Positions 1 to 64,000 of a stretch of 64,000 nt of DNA are shown piece by piece. The notes beneath the pieces are model-generated. The model was not told where the DNA came from. It worked only from the letters and a program-made list of their open reading frames with translations, and searched no databases. The DNA is taken from the NCBI RefSeq assembly GCF_964213995.1, contig NC_135834.1, positions 17,298,001-17,362,000 on the forward strand, given 5' to 3'. The translations under genes were made by a program, and so were the position numbers. The stretch's first letter is position 1. Each line of letters begins with the position of its first letter. The stretch is from Mustelus asterias. Taxonomy: Eukaryota.

Positions 1-742
1 TGAGCGGGCTTTACAAAATTCCCGAATGTAACTGATAGCGGAAGCCCAGCACATCAGTGCAAACGACAAGAATGAAAGATCTGCAATCATCTTTAGCAGA
101 AGGCGGATGATCAATCATGACCTTTCCCTGAAGTCCCGAGCACTATAGATCCCTTATGTCAAGGCACGATTGAAGGCAGTGGCTACTTCAAAGACTATGG
201 GCTATGTCAACATTGAGTAATTGCACAGAAGTCTTGTGCTCCAGAATTAGCTTTGTCCCTGAACCATTGAAGTGGCAAGTCTAGCATTCACTGAAAACTT
301 TCAATTAAAAATGCAAGAATTTACTGCCCAAACGCATCAAAACAGGACAAATCGACGTTTTCTGATACCAGATCCGTCAGTCAGCTTTCAATCATCAGGA
401 ACATAATAGACTGTGCCATTCACAGGACTATCCAGCTCGTATTCTGAAATCATCTGTTTAATGATGCCCAGTTTTGGTTCCAAAATGTTCACTCTGCTGC
501 AGAGCTCAATATAGATTGGTCAAAATGTAGAGGAAAAAACAATCTTAAATCAAGGTTAGAGTTCAGAGTCACTGTCCTTGACACAAATGTAGTATTTGAC
601 CAAGTGTAGCATCAAAAACCCTGACATAACAAAAGTCAATGAGAATGGGGGAATCTCTCTATTCTTTCTAATTTAAACTAGCACAAAGACAAATGGTGAT
701 GGTCGTTGAAGTTCGCTGCAGCTTTATCACCTCTGTTCCCGG

Positions 743-1439
743 TGTAACTGAATGGCCTGTACAGACTTAACTTTCAATATGCTGAAAGAACTTCAATCAA
801 GTGAACTTGATTTTTGGTAAAGGTTTGTTTCACTCTGCTGGGATTTCTTGAGGCCAAGCTAGCCTGGAACCTATGAAAAGACACAAGGTCTCAGACGTAA
901 CAACTTTTCCTTAGAAGGGAGGAGTTCTTTGCAGACTTTTGGAATCGATGTTCCTTATATGGACAACGGAATGTCAACAACATGCTCTAAAAAGCCGAGA
1001 TATGATGGGGTCTGGAGTGCCCAAGACCACAGCCCTGACTCGATTTGTTTGGCTTATCAAACCATGCAATTGGGTTTTTTGATCAGTTCGTTGGGTGGTT
1101 ACTAAGGAACTTTTGGAGGTTGACGATGCGAACACGAAGAGCTTGTTCAGAAGGTCGTGTGAAGAACCAAGGGACCAAGCACACAAGGAAATAGAACATC
1201 GGGGAGAAGAGAGCAAAGCGCTGATTCCATATGACAAAACCTTGGTCAGGTTTTAATTGCCGGTAGAAGTCAACCTTAAATTGAGTAAAGTAACAGATAG
1301 TGAGTATTTGGTTGATGCATTGCACGTATTTACTGTTGTTTAAGTAGCTACAGAATAAAATGAATTGTGTTTAAGTATTTAAAGTCGAACTTATGTCTTT
1401 ATTCGCTCCAGAAGTTAAAACACATCGGTTTGTAGAACA
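743..1439 (+). mobile_element. Probable solo LTR inserted in an old LINE
   Basis: TG...CA termini and AATAAA at about 1354. Flanked by CCGG and CAGG; the latter is CCGG in the duplicate at 11925, giving a 4-bp TSD. Host LINE sequence continues on both sides. Confidence 0.55.
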
Positions 1440-1477
1440 CAGGACATCACTGCAGGAGTGTCCAGAGACAGTTTTTT

Positions 1478-1776
1478 AAAGTTTATTCATTCGTGTCACA
1501 ATTAGGCTTGCATTAGCACTGCAATGAAGTTACTGTGAAAATCCTTTGGTCGCCACACTCGGGCGCATGTTCGGGTACACTGAGAGAGAATTTAGCATGG
1601 CCAATGCGCCTAACCAACACATTTTTCGGACCGTGGGAGGAATGCGGAGCACTTGGAGGAAACCTGCGCAGACACGTGGAGAATGTGCAGACACCACACA
1701 GACAATGACCAAAGCCTGGAATTGAACACGGGTCCCTGGCGCTGTGAGGCAGCAGGGCTAACCACTGTGCCACCAC
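1478..1776 (-). mobile_element. tRNA-derived SINE, HE1/V-SINE-like head with an alternative tail (duplicate at 11967-12252)
   Basis: Head GTGGCACAGTGGTTAGC..CTGCTGCCTCACAGC and the central GTCTGTGTGG...TGCAC..TCTCC domain. Confidence 0.78.
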
Positions 1777-4478
1777 TGTGTCACCTCCTTCATCACTGAC
1801 CTTCCCTCCATCATAATGTCAGAAGTGGAGATGTTCGCAATAATTTCAAAATGTGCAGCACTATTTGCGACTCATCAGACAGTGATGCAGTCGGGATCCT
1901 GACACAAGCAAACATCTGTGCTTGGTCTGATATATCGCAAGTGTAATGTAAGGCACACAGGTGTCAGGCAGTGCCAGTTTCCAATAAGAGATAATCTAAC
2001 TTCTCCCCATCACATTCGGTGGAATCACCATCGCTGAATCCCACACTTTCAACAACCTGGGCGCTTAAAACTGGCCATAATCTGACTGGGCCAGACGTTT
2101 AACGCAGAGGCTGTAGGATCTTACCGGAGACTGTACATTTGGAGGCGTGAAACTCACCGTTTGTCTCGCCAAAGCCTGTCTGCGATTTAAAGGTCAAAGC
2201 CGCTGAAATACTGTTCACTTGCCTGGACGTGCTCGAATCAAGAAACACTCAAGAAAGCTGATACCATCCTGAACACGTTCGATGGGCATTCTTAGCACTA
2301 CCGTAAATATTCAAAATTGTGCATTTTAGAAATGACATGACCTAGTCCGGCAATTATTAATACAGAGGCTAATGCATATAATCAAAACAATGCATGTTGT
2401 GCTCAGGCACTTTATTTAAACAGGGAATTTGTATTCTATTCTGTAACTGAAGTAGTGCCCAGTGTGATAAATCAGAGTCACGGCCCAATGAAATAGAAAG
2501 AGCCTGATTGTGCACTGCAGTATACTGTGAAAGAAAGCCTGTGTATTACAATAAAAGGGCATGGCCTCGTGGAGTAAAGTGATGTCATGAACCAAAGAAA
2601 ACTCATTGCACTCATTGCCGATTAAAGTGGACATTCTGGCACCCATGGTCTCGCATTCTGCCATGGTCAAAATTCTTATTTTATTAAGATCGACAAAAAT
2701 GTACACCAGGAATTGAGACATTTTGTTCTGTTATTGATATCCAAACACTAGCATAGGTCACCATAATCGAAACCTGGTTGTACTTTCAGTCCTCAGGGAC
2801 GTCCTGAGAAAGGAATCAACTGGCACATCAGCGTGAGCTCTTTCTTGCTGTATAAATATCAGAAACAGTGACTGACTTGCACATACACAGAATCCGCCTA
2901 TCACGTTCGCGCCGCCTCTCTGACGAGCATTATATCTTAGTGCTATTCCTCTTTCTTCCCCACGAACCGCAGCATATTGTTGCTATTCAAGTAATGATCT
3001 AATTCCCTCCTGAATGCCTCGATTGAATCTACCTCCAAAATACATCCAGGTAGTGCATTCAGACCGGAAACACTTGTTGTGTCAACACATATATTTTCCT
3101 CACGTCACATGTGTTTCTGCTGCAAATCTCTTTAGATTTGTGCCCTCTTCTTGATCGTTTTGCGTGGGAGAGCATTTACTCCCTATCTTCTCTCTCCATC
3201 CCCTCATGATTTTCAACACCTCTAACAAATCCTCCAAGGAGAACAGTTCCAACCATTTCAATCTATTCTCATGGCTGAGGTTCCTCATTCCTTTCTTGCA
3301 AAGCTCTTCTGCACTCTTTCCTAGGTGTTCACTCCCTTCCAATAAAGTGGCGAACAGAAAAGTAATAAATTCCTGCTGAGGTCTAACTCGTGTCTTCCAT
3401 ACGTTCAACCTAAGACACTTGCTCATATACTCCGTGCCCCATTTATGAATTTCAGAGCGCTACATGTTTTTTTAACTGTTCTCTATACATGCACTGCCAC
3501 CTTCAATGATATATGCACATATACACCCAGTTGCCTCTGCTCCGGCACCCCTTTTAGAATTTTACCCCTTATTTTAAATTGTCTTTCCATGTTTTTTCTA
3601 CATCTCAAAACGCAACACTTCACACGTCCTTGCATTGACCTTCATCTGCTACCCATCTGCCCACTCTGCAAATGCATCTGTCATTTTGAAATCCTCCACT
3701 ATCCCCTTCACAATTTACAATACTTCCATGTTTTGTGCAATACACACACTTTCGCACTGTCCCTGCAAACCAAGATCATTCATATATATATCAGAAAAAG
3801 CAAGTGCTCTGGGGCGCACCATTCCAAGTCTTTTTGTTCCATCCACCATTACTCTACTTCCGATTATTAAGTCAATTTTGTATCCAGGTTGCCATTGTCC
3901 CTTTTATTCCACGGGCTCTATTTTTCTCACAAGTCCATTGTGCGCAATTATATCTAATGCCTTCTGAGAGTCAAAGTACACAGCATCAGCAGCATTACCC
4001 TCATTGACATTTTATGGGACCTTGCCAATGAAAAATGCAAAAGCTCTCGACTCACTTGCCTCTTTCCTCCCATCAGCATATGTCTCTACCTTTCACAACA
4101 CTGACAACATATAGTGCTGCTTAAAAAAAGACAACTGAATAATACTGATCAACCGTACTGACAGCTAATACACTTAATATATTTTTAACTGGACTTATTA
4201 ATTTATTGTCAATGATTAATAGAGTGGTGATATTAAAATGTAACCATTGATTCTTGGTGTTACACTTTGGAGCTGTGTCAGAGCCAAAAAAATAAAGGCA
4301 ATCCAGTACATGAAAACAAAAACTTCAGTGAGGCGCAGGTGCATTTATATGTTTGTGACAATAACTTAATTAATGAAAAGTTTCAAACCGACTAATCATC
4401 TCCCTGAAGTCTGCAATCGTGTATAAACATGAACATTTTTTGGGGTGTTACAGAACACACTCAGTGCCTCTCGTCGAA

Positions 4479-7260
4479 ATGCACGGGGTACCACAAGGTC
4501 TGGTGTTTGCCATTTACTATCCCATCATTGCAGCTATTGGAGTACCTGGTAAGCGATTCAAGTTAGTTAGTTAGTAGGTGTGTCAGTCATCGTTACACTG
4601 CGTTAATTCTACCATTTAGCAGTAGCTCTTATCCACGGTACAGATTGTCTTTCCTAATGTACTGAGACATATGTCTACAATGCACTGATGTCATGTCTTT
4701 TCTGCAACCGCTATAATTCCTCATTTTCACGATCTTCAGCTTAACACTTTTAGTGTATGTATTCATTAACTTGAATATTATGATTACTTTCCTTTCTAAC
4801 ATAGTATTCTGGTATAAATTATAGGATTTTCGAGAAATTTCCATTGTTACCAGCATATCTTTTTCGTATCAACCGGCATGATGTGTCCCCTTTAACAATA
4901 GTGTGCTTCTTTGTGACCAGTTACATCTATTTCTGTTAATTGTATTGTTGTTTTCCCGTCATACATTGTAAATCTATTGTGATGCTGTTACTGCGCGTAA
5001 ATTTATATACTGTGATCAGGATGGAAATTAAATTTCATTGCGTTATTCACAAAGCTATTGTGTGCAGATAACAAACAAATGTTATTGTGGTGTAAATATA
5101 GTTATATGATGGCATCAACATTCTTCTTGCAAATAAATTCTCACATTTTTGATGCAATGCCATGGCGTACCATGGCCATTGTTGTTGCGGGTGACTCCAA
5201 TTGCGATCACGGTGTATCTGTAGATTCCATATACTATTAGCTTTGACAGTGACTAAATAATACCCACCAAGGATTTAGTGAATTGAAGAACAGAGAATTT
5301 AATAATTTTTGACTGAATTATTTTCGTAAATTTATTGAAGGGACTTAATTAAGCCCCAATGTGTTTGCAAATATAACAGATATATTGTACTTGACCTCCA
5401 ATGGGTGAATTTTGTTTGCCTCTCAATCACAGAGCACAGTGTTTATGGTCTCAGTCGCTCACACTCAATGATTCAGCCCGGCATATCTCTTCAATATTAA
5501 CTGATCCTGATGTGTCCAAGTTGACGACTGCTGATACCAGATTGCCTTCTGCTCACACTTGGCAATGCCTGTGACTGATTGCCAGATATATTATGTTCTC
5601 CACATTGTATGAGACATCTCAAATGTTGTAAAAACTTGGATTCAAGGTAGCATAATTGTTTTTCAATTCAAGTATCCAATATATGAAAAATTTAGTTTTT
5701 TACCCCAAAAGCCGAGTGGAGCAACGAATAGGTCTTACATTGCTGAAGGGTCATTCACCTAATGGAACCTCATCATTTCCCATTTCCAATGGCCTGGAAT
5801 GACACCAAAGATCGCAATGCATTTCCTTGGGAAGTTGAAAGATTTAGCTCTACATCCCAAACATGTGTTCCACAAAGTCGGGAAACGCAACACATCAATT
5901 CTCATCCCTCCGTTGCAATTGGTGTTGACCAAGTTGACTGTTGACATTCACACCAGTGAATGATTTCACATTAGTTACTTGAAATCAATCACTTCTAATA
6001 CTAAGTGCATCAGAATCCGTTGTTATTTTCGTTTCCACACTTATTGTTCGCAGTTTTGCTGCACAGATGCTTATAAATACTTCGTTTTTCTGTTATTGTT
6101 CTGCTGATGTGATATACAACTTTGCATTCGAGTTTGTTGTGTTTTCGATTTCTTCTTTCACTCTTTTATGTTTCCTTGGAATATTTGACGATAACATGAC
6201 ATTGTAAATCCTTATTTGTAATGTACCCCACAGTGCTCAAACTTGGAAATAATAATCCCGAGAGTAAAGCATGACTTTCACAATATTCTGACGTGTCAAA
6301 CTCTCAGATTCCTGTGTTGAACGTTTTATTCAGCCCCGACTCACAATGGTCTCCCTCTCTTTCTATTATAGCTAACATGGCAGTGATTGTGATCCTGTCT
6401 CGAAGGACATGTGGTCTGTCCAGATGTATAACATACTACCTGGTGTCCATGGCGGCGACAGATCTCTTGGTTGTGGTGACGGTTGTCATATTAAACCGGA
6501 TCGCTGGGATTTATTTTCCAAACAGTTTCCTGTCCATCACACCAGTATGTGGCGTTCGTGCTTCCTTAAACTTTGCAGCCATTGACAGCTCTGCCTGGTT
6601 AACTGTCGCTTTTACATTTGATCGATTTGTGGCCATTTCTTGTCAGAAGTTGAAAATAAAATATTGCACTGAGAAGGTGGCAGCACGGGTTATAGGAATT
6701 GTATGCGCACTGTCCTGCATGAAGAATATATCCACATATTTTGCTTATACACCGATATACATAATCAATAATGTACCATGGTTTTGTCGTGTAAAAGATA
6801 TATATTACACATCACCGGCTTGGGCCGCATATGATTGGATTCGATCCATTTCGTTCTGATTTTGCTGCTAAATGCTCTGACTGTCAGAAACATTATAGCG
6901 GCCAACAGAGCCGGCAGGAGACTCCGGATCCAGAACAATGGCGAGAATCAGAGTGACCCAGAAATGGAGAAGCGGAAAAAATCCATTGTTTTACTCTTTG
7001 CCATCTCCGGAAGCTTCATCCTGTTATATCTTCTGTTCTGCGTATCCATCCTCTATGTCCGAATTGCAGAACTTACTTATTCCACAGGTTCCGATTTCAG
7101 TAATGCGACATTTGTTCTCCAGCAGAGCGGATATATGCTTCAGTTACTGAGTTCCTGCATCAACCCTTTCATTTATGCAGGGACCCAGAGTAAGATCAGA
7201 GAGGAGTTAAAGAATGGAGTGAAATATCCATTTAACATAATTGTTAAAATAATTTCTTGA
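4479..7260 (+). pseudogene. Paralogous GPR139-like GPCR, frameshifted; exon 1 4479-4548, exon 2 6372-7260
   Basis: Near-identical to 14991-17792, but exon 2 is 889 bp instead of 908 bp. A 19-bp deletion near 6851 (TAACCCCCTGTCTCCCATT missing) gives TGA at 6857-6859 at the start of TM5; the remainder is in ORF 6835-7260. Confidence 0.85.
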
Positions 7261-7671
7261 ATTAAATAGGCAATCCAACATGATCCGATATTCTTACTTT
7301 CATATCCATGTCGAGTATAAGATTGGTTAATAAACGTTGCATTCCGCATTAGCTAGCTTTGTAATGTTTACTAGTTATTTCCCAGGTCTGTATCCTGTCG
7401 CTCGCTGAGCCTTTGAGCATTCTGATCCCTCATTCTCCAACTGATCCTCCTCTTCGCCTCCATCTATTTCCCTCCTTCTCTTCCCTTCCTCTTTTTGTTT
7501 TCGTCTCCTGTTCCTCTTCTGTTCCTTTACACTTTCTCCTTCACTTCTCTTCTATTCTTCCCACCTGTTTCTCCTCGTCGCATTCTTTTGTAATATGAGA
7601 ATGTCGCTGACAACGGCAGCATTCGTTTCCCATCGTCGCTTGCCATTATTGAGAGAGAGGTGGTTTTATTC

Positions 7672-7985
7672 AATTTGATTTGATTTATTATTGTCACAGG
7701 TATTAGTATCCAGTGAAAATATTGTTTCTTCCGCGCTGTACAGGCACAGCATACCGTTCATAGTGAAGGAAACGAGAGAGTGCAGAATGCAGTGTTACAG
7801 TCATAGCTCGTGGGCCGGAAAGATCAACTTAATGCAAAGTCGGTCCATTCAAAAGTCTGATGGCAGCAGGGAAAAAGCTCTTCTTGAGTCGGTTGGTCGG
7901 TGACCTCAGACTTTTGTATCTTTTTCCCGACGGAAGAAGGTGGAGGAGAGAATTTCCGGGGTGCATGGTCCTTAATTATACTGGA
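7672..7985 (-). mobile_element. 3' end of a Rex1/Babar-like LINE (duplicate at about 18285-18595)
   Basis: Decayed IIKD...LLPSG...RLKKSFFPAAIRLLN-like C-terminus and a (TCAAA)n tail; family assignment from recall. Confidence 0.5.
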
Positions 7986-8759
7986 GCCGGTGTAGTGAAG
8001 TCCCGAGCTCTGGAACTGCAGCGCCGGCTGGTGTTTATGGACTAGCTGGACACCAACATCGTTCCACGATGCGCAAACTCTAATGCGGTCTGTCAAATGT
8101 TCAAACTCATGCCGCGGCAACATCTGGTAAATGCAGCTTTGCTGCTACAGATCCATGTCAGCCTTCAGAAGCTGAGAAATACCTGGCAATCTTGCCATCT
8201 TCTGCTTATGTGTCGACGTATCTGCCACAGCTTCCGTGAACTGACACGAATGGATTTGACCCCGGATTAAACCAATGTCAGTAACCACTAACTTCGCTGT
8301 ATTCGAGTTTCGAGGTGGTGTGTGTTCTGGAAACTATTTGATTGCTGCATTGAAAGTCAATTTCTCTGCCGCATTTGGAAGGCTACTGCGCCGGTCCAGC
8401 ATTTGGCTGCATTTCTTAATGTCCTTTCATAGAGATAGAGGTGTCATGAGTTGGCGGCATGTTCACTTGACTACTCATTTGGTGTTCCACATGAATTCTG
8501 GTGCGCAAGTGAAGAGTATATTTTCAGCTACACAACGGGAGCTTGCCCCTTTATGGCCTCTCTTTCAGTATTTGGAGCTTTGAACCCGCCCAACCATTCG
8601 TAATGACGTGCCCTGTCTCTTTGCCACCCGACTCAAACGTCTCTCTATTCACGCGCTGCAGGACGTCCATGCAGAACATCTCCAATCCGGTGCTCGGCCT
8701 GTCTCTGCGTTAAATATCTCCTTTTCACCGGGAATTCCTAAATTTCCAGCAGTTATAAA

Positions 8760-9092
8760 TCATAGATTAGATCATAGATCATTGATCCCCTAAAGTGCAG
8801 AAGGAGGCCATTCGGCCCATCGAGTCTGCACCGACCACATTTCCACCCAGGCCCTATTCCCGTAACCCCACATATTTACCCGACTAATGCCCCGAAGACT
8901 AGGGTCAATTTAGCATGGCTAATCAACCTGACCCGCACATCTTTGGACTGTGGGAGGAAACCGGAGCACCCAGAGGAAACCCATGTAGACACGGGGAGAA
9001 CGTGCAAACTCCGCACAGACAGTGACCCGAGGCCGGAATTCAACCCGGGACGCTGGTGTGTTGAGGCAGTAGTGCTTACCACTGTGCCACCG
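8760..9092 (-). mobile_element. HE1-like SINE with CR1-derived tail (duplicate at 19370-19701)
   Basis: Same head; tail ...GATGGGCCGAATGGCCTCCTTCTGCACT followed by (TCTATGA)n. Confidence 0.8.
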
Positions 9093-9587
9093 TTCTCGAA
9101 ATTAAAAATAAACACACAACAGGAGTTCAATCATCGTAGAGGCCCAGCTGAGGATCATGGTGCCACAGATATGACTCCAACTTGAGGATATTCACTTATA
9201 AATGTGCAGGGCTCATACATGCTTCACCAGCACCTTCCCAAAGATGGGAATTCACCATTGACTGCCAATACGTCAGCCAGGCCATCTCTGCTGTGGGACG
9301 TCCTCTTAAATCGCCGCATTTAAGGCTGAAAGATCAATATTTTGCGCTGAAATGACTAGTCATTGAAAGGGAGATTCAGGTGACGGATCCAGTTTCAGCA
9401 TTGCAGGCAGTGAGTCCAGCACAGATTTTCTCACCTATTCTGCTATAGCAATCCAGCTTTTCACGTCTTGTGTAGAATATTTCCCCAAGAAACCCCTCTG
9501 ACCACTGACAACTTGTAACAACACATCATGGGACCCACCAGTAAGCCTGGACGTACCATTACTTCAGCCGTGTGTTAGGTTGTTTGT

Positions 9588-11752
9588 CCCGACGCAAAGT
9601 ATTCATTTAGGATCTCCCCTACTTCTTTGGGCTCCAAGCATAAATCCCCACTTTTGTCCCTGAGAGGTCCGATTATTTCCCTGACAACCCTTTTGTTCCT
9701 AACATATGAATAAAATGCCTTGGGATTCTCCTTAATCCTGTCTGCCAAGAACATTTCGTGACCCCTTTTTGCTCTTCTAATTCCCCGTTTGAGTTCTTTC
9801 CTACTTTCTTTGTACTCCTCCAGAGCTCCCTCCGTTTTTAGCTGCCTGGACCTACCATACGCCTCTCTTTTCTTTTTGACCAGTCCCTCAATTTCCCTGG
9901 TTATCCACGGTTCTCGAATCCTACCCTTCCTATCCTTCTTTTTAACAGGCACATGCCTGTCCTGGAGCCCTAACAACTGTTCCTTAAAAGACTCCCACAT
10001 GCCAGATGTGGATTTACCCTCAAACAGCCTCTCCCAATCAAGAGCTGCCAATTTCTGCCTAATCCCACTAAAGTTTGCCTTCCCCCAATCTAACACCTTA
10101 CCCTTGGGACACCATTCATCCTTTTCCATCACTATCCTAAAGCTAACAGAATTGTGGTCACTATTTGCCACATGTTCCCCTACCGAAACTTTGAAGACCT
10201 GACCGGGATCATTCCCCAGTACGAGGTCCAGTATAGCCCCCTCTCTAGTCGGGCTATCTACATATTGTTCCAAAGAACCCTCCTGTACGCATTTTACAAA
10301 TTCCTCCCCATTCAGAGTCCCTGCTCTCAGCGATTTCCAGTCTATACCAGGGAAATTGAAGTCTCCCACGACAACAGCCCTATTTTTCCTGCACCTATCC
10401 AGTATCTCCTGACATATCCGTTCTTCCACTTCCCTTGGGCTGTTGGGGGGCCTGTAGTACACCCCCAACATAGTGACTGCGCCATTCCTGTTTCTAAGCT
10501 CCACCCAGAGTGACTCGTTACACGACCCCTCTGAATTGTCCTCCCTCTGCACCGCTGTAATATGCTCTCCAACTAATACTGCTACTCCCCCACCTCTTTT
10601 GGCCCCTCCTCTGTCTCGCCTAAAACACTGGTACCCCGGAATATTCAGCTGCCAGTCCTGTCCCTCTTTCAACCAAGTCTCTGTCACCGCAACCACATCC
10701 AAATTCCTCGTGAGCATTAAGGGCCTAAGTTCATCTGTCTTACCTGCTACGCTCCTTGCATTGAAGTATAAGCACTCCAGACCTCCAGGCCCAGTGAGGT
10801 CATCCTCCCCCAGAGTGCTCTTCTTCTTTGCCAGCCTTGTCCCAGCCCCATGCTCGTCCCCAGCCTCTACACTTGTTGACCTAATATTTTGATCCCCTCC
10901 CCCCTGCCATACTAGTTTAACCCCCCCCCCCCCGAACTGCACTAGCAAAACTCCCAGCCAGGATATTCGTGCCCTTCCAACTTAGTTGTGACCCGTCCTT
11001 CTTGTACAGGTGCCATCCTCTCCTGAAAACTTCCCATTGATCTAGGAAAATGAAGCCCTCCCTCCTGGACCAGTCCTTTAGCCAAGCATTCAATTTTACT
11101 AACTCCCTATTCGTAGCCTCACTGGCACGAGGCATTGGGAGCAGCCCAGAGATGGCCACCCTGGAGGCCATACTTTTTAGCCTATTTCCCAACTCCCTGA
11201 ATTGCTCTCGTAGGATCCCCCTGCTCTTCCTATCTACGTCATTTGCACCAATGTGTACAATGACATCCGTTTCTTTATCTTCCCCTTTTAATATGCCTCC
11301 TATCCGCTCGGAGACATCCATGACCCCAGCACCAGGTAGGCAGACTACCATCCTGGAGTCCCGTTCGCACCCACAGAATCGCCTGTCCGTGCCTCTAACC
11401 GACACATCCCCCACCACTATTGCTCTCCTAACCCCTCTCTTTCCTTTCCGGGCCACAGAGCCTGACTGTGTGCCAGTGACCTGGTCACTGTGGCTTACCC
11501 CTGGAGAGTCATCCTCCCCCACACTATCCAAAACAATATACTTGTTTTGGAGTGGGACAACCACAGGTGACCCCTCCTCTAATTGCTCACTCCCCTCCCC
11601 TCTCACACCTGTCGCCGAGCCCTTCCTATTATGAGAGACAGCCACTGGAATACTCTCTGGTACGTTACCCTTCTGACATTTACTCCTCCTAACTGTGACC
11701 CACGTGTCTTCCTCCCGACGCCCCGGTGTAACTAGTTGCCTATCACTCATGT
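9588..11752 (-). mobile_element. Internal CR1 LINE fragment (ORF1 esterase part and ORF2 endonuclease), lacking RT and 3' tail
   Basis: ORF 10917-11750 has the SGNH-like VVGDxxVRG and HIGAND motifs. ORF 9575-10948 is an APE endonuclease (NARS, TETW, GDFN, SDH) ending at EILNEYFAS. Same family as 20681-23034 and 34315-37113. Confidence 0.9.
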
Positions 11753-11767
11753 CAATTATTCTCTATT

Positions 11768-14700
11768 AAGTAAAGTAACTGTTAGTGAGTATTTGGTTGA
11801 TGCATTGCACGTATTTACTGTTGTTTAAGTAGCTACAGAATAAAATGAATTGTGTTTAAGTATTTAAATTCCAACTTATGTCATTATTCGCGACAGAAGT
11901 TAAAACACATATGTTTGTGCAACACCGGACATCACTGCAGGAGTGCCAAGAGACAGTTTTTCTTGAAAGTTTATCCATTAGTGTCACAATTAGGCTTGCA
12001 TTAGCACTGCAATGAAGTTACTGTGAACATTCTTTGGTTGCCACACTCCAGGAGCCTGTTCGGGTACACTGAGGTAGAATTTAGCAAGGTCAATGCACCG
12101 AACCAACAGGTTTTTCGGACTGTGGGAGGAAACCGGAGCACTTGGAGGAAGCCCACGCAGACACGTGGAGAATGTGCAGACAGTGACCAAAGCCTGGAAT
12201 TGAACGCGGGCCCCTGAAGCTTGAGGCAGCAGGGCGAACTACTGTGCCACCGTAGAGGCCAAAAGCTATTTGCCTCCTTCATCACTGACCTCCCCTCCAT
12301 CAGGATGTCAGAAGTGGAGATGTTCGCTAATAATTTCACAATGTGAAGCACTATTCGTGACTCATCAGACAGTGATGCAGCCGGGATCCTTACACAAGCA
12401 AACATCTGTGCTTGGTCTGATATATCGCAAGTGTAATGTAAGGCACACAGGTGTCAGGCAGTGCCAGTTTCCAATAAGAGATAATCTAACTTCTCCCCAT
12501 CACATTCGGTGGAATCACCATCGCTGAATCCCACACTTTCAACAACCTGGGCGCTTAAAACTGGCCATAATCTGACTGGGCCAGACGTTTAACGCAGAGG
12601 CTGTAGGATCTTACCGGAGACTGTACATTTGGAGGCGTGAAACTCACCGTTTGTCTCGCCAAAGCCTGTCTGCGATTTAAAGGTCAAAGCCGCTGAAATA
12701 CTGTTCACTTGCCTGGACGTGCTCGAATCAAGAAACACTCAAGAAAGCTGATACCATCCTGAACACGTTCGATAGGCACTCTTAGCACCACCGCAAATAT
12801 TCAAAATTGTGCATTTTAGAAATGACATGACCTAATCCGGCAATTATTAATACAGAGGCTAATGCACATAATCAGAACAATGCATGTTGTACTCAGACAC
12901 TCTGTTTAAACAGGGAATTTGTATTTTATTCTGTAACTGAAGTAGTGCCCAGTGTGATAAATCAGAGTCACGGCCCAATGAAATAGAAAGAGCCTGATTG
13001 TGCACTGCAGTATACTGTGAAAGAAAGCCTGTGCATTACAATAAAAGGGCATGGCCTCGTGGAGTAAAGTGATCTCATGAACCAAAGAAAACTCATTGCA
13101 CTCATTGCCTATTAAAGTGGACATTCTGGCACCCATGGTCTCGCATTCTGCGATGGTCAAAATTCTTATTTTATTAAGATCGACAGAAATGTACACCAGG
13201 AATTGAGACATTTTGTTTTGCTATTGATACCCAAACACGAGCAAAGGTCACCATAATCGAAACCTGGTTGTACTTTCAGTCCTCAGGGACGTCCTGAGAA
13301 AGGAATCAACTGGCACATCAGCGTGAGCTCTTTCTTGCTGTATAAATATTAGAAACAGTGACTGACTTGCACATACACAGAATCCGCCTATCACGTTCTC
13401 TGACGAGCATTAGGTCTCAGTGCTATTCCTCTTTCTTCCCCACGAACCGCAGCATATTGTAACTATTCAAGTAACAATCTCATGCCCTCCTGAATGCCTC
13501 GATTGAATCTACCTCCGCAACACATCCAGGTAGTGCATTCAGACCGGAATCACTTGTTGTGTCAATCCGTATATTTTCCTCACGTCACATGTGTTTCTGC
13601 TGCAAATCTCTTTAGATTTGTGCCCTCTTCTTGATCGTTTTACGTGGGAGAGCATTTACTCCCTATCTTCTCTCTCCATCCCCTCATGATTTTCAACACC
13701 TCTAACAAATCTCCTCTTAACCTTCTTTTCTCCAAGGAGAACAGTTCCAAACATCTCAATCTATTCTCACAGCTGAGGTTTCTCATTCCTTTCTTGCAAA
13801 GCTCTTCTGCACTCTTTCCTAAGTGTTCACTCCCTTCCAATAATGTGGCGAACAGAAAAGTAATAAATTCCTGCTGAGGTCTAACTAGTGTCTTCGATAT
13901 GTTCAGCCTAAAACACTTGCTCATATACTCCGTGCCCCATTTATGAATTTCAGAGCGCTACATGTTTTTTAACTGTTCTCTATACATGCCCTGCCACCTT
14001 CAATGATATATGCACATATACACCCAGTTGCCTCTGCTCCCTTTTAGAATTTTACCCCTTATCTTAAATTGTCTTTCCATTTATTTCTACATCTCAAAAC
14101 GCAACACTTCACACGTCCTTGCATTGACCTTCATCTGCCACCCATCTGCCCACTCTGCAAATGCATCTGTCATTTTGAAATCCTCCACTATCCTCTTCAC
14201 AATTTACAATACTTCCATGTTTTGTGCAATACACACACTTTCGCACTGTCCCTGCAAACCAAGATCATTCATATATATATCAGAAAAAGCAAGTGCTCCA
14301 ATACCGAACTCTGGGGCGCACCATTCCAAGTCTTCTTGTTCCATCCACCATTACTCTACTTCCGATTATTAAGTCAATCTTGTATCCAGGTTGCCATTGT
14401 CCCTTTTATTCCACGGGCTCTATTTTTCTCACAAGTCCATTGTGCGCAATTATATCTAATGCCTTCTGAGAGTCAAAGTACACAGCATCAGCAGCATTAC
14501 CCTCATTGACATTTTATGGGACCTTGCCAATGAAAAATGCAAAAGCTCTAGGCTCACTTGCCTCTTTCCTCCCATCAGCATATGTCTCTACCTTTCACAA
14601 CACTGACAACATATAGTGCTGCTTAAAAAAAGACAACTGAATAATACTGATCAACCGTGCTGACAGCTAATACACTTAATAATTTTTTAACAGCACGTAT

Positions 14701-17700
14701 TAATTTATTGTTAATGATTAATACAGTGGTGATATTAAAATGTAACTGGGCCCTTCCATTGATTTTTGGCGTTCCACTTTGGAGCCGTGGCAGCTCCAAA
14801 AAAATAAAGGCAATCCAGTACATGAAAACAAAAACTTCAGTGAGGCGCAGGTGCATTTATATGTTTGTGACAATAACTTAATTAATGAAAAGTTTCAAAC
14901 CGACTAATCATCTCCCTGAAGTCTGCAATCGTGTATAAACATGAACATTTTTTGGGGCGTTACAGAACACACTCAGTGCCTCTAGTCGAAATGCACGGGG
15001 TACCACAAGGTCTGGTGTTTGCCATTTACTATCCCATCATTGCAGCTATTGGAGTACCTGGTAAGCTATTCAAGTTAGTTAGTTAGTAGGTGTGTCAGTC
15101 ATCTTTACACTGCGTTAATTCTACCATATAGCAGTCGCTCTTATCCACGGTACAGATTGTCTTTTCTAATGTACTGAGATATATTTCTACAATTCACTGA
15201 TGTCATGTCTTTTCTTCAACCGCTATAATTCCTCCTCATTTTCACCATCTTTAGCGCAACACTTTTAGTGTATGTATTCATAACTTGAATATTATGATTA
15301 CTTTCCTTTCTAACATAGTATTCTGGCATAAATTATAGAATTTTCGAGAAATTTCCATTGTTACCAGCATATCTTTTTCGTATCAGCCGACACTATGTGT
15401 CCTCTTTAACAATATTGTGCTTCTTTGTGACCAGTTACATCTATTTCTGTTAATTGTATTGTTGTTTTCCCGTCTTACAGTGTAAATCCATTGTGATGCT
15501 GTTACTGGGGTAAATTCATAGACTGTGATCAGGATGGAAATTAAATTTCATTGCGTTGTTCACAAAACTATTGTGTGCAGATAACAAACAAATGTTATTG
15601 TGGTGTAAATATAGTTATATGATGGCATCAACATTCTTCTTGCAAATAAATTCTCACATTTTTGATGCAATGCCATGGCGTACTATGGCCATTGTTGTTG
15701 CGGGTGACTCCAATTGCGATCACGGTGTATCTGTAGATTCCGTATACCATTAGCTTTGACAGTGACGAAATAATACCCACCAAGGATTTAGTTTATTGAA
15801 GGACAGAGAATTTAATAATTTTTGACTGAATTATTTTCGTAAATTTATTGAAGGGACTTAATTAAGCCCCAATGTGTTTGCACATATAACAGATACATTT
15901 TACTTGAGCTCCAATGGATGAATTTTGTTTGCCTCTCAATCACAGAGCGCAGTGTTTATGGTCTCAGTCGCTCACACTCAATGATTCAGCCTGGCATATC
16001 TCTTCAATATTAACTGATCCTGATGTGTCCAAGTTGACGACTGCTGATACCAGATTGCCTTCTGCTCACACTTGGCAATGTCTGTGACTGATTGACAGAT
16101 ATATTACGTTCTCCACATTGTATGAGACATCTCAAATGTTGTAAAAACTTGGATTCAAGGTAGCATAATTGTTTTTCAATTCAAATATCCAATATATGAA
16201 AAATTTAGTTTTTTACCCCAAAAGCCGAGTGGAGCAACGAATAGGTCTTACATTGCTGAAGGGTCATTCACCTAATGGAACCTCATCATTTCCCATTTCC
16301 AATGGCCTGGAATGACACCAAAGATCGCAATGCATTTCCTTGGGAAGTTGAAAGATTTAGCTCTACATCCCAAACATGTGTTCCACAAAGTCGGGAAACG
16401 CAACACATCAATTCTCATCCCTCCCTTGCAGATTGTTGTTGACCAAGTTGACTGTTGACATTCACACCAGTGAATGATTTCACATTAGTTACTTGAAATC
16501 AATCACTTCTAATACTAAGTGCATCATAATCCGTTGTTACTTTCGTTTCCACACTTATTGTTCGCAGTTTTGCTGCACAGATGCTTATAAATGCTCCGTT
16601 TTCCGTTATTGTTCTGCTGATGTGATATACAACTTTGCATTCGAGTTTGTTGTGTTTTCGATTTCTTCTTTCACTCTTTTATGTTTCCTTGGAATATTTG
16701 ACGATAACATGATATTGTAAATCCTTATTTGTAATGTACCCCACAGTGCTCAAACTTGGAAATAATAATCCTGAGAGTAAAGCATGACTTCCACTTTATT
16801 CTGACGTGTCAAACTCTCAGATTCCTGTGTTGAACGTTTTATTCAGCCCAGACTCACAATGGTCTCCCTCTCTTTCTATTATAGCGAACATGGCAGTGAT
16901 TGTGATCCTGTCGCGAAGGACATGTGGTCTGTCCAGATGTATAACATACTACCTGGTGTCCATGGCGGCGACAGATCTCTTGGTTGTGGTGACGGTTGTC
17001 ATATTAAACCGGATCGCTGGGATTTATTTTCCAAACAGTTTCCTGTCCATCACACCAGTATGTGGTGTTCGTGCTTCCTTAAACTTTGCAGCCATTGACA
17101 GCTCTGCCTGGTTAACTGTCGCTTTTACATTTGATCGATTTGTGGCCATTTCTTGTCAGAAGTTGAAAATAAAATATTGCACTGAGAAGGTGGCAGCACG
17201 GGTTATAGGAATTGTATGCGCACTGTCCTGCATGAAGAATATATCCACATATTTTGTTTATAAACCTATATACATAATCAATAATGTACCATGGTTTTGT
17301 GGTGTAAAAGATATATATTACACATCACCGGCTTGGGCCGCATATGATTGGATTCGATCCATTTTAACCCCCTGTCTCCCATTCATTCTGATTTTGCTGC
17401 TAAATGCTCTGACTGTCAGAAACATTGTAGCGGCCAACAGAGCCCGCAGGAGACTCCGGATCCAGAACAATGGCGAGAATCAGAGTGACCCAGAAATGGA
17501 GAAGCGGAAAAAATCCATTGTTTTACTCTTTGCCATCTCCGGAAGCTTCATCCTGTTATATCTTCTGTTCTGCGTATCCATCCTCTATGTCCGAATTGCA
17601 GAACTTACTTATTCCACAGGTTCCGATTTCAGTAATGCGACATTTGTTCTCCAGCAGAGCGGATATATGCTTCAGTTACTGAGTTCCTGCATCAACCCTT

Positions 17701-20187
17701 TCATTTATGCAGGGACCCAGAGTAAGATCAGAGAGGAGTTAAAGAATGGAGTGAAATATCCATTTAACATAATTGTTAAAATACTTTCTTGAATTAAATA
17801 GGCCAATCCAACATGATCCGATATTCTTACTTTCATATCCATGTCGAGTATAAGATTGGTTAATAAACGTTGCATTCCGCATTAGTTAGCTTTGTAATGT
17901 TTACTAGTTATTTCCCAGTTCTGTATCCTGTCGCTCGCTGAGCCTTTGAGCATTCTGATCCCTCATTCTCCAACTGATCCTCCTCTTCGCCTCCATCTAT
18001 TTCCCTCCTTCTCTTCCCTTCCTCTTTTTGTCTTCGGCTCCTGTTCCGCTTCTGTTCCTTTACACTTTCACCTTCACTCCTCTTCTATTCTTCCCACCTA
18101 TTTCTCCTCGTCGCATTCTCTTGTAATATGAGCACGTCGCTGACAACGGCAGCATTCGTTTCCCATCGTCGCTTGCCATTATTGAGAGAGAGGTGGTTTG
18201 ATTTAGACCATAAGACCATAAGACATAGGAGCGGAAGTAAGGCCATTCGGCCCATCGAGTCCACTCCACCATTCAATCATGATATGATTTGATTTATTAT
18301 TATCACATGTATTAGTATCCAGTGAAAATATTGTTTCTTCCGCGCTGTACAGGCACAGCATACCGTTCATAGTGAAGGAAACGAGAGAGTGCAGAATGCA
18401 GTGTTACAGTCATAGCTCGTGGGCCGGAAAGATCAACTTAATGCAAAGTCGGTCCATTCAAAAGTCTGATGGCAGCAGGGAAAAAGCTCTTCTTGAGTCG
18501 GTTGGTCGGTGACCTCAGACTTTTGTATCTTTTTCCCGACGGAAGAAGGTAGAGGAGAGAATTTCCGGGGTGCATGGTCCTTAATTATACTGGAGCCGGT
18601 GTAGTGAAATCCCTCGCTCTCGAAGTGCAGCGCCGGCTGGTGTTTATGGACTAGCTGGACACCAACATCGTTCCACGATGCGCAAACTCTAATGCGGTCT
18701 GTCAAATGTTCAAACTCATGCCGCGGCGACATCTGGTAAATGCAGCTTTGCTGCTACAGATCCATGTCAGCCTTCAGAAGCTGAGAAATACCTGGCAATC
18801 TTGCCATCTTCTGCTTATGTGTCGACGTATCTGCCACAGCTTCCGTGAACTGACACGAATGGATTTGACCCCGGATTAAACCAATGTCAGTAACCACTAA
18901 CTTCGCTGTATTCGAGTTTCGAGGTGGTGTGTGTTCTGGAAACTATTTGATTGCTGCATTGAAAGTCAATTTCTCTGCCGCATTTGGAAGGCTACTGCGC
19001 CGGTCCAGCATTTGGCTGCATTTCTTAATGTCCTTTCATAGAGATAGAGGTGTAATGTGTTGGCGGCATGTTCACTTGACTACTCATTTGGTGTTCCATA
19101 TGAATTCTGGTGCGCAAGTGAAGAGTATATTTTTAGCTACACAACGGGAGCTTGCCCCTTTATGGCCTCTCTTTCAGTATTTGGAGCTTTGAACCCGCCC
19201 AACCATTCGTAATGACGTGCCCTGTCTCTTTGCCACCCGACTCAAACGTCTCTCTATTCACGCGCTGCAGGACGTCCATGCAGAACATCTCCAATCCGGT
19301 GCTCGGCCTGTCTCTGCGTTAAATCTCTCCTTTTCACCGGGAATTCCTCAATTTCCAGCAGTTATAAATCATAGATTAGATCATAGATCATTGATCCCCT
19401 AAAGTGCAGAAGGAGGCCTTTCGGCCCATCGAGTCTGCACCGACCACATTTCCACCCAGGCCCTATTCCCGTAACCCCACATATTTACCCTACTAATCCC
19501 CCTAAGACTCGGGTCAATTTAGCATGGCTAATCAGCCTGACCCGCACATCTTTGGACTGTGGGAGGAAACCGGAGCACCCAGAGAAAACCCACGTCGACA
19601 CGGGGAGAACGTGCAAACGCCACACAGACAGTGACCCGAGGCCGGAATTCAACCCGGGACGCTGGTGTGGTGAGGCAGTAGTGCTTACCACTGTGCCACC
19701 GTTCTCGAAATTAAAAATAAACACACAAGAGTTCAATGATCGTAGAGGCCCAGCTGAGGATCATGGTGCCACAGATATGACTCCAACTTGAGGATATTCA
19801 CTTATGAATGTGCAGGGCTCATACATGCTTCACCAGCGCCTTCCCAAAGAGGGCAATACAACTTTGACTGCCAATACGTCAGCCAGGCCAACTCTCTGTG
19901 GGACGTCCTCTTAAATCACCGCATTTAAGGCTAAAAGATCAATATTTTGCGCTGAAATGACCAGTCATTGAAAGGGAGATTCAGGTGACGGATCCAGTTT
20001 CAGCATTGCAGGCAGTGAGTCCAGCACAGATTTTCTGACCTACTCTGCTATAACAATCCAGCTTTTCACGTCTTGTGTCGAATATTTCCCCAAGAAACCC
20101 CTCTGACCGCTGACAACTTGGAACAACACATCATGGGTCACACCAGTCAGCCTGGACGTACCATTACTTCAGCCGTGTGTTAGGTTG
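11768..20187 (+). repeat. Segmental tandem duplication, copy 2
   Basis: Begins with agtaaagtaac and ends with gccgtgtgttaggttg, matching the ends of copy 1. Confidence 0.93.
14991..17792 (+). CDS. Intact two-exon class A GPCR, GPR139/GPR142-like; exon 1 14991-15060, exon 2 16885-17792, 325 aa
   Basis: Exon 1 encodes MHGVPQGLVFAIYYPIIAAIGVP plus one G, followed by a GTAAGC donor. The acceptor ttctattatag|CG at 16885 restores frame (70+908=978 nt). Seven hydrophobic segments with AATDLL (TM2), FTFDRFVAI (DRY-like) and INPFIY (NPxxY). The ORF-track start at 16806 is intronic. Confidence 0.88.
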
Positions 20188-20479
20188 CTCGTCCTCTCTG
20201 CTGTTTAGGCATTACTCTTTTTGAAACTAATCCTGATTGCAATTTCATTGTGACAGCAGACATGCGCTCAGCGCTACGGTCCTCGCCCACATTGCCTAAA
20301 TTTCATGACATGTCAGCCCTTGATTAAAAGTGCTTGAAGAATCAATTAGTAACTGCAATGCCGCTGCCAGGCCACAAAGTTTAGTTTCGGCCAATGGGGC
20401 ATGAGCAATGGGGAAAATCCTGGTCCAATTTCATTTCCAACGCCCACTCAAAAGAGCGCTGGTGTAATCTGAGTTGTTC

Positions 20480-23420
20480 GTTAGTTAATCTCTGAGATTA
20501 GGATCACGCACCTCCTGGGTCTGCTGAAAAACTGGTGTGTTAATATCGGGGTGAGGGCATTTGCTTATCCAGAGTTGTATCGAGGAATTGCCCCAGTCCT
20601 CCAACCGGCGAACGCACAAGCAAATCTACACAGATGGGAAGGTTGGAGCGACTGCTGTTCTATCCCCAATGTCTCTAAGTAGGAAAATACTCAAACGGGG
20701 AATTAGAAGAGCAAAAAGGGGTCACGAAATGTTCTTGGCAGACAGGATTAAGGAGAATCCCAAGGCATTTTATTCATACGTTAGGAACAAAAGGGTTGTT
20801 AGGGAAAGAATTGGACCTCTCAGGGACAAAAGTGGGGACTTATGCTTGGAGCCCAAAGAAGGAGGGGAGATCCTAAATGAATACTTTGCGTCGGTATTCA
20901 CAAAGGAGAGGGATGTGTTGACTGGGAGTGTCTCGGAGGGGAGTGTTGAACCGTTGGATAAAATCTCCATTACAAAGGAGGAGGTGTTAGGTTTGTTAGA
21001 GAATATAAAGACTGACAAATCCCCAGGGCCTGATGGAATCTATCCAAGGCTGCTCAGGGAGACGAGAGGTGAAATCGTTGGGCCTCTGACGCAAATCTTT
21101 GTCTCGTCACTGGACACAGGTGAGGTCCCAGAGGATTGGAGGATAGCCAATGTGGTCCCGTTATTTAAGAAGGGTAGGAAGGATAACCCGGGTAATTATA
21201 GGCCGGTGAGCTTGACGTCCGTGGTGGGGAAGTTGTTGGAGAAGGTTCTGAGAGATAGGATGTATGCGCATTTAGAAAGGAATAAACTCATTAACGATAG
21301 TCAGCATGGTTTTGTGAGAGGGAGGTCATGCCTCACTAACCTGGTGGTGTTTTTTGAAGAAGTGACCAAAATGGTTGACGAAGGAAGGGCCGTGGATGTT
21401 GTCTGTATGGACTTTAGTAAAGCGTTTGACAAAGTCCCTCATGGTAGGCTAGTGAAAAAGGTTGGATCCCATGGGATAAAGGGGGAGGTGGCTAGATGGG
21501 TGGAGAACTGGCTTGGTCATAGTAGACAGAGGGTGGTAGTGGAAGGGTCTTTTTCCGGCTGGAGGCCTGTGACTAGTGGTGTACCGCAGGGCTCTGTATT
21601 GCGACCTCTGCTGTTTGTGATTTATATAAATGATCTGGAAGAAGGAGTAACTGGGGTGATCAGTAAGTGTGCGGACGACACAAAACTGGCAGGACTTGCA
21701 GATAGTGAGGAACATTGTCAGAGGCTACAGAAGGATATAGATAGGCTGGACATTTGGGCAAAGAAATGGCAGATGGAGTTCAATTCTGATAAATGCGAAG
21801 TGATGCATTTTGGTGGGAATAATGTAGGGAGGAGCTACACGATAAATGGAAGAACCATAAAGGGTGTAGAGACGCAGAGGGACCTGGGTGTGCAAGTCCA
21901 CAGATCTTTGAAGGTGACGTCACAGGTGGAGAAGGTGGTGAAGAAGGCATATGGCATGCTTGCCTTTATAGGACGGGGCATAGAGTATAAGAGTTGGGGT
22001 CTCATGTTGCAGATGTATAGAACGTTGGTTCGGCCGCAATTGGAATACTGCGTCCAGTTCTGGTCGCCACATTACCAGAAGGACGTGGAGGCTTTGGAGA
22101 GAGTACAGAGGAGGTTTACCAGGATGTTGCCTGGTATGGAGGGGCTTGGTTATGAGGAGAGATTGGGGAAACTGGGGTTGTTCTCCCTGGAAAGACGGAG
22201 GATGAGGGGAGACTTAATAGAGGTGTATAAAATTATGAAAGGCATAGATAGGGTGAACGGTGGGAAGCTTTTCCCCGGGTCGGTGGTGACGTTCACGAGG
22301 GGTCATAGGTTCAAGGTGAAGGGGGGGAGGTTTAACACAGATATCAGAAGGACATATTTCACACAGAGGGTCGTGGGGGCCTGGAATGTGTTGCCGGGCA
22401 AGGTGGTGGAGGCGGACACACTGGGAACGTTTAAGACTTATCTAGACAGCTATATGAACGGAGTGGGAACGGAGGGATACAAAAGAGTGGTCTAGTCTGG
22501 ACCAGGGAGCGGCGCGGGCTAATTGTTCCTTGTTTCTCGTTTCAAGGCTTCATTCTATGATCATCTTGCTGGTGCCAGTACAGAGCGAGACTGCGGATAG
22601 TTGGGAACCTGTCTCGGGGGCCGGGAATTCATATGGTGTACGTGGAAGTGGAAATGACTAGGGTTGGGAAGCATTTCCCGATCAGGGCCATTGTGATCTC
22701 CTGGACTCGTTTCGATCGCCTCAGGGGGTCGGAGAGGAATTTCCCAGATTTTATTTCCCCATATTGGCCCTGGGGTTTTTCACTCTGGGTTTTCGCCTCT
22801 CCCTGGAGATCACATAGTCTGGAATGGGGGGGTGGGGGTGAGTTAATAGGTTGTAGTGAACAAAGCATCGTAGCTGTGAGGGACAGCTCGGTGGATAGGA
22901 TATTGGTATGTAGATAGGCTGGAAAATTGGGCGGGGATCCTGGATTCAGGATTCAATCCTGGACCGGGGAGCGGCGCGGGCTTGGAGGGCCGAAGGGCCT
23001 GTTCCTGTGCTGTAATTGTTCTTTGTTTGTTCTTTGTCTCTAAGTGAGCATCCAAAACGTCCACATCCTGATTCACCCACAACTCCACAACAATCATTCT
23101 CCTGCTCCAACGGGTTACATCGTATGTTTCTCATTTCGGTGACAGAGCCACAAGGAGTAGAGGCCATTCACCTGTATGGCTTGCAGTCAGGTTTGTCATT
23201 TTGCTTAACCCTGCCCTTGGATCGTGCGATCCAGTTGATGATCGGTAACACACCTGCCTGATTTATGCGTGAAGTTGAAACACGCTGCAGGAAAAAGGCA
23301 TTCACCTGCTCGAGTTCTCTACACGGCTGCTCGTTATACCTGTTGAAATAAAAACATATCCACACCATAGGCAGACCATTCACCTGTTCCGTCTGTGGTA
23401 GGGGCATTCACCCACTCCGT
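20480..23420 (+). pseudogene. Decayed C2H2 zinc-finger array, split by the CR1 at 20681-23034
   Basis: CIEELPQSSNRRTHKQIYTDGK at about 20576-20641; HKE*RPFTCMAC at about 23149; KAFTCS at about 23295; HIHTIGRPFTCSVCGRG at about 23354-23405. All resemble the HTGERPFTCxxCGK linker and finger. Confidence 0.6.
20681..23034 (+). mobile_element. 5'-truncated CR1 LINE with RT, long 3' UTR and 11-bp TSD
   Basis: RT motifs (DFSKAFDKV, PQGSVL, xADDTK), (TTGTTCT)n-like tail, and TGTCTCTAAGT at both 20670-20680 and 23035-23045. Confidence 0.93.
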
Positions 23421-24379
23421 TCCAAAAAGTCATCTAAAGGGCTTTGTTACCTTGTAAACATATTGGACTATAAAAAGATGGAGGAACTTGTAAGGTCATT
23501 CCTCTTGCAGAGAGCATCTCAGGGGTTCCTTATCAGTTTGAATATTTCAATCAAGGTCCACTTTATGTCCCTTCGGCAATCATAGCTTTGGAATTATTTC
23601 AGGAACTGGGGGTAAGTCAGCGGGTATCTCACCTCGCGGTTCCTGAAAGACTGCTTTAAGACAAAAAAGCTGATGGAAAACTCTCATCTTACCTGTATGG
23701 ATACAGCTCGAGAAATACTCGACCCACAGTGGGAGCAGTGACTGCCATCGACAAGATGCACTTCAGGAACCTAGCATGGCTCCTCGAGCAACACGTCCCA
23801 AACCCACGATTGCTATCATGTTGAAGGACAAGGGCAGATGACAGACGGGAACACCACTACCTGGAAGGACACCTCCAGCACAGTCACTATCCTGACTATG
23901 AAATATATGTCGCCTGGTCAAATTCCTGGAACTTCCTTCCTCGCAGCACTCTGGGTGCCAGAAAAACACAGGATCGGAAGTGGGTCAATGACATCGCTCA
24001 TCAAGACTTTCTGAATGGCAATTTAGGCTGTGCAATGAATGTTGCCCAGCCAGAGACGCACACAATCCCAGAAAACAATCATTAGCGTGTCTCACTGTCT
24101 TTACTGCCAAATTGACCCTTGAAACTTAATTCCAATGACTGCACGTGTGAACATTTTTCCTCCACGCCTTTTTCTATTCTATGCTTTGTTCTATTTTACA
24201 CTGTTTTGCGCTCGTTTCTGTTGTGTGTTTTCCAAGTCTCCTTTCATGTTCTGTCATGACGGAGTGACCTATGACAGCAGCGGGAGAACCTACCGTGCAT
24301 TGAGACAACGCTGTCTTTTAGAGTGGTCATGGATATTCTATATATCATCACCGGAAAAAGTCAACAGATCTGATGGATT

Positions 24380-26660
24380 TGATGTATTTCAGAATTTATC
24401 AAATGAGGGCAAAAAGAATTGATTAAGAATGGAAACGTAGAGTACAAGATTAAGTTTGCGGATAACTTTTCAACTGACTGTAAATGCTTCTATAGGAAGG
24501 TGAAGAGAAAAAGATCGGTAAACTCAAATGGAGGCCACTTCGGTTTAGTGACAGAGAATTTATAATGGGGAATAAAAGATTGTTTACCAACAAAAAACGT
24601 AGTTTTGTTCTGTCTTCTAAGAACATAAGAACATAAGAAATAGGAGCAGGAGTAGGCCATCTAGCCCCTCGAGCCTGCCCCGCCATTCAATAAGATCATG
24701 GCTGATCTGAAGTTGGTCAGTTCCACTTACCCGCCTGATCCCTCTCACCCCTAATTCCCTTACCGATCAGGAATCCATCTATCCGTGATTTAAACATATT
24801 CAACGAGGTAGCCTCCACCACTTCAGTGGGCAGAGAATTCCAGAGATTCACCACCCTCTGAGAGAAGAAGTTCCTCCTCAACTCTGTCCTAAACTGACCC
24901 CCCCCCCCCTTTATTTTGAGGCTGTGCCCTCTAGTTCTAGCTTCCTTTCTAAGTGGAAATAATCTCTCCACCTCTACCCTGTCCAGCCCCTTCATTATCT
25001 TATAGGTCTCTATAAGATCCCCCCTCAGCCTTCTAAATTCCAACGAGTACAAACCCAATCTGCTCAGTCTCTCCTCATAATCAACACCCCTCATCTCTGG
25101 TATCAACCTGGTGAACCTTCTCTGCACTCCCTCCAAGGCCAATATATCCTTCCGTAAATAAGGGTACCAATACTGCGCACAGTATTCCAGCTGCGGCCTC
25201 ACCAATGCCCTGTACAGATGCAGCAAGACATCTCTGCTTTTATATTCTATCCCTCTTGCGATATAGGCCAACATCCCATTTGCCTTCTCAATGGGTTACG
25301 CAAATAAAATGCCGGAAATGTTGGGGAATACAATGTTTACTGACACGGTGGAACTGCAGGAAACCTGCATTGTTCGGGAAAGTGTGTTGGGGAAATTTTT
25401 GGGATTGAAGGCCTAACAATCTCCAGAGCCAGATAATCAACATTCCAGGCTACTTAAAGAAGTGATCCTATAAATAATGGATGCATTGCTGGTCATCATC
25501 CAAAATTCTATTCACTCCAGAACAGTTACTAAGGATTGGTGGTTTGCTATTGTAACCCCAATAATTTTTTAAAAAATAGGTCGAGGAAAAACAACGACTT
25601 ATAGGCCAGTCAGGCTGAAATCGCTAGTGGGGATCATGCTAATGTAAATTATAAATAGTTACTAGCGGAGCATTAGGAATACAATGGCGGCATCGGCAGG
25701 GTCAGCATGGATTTATGAAAGGGAAATCATGCTTGACAAATCTACAGGAATTATTCGAGAATGTAACCAGGGGAATCATTGAAGGAAGCCAGTGGATGCG
25801 GTTTATTTGGACCTCAGCATGCTCTCGACAAAGTGCCATATTCGAGAAGAGTGCGTACAGTTAAAGTACATGGGATTGGGAGTAATGCATTGGGATCGAT
25901 AGAAAACTCTTGACAGACAGGAAGCAAAGAGTAGGAAGACACTGACATGACAGGGAGTGACTAATGTGGTAAACAAGGATCGGTGCTAGGACGAAGTCAT
26001 TCACAGGGTATATTCATGATTTAGATGAGGGAATTAAATGCAATATCTCACATTTACAGGTAACACAAGGCTGGAGCTAAGCTGTGAAGAAGACGTCGAG
26101 ATAATTCACGGTGGTTTGGGCAAGTTGAGTGAATGGGCAAATGCATGGTAGACGCAGCACCATGTGGATAAGTGTGAGGTTATCCACTTTGGCAGCAACA
26201 ACAGGAAGGCAGATTATCATCCGAATGGACATTTTGAGATGGGAATGTGCAGCGAGACATTGGCGTCCTTGTGCACCAGTCGGTGAAAGTAATCATCTTG
26301 GTGCAGCGGGCAGTGAAGGAGGCAAAAGGTGTCTTCTCATTGATAGCGATGGGATTCAGTATCGGAGCAGAAATCTCATGCTGCAGTTGTGCCGGGCCTT
26401 GGTGAGACCACATCTGGAATAAGGCAGCAGTTCTGGTCTCCTTGTTTGGGCATGTATGTTTCTGTTATGGAAGCGGTGCAGCAAACGTTTAACAGACTGA
26501 TTCCTGGGATGGCAAGACTAACATATAAGGCGAATTGAGTCGGTCAGAATTATATTCACTGGAGTTCAGGAGACTGAGGGGGAATCTCAGAGAGACCTAT
26601 AGAATAATACAGGACTAGAGAGGGTAGATGCAAGAACGATGTTCCCATTGCGGGGCAGTC
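24380..26660 (+). mobile_element. Old degenerate CR1 ORF2 with a younger CR1 nested inside
   Basis: Decayed QHGFMKGKSCLTNL at about 25704 and LQLCRALVRPHLE at about 26380; many stops and indels. Confidence 0.75.
24618..25290 (-). mobile_element. CR1 LINE 3' fragment
   Basis: ORF 24717-25274 (LYRALVRPQLEYC...FFSQRVVNLWNSLP) and a (TTCTTATG)n tail. Confidence 0.9.
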
Positions 26661-27505
26661 CTGGAGGATCGTTGTTTTTTCAGAGTAAACATTGATCTCT
26701 GCAACCATAAAATGTTTCCGAATTAAACTGTTACATGACAATGGAAATGACAACAACGTTCCCAATACACGGAAATGCTTCCAACTCCAGTTGTGCTGGG
26801 AGCAAATACGATTCAAAAGTTACAGTTTCTGTTCTGCTCGATGAGTGAGAATAAAGAGTTCTGTGACATGTTGCGAACACTGTCAAATTACGCCCTCTGC
26901 TGTTGGGATATATGTTAACGAATTGATTTTCTTGCTGAACGGAAAATAATTAAAAACTGTGGCCAATGCGAAACTACAGTAAAATCGTCGTGCAGGAACC
27001 GAACATTAACGGCATTGAAGTGTTTCCAACCTCTGTGAGAAGATTAAAAATTTAAATTTGAGATGAAAAAATCGATTATCGAAAACTAAAGAACACCATA
27101 CTAAAATGAGTACAGAAAAATATGGCCAACGCCGGTAGCACACAAAGAGAAGCATATAAAATTAAACAATGGGATATATTTGAGTGCTGCATAACAAACT
27201 GCACACGTGGAACTGTCCTGGAACTCCAACTGTCAGGGAGATCAGGCGTTTTATCAGGGGACGTAGCAGAGAGAATATTCAGGACATCCATCCAGCAGGT
27301 AGGTCATGGACTGTATCATGGAATGTACCAAACAGAATGTCCTGGAACTTCACCAGATTTTTGCAGGTTACAAAAGAATTGTTGAAATGATGGGAAGAGA
27401 TAGGGGGCTGTGAAGATTGTGTCTTATTCATGAAACCCAATTTTTGGAATGGCAATATGGTGATATCAGATCATTGAGGTATTATGGAGGATGGGAAGCA
27501 AAAGT

Positions 27506-30091
27506 TAGAAACATAGAAACATGGAAGAACTACAGCACAAAACTGGCCCTTTGGCCCCACAAGTTGTGCCGAACACATCCCTACCTTCTAGGCCTACCTA
27601 TAACCCTCCATCCTATTAAGTCCCATGTACACATCCAGGAGTCTCTTAAAAGACCCTATTGAGTTTGCCTCCACCACCACTGACGGCAGCCGATTCCACT
27701 CGCCCACCACCCTCTGTGTGAAAAACTTCCCCCGAACATCTCCCCTGTACCTACCCCCCAGCACCTTAAACCTGTGTCCTCTCGCAGCAGCCATTTCCAC
27801 CCTGGGAAAAGCCTCTGAGAGTCCACCCGATCTATGCCTCTCAACATCTTATATATCTCTATGAGGTCTCCTCTCATCCGACGTCTCTCCAAGGAGAAAA
27901 GACCGAGCTCCCTCAGCCTATCCTCATACGGCATGCCACTCAATCCAAGCAACATCCTTGTAAATCTCCTCTGCACCCTTTCAATCTTTTCCACATCCTT
28001 CCTGTAATGAGGCGACCAGAACTGAGCACAGTACTCCAAGTGGGGTCTGACGAGGGTCTTATATAGCTGCATCATTATCCCCGGACTCCTAAACTCAATC
28101 CCTTGATTGATAAAGGCCAGCACACCATACGCCTTCTTAACCACCTCCTCCACCTGCGGGGCCGATTTTAGAGTCCTATGGACCCGGACCCCAAGGTCCT
28201 TCTGATCCTCTACAGTACTAAGAGTCTTTCCCTTTATATTGTACTCCTTCATCCCATTTGACCTGCCAAAATGGACCACTACGCATTTATCTGGGTTGAA
28301 GTCCATCTGCCACTTCTCCGCCCAGTCTTGCATGCTATCTATGCCCCTCTGTAACTTCTGACATCCCTCCAGACTGTCCACAACCCCACCAACGTTCGTG
28401 TCGTCGGCAAACGTACCAACCCATCCCTCCACTTGCTCATCCAGGTCATTTATGAAAATGACAAACAGCAAGGGTCCCAGAACAGATCCCTGGGGCACAC
28501 CACTGGTGACCGACCTCCATTTAGAAGAAGACCCATCTATACCCACTCTCTGCTTCCTTTGGGCAAGCCAGTTCTGGATCCACAGGGCAGCAGCCCCTTG
28601 GATCCCATGCCCTCTCACTTTTTCTAGAAGCCTTGCATGGGGGCCCTTATCGAACGCCTTGCTAAAATCCATATAAACCACATCTACCGCTTTCCCTTCG
28701 TCAATGTGTTTAGTCACATTTTCGAAGAACTCCACCAGGCTCGTAAGGCACGATCTGCCTTTGACAAAGCCATGCTGAGTATTCTTGAGCATACTAAACC
28801 TCTCTAAATGCTCATAAAACTTGTCCCTCAGGATCTTCTCCATCAGCTTACCAACCACTGAGGTTAGACTCACCGGTCAGTAATTTCCTGGGCTATCCCT
28901 ATTCCCCTTCTTGGAAATAGGAACCACATCCGCAATCCTCCAATCCTCCAGCACCTCTCCCGTCTCCATCGACGACGCAAAGATCATCGCTAGAGGCTCT
29001 GCAATCTCTTCCCTCGCCTCCAACAGTAACCTGGGGTTACGGACCCGGCGACTTATCTATCTTGATGCCATTCAAAGATTCCAGCACAACCTCTTTGTTA
29101 AAGTCTACATAATCAATCTTTTCAGTCCACCGCAAGCCCGCAGTACATCACCCAGATCCTTCTCCTCTGTGAAAACCGAGGCAAAATACTCACTAAGCAC
29201 ATCTGCCATTTCTACTGGTTCTGTGCAGATTTTCCCGCCTTCACCTTCTATCGGCCCTATTCCTTCACGTCTCATCCTTTTACTCTTCACATATTTATAG
29301 ACCGCCTTAGGGTTTTCCTTAATCCTACCTGCCAAGGCCTTCTCGTGACCCCTTCTGGCTCTCCTAATTTCCTTCTTTAGTCCCTTCCTACAAGCCGTAT
29401 ACTCATCTAGATCCCGATCTTCGCCAAGGTCTCTGAACCTTTTGTATGCTTTCCTTTTCTTCTCGACTCGGTCCCGCACAGCTTTCGTGCACCACGGTTC
29501 CTTTAACCTACCAACTCCTCCCTGTCTGCTCGAAACGTTGTCCTGTAGAACTCTAGACAGACATTACTTGAAAAACTGCCACCTCTCTTCAGTACATTTC
29601 CCCGAGAATACCTCCTTCCAATGTATTCCTCTAATTTGCTGCCTTATGTCTTCATATTTCCCCTTACTCCACATAAACGCTTTCCTAGCTTGCCTGATCC
29701 TCTCTTTTTCCAATAAAAGCATAAAGGAGATAGAGTTATGATCGCTTTCCCCAAGATGCTCTCCCACTGAGAGATCTGACACCTGTCCAGGTTCATTGGT
29801 CAGTATCAGATCAAGTACAGCCTCTCCTCTTGTAGGCTTGTCCACATGCTGTGTCAGGAAACCCTCCTGAACACACTTAACGAACTCCTCCCTATCCAAT
29901 CCCCTTACCCTCGGGATATTCCAATCTATCTTTGGGAAATTAAAGTCTCCCATCACAACAACTCTGCTATTATTGCAACTCTCCAGGATCTGTTTCCCTA
30001 TCTGCTCCTCCACCTCCCTGTTACTATTGGGCGGCCTATAGAAAACTCCCAGCAAAGTGATCGACCCTTTCCCACTCCGAACTTCCACCCA
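27506..30091 (-). mobile_element. 5'-truncated, frameshifted CR1 LINE (endonuclease C-half and RT)
   Basis: ORFs 29564-30124, 29105-29479 and 27656-28873 (FADD) are collinear parts of ORF2; (TTCTATGT)n tail. Confidence 0.92.
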
Positions 30092-31616
30092 CCGAGAATT
30101 CTGGAAAGATTTACCAGGATCCATGTTTCACTAAATGCTTGAAGCGGATAAAGCGGTAAACACGACGGGGACTCAATATCTTTAACCGTTTGCATAAAGA
30201 CGCAGACACAGGTGGATTATTGTCTCTGATCTCTGAAGGGTGGATAGCTTCACATTAACATCCAGAATATTTAATGTCAGTTTTAAGGCAATAACGAATG
30301 AAGGATAGGGAAGATAGATACAAACTGAGGGTCTACATAAATGGTTAGTGCAAAGTAAATGAATTAATTGCAAAATAAATTTAGTATAGTTGGTTGAGAA
30401 AAGTGGCACATTCAAATGTTTAAGACAGTGGAGAGAAAAAGAAAACGGTCTCTGAGCTCAGAAACATGTTAATGTTTCAGACAGATCTGACTAAGACCAA
30501 GGAATCAAGGTCAATATCGCCTTATGGCTGGATCCACACAACGTTTGCATGAAAATTTGGCAACTTGGCAACATTTCGACATCTGATTGATGCGTACAAA
30601 TTATTTGAAGGAGATTCATTGTATGATTTCACTGGGACCAGATAAGCTGCTTTCACAGTACTGACGTTGTCACTATTGTTCCTTCCGTGTTGTGCCCATT
30701 CTATTCCATAACAACATTCCCAGAATAATTTCCATTTGCTCATTTGAAATTCAGGGTTTTATCTTAACGTTATGGCATTCGCGAGGACACTTTGCCTCAT
30801 TTATTTCGAGCTTGTTTATCTTTAACCCCAAGGCAGTGAAGCACGAATGCTACCTCCATTAAAGATTGAAGCTGTGAGAAATGGTGGATTTTAATCACAG
30901 AGGTGCCATTCCCTTGAGTGGCAACGGGGGAGGTGGAGCCGTGGAGTCGTGGAGATGTGACAGGCCCTAGACTAAGAACGGGAGCGGGATGATTGGAGTA
31001 TACGGGGTCGCTCTGATACCTCTGCGAAGCAGTACCCTCAACAAATTCTAAACTTATTTCCATCTTTCGTGGACGTAACAATGGTTAGGTTTCCCACTGT
31101 TTTCTAAAACCAGCTGATGATTCTGTGTGTATAACACCATGTTAAGAAGAAAAACACGAAAATGTCGATAATCGTTCCCCACAACGAGTAGGAATCTATA
31201 CACAGCCCATCAGTTTTACGATAGAAGTGTTAAGAAATCAGAATATTTCCAAGAACCGTAAAGCACACATATAATTCTGCTAAAGGTGATGAATATCGAT
31301 ACTGGCATTTTAAACATTTCCAGTTAAATACAGTTTAGTCAATCGAACTCCATTCGTTTTCAAAATACAGTTACAATTCGCATGCTTAGAAATAAGCAAT
31401 CATCAGCGCCTTGGTAACACCGTGGAACATTCTGACTTTGTTGTTGCAACAAAAAAATCAAAAGCAAATCAAAAGTTTACAATGTCACTAATACCCATCA
31501 GGGAAGAAGAAATTCCTCGTCAGTCTGATGCGACTCATCAAATCTGCCGAGATTACCGCTATGCTTCACTTTAAATTTGAACTCCGGTGTTATTGCTTTG
31601 AACAAACAAACAGTCC

Positions 31617-31948
31617 TTAGAGACCACAAGTCTCCAAGCTGATGGATGTGTGGACCAGCGTGTCCTGAGACTTGTATCTGAAAAGACACGAGTAATGTTC
31701 ATTCGAGTTCCATGCCCCGATAGGAAGATTCAAGTAGCTGCTCACGCTGTCGCTGTTGTCGCTCTCAAGATGAGGTAGGTTTGCATACACTCCGCTCTGT
31801 GTCTCACTCCCCCGCACTTTCCACAGGATGACCCCGAAAGCTGGATAGAAGCCGCGGATCAGACAGCTCAGCGTCACTGTTTCAGCTGAAGTCACTTCTT
31901 GGCGTGAAGGCGGAAACAATTCCAGTGATGGCGCCTGCCGTTGACGGT
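31617..31948 (-). pseudogene. Ig light-chain-type constant (C1-set) exon
   Basis: APSLELFPPSRQEV...TLSCLIRGFYP...W...SVSSYL...WNSNEHYSC...SISLETCGL*. C1-set Cys-Trp-Cys pattern, a near-terminal Cys as used for the H-L disulfide, and a stop with no TM segment. The expected phase-1 acceptor reads ttacAC rather than AG. Confidence 0.85.
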
Positions 31949-32150
31949 GTGTAACAGCCTGTACCTGGATGTCAGTAAAGCTCATTCTAGAATGCGTCAT
32001 CACAATAACATAACGTTATGGTTATCACAGAAACAGAAGACGATGAAACACAAAATGTAGTTGCCATCAGTACTTCCCGCCAGCTTTTCAAACATTTATT
32101 GATCTTTCCTCACAGAACTGTCCTTTCCCATTCGCTGCATAATGTTTTCT

Positions 32151-33117
32151 CCCACTGCTGTTTGTAATATTTATTAATGATCTGGATGAGGGTCTCGTTG
32201 GGTGGATTAGCAAATTTGCTGATGACACCAAAGTCGGTGGTGTGGTAGACAGTGAGGAAGGGTGTCGTAGTTTGCAGGAAGACTTAGACAGGTTGCAAAG
32301 TTGGGCCGAGAGGTGGCGGATGGAGTTTAATGCGGAGAAGTGTGAGGTAATTCACTTTGGTAGGAATAACAGATGTGTTGAGTATAGGGCTAACGGGAGG
32401 ACTTTGAATAGTGTGGAGGAGCAGAGGGATCTAGGTGTATGTGTGCATAGATCCCTGAAAGTTGGGAATCAAGTAGATAAGGTTGTTAAGAAGGCATATG
32501 GTGTCTTGGCGTTTATTGGTAGGGGGATTGAATTTAGGAGTCGTAGCGTTATGTTGCAACTGTACACAACTCTGGTGCGGCCGCACTTGGAGTACTGTGT
32601 GCAGTTCTGGTCCCCACATTACAGGAAGGATGTGGAGGCTTTGGAGAGGGTGCAGAGGAGGTTTACCAGGATGTTGCCTGGTATGGAGGGGAGATCCTAT
32701 GAGGAGAGGCTGAGGGATTTGGGATTGTTTTCGCTGGAAAGGCGGCGGCTAAGAGGGGATCTTATTGAAACATATAAGATGATTAGAGGTTTAGATAGGG
32801 TGGATAGTGATAGCCTTTTTCCTCTGATGGAGAAATCCAGCACGAGGGGGCATGGCTTTAAATTGAGGGGGGGTAGTTATAGAACCGATGTCAGGGGTAG
32901 GTTCTTTACCCAGAGGGTGGTGAGGGATTGGAATGCCCTGCCAGCATCAGTTGTAAATGCGCCTAGTTTGGGGGCGTTTAAGAGATCCGTAGATAGGTTC
33001 ATGGACGAAAAGAAATTGGTTTAGGTTGGAGGGTCACAGTTTTTTTTTTAACTGGTCGGTGCAACATCGTGGGCCGAAGGGCCTGTTCTGCGCTGTAATG
33101 TTCTATGTTCTATGTTC
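32151..33117 (+). mobile_element. CR1 LINE 3' fragment in the J-C intron
   Basis: KFADDTK at the 5' end, ORF 32242-33024, (GTTCTAT)n tail. Confidence 0.9.
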
Positions 33118-34314
33118 AAACATATATCCATCCCCATTTGAAAACTGGTAATGAATCGGCTTCTACTGTCCTCATAGTCAGTGCACTCCACGTCATAACA
33201 ACTCGTTGCATCAAGTATCTCCTCAAGACTGCTGTTTCTTTTTTCAGTGAACATAAACATTTCTTGTGTGATAACAAACTTTTCTCTCGGTGGTAATTGT
33301 ATTTGCCTTATCTACGCTATGAGTCATTTACACTCTAAAAATGGGCAATGAATTGACTTGTGAGGCTGGAACTAGAATTTCATATTAGTTTTTACAGCCA
33401 GGTCCCAAACCCACAAACCTCTGCCTCCACCGCTACAGAGCTACCACTGAGCCATAGCTGTGACAACAGAAATGATACCGAGTTGGAATGTAACAGCTCA
33501 CTAGATAGACATTGATATGACACTCGTTATTCCAGTAGAATAATATAACTGAATTGCAGAATTCACTCCCTGCCCCGTACTATCGTGAAATTTGTAATAT
33601 AATTAGCCCTCGTTTATTTTTGTAGATACTGATTGATAGCGTTGAGTGCTTCCTTATCTCTGATAAACACGATCCGCATTTTGATTTAATATTTTACCAC
33701 GGAGGTCTATGTGTTCACTTTACTTATGCCCAAAATATGGCGCCAAAATGTAGGTCTGCAAAGCCAATAAAAATCGAAAATTCAAATCCTTAGACTTGCT
33801 GAAAAATGGCCGGATCTTCTCGGCCGTTCACGCCGACAGAGTTCTCTCGTCCCGTTGCAGGGACCGGAGATTTGGCTAAGCACCAAATTCTCCATCCTCG
33901 TTTGCAGAGGCGGCCAGGTGTGAACGGCTGGAAAATGTCTGTTCCATAATGCTTAATTTCGAACATTTTCTTGGTATTCAGATGTTCAAATATACAGGTT
34001 GCCAATAAATGAAATAAATTCTGTCAATGTTTGATTTCAAATAACTGCATTTGCTCAGAATTCAAGATTCTATTGCTTCAATCGTTTTCGCTATGTTTGG
34101 TTCGCTTTGAATTGAAATCAGTGCGTTAATTCTGGAACAGACAGTCGTTGAATGTACTGTGAAGTATTGGTTATAAATCCTGTACCCACATACAGTAAAT
34201 ACCCGCTCACACTGCTGCCAGCAGGCTCCAGAGCAAAAACTTGCATCATTTACTGAGCATAATTTAACGACGATTTGTAGAGCGATTGTTGCATGATGGA
34301 TCTCTCAAACGTTA

Positions 34315-34402
34315 AGGTCTTCAAAGTTTTGGTTGGAGGTCTTCAAAGTTTTGGTTGGAGGTCTTCAAAGTTTTGGTTGGAGGTCTTCAAAGTTTTGGTT
34401 GG
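34315..34402 (+). repeat. 22-bp tandem repeat x4 at the LINE 5' junction
   Basis: AGGTCTTCAAAGTTTTGGTTGG repeated exactly four times. Confidence 0.9.
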
Positions 34403-37113
34403 GGAACATGTGGCAAATAGTGACCACAATTCTGTTAGCTTTAGGATAGTGGTGGAAAAGGATGAGTGGTGTCCCAAGGGTAAGGTGTTGGATTGAGGGA
34501 AGGCTAACTTTATTGGGATCAGGCAGAAATTGGCAGCTCTTGATTGGGAGAGGCTGTTTGAGGGTAAATCCACATCTGGTATGTGGCAGTCTTTTAAGGA
34601 ACGGTTGTTAGGGCTACAGGACAAGCATGTGCCTGTAAAAAAGAAGGATAGGAAGGGTAGGATTAGAGAGCCGTGGATAACCAGGGAAATTGAGGGACTG
34701 GTCAAAAAGAAAAGAGAGGCGTATGTTAGGTCCAAGCAGCTAAAAACGGAGGGAGCTCTGGAGGAGTACAATGAAAGTAGGAAAGTACTCAAACGGGGAA
34801 TTAGAAGAGCAAAAAGGGGTCACGAAATGTTCTTGGCAGACAGGATTAAGGAGAATCCCAAGGCATTTTATTCATACGTTAGGAACAAAAGGGTTGTCAG
34901 AGAAATAATCGGACCTCTCAGGGACAAAAGTGGGGACTTATGCTTGGAGCCCAAAGAAGTAGGGGAGATCCTAAATGAATACTTTGCGTCGGTATTCACA
35001 AAGGAGAGGAATGTGTTGACTGGGAGTGTCTCTGAGGGGAGTGTTGAACCGTTGGAGAAAATCTCCATTACAAAGGAGGAAGTGTTAGGTTTGTTAGAGA
35101 ATATAAAGACTGACAAATCCCCAGGGCCTGATGGAATCTATCCAAGGCTGCTCAGGGAGACGAGAGGTGAAATCGTTGGGCCTCTGACGCAAATCTTTGT
35201 CTCGTCACTGGACGCAGGTGAGGTCCCAGAGGATTGGAGGATAGCCAATGTGGTCCCGTTATTTAAGAAGGGTAGGAAGGATAACCCGGGTAATTATACG
35301 CCGGTGAGCTTGACGTCCGTGGTGGGGAAGTTGTTGGAGAAGATTCTTAGAGATAGGATGTATGCGCATTTAGAAAGGAATAAACTCATTAACGATAGTC
35401 AGCATGGTTTTGTGAGAGGGAGGTCATGCCTCACTAACCTGGTGGTGTTTTTTGAAGAAGTGACCAAAATGGTTGACGAAGGAAGGGCCGTGGATGTTGT
35501 CTATATGGACTTTAGTAAAGCGTTTGACAAAGTCCCTCATGGTAGGCTGGTGAAAAAGGTTGGATCCCATGGGATAAAGGGGGAGGTGGCTAGATGGGTG
35601 GAGAACTGGCTTGGTCATAGAAGACAGAGGGTGGTAGTGGAAGGGTCTTTTTCCGGCTGGAGGCCTGTGACTAGTGGTGTACCGCAGGGCTCTGTATTGG
35701 GACCTCTGCTGTTTGTGATTTATATAAATGATCTGGAAGAAGGAGTAACTGGGGTGATCAGTAAGTTTGCGGACGACACAAAACTGGCAGGACTTGCAGA
35801 TAGTGAGGAACATTGTCAGAGGCTACAGAAGGATATAGATAGGCTGGAAATTTGGGCAAGGAAATGGCAGATGGAGTTCAATCCTGATAAATGCGAAGTG
35901 ATGCATTTTGTTGGGAATAATGTAGGGAGGAGCTACACGATAAATGGAAGAACCATAAAGGGTGTAGAGACGCCGAGGGACCTGGGTGTGCAAGTCCACA
36001 GATCTTTGAAGGTGACGTCACAGGTGGAGAAGGTGGTGAAGAACGCATATGGCATGCTTGCCTTTATAGGACGGGGCATAGAGTATAAGAGTTGGGGTCT
36101 GATGTTGCAGATGTATAGAACGTTGGTTCGGCCGCATTTGGAATACTGCGTCCCGTTCTGGTCGCCACACTACCAGAAGGACGTGGAGGCTTTGGAGAGA
36201 GTACAGAGGAGGTTTACCAGGATGTTGCCTGGTATGGAGGGGCTTGGTTATGAGGAGAGATTGGGGAAACTGGGGTTGTTCTCCTTGGAAAGACGGAGGA
36301 TGAGGGGAGACTTAATAGAGGTGTATAAAATTATGAAAGGCATAGATAGGGTGAACGGTGGGAAGCTTTTCCCCGGGTCGGTGGTGACGTTCACGAGGGG
36401 TCATAGGTTCAAGGTGAAGGGGGGGAGGTTTAACACAGATATCAGGAGGACATATTTTACACAGAGGGTCGTGGGGGCCTGGAATGTGTTGGAGGCGGAC
36501 ACACTGGGAACGTTTAAGACTTATCTAGACAGCTATATGAACGGTGTGGGAATGGAGGGATACAAAAGAGTGGTCTAGTTTGGACCAGGGAGCGGCGCGG
36601 GCTAACTATTCCTTGTTTCTCGTTTCAAGGCTTCATTCTATGATCATCTTGCTGGTGCCAGTACAGAGCGAGACTGCGGATAGTTGGGAACCTGTCTCGG
36701 GGGCAGGGAATTCATATGGTGTTCGTGGAAGTGGAAATGACTAGGGTTGGGAAGCATTTTCCCATCAGGGCCAGTGTGATCTCCTGGACTCGTTTCGATC
36801 GCCTCAGGGGGTCGGAGAGGAATTTCCCAGATTTTTTTTCCCCATATTGGCCCTGGGGTTTTCACTCTGGGTTTTCGCCTCTCCCTGGAGATCACATGGT
36901 CTGGAATGGGGGGGGTGGGGTGAGTTAATAGGTTGTGATGAACAAAGCATCGTAGCTGTGAGGGACAGCTCGGTGGATAGGATATTGGTATGTAGATAGG
37001 CTGGAAAATTGGGCGGGGATCCTGGATTCAGGATTCAATCCTGGACCGGGGAGCGGCGCGGGCTTGGAGGGCCGAAGGGCCTGCTCCTGTGCTGTATTGT
37101 TCTTTGTTCTTTG
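34315..37113 (+). mobile_element. 5'-truncated CR1 LINE in the J-C intron
   Basis: ORF 34530-36578 with KFADDTK; same 3' UTR and tail as 20681-23034. Confidence 0.93.
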
Positions 37114-37341
37114 TTAAGAAAATAAACATCCTGTGACAGCAAGCATCACTCAATGATACAATAACATTCCCGAAAAACGTGTTTCACACAGCAATATAAA
37201 TTATTTCCTCGTTATTTATTATTACTGGGCAGTGTTGTCATTATGAGGAAATAATTTACATTGCTGTGTGAAACACCTTTTTCGGGAATGTTATTGTATC
37301 ATTGAGTGATGCTTGCTGTCACAGGATGTTTATTTTCTTAA
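37114..37341. repeat. Long inverted repeat with 97-bp arms and a 34-bp spacer
   Basis: 37114-37210 is the reverse complement of 37245-37341 with two mismatches seen. Confidence 0.9.
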
Positions 37342-37352
37342 TTGATTAGCAC

Positions 37353-37636
37353 CAATAAACATTACCCAGTAATAATAAATACACAATAGAATCAATAAAC
37401 ATCACCCAGTAATAATAAATACACAATAGAATCAATAAACATCACCCAGTAATAATAAATACACAGTAGAATCAATAAACATCACCCAGTAATAATCAAT
37501 TGAGATTCGGGTCAATTAACATCGCCAAGTAATAATAAATGGAGATTAGCATCAAGAAACATCACCTAGTAATAATTAATAGAGATTATGGTCAATAAAC
37601 ATTACCTACTATCAATGAATTTATCTCAGTAATAAT
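37353..37636. repeat. 40-bp AT-rich minisatellite, about 7 copies degrading rightward
   Basis: Unit CAATAAACATCACCCAGTAATAATAAATACACAATAGAAT. Confidence 0.88.
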
Positions 37637-38032
37637 CCCCGTGGGGGTAAAAAGTCGTAACGGGTATTGACGCCAAACTAGCGGTAATGTGACTGATTAT
37701 CGGATGCTGTGTCTCAAGTGAGGCTTAACTGATAGAGTCCATTAATATAAGAACCATTGGTTCATGATCAGAAGAAGTCGAAATTGCCTGGGGTTTGTCA
37801 CAAACCTGACAATAATTCAACATGGGGCACTTGCCCCGTTGTCAGCTGAACGATCACTGAGCCTATCTTTTTTCCTCAACCGATAAAATGATAGTTGCTG
37901 AATGTTATAAAGTGTAAAAGGACATGTCAATGCTGTCATGGCGTAATTGCAAGTTATGGTCTCTTGGGTATGATAAAATTATGAAATATAAAATATGCTC
38001 TCAATACAAATAATTCCTTAGTATTGACTTAC

Positions 38033-38376
38033 CTAATACGTACAACTCTTTACCATTATAAAAAAAGACACCAGAATCATCAATCGAGCAGTAATAGACA
38101 GCCGAGTCCTTCACCTCCACTTGGTTGATGGTGAGGAAAGACTTCTTCTGCGCATCGTCGCTGAAATGGGCGAAGCGATCTGAGACATTGAGCCACTTTG
38201 CAGTGTTCCTTCAGGAGCGGTGCTTTTATGGGTCAGGATCCCCGGTGTATGCCTGAACCAGTGGAGCCATCCGTCCCAGATATCTATGTTCTTTACCGAG
38301 CAACGTAAGGTGACGGACCATCCTGGGACGCCAGAGGCAGTTTCCGGTTGGAGCAGTTCGGGAAACGGACAGACAC
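38033..38376 (-). pseudogene. Germline-joined V-J exon of an Ig light-chain-like gene, frameshifted
   Basis: Acceptor ttccaacag|GT. Reads PELLQPETASGVPGWSVTLRCSVKNIDIWDGWLHWFRHTPG, then after a frameshift near 38205-38212 NVSDRFAHFSDDAQKKSFLTINQVEVKDSAVYYCSIDDSGVFFYNGKELYVL-G|GTAAGT. Both Cys, the core Trp and DxAVYYC are present. No RSS lies between YYC and the J-like strand. Length is 344 nt, not a multiple of 3. Confidence 0.85.
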
Positions 38377-38498
38377 CTGTTGGAACGGAGTAAAAGTGAT
38401 GAGTTCAGGTCTGTGATAAAGGATGAGAACAATATAAGTGCATTCATCAATACACTTGTGAAGTTTTACTACAAATTCAGTTTAAGATTTCTACTCAC

Positions 38499-38544
38499 TG
38501 GAGAAAGATATAAACAAGAGCATCATCATATCCACCGTGACCAT
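38499..38544 (-). pseudogene. Leader (signal peptide) exon of an Ig light-chain-like gene
   Basis: ACCATGG start; MVTVDMMMLLFISFS plus 1 nt (46 bp); GTGAGT donor; 122-bp phase-1 intron to the V exon, which is the standard Ig leader layout. Confidence 0.78.
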
Positions 38545-38682
38545 GGTTACACTGAGACACGGGCACTGATTGACAAACTGTTGATGGGCCTGGGCTTCTG
38601 GCTGTCTACACAAAGGTGAGGACTAGATGTTGACTATCTATACCTTAAATCCTTATTGGTTGTTAGTAACACGTCTTCAACA

Positions 38683-38692
38683 ATGCAAATTA
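38683..38692 (-). promoter_or_regulatory. Ig light-chain-type octamer/decamer promoter element (TAATTTGCAT)
   Basis: Perfect ATTTGCAT on the gene strand about 140 bp upstream of the leader ATG. It matches the TNATTTGCAT decamer in the light-chain orientation. Confidence 0.7.
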
Positions 38693-40612
38693 TTTTGATA
38701 GGAAGAAGTCTCGATAACTGACTGACGTCCGTCGACACTTACAAACATAGATTTCTGCCGATTTAAGAAAAAAATGCAGTCCAAATTGTGAGAATCCAAC
38801 ACAGGTAATAAATATTAGGATCCCTAACCCCTCCCCCCCCCCAATCTCCCCGACCACCCCCGCCATTGCCTCCCTTGTAAATGCCCCACAATGTTTATAT
38901 TCACATGATCAACCTACTGTTCATCTAAGTTGCACTTTATGCTCTCCTATGTAAAATCAGTGAGTGTAACTTGTTAATTTGTATCGACTGCAGAGCTGGA
39001 GGAGCATGAATCCCCGGCGCTGAGGCTCCTCCAGTACAAACTCTGAACCTCCTCGTACCATAGAAGCCCTCGCCTTTAGCTGCTACAGATTGGTTTTACA
39101 AACTCGTTGTTTACTCTGTGTCCTGGAAATTGCGTTTTCTATTGTGAGATGAGCGCCTTCTCTGTTCGAGTGAAAAAATCTAAATGCCGCTCCTGTACTG
39201 TTCACATTAGCACAAAATGTTTTGGTGCAGAAACAATGCTGCTTGTGTTTGAACTAATTGTTCTCTGAACTGAGTTAACCCACCAACAATTAGAAAATGA
39301 AAAATTGAATCATTCAGTAGAGATGCCTGAGCTCCAATCTAACAGCTGAATTGTTTGTAGTTTGTAAGTTTGCCCAACTTTCCCGTCCAGAGAATTGATT
39401 CACAAAATGATACAATGCAGCAGGAATACGGTCCTGATGTATTTCTGGTGTTGGCCACTTGACATATCTTTTTAATTTACGCATTTACCTTGCTCTTTCT
39501 TTGTATACCTGCACAAGTTCCCTTCCAAGATATTTTTCGTTTAATACCACATCTGCTTCGAACAAGTTTACATGGAGTAAATTCCAGATCATAACAAACA
39601 TCCCCCCAATGGATAAAAGAACAAGAATCAGTTAGCGCACTATTTCTGAGGCCTTGACATCCACCCCTAAAGCGTAATGCCCAGAATTGACCTGAATACC
39701 ACAACTGTGATCCAACTCGTATTCTATCACGTTTTAATTTAGATTACTATTTTGTGTCAAATAAGTATTCACTTTTAAATCTTTTTTTTTCTTTTATCAG
39801 CCTTCTCAATCGTCTTTTCACCTTCAGGAATGTGTTCACTTTTACCCTCTAATCTGAAGGAAAGAAATCATTCGCTATTGCTCTCTGCTTTTTGTCCTTT
39901 TTCCGGTCTGTGTGCAGTCTGATCCCAGCTGCTTCAATTTCGAAACAAATTGAATATTTAATCTCAGTAACGATGCCTGCAGAGATGGTGTGACGATCAG
40001 GAAACATCGATTCTGTCACTAAGAGTGGAAAGTTGCGGGTACAGGTATTTTTTGTTTCGCCATCTTCTGCTTGAATTAAACACTTTGTGATAACACACAT
40101 ACATCTTCCGAAACATATTTGCAATGCAGAGTAGAATTCTTCGGTACAGCCAGCAACTGTGGTGGGGAATAATCCCTATTGTAATGTTTATTCAAACCAA
40201 GTAAATTGAAAAAAACAGGAGAACCCGGAGGGAACCCACGCAGACATGAGGAGAATGTGCAAACTCCACAAAGACAGTGACCCAAGACGGGAATTGAACC
40301 CGGGCCCCTGGCGAGGTGAGGTGCCATGTTCCCATCTAAGCAGAAGAAGTTACAGCAAAACAGCATTGTGGAGGTAAAATCATCGGGAAGGTAAAATAGT
40401 CAAAGGGGCTCATTTAGGTTTGTAAACGATGCCACAATGTGCTCTTTCGGTACAAGGTTTGGTGCAAATAGCAACAAATTGGCTTCGAATTTGCAGAGAA
40501 AACGCTGACACCCTGATTCAGGTTGCCATGCGGCATACAGTTGTGTCCGTCTTTCTGGCGCAATTGGTCAGCGCGTTCAGCTGTTCACCGGAAGGTTGGT
40601 GATTTGAAACCA

Positions 40613-40781
40613 CAGTCAGAAGCCTCACAACACCAGGTTAAAGTCCAACAGGTTTATTTGGTAGCACAAGCCATCGCTTTCGGAGCGCTGCTCCTTCATC
40701 AGGTAAGTGGGACTCCCAATTACCTGATTGTGAGACTTCTTACTGTGTTTACCCCAGTCCAACGCCGGCATCTCCACATCA
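40613..40781. mobile_element. Short non-coding Penelope-derived insertion with a 13-bp TSD
   Basis: Both halves match the terminus at 47597-47730, in opposite orientations. TGATTTGAAACCA occurs at 40600-40612 and 40782-40794. Confidence 0.82.
40665..40705 (-). ncRNA. Type I hammerhead ribozyme motif with a short looped stem III
   Basis: UAC-CUGAUGA-A-GGAGC agc GCUCC-GAA-AGC gaug GCU-U-GUG. Confidence 0.68.
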
Positions 40782-41861
40782 TGATTTGAAACCATCCAGA
40801 GACTGAGCTTTCGCTGTTTTTTTTTCCGCATTAGCATTCATTGCCACACATTTTTCTTTGTCACCCAGTCCTTGGGCAACACTAAAAATATCTCTCATGT
40901 GTTTCCAGCTCTGCTGTTAACCGGTATTTCCGACAATATTAAGGCATGGAATATATGTCGCAAACATCTATGCAACAATTGATATATTTCAAATACCATT
41001 AAACTTAATAACTGAACGCGAAACCTAACTCCTGGTAAATCTTGGGTTTCAATTTCATTTTCCCGCCCACTCCCCTTCATTCCAGGATAAACCCGAAATC
41101 TGTCTATCCCAGCCTGAAATGTGGTAAATGATGGAGCTAATCTCATTCCGAACCTCCTGCTAGAAACATTGGAGAATAGAGGAATGAAAGGGGATCTCAT
41201 TCAAACGACTATAATTATGACAGGGCTTGACTGACTCGATACAAGGATGTGGTTTGCTCTGGCGGCAAGGTGGGGCCTGGTAGGAGGGTTCTAGAACAAA
41301 AGTTCATAGTCGCATGAAACGGATCACCATTTAGGGCTGCAATATGGAAAAGTGTCTTTGCACAGTGGGTGGTGAACCTGTGGAATTCTCCATCACATGA
41401 GGTTCTGGAAGCCTTGTTTGTGCATAGGCACTCTAATGAGGTTACAAACGTCAGCAACTTATAAATGTTAATGCTCAAGGAAATTTGCGTGTGCCGATTT
41501 CCGGCTGGACATTTGTGAGTAGCGTTGACAAGTGATGCAAATTCAAGTTGGCAGCTTTTGTGTAGACGTGTAAACGGTTGTGAAACGCTTGATTTATGTC
41601 AACCTGCACTAAACACCTTTGCTTCAACATTATATGGGGGCTCAGATTTAATGCAGCATAATGTATATTATGCATTTTCACAGGAGGAACCAGCAGAGAA
41701 AATGTAAATATATATTGCTGGGAAGAGTTGACGGGATTGTGGAAATAGACGATTTTTCCCCCCTAACGTTCAAGCTGGCACAAGTATTCCTTCTATTTTC
41801 GACCAGGAGTTAGTTCCAGCTCCTCCTAATTCATGTGGTGCACGAGAGCAAGAAACTGGCA

Positions 41862-41932
41862 TTCCCTACCAGGAATTGAACCTTGGTTGCGGCGGAGAGA
41901 GTGCCGAATCCTAACCACTAGATTACCATCGA
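41862..41932 (-). pseudogene. tRNA-Glu(CTC) pseudogene
   Basis: Minus strand TGGTAATCTAGTGGTTAGGATTCGGCACTCTCTCCGCCGC...GGTTCAATTCCTGGTAGGGAA; acceptor stem broken. Confidence 0.72.
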
Positions 41933-42795
41933 AGATGCGATCAAGCGTTTTAATCTGACTGATCCATTGCAGCATTTCTCAAACACCCGAGAAACGTTTG
42001 TCGGACAAATGTCATGTTTAAATAGAACACGAGTGAGCCCCTTCACCCAATCAAACACCGATTGCTGTGTTCTGGAACACGAAATCGACAGTGAGGTGAA
42101 ATAGTCCCACCAGCTTCTCATGTGTAACTTCCAAGTTCCAAAACTCATCAACCTCATCATTGTTGATCCTGTGAAATTTATAAGCTAAAACGTGGGATAC
42201 ATTCATCACTGAAAAGTACTGACACACGACAAATTTGAAATTCCTACTTTCCATCTCAGAATTTTACAGTTCTAAAATCAACATTCTCGTGAAAGTTTAA
42301 CGTTGTCTTCATTCCATTGATAATTGCCGACTTGCTGTGTAGTTTATGTTATGATAAGACCTGTTTTTTATAATAGAAACAATAGGTGGTGGAGATGCTC
42401 AGCTGGTTTGGCAGCATCTGTGGACACGCACCAAATTTTAAACACTTCAATGCTTTATCTATTTTTGAAGTGTAGCAATTATTGAGTTTGAAAAGCTGCA
42501 AAAATATATTTTTTTTAACTAATTCATCTCCAAGTGTTGTTGTTAATGTTGCAGCATTAAATAATCTCACAGTAGATGTGACATTTACACTCCCCAAGTT
42601 TTGAATGGTAATCTGCAAATCCATTAATGACGAAAGAGATAAAATTTCGGACAAATATCATTTTATGGTGCTTATCTTAAATCGATTTCACTGCCTGGTG
42701 GCTAAGGTTTTCAACTGAATTGTACTTCCAGAAAACAAGGTTCTAAAGTTCAATCAGACTGCATGGCTAGGCCGGTCACTTTGGTCATGAGCAGA

Positions 42796-42868
42796 GTTTC
42801 TGTAGTGTAGCGATTATCATCTTCATTTCTTACACGCAGGTTCCCCGATTCGAAATGGGGTAGAAACA
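42796..42868 (+). pseudogene. tRNA-Val pseudogene
   Basis: GTTTCTGTAGTGTAGCGATTATCA...CCCCGATTCGAAATGGGGTAGAAACA compared with tRNA-Val GTTTCCGTAGTGTAGTGGTTATCAC...GGAAACA. Confidence 0.65.
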
Positions 42869-42967
42869 TCATCAACATCATCATCTAAGCTCTCTGATTC
42901 AAGTTTGCTGTTAAATGTTAATTGAATTTACACTCGATCAAAATTTCACCTTTTATTAAAAATACAA

Positions 42968-43325
42968 TCGCACGATGGTATATTGGTTAGCACTGCTGCC
43001 TCACAGCGCCAGAAACGCGGGTTGAAGTCCAGCCCTGGGTGACTGTCTGTGCGGAGTTTGCACATTCTCCCCATATCTGCGTGGGTTTCCTTATGGTTAT
43101 CAAGTTTGCTCCCTCAGTGCAAAGGTGTGCAGATTAGGTGATTGGCCATGCTAAATTGTCCCTTTGTGTTCAAGGACGCGTAGGTCAGATGGATTAGTTA
43201 TGGTAAATGTCTGGGTTGAAGGGGAAAGGGTGGGGAGATGGCCCGGGTAAGATACACTGTCAGAGAGTCGGTGCAGAATCGATGGGCCGAATGGCCACCT
43301 TCTGCACTTCAGGGATTCTGTGATT
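42968..43325 (+). mobile_element. HE1-like SINE
   Basis: GCACGATGGTATATTGGTTAGCACTGCTGCCTCACAGC head and GATGGGCCGAATGGCC tail. Confidence 0.78.
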
Positions 43326-45071
43326 AAAACTGCAAATGATTTCAGCTGGCAGTGGGTGTTTAGAAAGTGTGGAGCTTGAATATTGCTGTTTTTCTGGATT
43401 TCCCTGTCTCATTCACTGTGGGGCGCGAGAAGAGAGAATACTTAATATGTATGTTTTATAGCAAAAATTCTATGGATTTCTAATGGATTAGATGCAGATA
43501 CATGTTCAATCCAACAACACATTTGATATGAATGTATTATGTATAATGATACATATCGTGTTCAGACTAAACAAAACATTTAGGTCGTAATATGGGAAAC
43601 AATTGAGGCACCAGAGATTGGAGATTTTTCTTCTTTCATAAATCCCGTTTAATAACCTGGAACTATGTGACACTGAATACTGACGGGGAGAAAACATGAA
43701 AAGCTCTGCCCCGAAAGGTTTCGAACCTACAATTGTTTACTTCATAGCTGATCACACTGAGACTGACTGGAAATTTCATGTCCAGTCATGAGGAAGTTCT
43801 AGTTCTTTGAGTGGACTCCTTGATGTCAAGGGCAGCCAGCCTCACCTCACCTCTGGTGCTCAGCTCTTTTGACCATAATTAATGTCTTTAAATATTTGAG
43901 CAGGGTAATTCTAAGTAAATGTGCCTTGATACACTGTCGATGTTCAAGAGTCGACTGCTGGTAATTGACCGGGATGAATTTGTCCTGATTTTACGTACCA
44001 ATCATACTTAGCCGATTTTCCAAATTGTCAGGTCCATGCGAGTTTTGTAAATGTTCTCGAACAGCTTGGCTCGGGGCGCAGCAAGTTCTGAATCACAATT
44101 TTGCAGTTGAATTGCCGGAATATTGCCAACGCCCAGAGCTTTTGTATTTTCCAATGCCTTCAACACTTTACTTGAATGGGTGAAACGCACTGTCCTTTTC
44201 AGTGTTTACACCACTCTCTGTCTCTGTCTATCTGTCTGCATAATTGTCTCGGACGATCAGTCTATCAATCTGACTTGCCTGTGTCTCTTTCTCTGTCTTC
44301 TCTATTGCTCTTAGTTCCTTGTGTTCTCTCACTCTGTCTGCATAACCAAGGTTCACTGAGATGAGTCGGTTGTTCTTGGAGGAGAGATTCAGTGGGATGA
44401 ATATGTTCTCTCTGGTGATGTTATTGAAGACTGACGTGAGGAGACATTTATTGATTCGAAGTTTTGCATATTTTGTATTCCTGTAGTCCAGAAGCCTGTC
44501 GATCCTCCGTTGATGAGGTTACTGAATGCCGAGATGGACAAATTGTGGATGAAGGGCTATTAGGATCGCACTTGGAATTGGTATTGGGACAGGGAATCCG
44601 CCATGATGCTCTTAAGTGGTGGAGGAGGCTCAATATGACAAATGACCGACTGAAGTGAATTTGTTCACTGGCAACAGCAGCTCAGATCACAGTCGCTCCT
44701 GTTGGCAACTTTAATCAGTGATCCAAGGCAATGAATGTAGGGTAGCGAAATTTTGTAGAAAATTTGTTCAGTTGATTTTTTCTAAACGTCATGAAATAGC
44801 TTTGGTCGGATATGTTATCGCTCAGATTTGATGCAGCAGAACATTTCATTATTCATTTTGACAGGAGGAACCAGCAGGGGGAATGTAAATATACATTGCT
44901 GTGAGTTATTGGGTAGTTTTTGGAACTAGATTGATAAAGGAAGTGATTGTAAAAAATGTTCACCCCTTCAGGAAACTCAACCACAGTGACGCACAAAGGT
45001 GAGAAAACAGACGCCCACACCGAGAGTGACAGTGGTCTGGCTGGAAGCAAAGACAGCAGACCACTACCTGA

Positions 45072-45143
45072 GGGGGTATAGCTCAATGGCAGAGCATTCG
45101 ATTGCAGATTGATCGGTCTTTGGTTCCAATCCAAGTGCCCCCT
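45072..45143 (+). tRNA. tRNA-Cys(GCA), probably a pseudogene
   Basis: GGGGGTATAGCTCAATGGCAGAGCA...TTGCAGA...GGTTCCAATCCAAGTGCCCCCT, 72 nt, aligns to vertebrate tRNA-Cys with several substitutions including the B box. Confidence 0.78.
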
Positions 45144-45342
45144 TCTGCGAAGTGTTTTCACTTTTACATGTCCTTCATTGACTGGAAAGCAATTTCTGAT
45201 GTCCGTTGATCGCGAAAGGTGCTATATAAATAGAAGTCTGTCTTTCTCTTACTATATTCAATCCCAGTTTTCTTGTTACTGACCTCCGTCAGTGAAAACA
45301 TTATTTCCCTATCTCCTCTACCAAACGCCCTATTCTCATGTC

Positions 45343-46029
45343 CTTCAGTCTGCAGGTACAACAGGTGATCAAGAAGGCAAATGGGATGTTGGCCTATATT
45401 GCGAGGGGGATAGAATATAAAAGCAGGGATGTCTTGATGCACCTGTACAGGGCATTGGTGAGGCCGCAGCTGGAATACTGTGTGCAGTATTGGTCCCCTT
45501 ATATGAGGAAGGATATATTGGCATTGGAGGGAGTGCAGAGAAGGTTCACCAGGTTGATACCGGAGATGAGGGGTTTGGATTATGAGGAGAGGCTGAGGAG
45601 ATTGGGTTTGTACTCGTTGGAGTTTAGAAGGATGAGGGGGGATCTTATGGAGACTTATAAGATAATGCGGGGGCTGGATAGGGTGGAGGCGGAGAGATTC
45701 TTTCCACTTAGTAAGGAAGTTAAAACTAGAGGACACAGCCTCAAAATAAAGGGGGGTCGGTTTAAGACAGAGTTGAGGAGGAACTTCTTCTCCCAGAGGG
45801 TGGTGAATCTCTGGAATTCTCTGCCCACTGAGGTGGTGGAGGCTACCTCGCTGAATATGTTTAAAGCGCGGATGGACGGATTCCTGAGCGGTAAGGGAAT
45901 TAAGGGTTATGGGGATCAGGCGGGTAAGTGGTACTGATCCACGTCAGATCAGCCATGATCTTATTGAATGGCGGGGCAGGCTCGAGGGGCTAGATGGCCT
46001 ACTCCTGCTCCTATTTCTTATGTTCTTAT
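45343..46029 (+). mobile_element. CR1 LINE 3' fragment
   Basis: ORF 45338-45937; tail TTCTTATGTTCTTAT; same family as 24618-25290. Confidence 0.9.
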
Positions 46030-46616
46030 AGAAAGGGGTAACCATTACATCACAGCGACACTGTGGGAGAAACATAGCCAAAGGGACTTGTTTAGACTTG
46101 CAAACGTTATGATCATGGATCAGGTTTTTCATAAAGGGAATTGGAATCGCATTTGCACAGAACTTTCTGACAGCCTGCTTTAGGATATCATATGGAATCC
46201 AGGTGCCTAAATCGCTGTGGTGCAATTTGTTGGAGCATTCGGCTGTAAACTGAAAGTTGATGTTTTGTGACGGAGAGCGGAGCTCTCTTTGTTCTCTCCC
46301 ATTCATTGCCACACAATTCAAAAGATTCACAAACCTTTGAGTGAAATGATTTCTCCTCATCTCAGTCCTAAATGATCAGCCCTTATCCAGAGACTGTGTC
46401 CACGTGATTTAGATTTTCCGCATGGCGGAATCAATCTCTCAGCGTCCATTCTGTCAAACCCTCGCAGAATTGTGTTGGTTTAACTGAGATCACCTCTCAT
46501 CCTTCGAAACGCCAATGAATTTCATCCTAATTTACACATTTACACCATCATCACAGGAGAAATCCCTCACCCAAGGGATGCCATCACTGTATTGTCATCA
46601 ATATCATCGTGGAATA

Positions 46617-47139
46617 TCATAGAATACCTACAGTACAGAAGGAGGCCATTCGGCCCATCGAGTCTGCACCGACCATAATCCCACCCAAACCTTATTCCCG
46701 CAGCTTCACGCATTTTACCTTGTTAATCCCCCTGACACTAAGAATCAATTTAGCATGGCCAATCCACCTAACCCGCACATCTTTGGAGTGTGGGAGGAAA
46801 CCGGAGCACCCGGCGGAAACCCACGCAGACACGGGGAGAACGTGCAAACTCCACACAGACAGTGACCCGAGGCCGGAATTGAACCCGAGTCCCTGGCGCA
46901 TAGCCCCACTTAGTTGCCCTGGTAGTGCGCCTGACACTAAGGGTCAATTTAACATGGCCAGTCAACCTAACTCGCACATCTTTGGACTGTGGGTGGAAAC
47001 CGGAGCACCCGGAGGGAACCCACGCAGACACCAGGAGAATGTACAAACTCCACAAAGACAGTGACCCAAGACGGGATTTGAACCCGGATCCCTGGCGAGG
47101 TGAGGTAGCAGTGCTGACCACTGTGCCACTGTGCCGCCC
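46617..47139 (-). mobile_element. Two adjacent HE1-like SINE copies (about 46617-46898 and 46930-47139)
   Basis: Two successive copies of the central domain; tail at the left end and head at the right end. Confidence 0.78.
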
Positions 47140-47596
47140 ATATTGGCTTTGCCGTGAAGGATAAACATATCATTCACTTTCCTCATTGGGTTCTGCACGT
47201 GCATGGTGACTTTCTGTGCTCCTTGTACAACCAGGTCTTTTTGAACATCAACACTTATCACTTTCCCTCCTTTAAAACATAATCTGCTCGGTATTCTTAC
47301 GAAAGAATGAATTTCTTTGCACACTACACTCTGCCATTTGTGTCTCACTCACCAAACCTGACTCTATCTCGTTCCAGCTTCCTTCTGTCCTCCCCGTAGC
47401 TTAACATTCTGTCTAACATACAAAAAAAACTAATTACAGGCACCAATAAGAAACGAACTCGGGGCACCTGGTCTGCAAGATCAATGTTGCAACAATGGGA
47501 CTATGGAGCCAACTGCAAGCAAACACGTACAACAAATCGACTGTAATCAATGGAACCAAGTTGGAAAATCTTGGAGAATCCTGTTCATACATCAGA

Positions 47597-49121
47597 ATGT
47601 GGAGATGCCGGCGTTGGACTGGGGTGAACACAGTAAGAAGTCTCACAGCACCAGGTTAAAGTCCAACAGGTTTATTTGGTAGCAAATACCATAAGCTTTC
47701 GGAGCGCTGCCCCTTCGTCAGATGGAGTGGTTATCTGTTCTCAAACAGTGCAAACAGACACAGAAATCAAATTACAGAATACTGATTAGAATGCAAATCT
47801 CTACAGCCAGCCAGGTCTTAAATGTACAGACAATGTGGGTGGAGGGAGCATTCAACACAGGTTAAAGAGATGTGTATTGTCTCCAGACAGAACAGCCAGT
47901 GAAATTCTGCAAGCCAAGGAGGCAAGCTGTGGGGGTTACTGATAATGTGACATAAATCCAACATCCCGGTTTAGGCCGTCCTCATGTGTGCGGAACTTGG
48001 CTATCAGTTTCTGCTCAGCGACTCTGCGCTGTCGTGTATCGTGAAGGCCGCCTTGGAGAACGCTTACCTGAAGATCCAAGGCTGAATGCCCGTGACTGCT
48101 GAAGTGCTCCCCCACAGGAAGAGAACAGTCTTGCCTGGTGATTGTCGAGCGGTGTTCATTCATCCGTTGTCTTAGCGTCTGCATGGTTTCCCCAATGTAC
48201 CATGCCTCAGGACATCCTTTCTTGCAGCGTATCAGGTAGACAACGTTGGCCGAGTTGCAAGAGTAGGTGCCGTGTACCTGGTAGATGGTGTTCTCACGTG
48301 AGATGATGGCATCCGTGTCGATGATCCGGCACATCTTGCAGAGGTTGCTGTGGCAGGGTTGTGTGGTGTCATGGTCACTGTTCTCCTGAAGGCTGGGTAG
48401 TTTGCTGCGGACAATGGTCTGTTTGAGGTTGCGTGGTTGTTTGAAGGCAAGAAGTGGGGGTGTGGGGATGGCCTTGGCGAGATGTTCGTCTTCATCAATG
48501 ACATGTTGAAGGCTCCGGAGGAGATGCCGTAGCTTCTCCGCTCCGGGGAAGTACTGGACGACGAAGGGTACTCTGTCCACCATGTCCCGTGTTTGTCTTC
48601 TGAGGAGGTCGGTGCGGTTTTTCGCTGTGGCGCGTCGGAACTGTTGATCGATGAGCCGAGCGCCATATCCTGTTCTTATGAGGGCATCCTTCAGCGTCTG
48701 GAGGTGTCTGTTGCGATCCTCCTCATCCGAGCAGATCCTGTGTATTCGGAGGGCTTGTCCGGAGGGGATGGCTTCTGTTACGTGTTTAGGGTGGAAACTG
48801 GAGAAGTGGAGCATCATGAGGTTATCCATGGGCTTGCGGTACAGTGAGGTGCTGAGGTGACCGTCCTTAATGGAGATGCGTGTGTCCAAGAATGCAACCG
48901 ATTCCAGAGAGTAGTCCATGGTGAGTCTGATGGTGGGATGGAGCTTGTTGATGTCATCATATAGTTGTTTCAGTGATTGCTCACCATGACTCCAAAGGAA
49001 GAAAATGTCATCGATGTATCTAGTGTATAGCATCGGTTGAAGGTCCTGTGCGGTGAAGAAGTCTTGTTCGAACCTGTGCATGAAGATGTTGGCATATTGA
49101 GGTGCGAATTTTGTCCCCATA
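47597..49121 (-). mobile_element. 5'-truncated Penelope-like element (RT C-half, GIY-YIG endonuclease, 3' terminal repeat)
   Basis: ORF 47936-49165: MGTKFAPQYAN, RYIDDIF, LYRKP, and the GIY-YIG segment VVYLIRC...WYIGET...R...EH. Confidence 0.9.
47689..47725 (-). ncRNA. Minimal type I hammerhead ribozyme motif
   Basis: CCAU-CUGACGA-A-GGGGC agc GCUCC-GAA-AGCU-U-AUGG: stem I CCAU/AUGG, intact core, stem II, palindromic stem III. Confidence 0.75.
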
Positions 49122-49315
49122 CACCATGCATACATCAGAAAGCAGGGATTTCCTCTTCGTTGCACTGAGTCTTGGGTTCTTCATCTCTCTGAGAGGTTGC
49201 CTAGTCCGCTGATATGAAGATCGGCAAAGTGTGATTTTGAGTCTGACCTTATATTCAGTTAAAATTCAACATTCAAGGTGAACTACAGAGCTTCCTTCAA
49301 ACTGATATTTAGCAA

Positions 49316-49388
49316 TGTTTCTGCCTGGTTTCGAAGCGAGGACCATTTGCACGCAAACCAAACGTGATAATCAATACACTGCAGGAAT
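49316..49388 (-). pseudogene. tRNA-Val pseudogene
   Basis: Minus strand TTCCTGCAGTGTATTGATTATCACGTTTG...GGTCCTCGCTTCGAAACCAGGCAGAAACA. Confidence 0.6.
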
Positions 49389-49708
49389 CATGCTGCCACG
49401 CCCTGTTTTGCTGAATATAATTGGGCTGAAAACGTTATCAAAGCGGCAGAGATTTTGACCTAAGATTAAAATTATAAAATAGCGGCTCATTAGCAACCAT
49501 TGGACACTCCAAACATGTGTGAACTACCTTCCTGCAATTCGTCTCAATCATGATCTGCCTCTTTCACCGAACATTTTGCAGAATATCATTCAAAAGCTGA
49601 GAAGTTTGCACATGTTACATAGCTGTAAGATCATGCGTTCAGTTACTGTTCAACCGCAAACGGTGACAATATAATTTATTTCATACTTAGCTGAGTGAGT
49701 TTTAATAA

Positions 49709-49781
49709 TGTTGCTGCTAGGATTCCAACCGGGGACTTTTTCTTTGTGAGGTGAATCTGTTCCCCACTCCCCGACAGAAAC
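49709..49781 (-). pseudogene. Highly degenerate tRNA-Val(CAC)-like pseudogene
   Basis: Minus strand GTTTCTGT...TTCACCTCACA...GTCCCCGGTTGGAATCC...AACA; about 73 nt. Confidence 0.45.
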
Positions 49782-52700
49782 TCTGCGCCCTGATGACCCA
49801 AATATTTTATTGAAGACAGTTTCCCTTGTCCAGTGACTAGAAGAGTTGGATTTGGATTCTTCATACTGTTTTCATAATATATACTTTCTAAAATGTCTTT
49901 ATGCAATTGATTTCAAAAGCAGTTTATTCTGATCAAACACATCCTCATTATTTCTTTCACTCAACAAAACAATCTAATTCCACGTGGTCTACGAACTGGA
50001 AAGCTGAGTTCAATTTCCAGTCTCTGGAGGAGGGGTTCATAATCCCACCATTGCCAAATTTTCAATGGAGGCAGATCAGAATTGGGACTAATTTCCGGAA
50101 TATAGTTCACACATATGTGAAGTGCCCCTTGCCTGTTAATGAGCTGTTATTTTATAATCAAAATATTAGATCAAATTCTCTGCCGCAATGTTAACGTTTT
50201 CAGTCCAATTTCAGGGGCAGGTCTCCTTCCGGACACTTTAGAAATTTCCTTTGGGTGAACAAGAGGCAACTCCCTTCTTCCGAAGGCAGCTCAGAGTCAA
50301 CCACATTGCTGTGGCTCTGGAGTCACAAGTAGTCTAGACAGGGTAAGGATGGCGGATTCCCTTCTCTAAATGACACAGTGAACCAGATGGTTTTTTTTCG
50401 ACAATTGACAATGGTTTCATACTCATCAGTAGATGCTTGATTCCAGACATTTTTTATTGAATTCAAATTCTGACGGGATTCGATCCTGGGTTGCCACAAC
50501 ATTACATCTGATCCTGAATTAATAGGCTAACGATAACACTAGGCCATCGCTTCATAAGGAGGAATAGAATCGGAGGCCAGAAAGGGGGACGGGGCCTGTG
50601 ACGACTGTGTGGAGTTGTTAGCCAATGCCAAAAAGTTCAGCCCCAAACAATATTAGCTACGATTTGATTTTTTGACAGCAGAGCCTTCACAACCAATGCA
50701 CTACAATGTGTAGATAAACTATTTGATAAGAACGTTTTGAGTGCAACTGTCACATTTTTTTCAACAAGTTGATTCAGATTTCCAACAGAGAGATCATATG
50801 AGCAATGTATATATCAAATGGTGCAGTGAGGTTTCTATAACTGTGTGATCGCTTGTGGAACAGTTTATTCTTCAGCCTTTCCCCTGCTTGTGAACGAACA
50901 GATAAACAACAGATGGACGATTATGAGAAAGGAATTATCTAAATATTTCACGGTGTAAAATTCTCCATTCCCAGACAGCTGGAATTATTTCCACCAAGAG
51001 GGGGAGTTAGATAGTCAATGTGGATCACAGGGAACTCTTGGACTGTCACTAAACAAATCAGTCAATCTGCTACCCATACGCCCATCTTTGCAATTCTGAA
51101 GCTCGATGTTGGTCCTCAAGTTTAAGTTAAGTTTATTTATTCATCACAAGTAGGTTTACACTAACACTAAGTGTACAGAAGGCTAAATTCTCCTTCTGTG
51201 TACCCAAACAGGCGCCAGAGTGTGGCAACTGGGAGATTTTCACAATAACTTCATTGCAGTGTGAATATAAGACTACTTGTGACTAATAAATCAACTTTAA
51301 GTAATAGAAGGCTCTAACTATTACAAGGGAGAGTCAATTGATAACGAATTAACCTTGTGTCAATAATATCTCTAGATCGATAAAATTGCACTCACAAACA
51401 CAGAAAGGCATGACGTAAAAGATCTGATGCTGAGGAAGGGGGACGTGGCACATCTTCAATTATCACCAATGATACAAAGGATTTAACGTGTGTTTGGAAT
51501 GCAGGTTGCAGAGGTGATTAAGATTAATTTCGAACTGGTCTCCAGAAGACAATATCAGTGATTAATGTGAGGTTAACTGTCCGGTTTCATGGAATCTAAA
51601 CCTCGATTTTGCTGAATAGCAGCTGTGTAATATTTGCAATCATTCTGTTTCTGATATGTCTCATGTATCAACTGAAGGATCAACCTTATTCCCATAATCC
51701 CCACTAAATTCACACTTACAAGCAGATCGGAATGTTGAAATTGTCGGCTGGCATTACTTAACAGAAATCTTCGTCAAGATTTTAATTCACTTTAGATCAG
51801 TAACACTGTGTGATCCAATATTCTTCTTTTCGTGAACCTGCTTGGGCACATTTGTTGGCATTGGGTAACATCGTCCAAAATGAATGCAAAGTTTTTTCAT
51901 AAACATGTATTTTGCAAGATGAGTTTAAATCATCTTGTTTGCTCAGTGATTGTGATTAATGTCAGTCAGCACATAGTTTAATTGTCTCACTGGGGTATTC
52001 CTCACTCTAAATAGGGAATATTTTCAATGGGTGTAGCAATGTTTAACTGAGAGTGGTCTCCAGAACAGACAGCGATCATTGAATCTCCGAGTCAGTGCAA
52101 CCATGTTCTGGACTTTTCCACTTGAGCTTCATATTCTTTGGGTACTTTGGGATATCCAAATGATTTACCACCCGCTCCTCGCTGCAATTGGTGTCTCTGG
52201 TGACCGTTATTTCACAGCATTTATCACCCGTTCCATGAGATGTAGTTATTAATAGCATTCTGTAACCTTCTTGGTCTGTAACTACGAATCCATTGGAACA
52301 TTTCATGTAACATTTGATCACTATCAGACTCAGAAACAGTTTACAACAGCTACAATGCATGGCCACTATTATTTTGTTTTAGATTTGATTAAATTCGGAG
52401 ATCACCACACAAAACGCTTTCAACGTCCAGTTCCCTTTCATGGGAAGATGCAGATTGCTTTCTGCACTAAATCGCAGTATGAATCAGGAACATGTATGGT
52501 TAGAAACATTTCAAAGCTGACTTATGTAGTTAATGATGCTGATCTGTGAAAACTGGTGCTGGCAGGCAGATAGATCACAAATACACTCTGATATATGAAG
52601 CAATGTCCAATACAATTCATCTTTTCCCACTCTGCCTCATGATTACGTGATCTATACCTCAGGACAGAAATGGAACTTAAATGCTTGTTCCAGTAAAATG

Positions 52701-53043
52701 GTTATTTCAGTTGCGGTGCATTGTTGAACCTCGAGGGGCTTTATCAAAGTTTTTCGACTTACACATATTAGGAGAGCTTGAAATAAATGACCAACTCTAA
52801 CAGGGGGACAAAACATCAGATTGCATGAGAAGATAGAGTTGATTAGGTGGCAAGTGGACTCTGATTGCTGGAGGTTTAAACTTATAAAGAAATTTCCAGG
52901 AGCTGACCCTGGAGAGATCCCATGGCAACACCATATATTTTGGCCTTGATTGTATTGCTCCCTCACCCAAACGAGTTGCTAAATTCACCATTTCATCTAG
53001 TACAGACACAGTTATCCATTGTGCACATGGAACACCATACCAG

Positions 53044-53220
53044 GGGGCAGCACGGTGGCACAGTGGTTAACACTGCTGCCTCACAGCGCGAGGGACCCAG
53101 GTTTGATTCCCGACTTGGGTCATTGTCTGTGTGGAGTTTGCACGTTTTCTCCATGTCTGTGCGGGTTTCCTCCAAGTGCGCTGATTTCGCCCCATAGTCC
53201 AAAGATGTGCTGGTTAGGTT
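53044..53220 (+). mobile_element. HE1-like SINE 5' part, truncated by the Penelope element
   Basis: GGGCAGCACGGTGGCACAGTGGTTAACACTGCTGCCTCACAGC head. Confidence 0.78.
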
Positions 53221-53223
53221 TCG

Positions 53224-54457
53224 GAGCACAAGCTTTCGGAGTGTCCCTCCTTCTTCAGGTGAGTGAGGAGTTGAGTTCACAAACAGGGCATACATAGACA
53301 CAGACTCAGTTTACAAGATTTTGCTTGGAATGCGAGTCTTTACAGGTAATCAAGTCTTAAAGGTACAGGCAATGTGAGAGGAGAAAGGGTTAAGCACAGG
53401 TTAAAGAGGTGTGTATTGTCTCCAGCCAGGACAGTTAGTGAGATTTTGCAAGCCCAGGCAAGTTGTGGGGGTTACAGATAGTGTGACATGAACCCAAGAT
53501 CCCGGTTGAGGCCATCCTCATGTGTGCGGAACTTGTGTGCGACAGTTCCGACGCGCGACAGTTCCGACGCGCCACAGTGAAAAATTGCACCGACCTCCTC
53601 AGAAGACAAGCATGGAACACAGCGAAGAGTACCCTTCGTCGTCCAGTACTTCCCCGGAGCGGAGAAGCTACGACATCTTCTCCAGAGCCTTCAACATGTC
53701 ATCGATGAAGACGAACATCTCATCAAGGCCATCGCCACACCTCCACTTCTTGCCTTCAAACAACCACACAACCTCAAACAGACCATTGTCCGCAGCAAAC
53801 TACCCAGCCTTCAGGAGAACAGTGACCACGACACCACACAACCCTGCCACAGCAACCTCTGCAAGACGTGCCGGATCATTTACATGGATGCCATCATCTC
53901 ACGTGAGAACACCATCCACCAGGTACACGGTACCTACTCTTGCGACTCGACCAACGTTGTCTACCTGATATGCTGCAGGAAAGGATGCCCCAAGACATTG
54001 TACATTGGGGAGACCATGCAGATGCTACGACAACGGATGAATGAACACCGCTCGACAATCACCAGGCAGGAGTGTTCTCTTCCTGTCGGGGAACACTTCA
54101 ACATTCACGGGCATGCAGCCTCTGATCTTCGGGTTCTCCAAGGCGGCCTTCACGACAAACGGCAACGCAGAATCGCTGAGCAGAAACTGAGAGCCAAGTT
54201 CCGCACACATGAGGGCGGCCTCAAACGGGATCTTGGGTTCATGTCACACTATCTGTAACCCCCACGACTTGCCTGGGCTTGCAAAACCTCACTAACTGTC
54301 CTGGCTGGAGACAATACACATCTCTTTAACCTGTGCTTAACCCTCTCACCACTTACATTGTCTGTACCTTTAAGACTTGATTACCTGTAAAGACTCGCAT
54401 TCCAACCATCATCTTGTAAATTGAGTTTGTGTCTATATAATGCCCTATTTGTGAACA
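53224..54457. mobile_element. Penelope-like element with inverted ends (minus 53224-53535, plus about 53556-54457)
   Basis: GIY-YIG ORF 53884-54258 on the plus strand; about 53275-53535 is the diverged reverse complement of about 54195-54456. Confidence 0.85.
53227..53261 (-). ncRNA. Minimal type I hammerhead ribozyme motif
   Basis: CAC-CUGAAGA-A-GGAG ggaca CUCC-GAA-AGCU-U-GUG. Confidence 0.7.
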
Positions 54458-54459
54458 CC

Positions 54460-54672
54460 AGGGAGACTAAAGGACAATTTAGTTTGGCCAATCAACCTCT
54501 CCTTTGCATCTTAGGAATGTGGGAGGAAACCAGAGCACCAGGAGGAAACCCACGCACACACGGGGAGAACGTGCAAACTCCACACAGACAATCTCCCAAG
54601 GCTGGAATATGATCCAGGGTCCCTGGTGTTATGAGGCAGCAGTTCAAACCCCTGTCCTAACCACTGTGCCAC
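54460..54672 (-). mobile_element. HE1-like SINE 5' part
   Basis: Reverse-complement head TAACCACTGTGCCAC and central domain. Confidence 0.72.
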
Positions 54673-56219
54673 TCATAAAACTTTACAAGCGACATCAAAT
54701 GTTGGAGTGGCGATCAGTTTGGACATTAGCTTTCATATTTTGCTCAATTACCATTTCATTATCACTGATCCAAAGGTGAGGTTCACATTGAATTTAATGA
54801 TTTGTTCCACTGTTCCTGAATGTTGGATCACAGAACATGAAGGTGGTATGATTCTTGACGGATGTCACATTTGCCAGAAGTTGTATCAATGTGTTGGATT
54901 ATAGGAGTGATCATGTGTGGTTGTAATTGCAAGAGCCGTTGTAAAGGCTGCAGCTGTAGAAGTGAGAATAATTTTGAACTTGTGGGTACAACTGATGTGA
55001 GGATGATTGGCTTCAGAAAGGAAATGTATTTCCATTAGCACAGATTAATTATCTTGTTTAAATAAAAAGAAGAACTATATTAAACATACTCTTGGTTGAC
55101 ACGACTGATTGCGGCCTGAGAAGTTATTTTCCCTTTATGGATATTCTGGAAAAATATCTCATACTTGTCGAATAATGAAACGACCATTTGGAACTGAAAT
55201 GCTGAGCATTTCCTTCCCTGAATCCAATTGACCATCAATGCTTACAATTTCAATATAGTTAAGAGTTTTAGTAGTTAGCATTCGGACAATCATGTTACAA
55301 ATGGATAAGTGGATATGACGTACAAGTAGAGTTCCAGTAGATAACCTGCCACAGTGTAACTGGATGGTGGAGCATGTTCAAAGGGCTGCTGCATGGCCTA
55401 GACTAGCCCAAGTAATATTGCCCATGTGTATGGGACTCACATTTCAACTAACTGCTCATTTACTCCTAACATAAAACCCACAAGTAACATTCACATATTC
55501 ACTGAGCTGTGATAACCACAATAATTCACATTACATATACATACCAAATCTTTCTCTTTCTCAAACACACAGGCGTATTTATTCACTTCCCATCTATTCA
55601 TGGAATACATGAGGGTAAGTGGCTGCGAGGCTTTGTGAAATCTGAAGCTGGGAGTGAACGCACTGTTCACCTCACAAACACTTGATAACTCTCTCTCCTT
55701 CACACAATCCCTTTCTCTCTATAACAGCCAACGTATATTTCTCTCCCACACACGAACCCTCTCTCAACCACACAATCTCTATCACACGCACAATATTGCT
55801 ATCTCTCAAATGTTCTCGCTTTCACACACAATCAGTCTCTGAAACACACACATGGGCCGAGATTCTCCAACCTCTCAGACGCTGGTGGGAGGTGGCGCGT
55901 TGTTTGCTAGGGGCGGGAATCTCTGTCCCCACCACTGTCAATGGTAATCCCATTGACGTCTCCCCACACCAGCAGAGGATGACATGCTGGCACAAGGCAG
56001 GAAATGCACATCATATCTGTTGGCTTATTTTATTTCTTGCTCCGTCAGTTCAGTGCTTTAACCTCTGTCTCCAACTGCAACAGAGGTTACAAGTGAAGTC
56101 ATTCTATTCTAAGTCTGGATTCAGTAAAAATGCTGTAGCTGTTCCCCCAGAAGCCTGACAGACCGTTGCTCCTATTCTTAGTCTGAAATATGAGTTCATT
56201 GTGTCTCTCTTCCTTTCAG

Positions 56220-59200
56220 TGAACTTATTGACGATTCTCATCCTGTCTCGAGGAAGGTGTGGGCTTTCCAAATATGTCACACGTTACCTCATTTCCATGT
56301 CAGCAGTAGACCTACTGATCGTTATCATTGACTTCATCTTGAGGCAAATTGCTATCTCTTTTATTGACCAATTTCTGTTAATTGCTCACATTAAAGTATG
56401 TAATATCCATGCCGTCCTGCTTTACGCGGTCACTGATTGTTCTGTATGGTTCACTGTCACTTTCACCTTTGATCGATTCGTGGCCATTACTTGCCAGAAA
56501 CTGAAAATAAAATACTGCACAGAGAAAACGGCAGCTGTGGTTCTCGGAACAGCGAGTGTGTTGTTCAGTAGAAAGAACACTTTCTGGTACTTCATGTGTA
56601 AGGGTACATATTATTTGAGCAATAGTCCTTGGTTTTGTTATGTAACTCATGCTGTTGCCGAATCAAGAACATGGGCAGCAGTTGAAATTCTACATTATAT
56701 TTTAACCCCGTTTGTTCCTTTCTTGTTGATTCTGCTCCTCAATGTTTCAACCATTAAACACATTCTAGTCTTGAGCAATGTCCACAGGAGACTTTGGAGC
56801 CACAGGAGTGGGTCAAAGTGACCCAGTGATAGAGAAGAGAAGGAATTCCATTACCTTATTGTTTGTTGTATCGGGAAATTTTGTTTTGTTATGGTCAGTT
56901 TTCCTGATCTATTCTTTTTGTGGCCGATTAGAAAAAATTCAAAATAATCCATTTATATGTTCCCGGATTTGTGCAGGAACTGGGATTTATGCTCCAACTC
57001 CTGAGTTGTTGCACCAACAAATTCATTTATACCATAACCCAAACACAATGCGTTGGGAGTGGGCAGCGGTGTGAGAGGGAGCTGAGTGAGAACTGAGGGG
57101 CTTTGGCTCATCGGGCTTAGGCAGAAAGGGCGAGCAGGGGTGAGTTTCTTATTTTTTTATTTATTTCTAATTTACTCTTCTCTGTGTACCTTGGAAGAAA
57201 GGGTGAAATATGAGTGTTAAGCCAGTGTGGTGCTCGCAGTGCAGTATGTGGGAGGTCCTGGAGGCACCTGGCCTCCTGGACATGCACATCTGTGAGGGGT
57301 GTGTCGAGCTGCGGTTCCTGAGGGCCCGTGTTAGGGAGCTGGAACTGCAGCTTCACGATCTTAGGCAGGTGAGGGAGAATGAGGAGGTGATAGACAAGAG
57401 CTATCATCAGGTGGTCACACCAGGGACACGGGAGGAGGCCAAGTGGGTGACAGCCAGGGAGGGTAAAACACGGGTGATTGAGAGCACCCCGGTGGAAGTG
57501 CCCCTACATAACAAGTACTCCTGTCTGACTACTGTTGGGGGGGACAGCCCATCTGGGGGAAGCAGCAGTGGCCGTGTCTCCGGGGTGGAGTCCGGCCCTG
57601 TAACTCAGAGGGCTAAGGAAAGGAGGAGGAAGGCGGTATTAATCGGGGACTCGACAGTCAGGGGGACGGACAGGGGATTTTGCGAAGGCAGGCAGGAGTC
57701 TCGCATGGTGGTCTGCCTCCCTGGGGCTGGGATCCAGGATGTCGCTGGGCGAGTCCCAGAAATCCTGAGGTGGGAGGGAGAGGAGCCGGAGGTAGCGGTA
57801 TATATTGGTACCGCTGATGTGGGTAAGAAGGGGGAAGGGAACATGAAAAAAGGGTATAGGGAATTAGGGAGACAGCTGAGAAGGAGGAAAGCAAAGGTAG
57901 TAATCTCGGGATTGCTGCCTGTGCCACGGGAAGGTGAGGAAAGGAATGGAGTGAGGTGGAGGATGAATGTGTGGCTGAGGGAATGGTGCAGGGGGCAGGG
58001 ATTCAGGTTCCTGGACCATTGGGACCTCTTTAGGGGCAGGTGTGACCTGTATACTAAAAACGGGTGGCACTTGAATCCCAGGGGGACCAATATCCTGGCA
58101 GAAAGGTTGGCTAAGGCTACTGGGGAGAGTTTAAACTAGATAGGTTGGGGGGAGGGGATCAAAGCGACGTGACTGAGAGTGAGGAAGGTAGCTCGCAAAC
58201 AGAGAAGGGTTATAGGCAGTGCAAGAGGGCAGGTGGACTGGGAACAGAGAAGGGGAGAGGTCAGACCATAGGATTGAGAGGTGTCTACTCTAATGCCAGG
58301 AGTATAGTGAATAAACAACTAGCTAAAGGAGGAGAGGGCTTGGGGGATGTTAGTAGCGCTTCAACAGACCGGGTCCAGATAAAGGCTGGCATAAAGACAC
58401 TTTGCCTGAATGCACGAAGCATTCGAAACAAAGTAAATGAGTTGATGGCACAAATCCATACAAATGAATATGATCTAGTGTCCATCACAGAAACGTGGTT
58501 GCAGGGTGACCGGGACTGGGAACTGAATATACAGGGTTATCAGGCATTTAGGAAGGATAGACAGGTAGAAAAAGGAGGTGGGGTAGCTTTGTTAATAAAG
58601 GATAATATCAGGACGGTAGTGAGAGACGACATAGGCTCTAAGGAGCAAAACGTGGAATCGTTGTGGGTGGAGATAAGGAATAGTAGGGGGAGAAAGACAC
58701 TGGTAGGCGTGGTCTATAGGCCCCCAAATAATAACTTAGAGGTGGGGAGGGCGATAAACAAGCAAATAATGGATGCGTGCAAAAGTGGAACGGCAATAAT
58801 CATGGGGGATTTTAACCTACATATTGATTGGTCGACTCAAATTGGACGTGGAGGGCTTGAGGAAGAGTTCTTGGAATGCTGTCGGGATTGTTTCATTGAA
58901 CAGTATGTTACAGAACCTACGAGAGAGCGAGCTATCTTGGATCTGGTTCTGTGCAATGAGACAGATAGGATTAAGGATCTTCTTGTGAAGGATCCTCTTG
59001 GGATGAGTGATCATAATATGGTGGAATTTCTGATACAGATGGAGGGTGAGAAAGTAGGGTCCCAAACCAGTGTCCTCTGCTTGAACAGAGGGGAGTACGA
59101 TAGGATGAGGGTGGAATTGGCTAATGTAGACTGGGCGAGCAGACTGGTAGGTAGGACAGCTGAGGAACAGTGGAGGATTTTTAAGGAGATTTTTTTAAGT

Positions 59201-61369
59201 ACTCAGCAAAAATATATTCCGGTGATAAAGAAGGACTGTAAGAAAAAGGATAACCGGACGTGGATCACGAAGGAAATAAAGGAGAGTATTAAAATAAAAT
59301 CAGATGCGTACAGAGTGGCCAAAAATAGTGGAGAATTAGTGGATTGGGAAAGCTTTCAAGAAAAACAAAGAACGACTAAGAAAGCGATTAAGAAAGGAAA
59401 GATAGATTATGAAACTAAACTAGCTCAAAATATAAAAAATGATAGTAAAAGTTTTTACAAGTATATAAAAAGGAATAGAGTGGCTAGAGTGAATGTTGGA
59501 CCCTTGGAAGATGAGAGGGGGGATTTAATAGTGGAAAACGAGGAAATGGCTGAGACTTTAAATAAGTTCTTTGTGTCGGTCTTTATGGTGGAAGACACAA
59601 ATAGTTTGCCGAATATTTGAGATCGAGAGTTGGTGGGAGGGGAGGTCCTTAATACAATTACTGTTACTAAGGAGGTGGTGCTTGGTAGACTAATAGGACT
59701 GAAGGTAGACAAGTCCCCGGGCCCGGATGGAATGCATCCCAGGGTACTGAAAGAAATGGCTGAGGTAATAGCAGATGCGTTAGTAGTAATTTATCAAAAT
59801 TCGCTGGACTCTGGGGTAGTGCCGGCTGACTGGAAAACAGCTACTGTTACGCCGCTGTTTAAAAAAGGAAGTAGTCAAAAGGCGGGTAACTACAGGCCGG
59901 TTAGCTTAACGTCCGTAGTTGGGAAGATGCTCGAGTCCATTATTAAAGAGGAAATAACAGAGCACCTGAATAAGAATGGTTCGATCAAGCAGACGCAGCA
60001 TGGATTCATGAAGGGAAAGTCGTGTTTGACGAATCTACTGGACTTTTATGAAGATGTCACTAGTGCGGTTGACAGAGGGGAACCGGTGGAAGTGGTGTTT
60101 TTAGATTTCCAGAAGGCGTTCGATAAGGTGCCTCACAAAAGGTTGCTGCAGAAGATTGGGGTACACGGAGTTAGGGGTAAGGTGTTGGCGTGGATTGGGG
60201 ATTGGCTATCTAACAGGAAGCAGAGAGTTGGGATAAATAGGTGCTTTTCTGGTTGGCAGTTGGTGACCAGTGGCGTGCCGCAGGGATCGGTGCTGGGGCC
60301 TCAATTGTTTACCATTTACATAGATGATCTGGAGGAGGGGACTGAATCTAGGGTATTCAAGTTTGCTGATGACACGAAGGTGAGTGGGAAAGCGAATTGT
60401 GTGGAGGACGCGGAAAGTCTGCAGAGAGATTTGGATAGGCTGAGTGAGTGGGCGAGGATCTGGCAGATGGAATATAACGTTGGCAAATGTGAGGTTATCC
60501 ACTTTGGAAGAAATAATAGTAAATTGGAATATTATTTAAATGGAGAAAAATTACATCGTGCGACTGTGCAGAGGGACCTGGGGGTCCTTGTGCACGAATC
60601 GCAAAAACTCAGTCTGCAGGTGCAGCAGGTGATCAAGAAGGCGAATGGAATGTTGGCCTTTATCGCGAGGGGGATAGAATATAAAAGCAGGGAGGTCTTG
60701 CTGCAACTGTACAAGGCACTGGTGAGGCCGCAACTAGAGTACTGTGTGCAGTTTTGGTCCCCTTATTTGCGAAAGGATATATTGGCCATGGAGGGAGTGC
60801 AGAGAAGGTTCACCAGGTTGATACCGGAGATGAGGGGTGTAGCTTATGAGGAGAGATTAAACAGATTGGGTCTGTCCTCGTTGGAGTTTAGAAGGATGAG
60901 GGGTGATCTTATAGAGACATATAAGATAATGAAGGGGCTGGATAGGGTAGAGGTGGAGAGATTCTTTCCACTTAGAAGGGAAACCAGAACTAGAGGGCAC
61001 AGCCTCAAAATAAGGGGGGGCCCGGTTCAGAACAGAGTTGAGGGGGAACTTCTTCTCTCAGAGGGTAGTGAATCTCTGGAGTTCTCTGCCCATTGAAGTG
61101 GTGGAGGCTTCCTCGTTGAATATGTTTAAATCACGGGTAGATAGTTTTCTGATCGATATGGGAATTAGGGGATATGGGGAGCAGGCGGGTAAGTGGAACT
61201 GATTCGCTTCAGATCAGCCATGATCTTGTTGAATGGCGGGGCAGGCTCGAAGGGCCAGATGGCCTACTCCTGCTCCTATTTCTTATGTTCTTATGTTCAA
61301 TTCAGAGAGAATCTGAAGAATTTGGTGAAACTTCCATTGACTGGAATTTTGCAATTTATTAAACTTTGA
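56220..61369 (+). pseudogene. Divergent GPR139-like GPCR pseudogene, main exon 56220-57049 plus C-terminus 61298-61369, interrupted by a CR1
   Basis: Acceptor tcctttcag|TG at 56220; NLLTILILSRGRCGLSK, AVDLL, FTFDRFVAI. Frameshifts near 56810 and 56950. QELGFMLQLLSCCTNKFIYTITQTQ resumes after the LINE as FRENLKNLVKLPLTGILQFIKL*. AATAAA at 61411. Exon 1 was not identified. Confidence 0.82.
57050..61297 (+). mobile_element. Apparently full-length CR1 LINE (ORF1 57210-58139; ORF2 58145 to about 61200, with one stop and one frameshift)
   Basis: ORF1 has CxxC...CxxC, a coiled coil and GDS esterase motifs. ORF2 has APE plus RT (KFADDTK), TGA at 59618-59620 and a frameshift near the G-run at about 61014-61020. 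(TTCTTATG)n tail; CAAT is duplicated at 57046 and 61298. Confidence 0.92.
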
Positions 61370-61799
61370 TCCGACATTGAGTCACCACAGCTTGCTCATC
61401 TTGTGTTCTGAATAAAACTACCTTGCAGTGAGACTCACACAGTGACGTCACTTTTCCGTTTATCAACCAGATTAAGCAATGGACACGAATAGTAAACTTT
61501 GAAAAAGAAAGTCCAAAACTTTTACACTAGATTTCAGTCATTAGATCCTCTAATTCAGCATGGACTGGACACACTGAGTTCCAGTGCAGATTCTCCTGTT
61601 AATTTGGGAGGGAGGTTACTGACTGCAGCATTTTACTTCAGCTCTAACCCATCTCCATGCTCCAACAGAAAGAGAGAACTCTGTCCTAGCCTCAGCACTA
61701 CCCACCATCCACCCAACTCCTCTCCGAACTCCCCAACACCCAGCCCAAACCACACCTTCCACCATCCACTCCCATTCACCATCTACCAGAACGCTTCCC

Positions 61800-64000
61800 C
61801 AAACTAAATAATGGGGGGAGGGTTCAGTTGTATGGAGAATTAGGAAATCAAAGGGAAAGGAGAGGGTAGGGGTTCAGGTTAATGATGAGGACTTTCAACT
61901 AGTTAAAGGAGCCGAGGGCTCAGGAGAGGTTAGCAAAGTTTCCAGACCACGTAATAGAACAGAGAGTAGAGAAGGTGGGAGGAATCTAACCTCAAGCAGA
62001 GTAAAAAAGGTGACAAGCATGAGAAGGAAGGTGGACAACACAGTGCAAGGAGATGGTCTGGGGAAGGGACAGAGCATGCAAACAAAGGATTGCACTAACA
62101 AATCGGGTCCAACTAAGAAAGACTAACATAAAGACACTTTACCTGAATGCAAGTAGCGTTCGAAACAAAGTGAATGAGTTGACGGCACAAATCAGTACAA
62201 ATGTGTATAATCTAGTGGCCATTAAAGAAACGTGGTTGCAGGGTGACCAGGACTGGGAACTAAATATCCAGGGGTATCAGACAATTCGGAAGGAGAGACA
62301 GGAAGGAAATGGAGGTGGGGTAGCTCTGTTAATTAAGGATATCAGGGCAGTAGTGAGAGACGATTATAGGCTCTCAGGAGCAAAATGTGGAATCAATGTG
62401 GGTGGAGATAAGGAATAGTAAGGGGAAAAAGTCACTGGTGGGTGTAGTCTATAGGCCCCCAAATAATAACTTCAAGGTGGGGCGGGCTATAAACAAATAA
62501 ATAACAGATGCATGTAAAAATGGAACAGTAATAATCACGGGGGATTTTAACCTCCATATTGATTGGTCAACTCAAGTCGGATGCGGTGCACTTGAGGAAG
62601 AGTTCTTAGAGTGCTGTCAGAACCTACGAGGGAGCAAGCCATCTTGGATCTGGTCCTTTGTAATGAGACAGGTAAAATTAATGATCTCCTTGTGAGGGAT
62701 CCTCTTGGAATGAGTGATCACAATATGGTTCAATTTCTAATACAGATGGAGGGTGAGAAAGTAGGGTCCCAAACCAGTGTCCTCTGCTTGAACAAGGGGG
62801 ATTACAATAGGATGAGGGCGGAGTTGGCTAATGTAGACTGGGAACACAGACTAATTGGTGAGACCGTTGAGGAACAGTGGAGGATTTTAAAGGAGATTTT
62901 TCTCAGTACTCAGCAAAAATATATTCCAGTGAAAAAGAAGGAATGTAAGAAAAGGGATAGCCAGCCGTGGATAACTAAGGAAATAAAGGAGAGTATCAAA
63001 TTAAAAATCAATGCATACAGAGTGGCCTAAATTAGTGGGGAACTAGAAGATTGGGAAGGATTTAAAAAACAATAAAGAACTACTAAGCAAGCAATAAAGA
63101 AAGGCAAGATAGATTATGAAAGTAAACGAGCACAAAATATAAAAACTGATAGTAAAAGTTTTTACAAATATGTAAAACAGAAAAGAGTGGCAAAACTAAA
63201 TGTTGGTCCCTCAGGAGATGAGAAGGGGGATTTAATAATAGGAAACGAGGAAATGGCCGAGGCCTTAGACAAGTTTTTTGTGTTGGTCTTCACAGTGGAG
63301 GACACAAATAGCTTACCAATAATTGACGGTCATGGGATTGCAGGGGGTGAGGACCTTAAAACGATCACTATTAATAAAGAGGTAGTGCTGGGTAGGCTCA
63401 TGGGACTAAAGGTCGACATGTCCCCTGGTCCGGATGGAATGCATCCCAGGGTACTAAAAGAAACGGCAGAAGAAATAGCAAATGCATTAGTTGTAATTTA
63501 TCAAAAATCACTGGACTCTGGGGAGGTGCCAGCTGATTGTAAAACACCGAATGTAACGCCACTGTTTAAAAAAGGAGGTAGACAAAAGCCAGGTAACAAC
63601 AGGCCGGTTAGCTTCACATCCGTAGTTAGGAAAATGCTGTAGTCTATCATTAAGGAAGAAATAGCAGGACACCTGGAAAAGAATGGGTCAATCAAGCAGA
63701 TGCAGCATGGATTCATGAAGGGAAAGTCGAGCTTGACTAATTTACTGGAATTTTTTGAGGATATAACGAGTGCGGTTGACAGAGGGGAACTGATGGATGT
63801 GGTGTATTTAGATTTCCAGAAGACATTCGATAAAGTGCCTCACAAAAGGTTGCTGCATAAGGTACACGGAGTTGGGGGTAAAATGTTAGCGTGGATTGAG
63901 GATTGGCTATCTAACAGAAAGCAGAGAGTCGGAATAAATGGGTGCTTTTCCGGTTGGCAATCAGTGACTAGTGGCGTGCCGCAGGGATCGGTGCTGGGGC
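61800..64000 (+). mobile_element. Degenerate CR1 ORF2 running off the window end
   Basis: Broken ORFs 62053-62418, 62611-63030 and 63187-63642, homologous to 58316-60300. Confidence 0.9.

Follow-up and report, generated by a model that had tools for sequence, protein, structure and literature searches.

A light-chain-like locus on the minus strand

The window analysed here is a 64,000-nucleotide stretch of the Mustelus asterias genome. An immunoglobulin (Ig) light-chain-like locus was identified on its minus strand, with an octamer promoter, a leader, one VJ exon, a 6.1-kb intron and a secreted-type C1 exon, and in all these elements it bears out a preliminary description of the sequence. The decamer TAATTTGCAT, located by motif search at 38683..38692 (minus strand), includes the octamer ATTTGCAT (38690-38683), 139 bp upstream of the ATG at 38544. 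It is the sole decamer of the window, where the TNATTTGCAT decamer gives one match (1.06 expected). The orientation of octamer promoters differs by chain type, and ATTTGCAT is the light-chain orientation.

The leader exon (38499..38544, minus strand) is 46 bp long, consists of MVTVDMMMLLFISFS plus one base and has a phase-1 donor (A/GTGAGT). Up to the split codon, its length equals that of the leader of P0002, a predicted protein of the bamboo shark Chiloscyllium punctatum. A 122-bp leader intron with the acceptor CAACAG (38377..38498) separates it from a joined VJ exon of 344 bp (38033..38376), which carries V and a J-like G strand and ends in G/GTAAGT. Aligned to P0002, CDR1, CDR2 and CDR3 comprise 8, 10 and 8 residues. 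The Pfam V-set domain matches the 3′ half of the exon with an E-value of 1.1e-5 and the 5′ half with 0.019. As described previously, no heptamer or nonamer lies between V and J. No 12-spacer recombination signal (RSS) was found in or near the VJ exon, the one three-mismatch match being at 39887-39914 (0.84 expected), and a search for 23-spacer signals around the exon returned none.

The VJ-C intron (31949..38032, minus strand) begins with the donor G/GTAAGT and spans 6,084 bp. On the opposite strand it contains a young LINE (34343..37108, 5′ limit approximate) with a reverse transcriptase ORF at 34497-36578; positions 34775-37108 of this element are 97% identical to 20677-23027 of the window. 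A truncated LINE reverse transcriptase piece, with motifs recognised by eye, occurs at 32143..33024, also on the plus strand. The C1-set exon (31617..31948, minus strand; E 6.5e-14) is an open frame that ends in ETCGL and a stop codon at 31617. We did not find a transmembrane segment ahead of this stop. A likely poly(A) signal (ACTAAA) and site were placed at 31322..31339 (minus strand). Organism B reads ATTAAA at the signal, and the site is based on a single organism B contig, from a sequencing run of unrecorded kind, that terminates at 31322 with 21 consecutive A residues. Searching the window by tblastn with the related Ig proteins collected for this analysis revealed no other convincing Ig exon; a weak V-like match at 57225-57422 was judged by eye to be a chance match to the start of a LINE ORF1.

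Lesions in the Mustelus copy

The architecture is real, yet the preliminary description had omitted that this copy is broken. The spliced reading frame from the leader is not open. A premature TGA occurs in the leader frame at 38111..38113 (minus strand), 78 nt ahead of the VJ donor; with a stop that far before a donor, a transcript would likely be subject to nonsense-mediated decay. Relative to the 360 nt predicted from the Chiloscyllium protein, the VJ exon lacks 16 nt: five FR2 residues (MTPEW) are absent near 38240, a 15-nt loss, and the frame shifts by 1 nt near 38190. The FGxG motif of the J-like strand reads FYNG. The acceptor homologous to the start of the Chiloscyllium C exon reads AC (31950-31949), and none of the five AGs at 31930-32020 is in the phase required by the donor. 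Rescue by a cryptic acceptor was rejected, as upstream AGs are out of phase and phase-compatible AGs within the exon cost at least 17 codons. The RefSeq model XP_078057136.1 (P0001) of M. asterias, to which the window C exon is 100% identical, was rejected as a real product; its N-terminus uses a different frame of the V exon and omits the B-C strands.

Assembly error was largely rejected as the source of the lesions, since contigs of other samples carry the frameshift and the acceptor state. A second-sample contig (X3) spans the frameshift without differences, and the acceptor site of organism B is unchanged in one contig and deleted in another. The 15-nt loss is covered only by X1, which may itself be the source of the window DNA and so does not count as independent cover. 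For the V region of organism B, no contig came from run X5 and only a short unlike piece from X9, which is not proof of absence. Compared with organism B, the C exon has 11 differences in 329 positions and its flanks have 9 in 295 and 5 in 152. Seven of the 11 exon changes are non-synonymous, and the pN/pS of 0.53 on these 11 changes does not differ from neutral (p 0.30), which leaves room for some past selection on the exon. Because of the lesions, and because divergence from organism B is as high in the C exon as in the flanking DNA, we conclude that the window copy is a pseudogene. No intact protein can be made from it in this genome.

Relatives of the gene and their placement

The close relative, P0002 (GCC38681.1, XP_072406873.1), was seen on two C. 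punctatum contigs. It is an intact-looking gene prediction, compared here as protein and not as DNA, with its joined state and expression presumed. The window gene is 56% (V) and 62% (C) identical to P0002. These values resemble those of other Mustelus and carpet-shark pairs within one lineage (V/C 53/58, 60/58 and 61/64), and the two form a clade with support of 93/99 in the V tree, 100/99 in the C tree and 100/100 in the V+C tree. Thus, we infer that they are orthologs, and we refer to them as lineage X. Database searches returned only P0001 and P0002 as members (2 of 141 and 2 of 125 candidates), and among the best 150 of 4,332 matches no other protein exceeded 42% identity. The lineage was found in only two species of the databases searched, and one copy is dead. 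A metagenome scan for P0002 gave 67 pattern matches, none confirmed. We found no literature description of lineage X, although this does not establish its absence from print.

The gene follows the general light-chain plan of a leader, a V-set and one C1-set domain, no transmembrane segment and a terminal Cys. The AlphaFold model of P0002 has a pLDDT of 91. In a Foldseek search with this model, the leading rows were Fab chains 212-220 residues long, many of them labelled L, and the best Atlas structure match is a light-chain cluster (TM 0.73). The decamer, the two domains, the terminal Cys and the predicted fold support identification of lineage X as a light chain.

Phylogenies were built from 50 V rows (4 dropped), 44 C rows (2 dropped) and 30, 37 and 36 V+C rows, superseding a quick 163-row V tree. 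Shark kappa, lambda-2, TCR C and PRARP/VJC1 lay outside this sampling, the kappa-type rows were from teleosts, and P0175 was omitted because most of its C domain is missing. Most isotype labels are our own, assigned from motifs. The AU test rejects nesting within canonical shark sigma-2 (p-AU 1.2e-7). The lambda/kappa clade (100/98) excludes lineage X, which is accordingly no shark type II lambda, an isotype whose genes are all joined. Maximum likelihood places lineage X inside or basal to a broad sigma-2-like group, comprising sigma-2, a second shark lineage (Y) and coelacanth, lungfish, caecilian and turtle chains, with support of 71/79, or 64/49 and 87/95 when the pseudogene is left out. 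This group is monophyletic in 643 of 1000 bootstrap trees with lineage X and in 91 without it. These trees weakly favour placement within the broad group, at 64-87% bootstrap, with other positions not rejected: p-AU is 0.22 and 0.39 for a sister relationship to canonical sigma-2, 0.27 and 0.31 to sigma, 0.43 to lineage Y, 0.11 to lambda/kappa and 0.33 to a UrIg-like protein, and 0.39 for a position outside all light chains.

Lineage Y is represented by models from eight shark species labelled 'lambda-1 light chain-like' (P0031, P0168-P0173 and P0175) and by coelacanth P0161. It shares with lineage X a joined-looking VJ-C organisation and the same FR1 length, and has a constant CDR3 of 9 residues (7 of 7 tested). 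When the pseudogene is left out, 695 and 693 of 1000 bootstrap trees recover X and Y as sisters. In contrast to lineage X it has a CDR2 of 7, and it is 34-44% (V) and 32-37% (C) identical to P0002. Mustelus has a canonical sigma-2-type model (P0108) and keeps an intact lineage-Y gene of its own (P0168), so lineage X is a paralog of Y. Neither lineage could be matched to the 'IgL sigmaprime' that PMC12227049 (Table S1) lists for the great white shark near PSMB5.

Joined sigma-2 genes are reported in coelacanth, gar and turtles (PMC5985310). Chains presumed to be of this kind (P0156, P0095, P0055 and P0082, with accessions not matched to the genes of that paper) resemble lineage X in being germline-joined and secreted V-C chains with a CDR1 of mostly 8, but they are 29-40% identical to it and fall in separate clades.

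Origin of lineage X

Among described isotypes, sigma-2 (also called sigma-cart, NS5 or type I) is the closest overall. The intact ortholog shares 45% of V residues and 39% of C residues with the sigma-2 anchor sequence WKK30312.1 ('Igsigma-2', P0154), so the divergent resemblance noted earlier holds, and the V and C domains do not fall at high identity inside any described isotype. Shared with sigma-2 are a leader-V(J)-C cluster, the C motif F.PG[FY]V, a terminal Cys, the existence of joined members and a CDR1 of 8, the length given for sigma-2 in PMC5985310. That source also gives an invariant sigma-2 CDR2 of 7, whereas it is 10 in P0002, across which the window gene aligns without a gap. FR1 of lineage X is one residue shorter, and no split member was seen. 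The CDR lengths of 8 and 10 likewise fall outside those of lambda-2 (CDR1 5-7, CDR2 2-3) and kappa (CDR2 3). Identity of the P0002/window pair to sigma-2, sigma and lambda is about 40%. As this is about as far as known shark types lie from each other, lineage X is likely an overlooked fixed light-chain lineage.

A rival reading, unlikely in our estimate, makes lineage X a separate isotype that lies outside the sigma-2-like group and was joined secondarily; it might, for instance, be sister to sigma or stand between sigma and sigma-2. The CDR2 of 10 is in the range of IgL sigma (9-10), and the motifs PG.TP.WIL and NVEL.D.AVYYC are common to lineage X and the ray chain P0073 (Hemitrygon), which with P0125 (Polypterus) was assigned to sigma from motifs and CDR lengths and has similar FR2 and FR3 motifs. 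Lineage X falls below the split of the sigma-2-like and lambda/kappa groups in about 195 (143 + 52) of 1000 bootstrap trees, and the AU test and the roughly equal identity to all isotypes fit this reading too. Against it, a clade with sigma appeared in 11 and 8 of 1000 trees that contained two sigma rows, CDR1 is 8 and not 6, and the C domain has FYPGF where sigma has an LSV motif, at a C identity of 30-33%. Less probable still is an ordinary dead cluster, in which case lineage X would be a fast-evolving joined duplicate of canonical sigma-2 that branches immediately beneath the described members. The top V identity of P0002 is indeed to sigma-2 (44-45%), sister status passes the AU test, and joined and pseudogene sigma-2 loci are reported in PMC5192425. 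Opposed to these points are the rejected nesting, the absence of an X plus sigma-2 clade from all 1000 bootstrap trees, the departure from the CDR2 of 7 and identity at the between-isotype level.

The preliminary description had also raised relevance to antigen-receptor origins, through a separate non-rearranging lineage. We consider a never-split VJ-C1 precursor relic, akin to UrIg or PRARP, very improbable. UrIg/UrIg2 and PRARP/VJC1 (the latter likened by description and not by sequence) do share with lineage X a single VJ exon without an RSS, followed by a C1-set domain; 52 and 34 of 1000 bootstrap trees place X basal to all light chains; and clades with IgH or the UrIg-like protein are not rejected by the AU test. 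The missing RSS does not discriminate, however, because a germline join also leaves none (PMC2193156). The octamer promoter in light-chain orientation, the length, the terminal Cys and the modelled fold argue against the idea, lineage X is less similar to the UrIg-like protein (V 32%, C1 37% identity), and most bootstrap trees put it within a group of light chains with RSS-split members. UrIg2 has a V and three C domains and forms homodimers (PDB 9dmx; PMC12227049), unlike lineage X with its single C domain ending in a stop.

The best reading is that lineage X is an anciently germline-joined, invariant light chain that is dead in M. asterias. The window gene is probably a pseudogenised member of this deep, likely sigma-2-like lineage, which was likely joined by germline RAG activity in an early shark ancestor. 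Both species keep a CDR3 of 8 residues and the J-like strand, from which an old join is inferred. The octamer promoter may drive the intact gene in B cells with no need for rearrangement, and leader, VJ and C, once spliced, would encode a chain of secreted type, about 229 residues long, in which CDR3 is fixed and the terminal Cys is a putative bond to a heavy chain. Such a chain could serve as an invariant antibody partner in early life, comparable to the joined sigma-2 that partners nurse-shark IgM1gj (PMC4279169, PMC5192425). Germline joining by RAG and neonatal expression of joined light chains are described in PMC2193156.

According to reviews, cartilaginous fish have four light-chain isotypes (PMC4279169, PMC5192425, PMC12227049). 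Judged from the protein comparisons, sharks hold at least two further deep sigma-2-like lineages, X and Y, under the generic label 'lambda-1 light chain-like'. We suggest only tentatively that lineage X is an unrecognised extra shark isotype and that X, Y and the joined coelacanth, lungfish, caecilian and turtle chains, which form a clade in 721 of 1000 bootstrap trees, descend from one fixed VJ-C gene predating the split of sharks and bony fish. On this view, invariant, RAG-independent light chains would form a family spanning the jawed vertebrates, with the rearranging sigma-2 of sharks as its sister.

As the window copy is dead, its direct importance is limited. The intact bamboo-shark gene makes the idea of an old join testable. 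If the join has been kept between carpet and ground sharks, it is far older than the joins of nurse-shark kappa, which are recent (R4, 0-7 Myr; PMC2193156). A germline join could then found a lasting invariant receptor chain, as PMC2193156 proposed.

Organization of the gene and its surroundings

A complete light-chain-style layout was read from the minus strand of the window. A decamer/octamer (38692-38683) lies 139 bp above an ATG at 38544, from which run a 46-bp leader exon, a 122-bp intron and a single VJ exon (38376-38033) with the donor G/GTAAGT. A VJ-C intron of 6,084 bp, which holds two LINE pieces, separates the V exon from a C exon that ends in ETCGL and a stop at 31617. Pfam assigns the middle exon to V-set (5' half, E 0.019; 3' half, E 1.1e-5) and the last exon to C1-set (E 6.5e-14). 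Thus, the octamer at 38683, the leader, the VJ exon with its GTAAGT donor, the intron of about 6.1 kb and the C1 exon ending in CGL and a stop were all recovered as in the preliminary description. Its claim of no RSS between V and J also held, as scans identified none beyond chance and none within the gene. The gene has one VJ exon and a promoter motif of light-chain type, and encodes a two-domain chain that has a terminal Cys and no membrane segment. The decamer is single in the window. As chance alone predicts about one in a stretch of this length, its weight comes from its orientation and from where it lies, 139 bp above the start codon. Two more ATTTGCAT octamers, at 41542 and 47798 (minus strand), have neither decamer context nor a nearby Ig exon and are probably due to chance.

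Also present are three plus-strand copies of a rhodopsin-family 7TM GPCR (Pfam 7tm_1). The copy at 16788-17792 forms a single open frame (334 codons); those at 6275-7260 and 56159-57071 are interrupted. A tandem segmental duplication (1280-9589 and 11765-20194, 95-97% identity) carries two of them. Penelope-like retroelement pieces at 47936-49180 (minus) and 53510-54457 (plus), with a weak GIY-YIG match (E 3e-4), are 87% alike and inverted relative to each other.

An intact relative and a dead copy

A Mustelus asterias gene model, XP_078057136.1, matches the window C domain at 100% identity and is patched around the lesions. Besides this model, the one close protein found is from Chiloscyllium punctatum: P0002 (GCC38681.1, XP_072406873.1), a clean leader-VJ-C chain of 245 residues. 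With the window C as query, 2 of 141 candidates were kept, and with P0002, 2 of 125; nothing else exceeded 42% among the best 150 of 4,332 matches in 50% representatives. Identity between window gene and P0002 (V 56%, C 62%) is similar to that of other Mustelus/carpet-shark pairs within one lineage, and leader, CDR1, CDR2 and CDR3 lengths are equal. Thus, we read the two sequences as orthologs (lineage X), with a join that would predate their split. The Chiloscyllium gene appears joined from its gene predictions, not its DNA.

The window copy is a pseudogene. The leader and V frame hits a stop at 38113, 78 nt short of the donor, and the VJ exon is 16 nt shorter than in P0002, through loss of five FR2 residues and of a single base near 38190. 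The donor has phase 1. Homology to P0002 (I-D-W-K-L-Q) puts the first base of the C exon at 31948, and the acceptor at this point is AC; five AGs nearby are all in other phases. A contig of a second sample (run X3) spans the frameshift without differences. Run X1 matches the whole V region, possibly from the same source as the window DNA and so perhaps not independently. In organism B, about 3% diverged from the window, the acceptor is unchanged in run X4, and run X5 lacks 21 nt around this site. Changes relative to organism B accumulated at equal pace in the C exon (11/329) and flanks (9/295 and 5/152). Seven of the 11 are non-synonymous (pN/pS 0.53, p 0.30 against neutrality), which fits a pseudogene in both organisms, on few changes. 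Since promoter, leader and stop-free C frame are still intact, the data suggest that the loss is not very old. One X4 contig (31322-32100; depth 3.3, from a run of unrecorded type) has a stretch of 21 A's as its end at 31322. This stretch follows 12 nt after an ATTAAA of organism B (ACTAAA in the window), and the contig continues unspliced into the intron, which hints weakly at a polyadenylated transcript of the dead gene with retained intron sequence.

Placement among light-chain isotypes

Lineage X stands as a separate clade in the trees of V (93/99, 46 rows), C (100/99, 42 rows) and V+C (100/100, 30 rows). Labels of sigma, lambda, kappa, IgH, TCR and UrIg-like rows are our presumptive assignments from sequence motifs. 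The sole isotype anchored by a database name is sigma-2 (WKK30312.1). Forcing X within the three canonical shark sigma-2 rows was 42 log units worse (p-AU 1.2e-7), which rejects a position nested in that isotype and supports the proposal of a separate, divergent lineage. In these trees, which lack shark kappa, lambda-2, TCR C and PRARP/VJC1, the AU test does not reject X as sister to sigma-2, sigma, lineage Y (a second joined-looking sigma-2-like lineage), lambda/kappa or a UrIg-like protein, nor outside all light chains. In the best tree, X branches basally within the sigma-2-like group (71/79; 491/1000 bootstrap trees). With the pseudogene omitted, X stands next to Y and a coelacanth chain in 695 and 693 of 1000 trees (group support 64/49 and 87/95). 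With 37 rows, 721/1000 trees group X with all joined-looking lineages to the exclusion of canonical sigma-2, and an X plus sigma-2 clade occurs in 0/1000. The trees weakly favor a neighborhood close to the sigma-cart/type I chains whose resemblance was noted, with the deeper position varying.

In V/C identity, P0002 reaches 45/39% with horn-shark sigma-2, 39/33% with a ray sigma and 40/41% with a shark lambda; the values for sigma-2 itself are 41/44% against sigma and 41/42% against lambda. X is thus at isotype-level distance. Of the CDR lengths that separate light-chain isotypes (PMC5985310), CDR1 (8) is like sigma-2, whereas CDR2 (10) is like sigma and unlike canonical sigma-2; the lengths match neither kappa nor lambda-2. 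X is excluded from canonical sigma-2 by the rejected nesting and by CDR2, and also falls outside UrIg. The lineage looks to have been overlooked so far: no description was found in the accessible parts of an incompletely covered literature including PMC12227049, PMC10751288 and PMC5985310.

A profile search (14 matches among 7,907 candidates) brought up lineage Y in 8 shark species. Its members (P0031, P0168-P0173, P0175) are labelled just 'lambda-1 light chain-like', and CDR3 is 9 in 7/7 tested. Coelacanth P0161 is a probable ortholog (83-94% bootstrap). Mustelus also encodes an intact-looking Y member (P0168) and a canonical sigma-2-type model (P0108), so that with X this species has three sigma-2-like paralogs. 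Tandem VJ-type-domain proteins of skates and carpet sharks (P0030, P0144, P0015, P0164, P0166) were also identified; the two entered in the V tree cluster with sigma-2 V (92/82).

Origin of the join and proposed function

A reading of X as a never-split relic bearing on antigen-receptor origins would agree with a gene devoid of RSS, but germline joins leave none either, and the probable group of X has RSS-split members in horn and nurse sharks. A relic is thus unlikely, and the join most likely arose via germline RAG activity.

The predicted structure of P0002 has pLDDT 91, with Fab chains of light-chain length as top structural matches. As judged from sequence, X would work in the manner of a germline-joined light chain outside canonical sigma-2, kappa, lambda-2 and UrIg. 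An intact gene would need no RAG step and, by analogy, would be transcribed in B cells. Its product would be an invariant light chain and would partner a heavy chain, probably at an early stage of life. PMC2193156 reports like behavior for joined nurse-shark chains, and PMC4279169 and PMC5192425 do so for the joined sigma-2 that partners IgM1gj.
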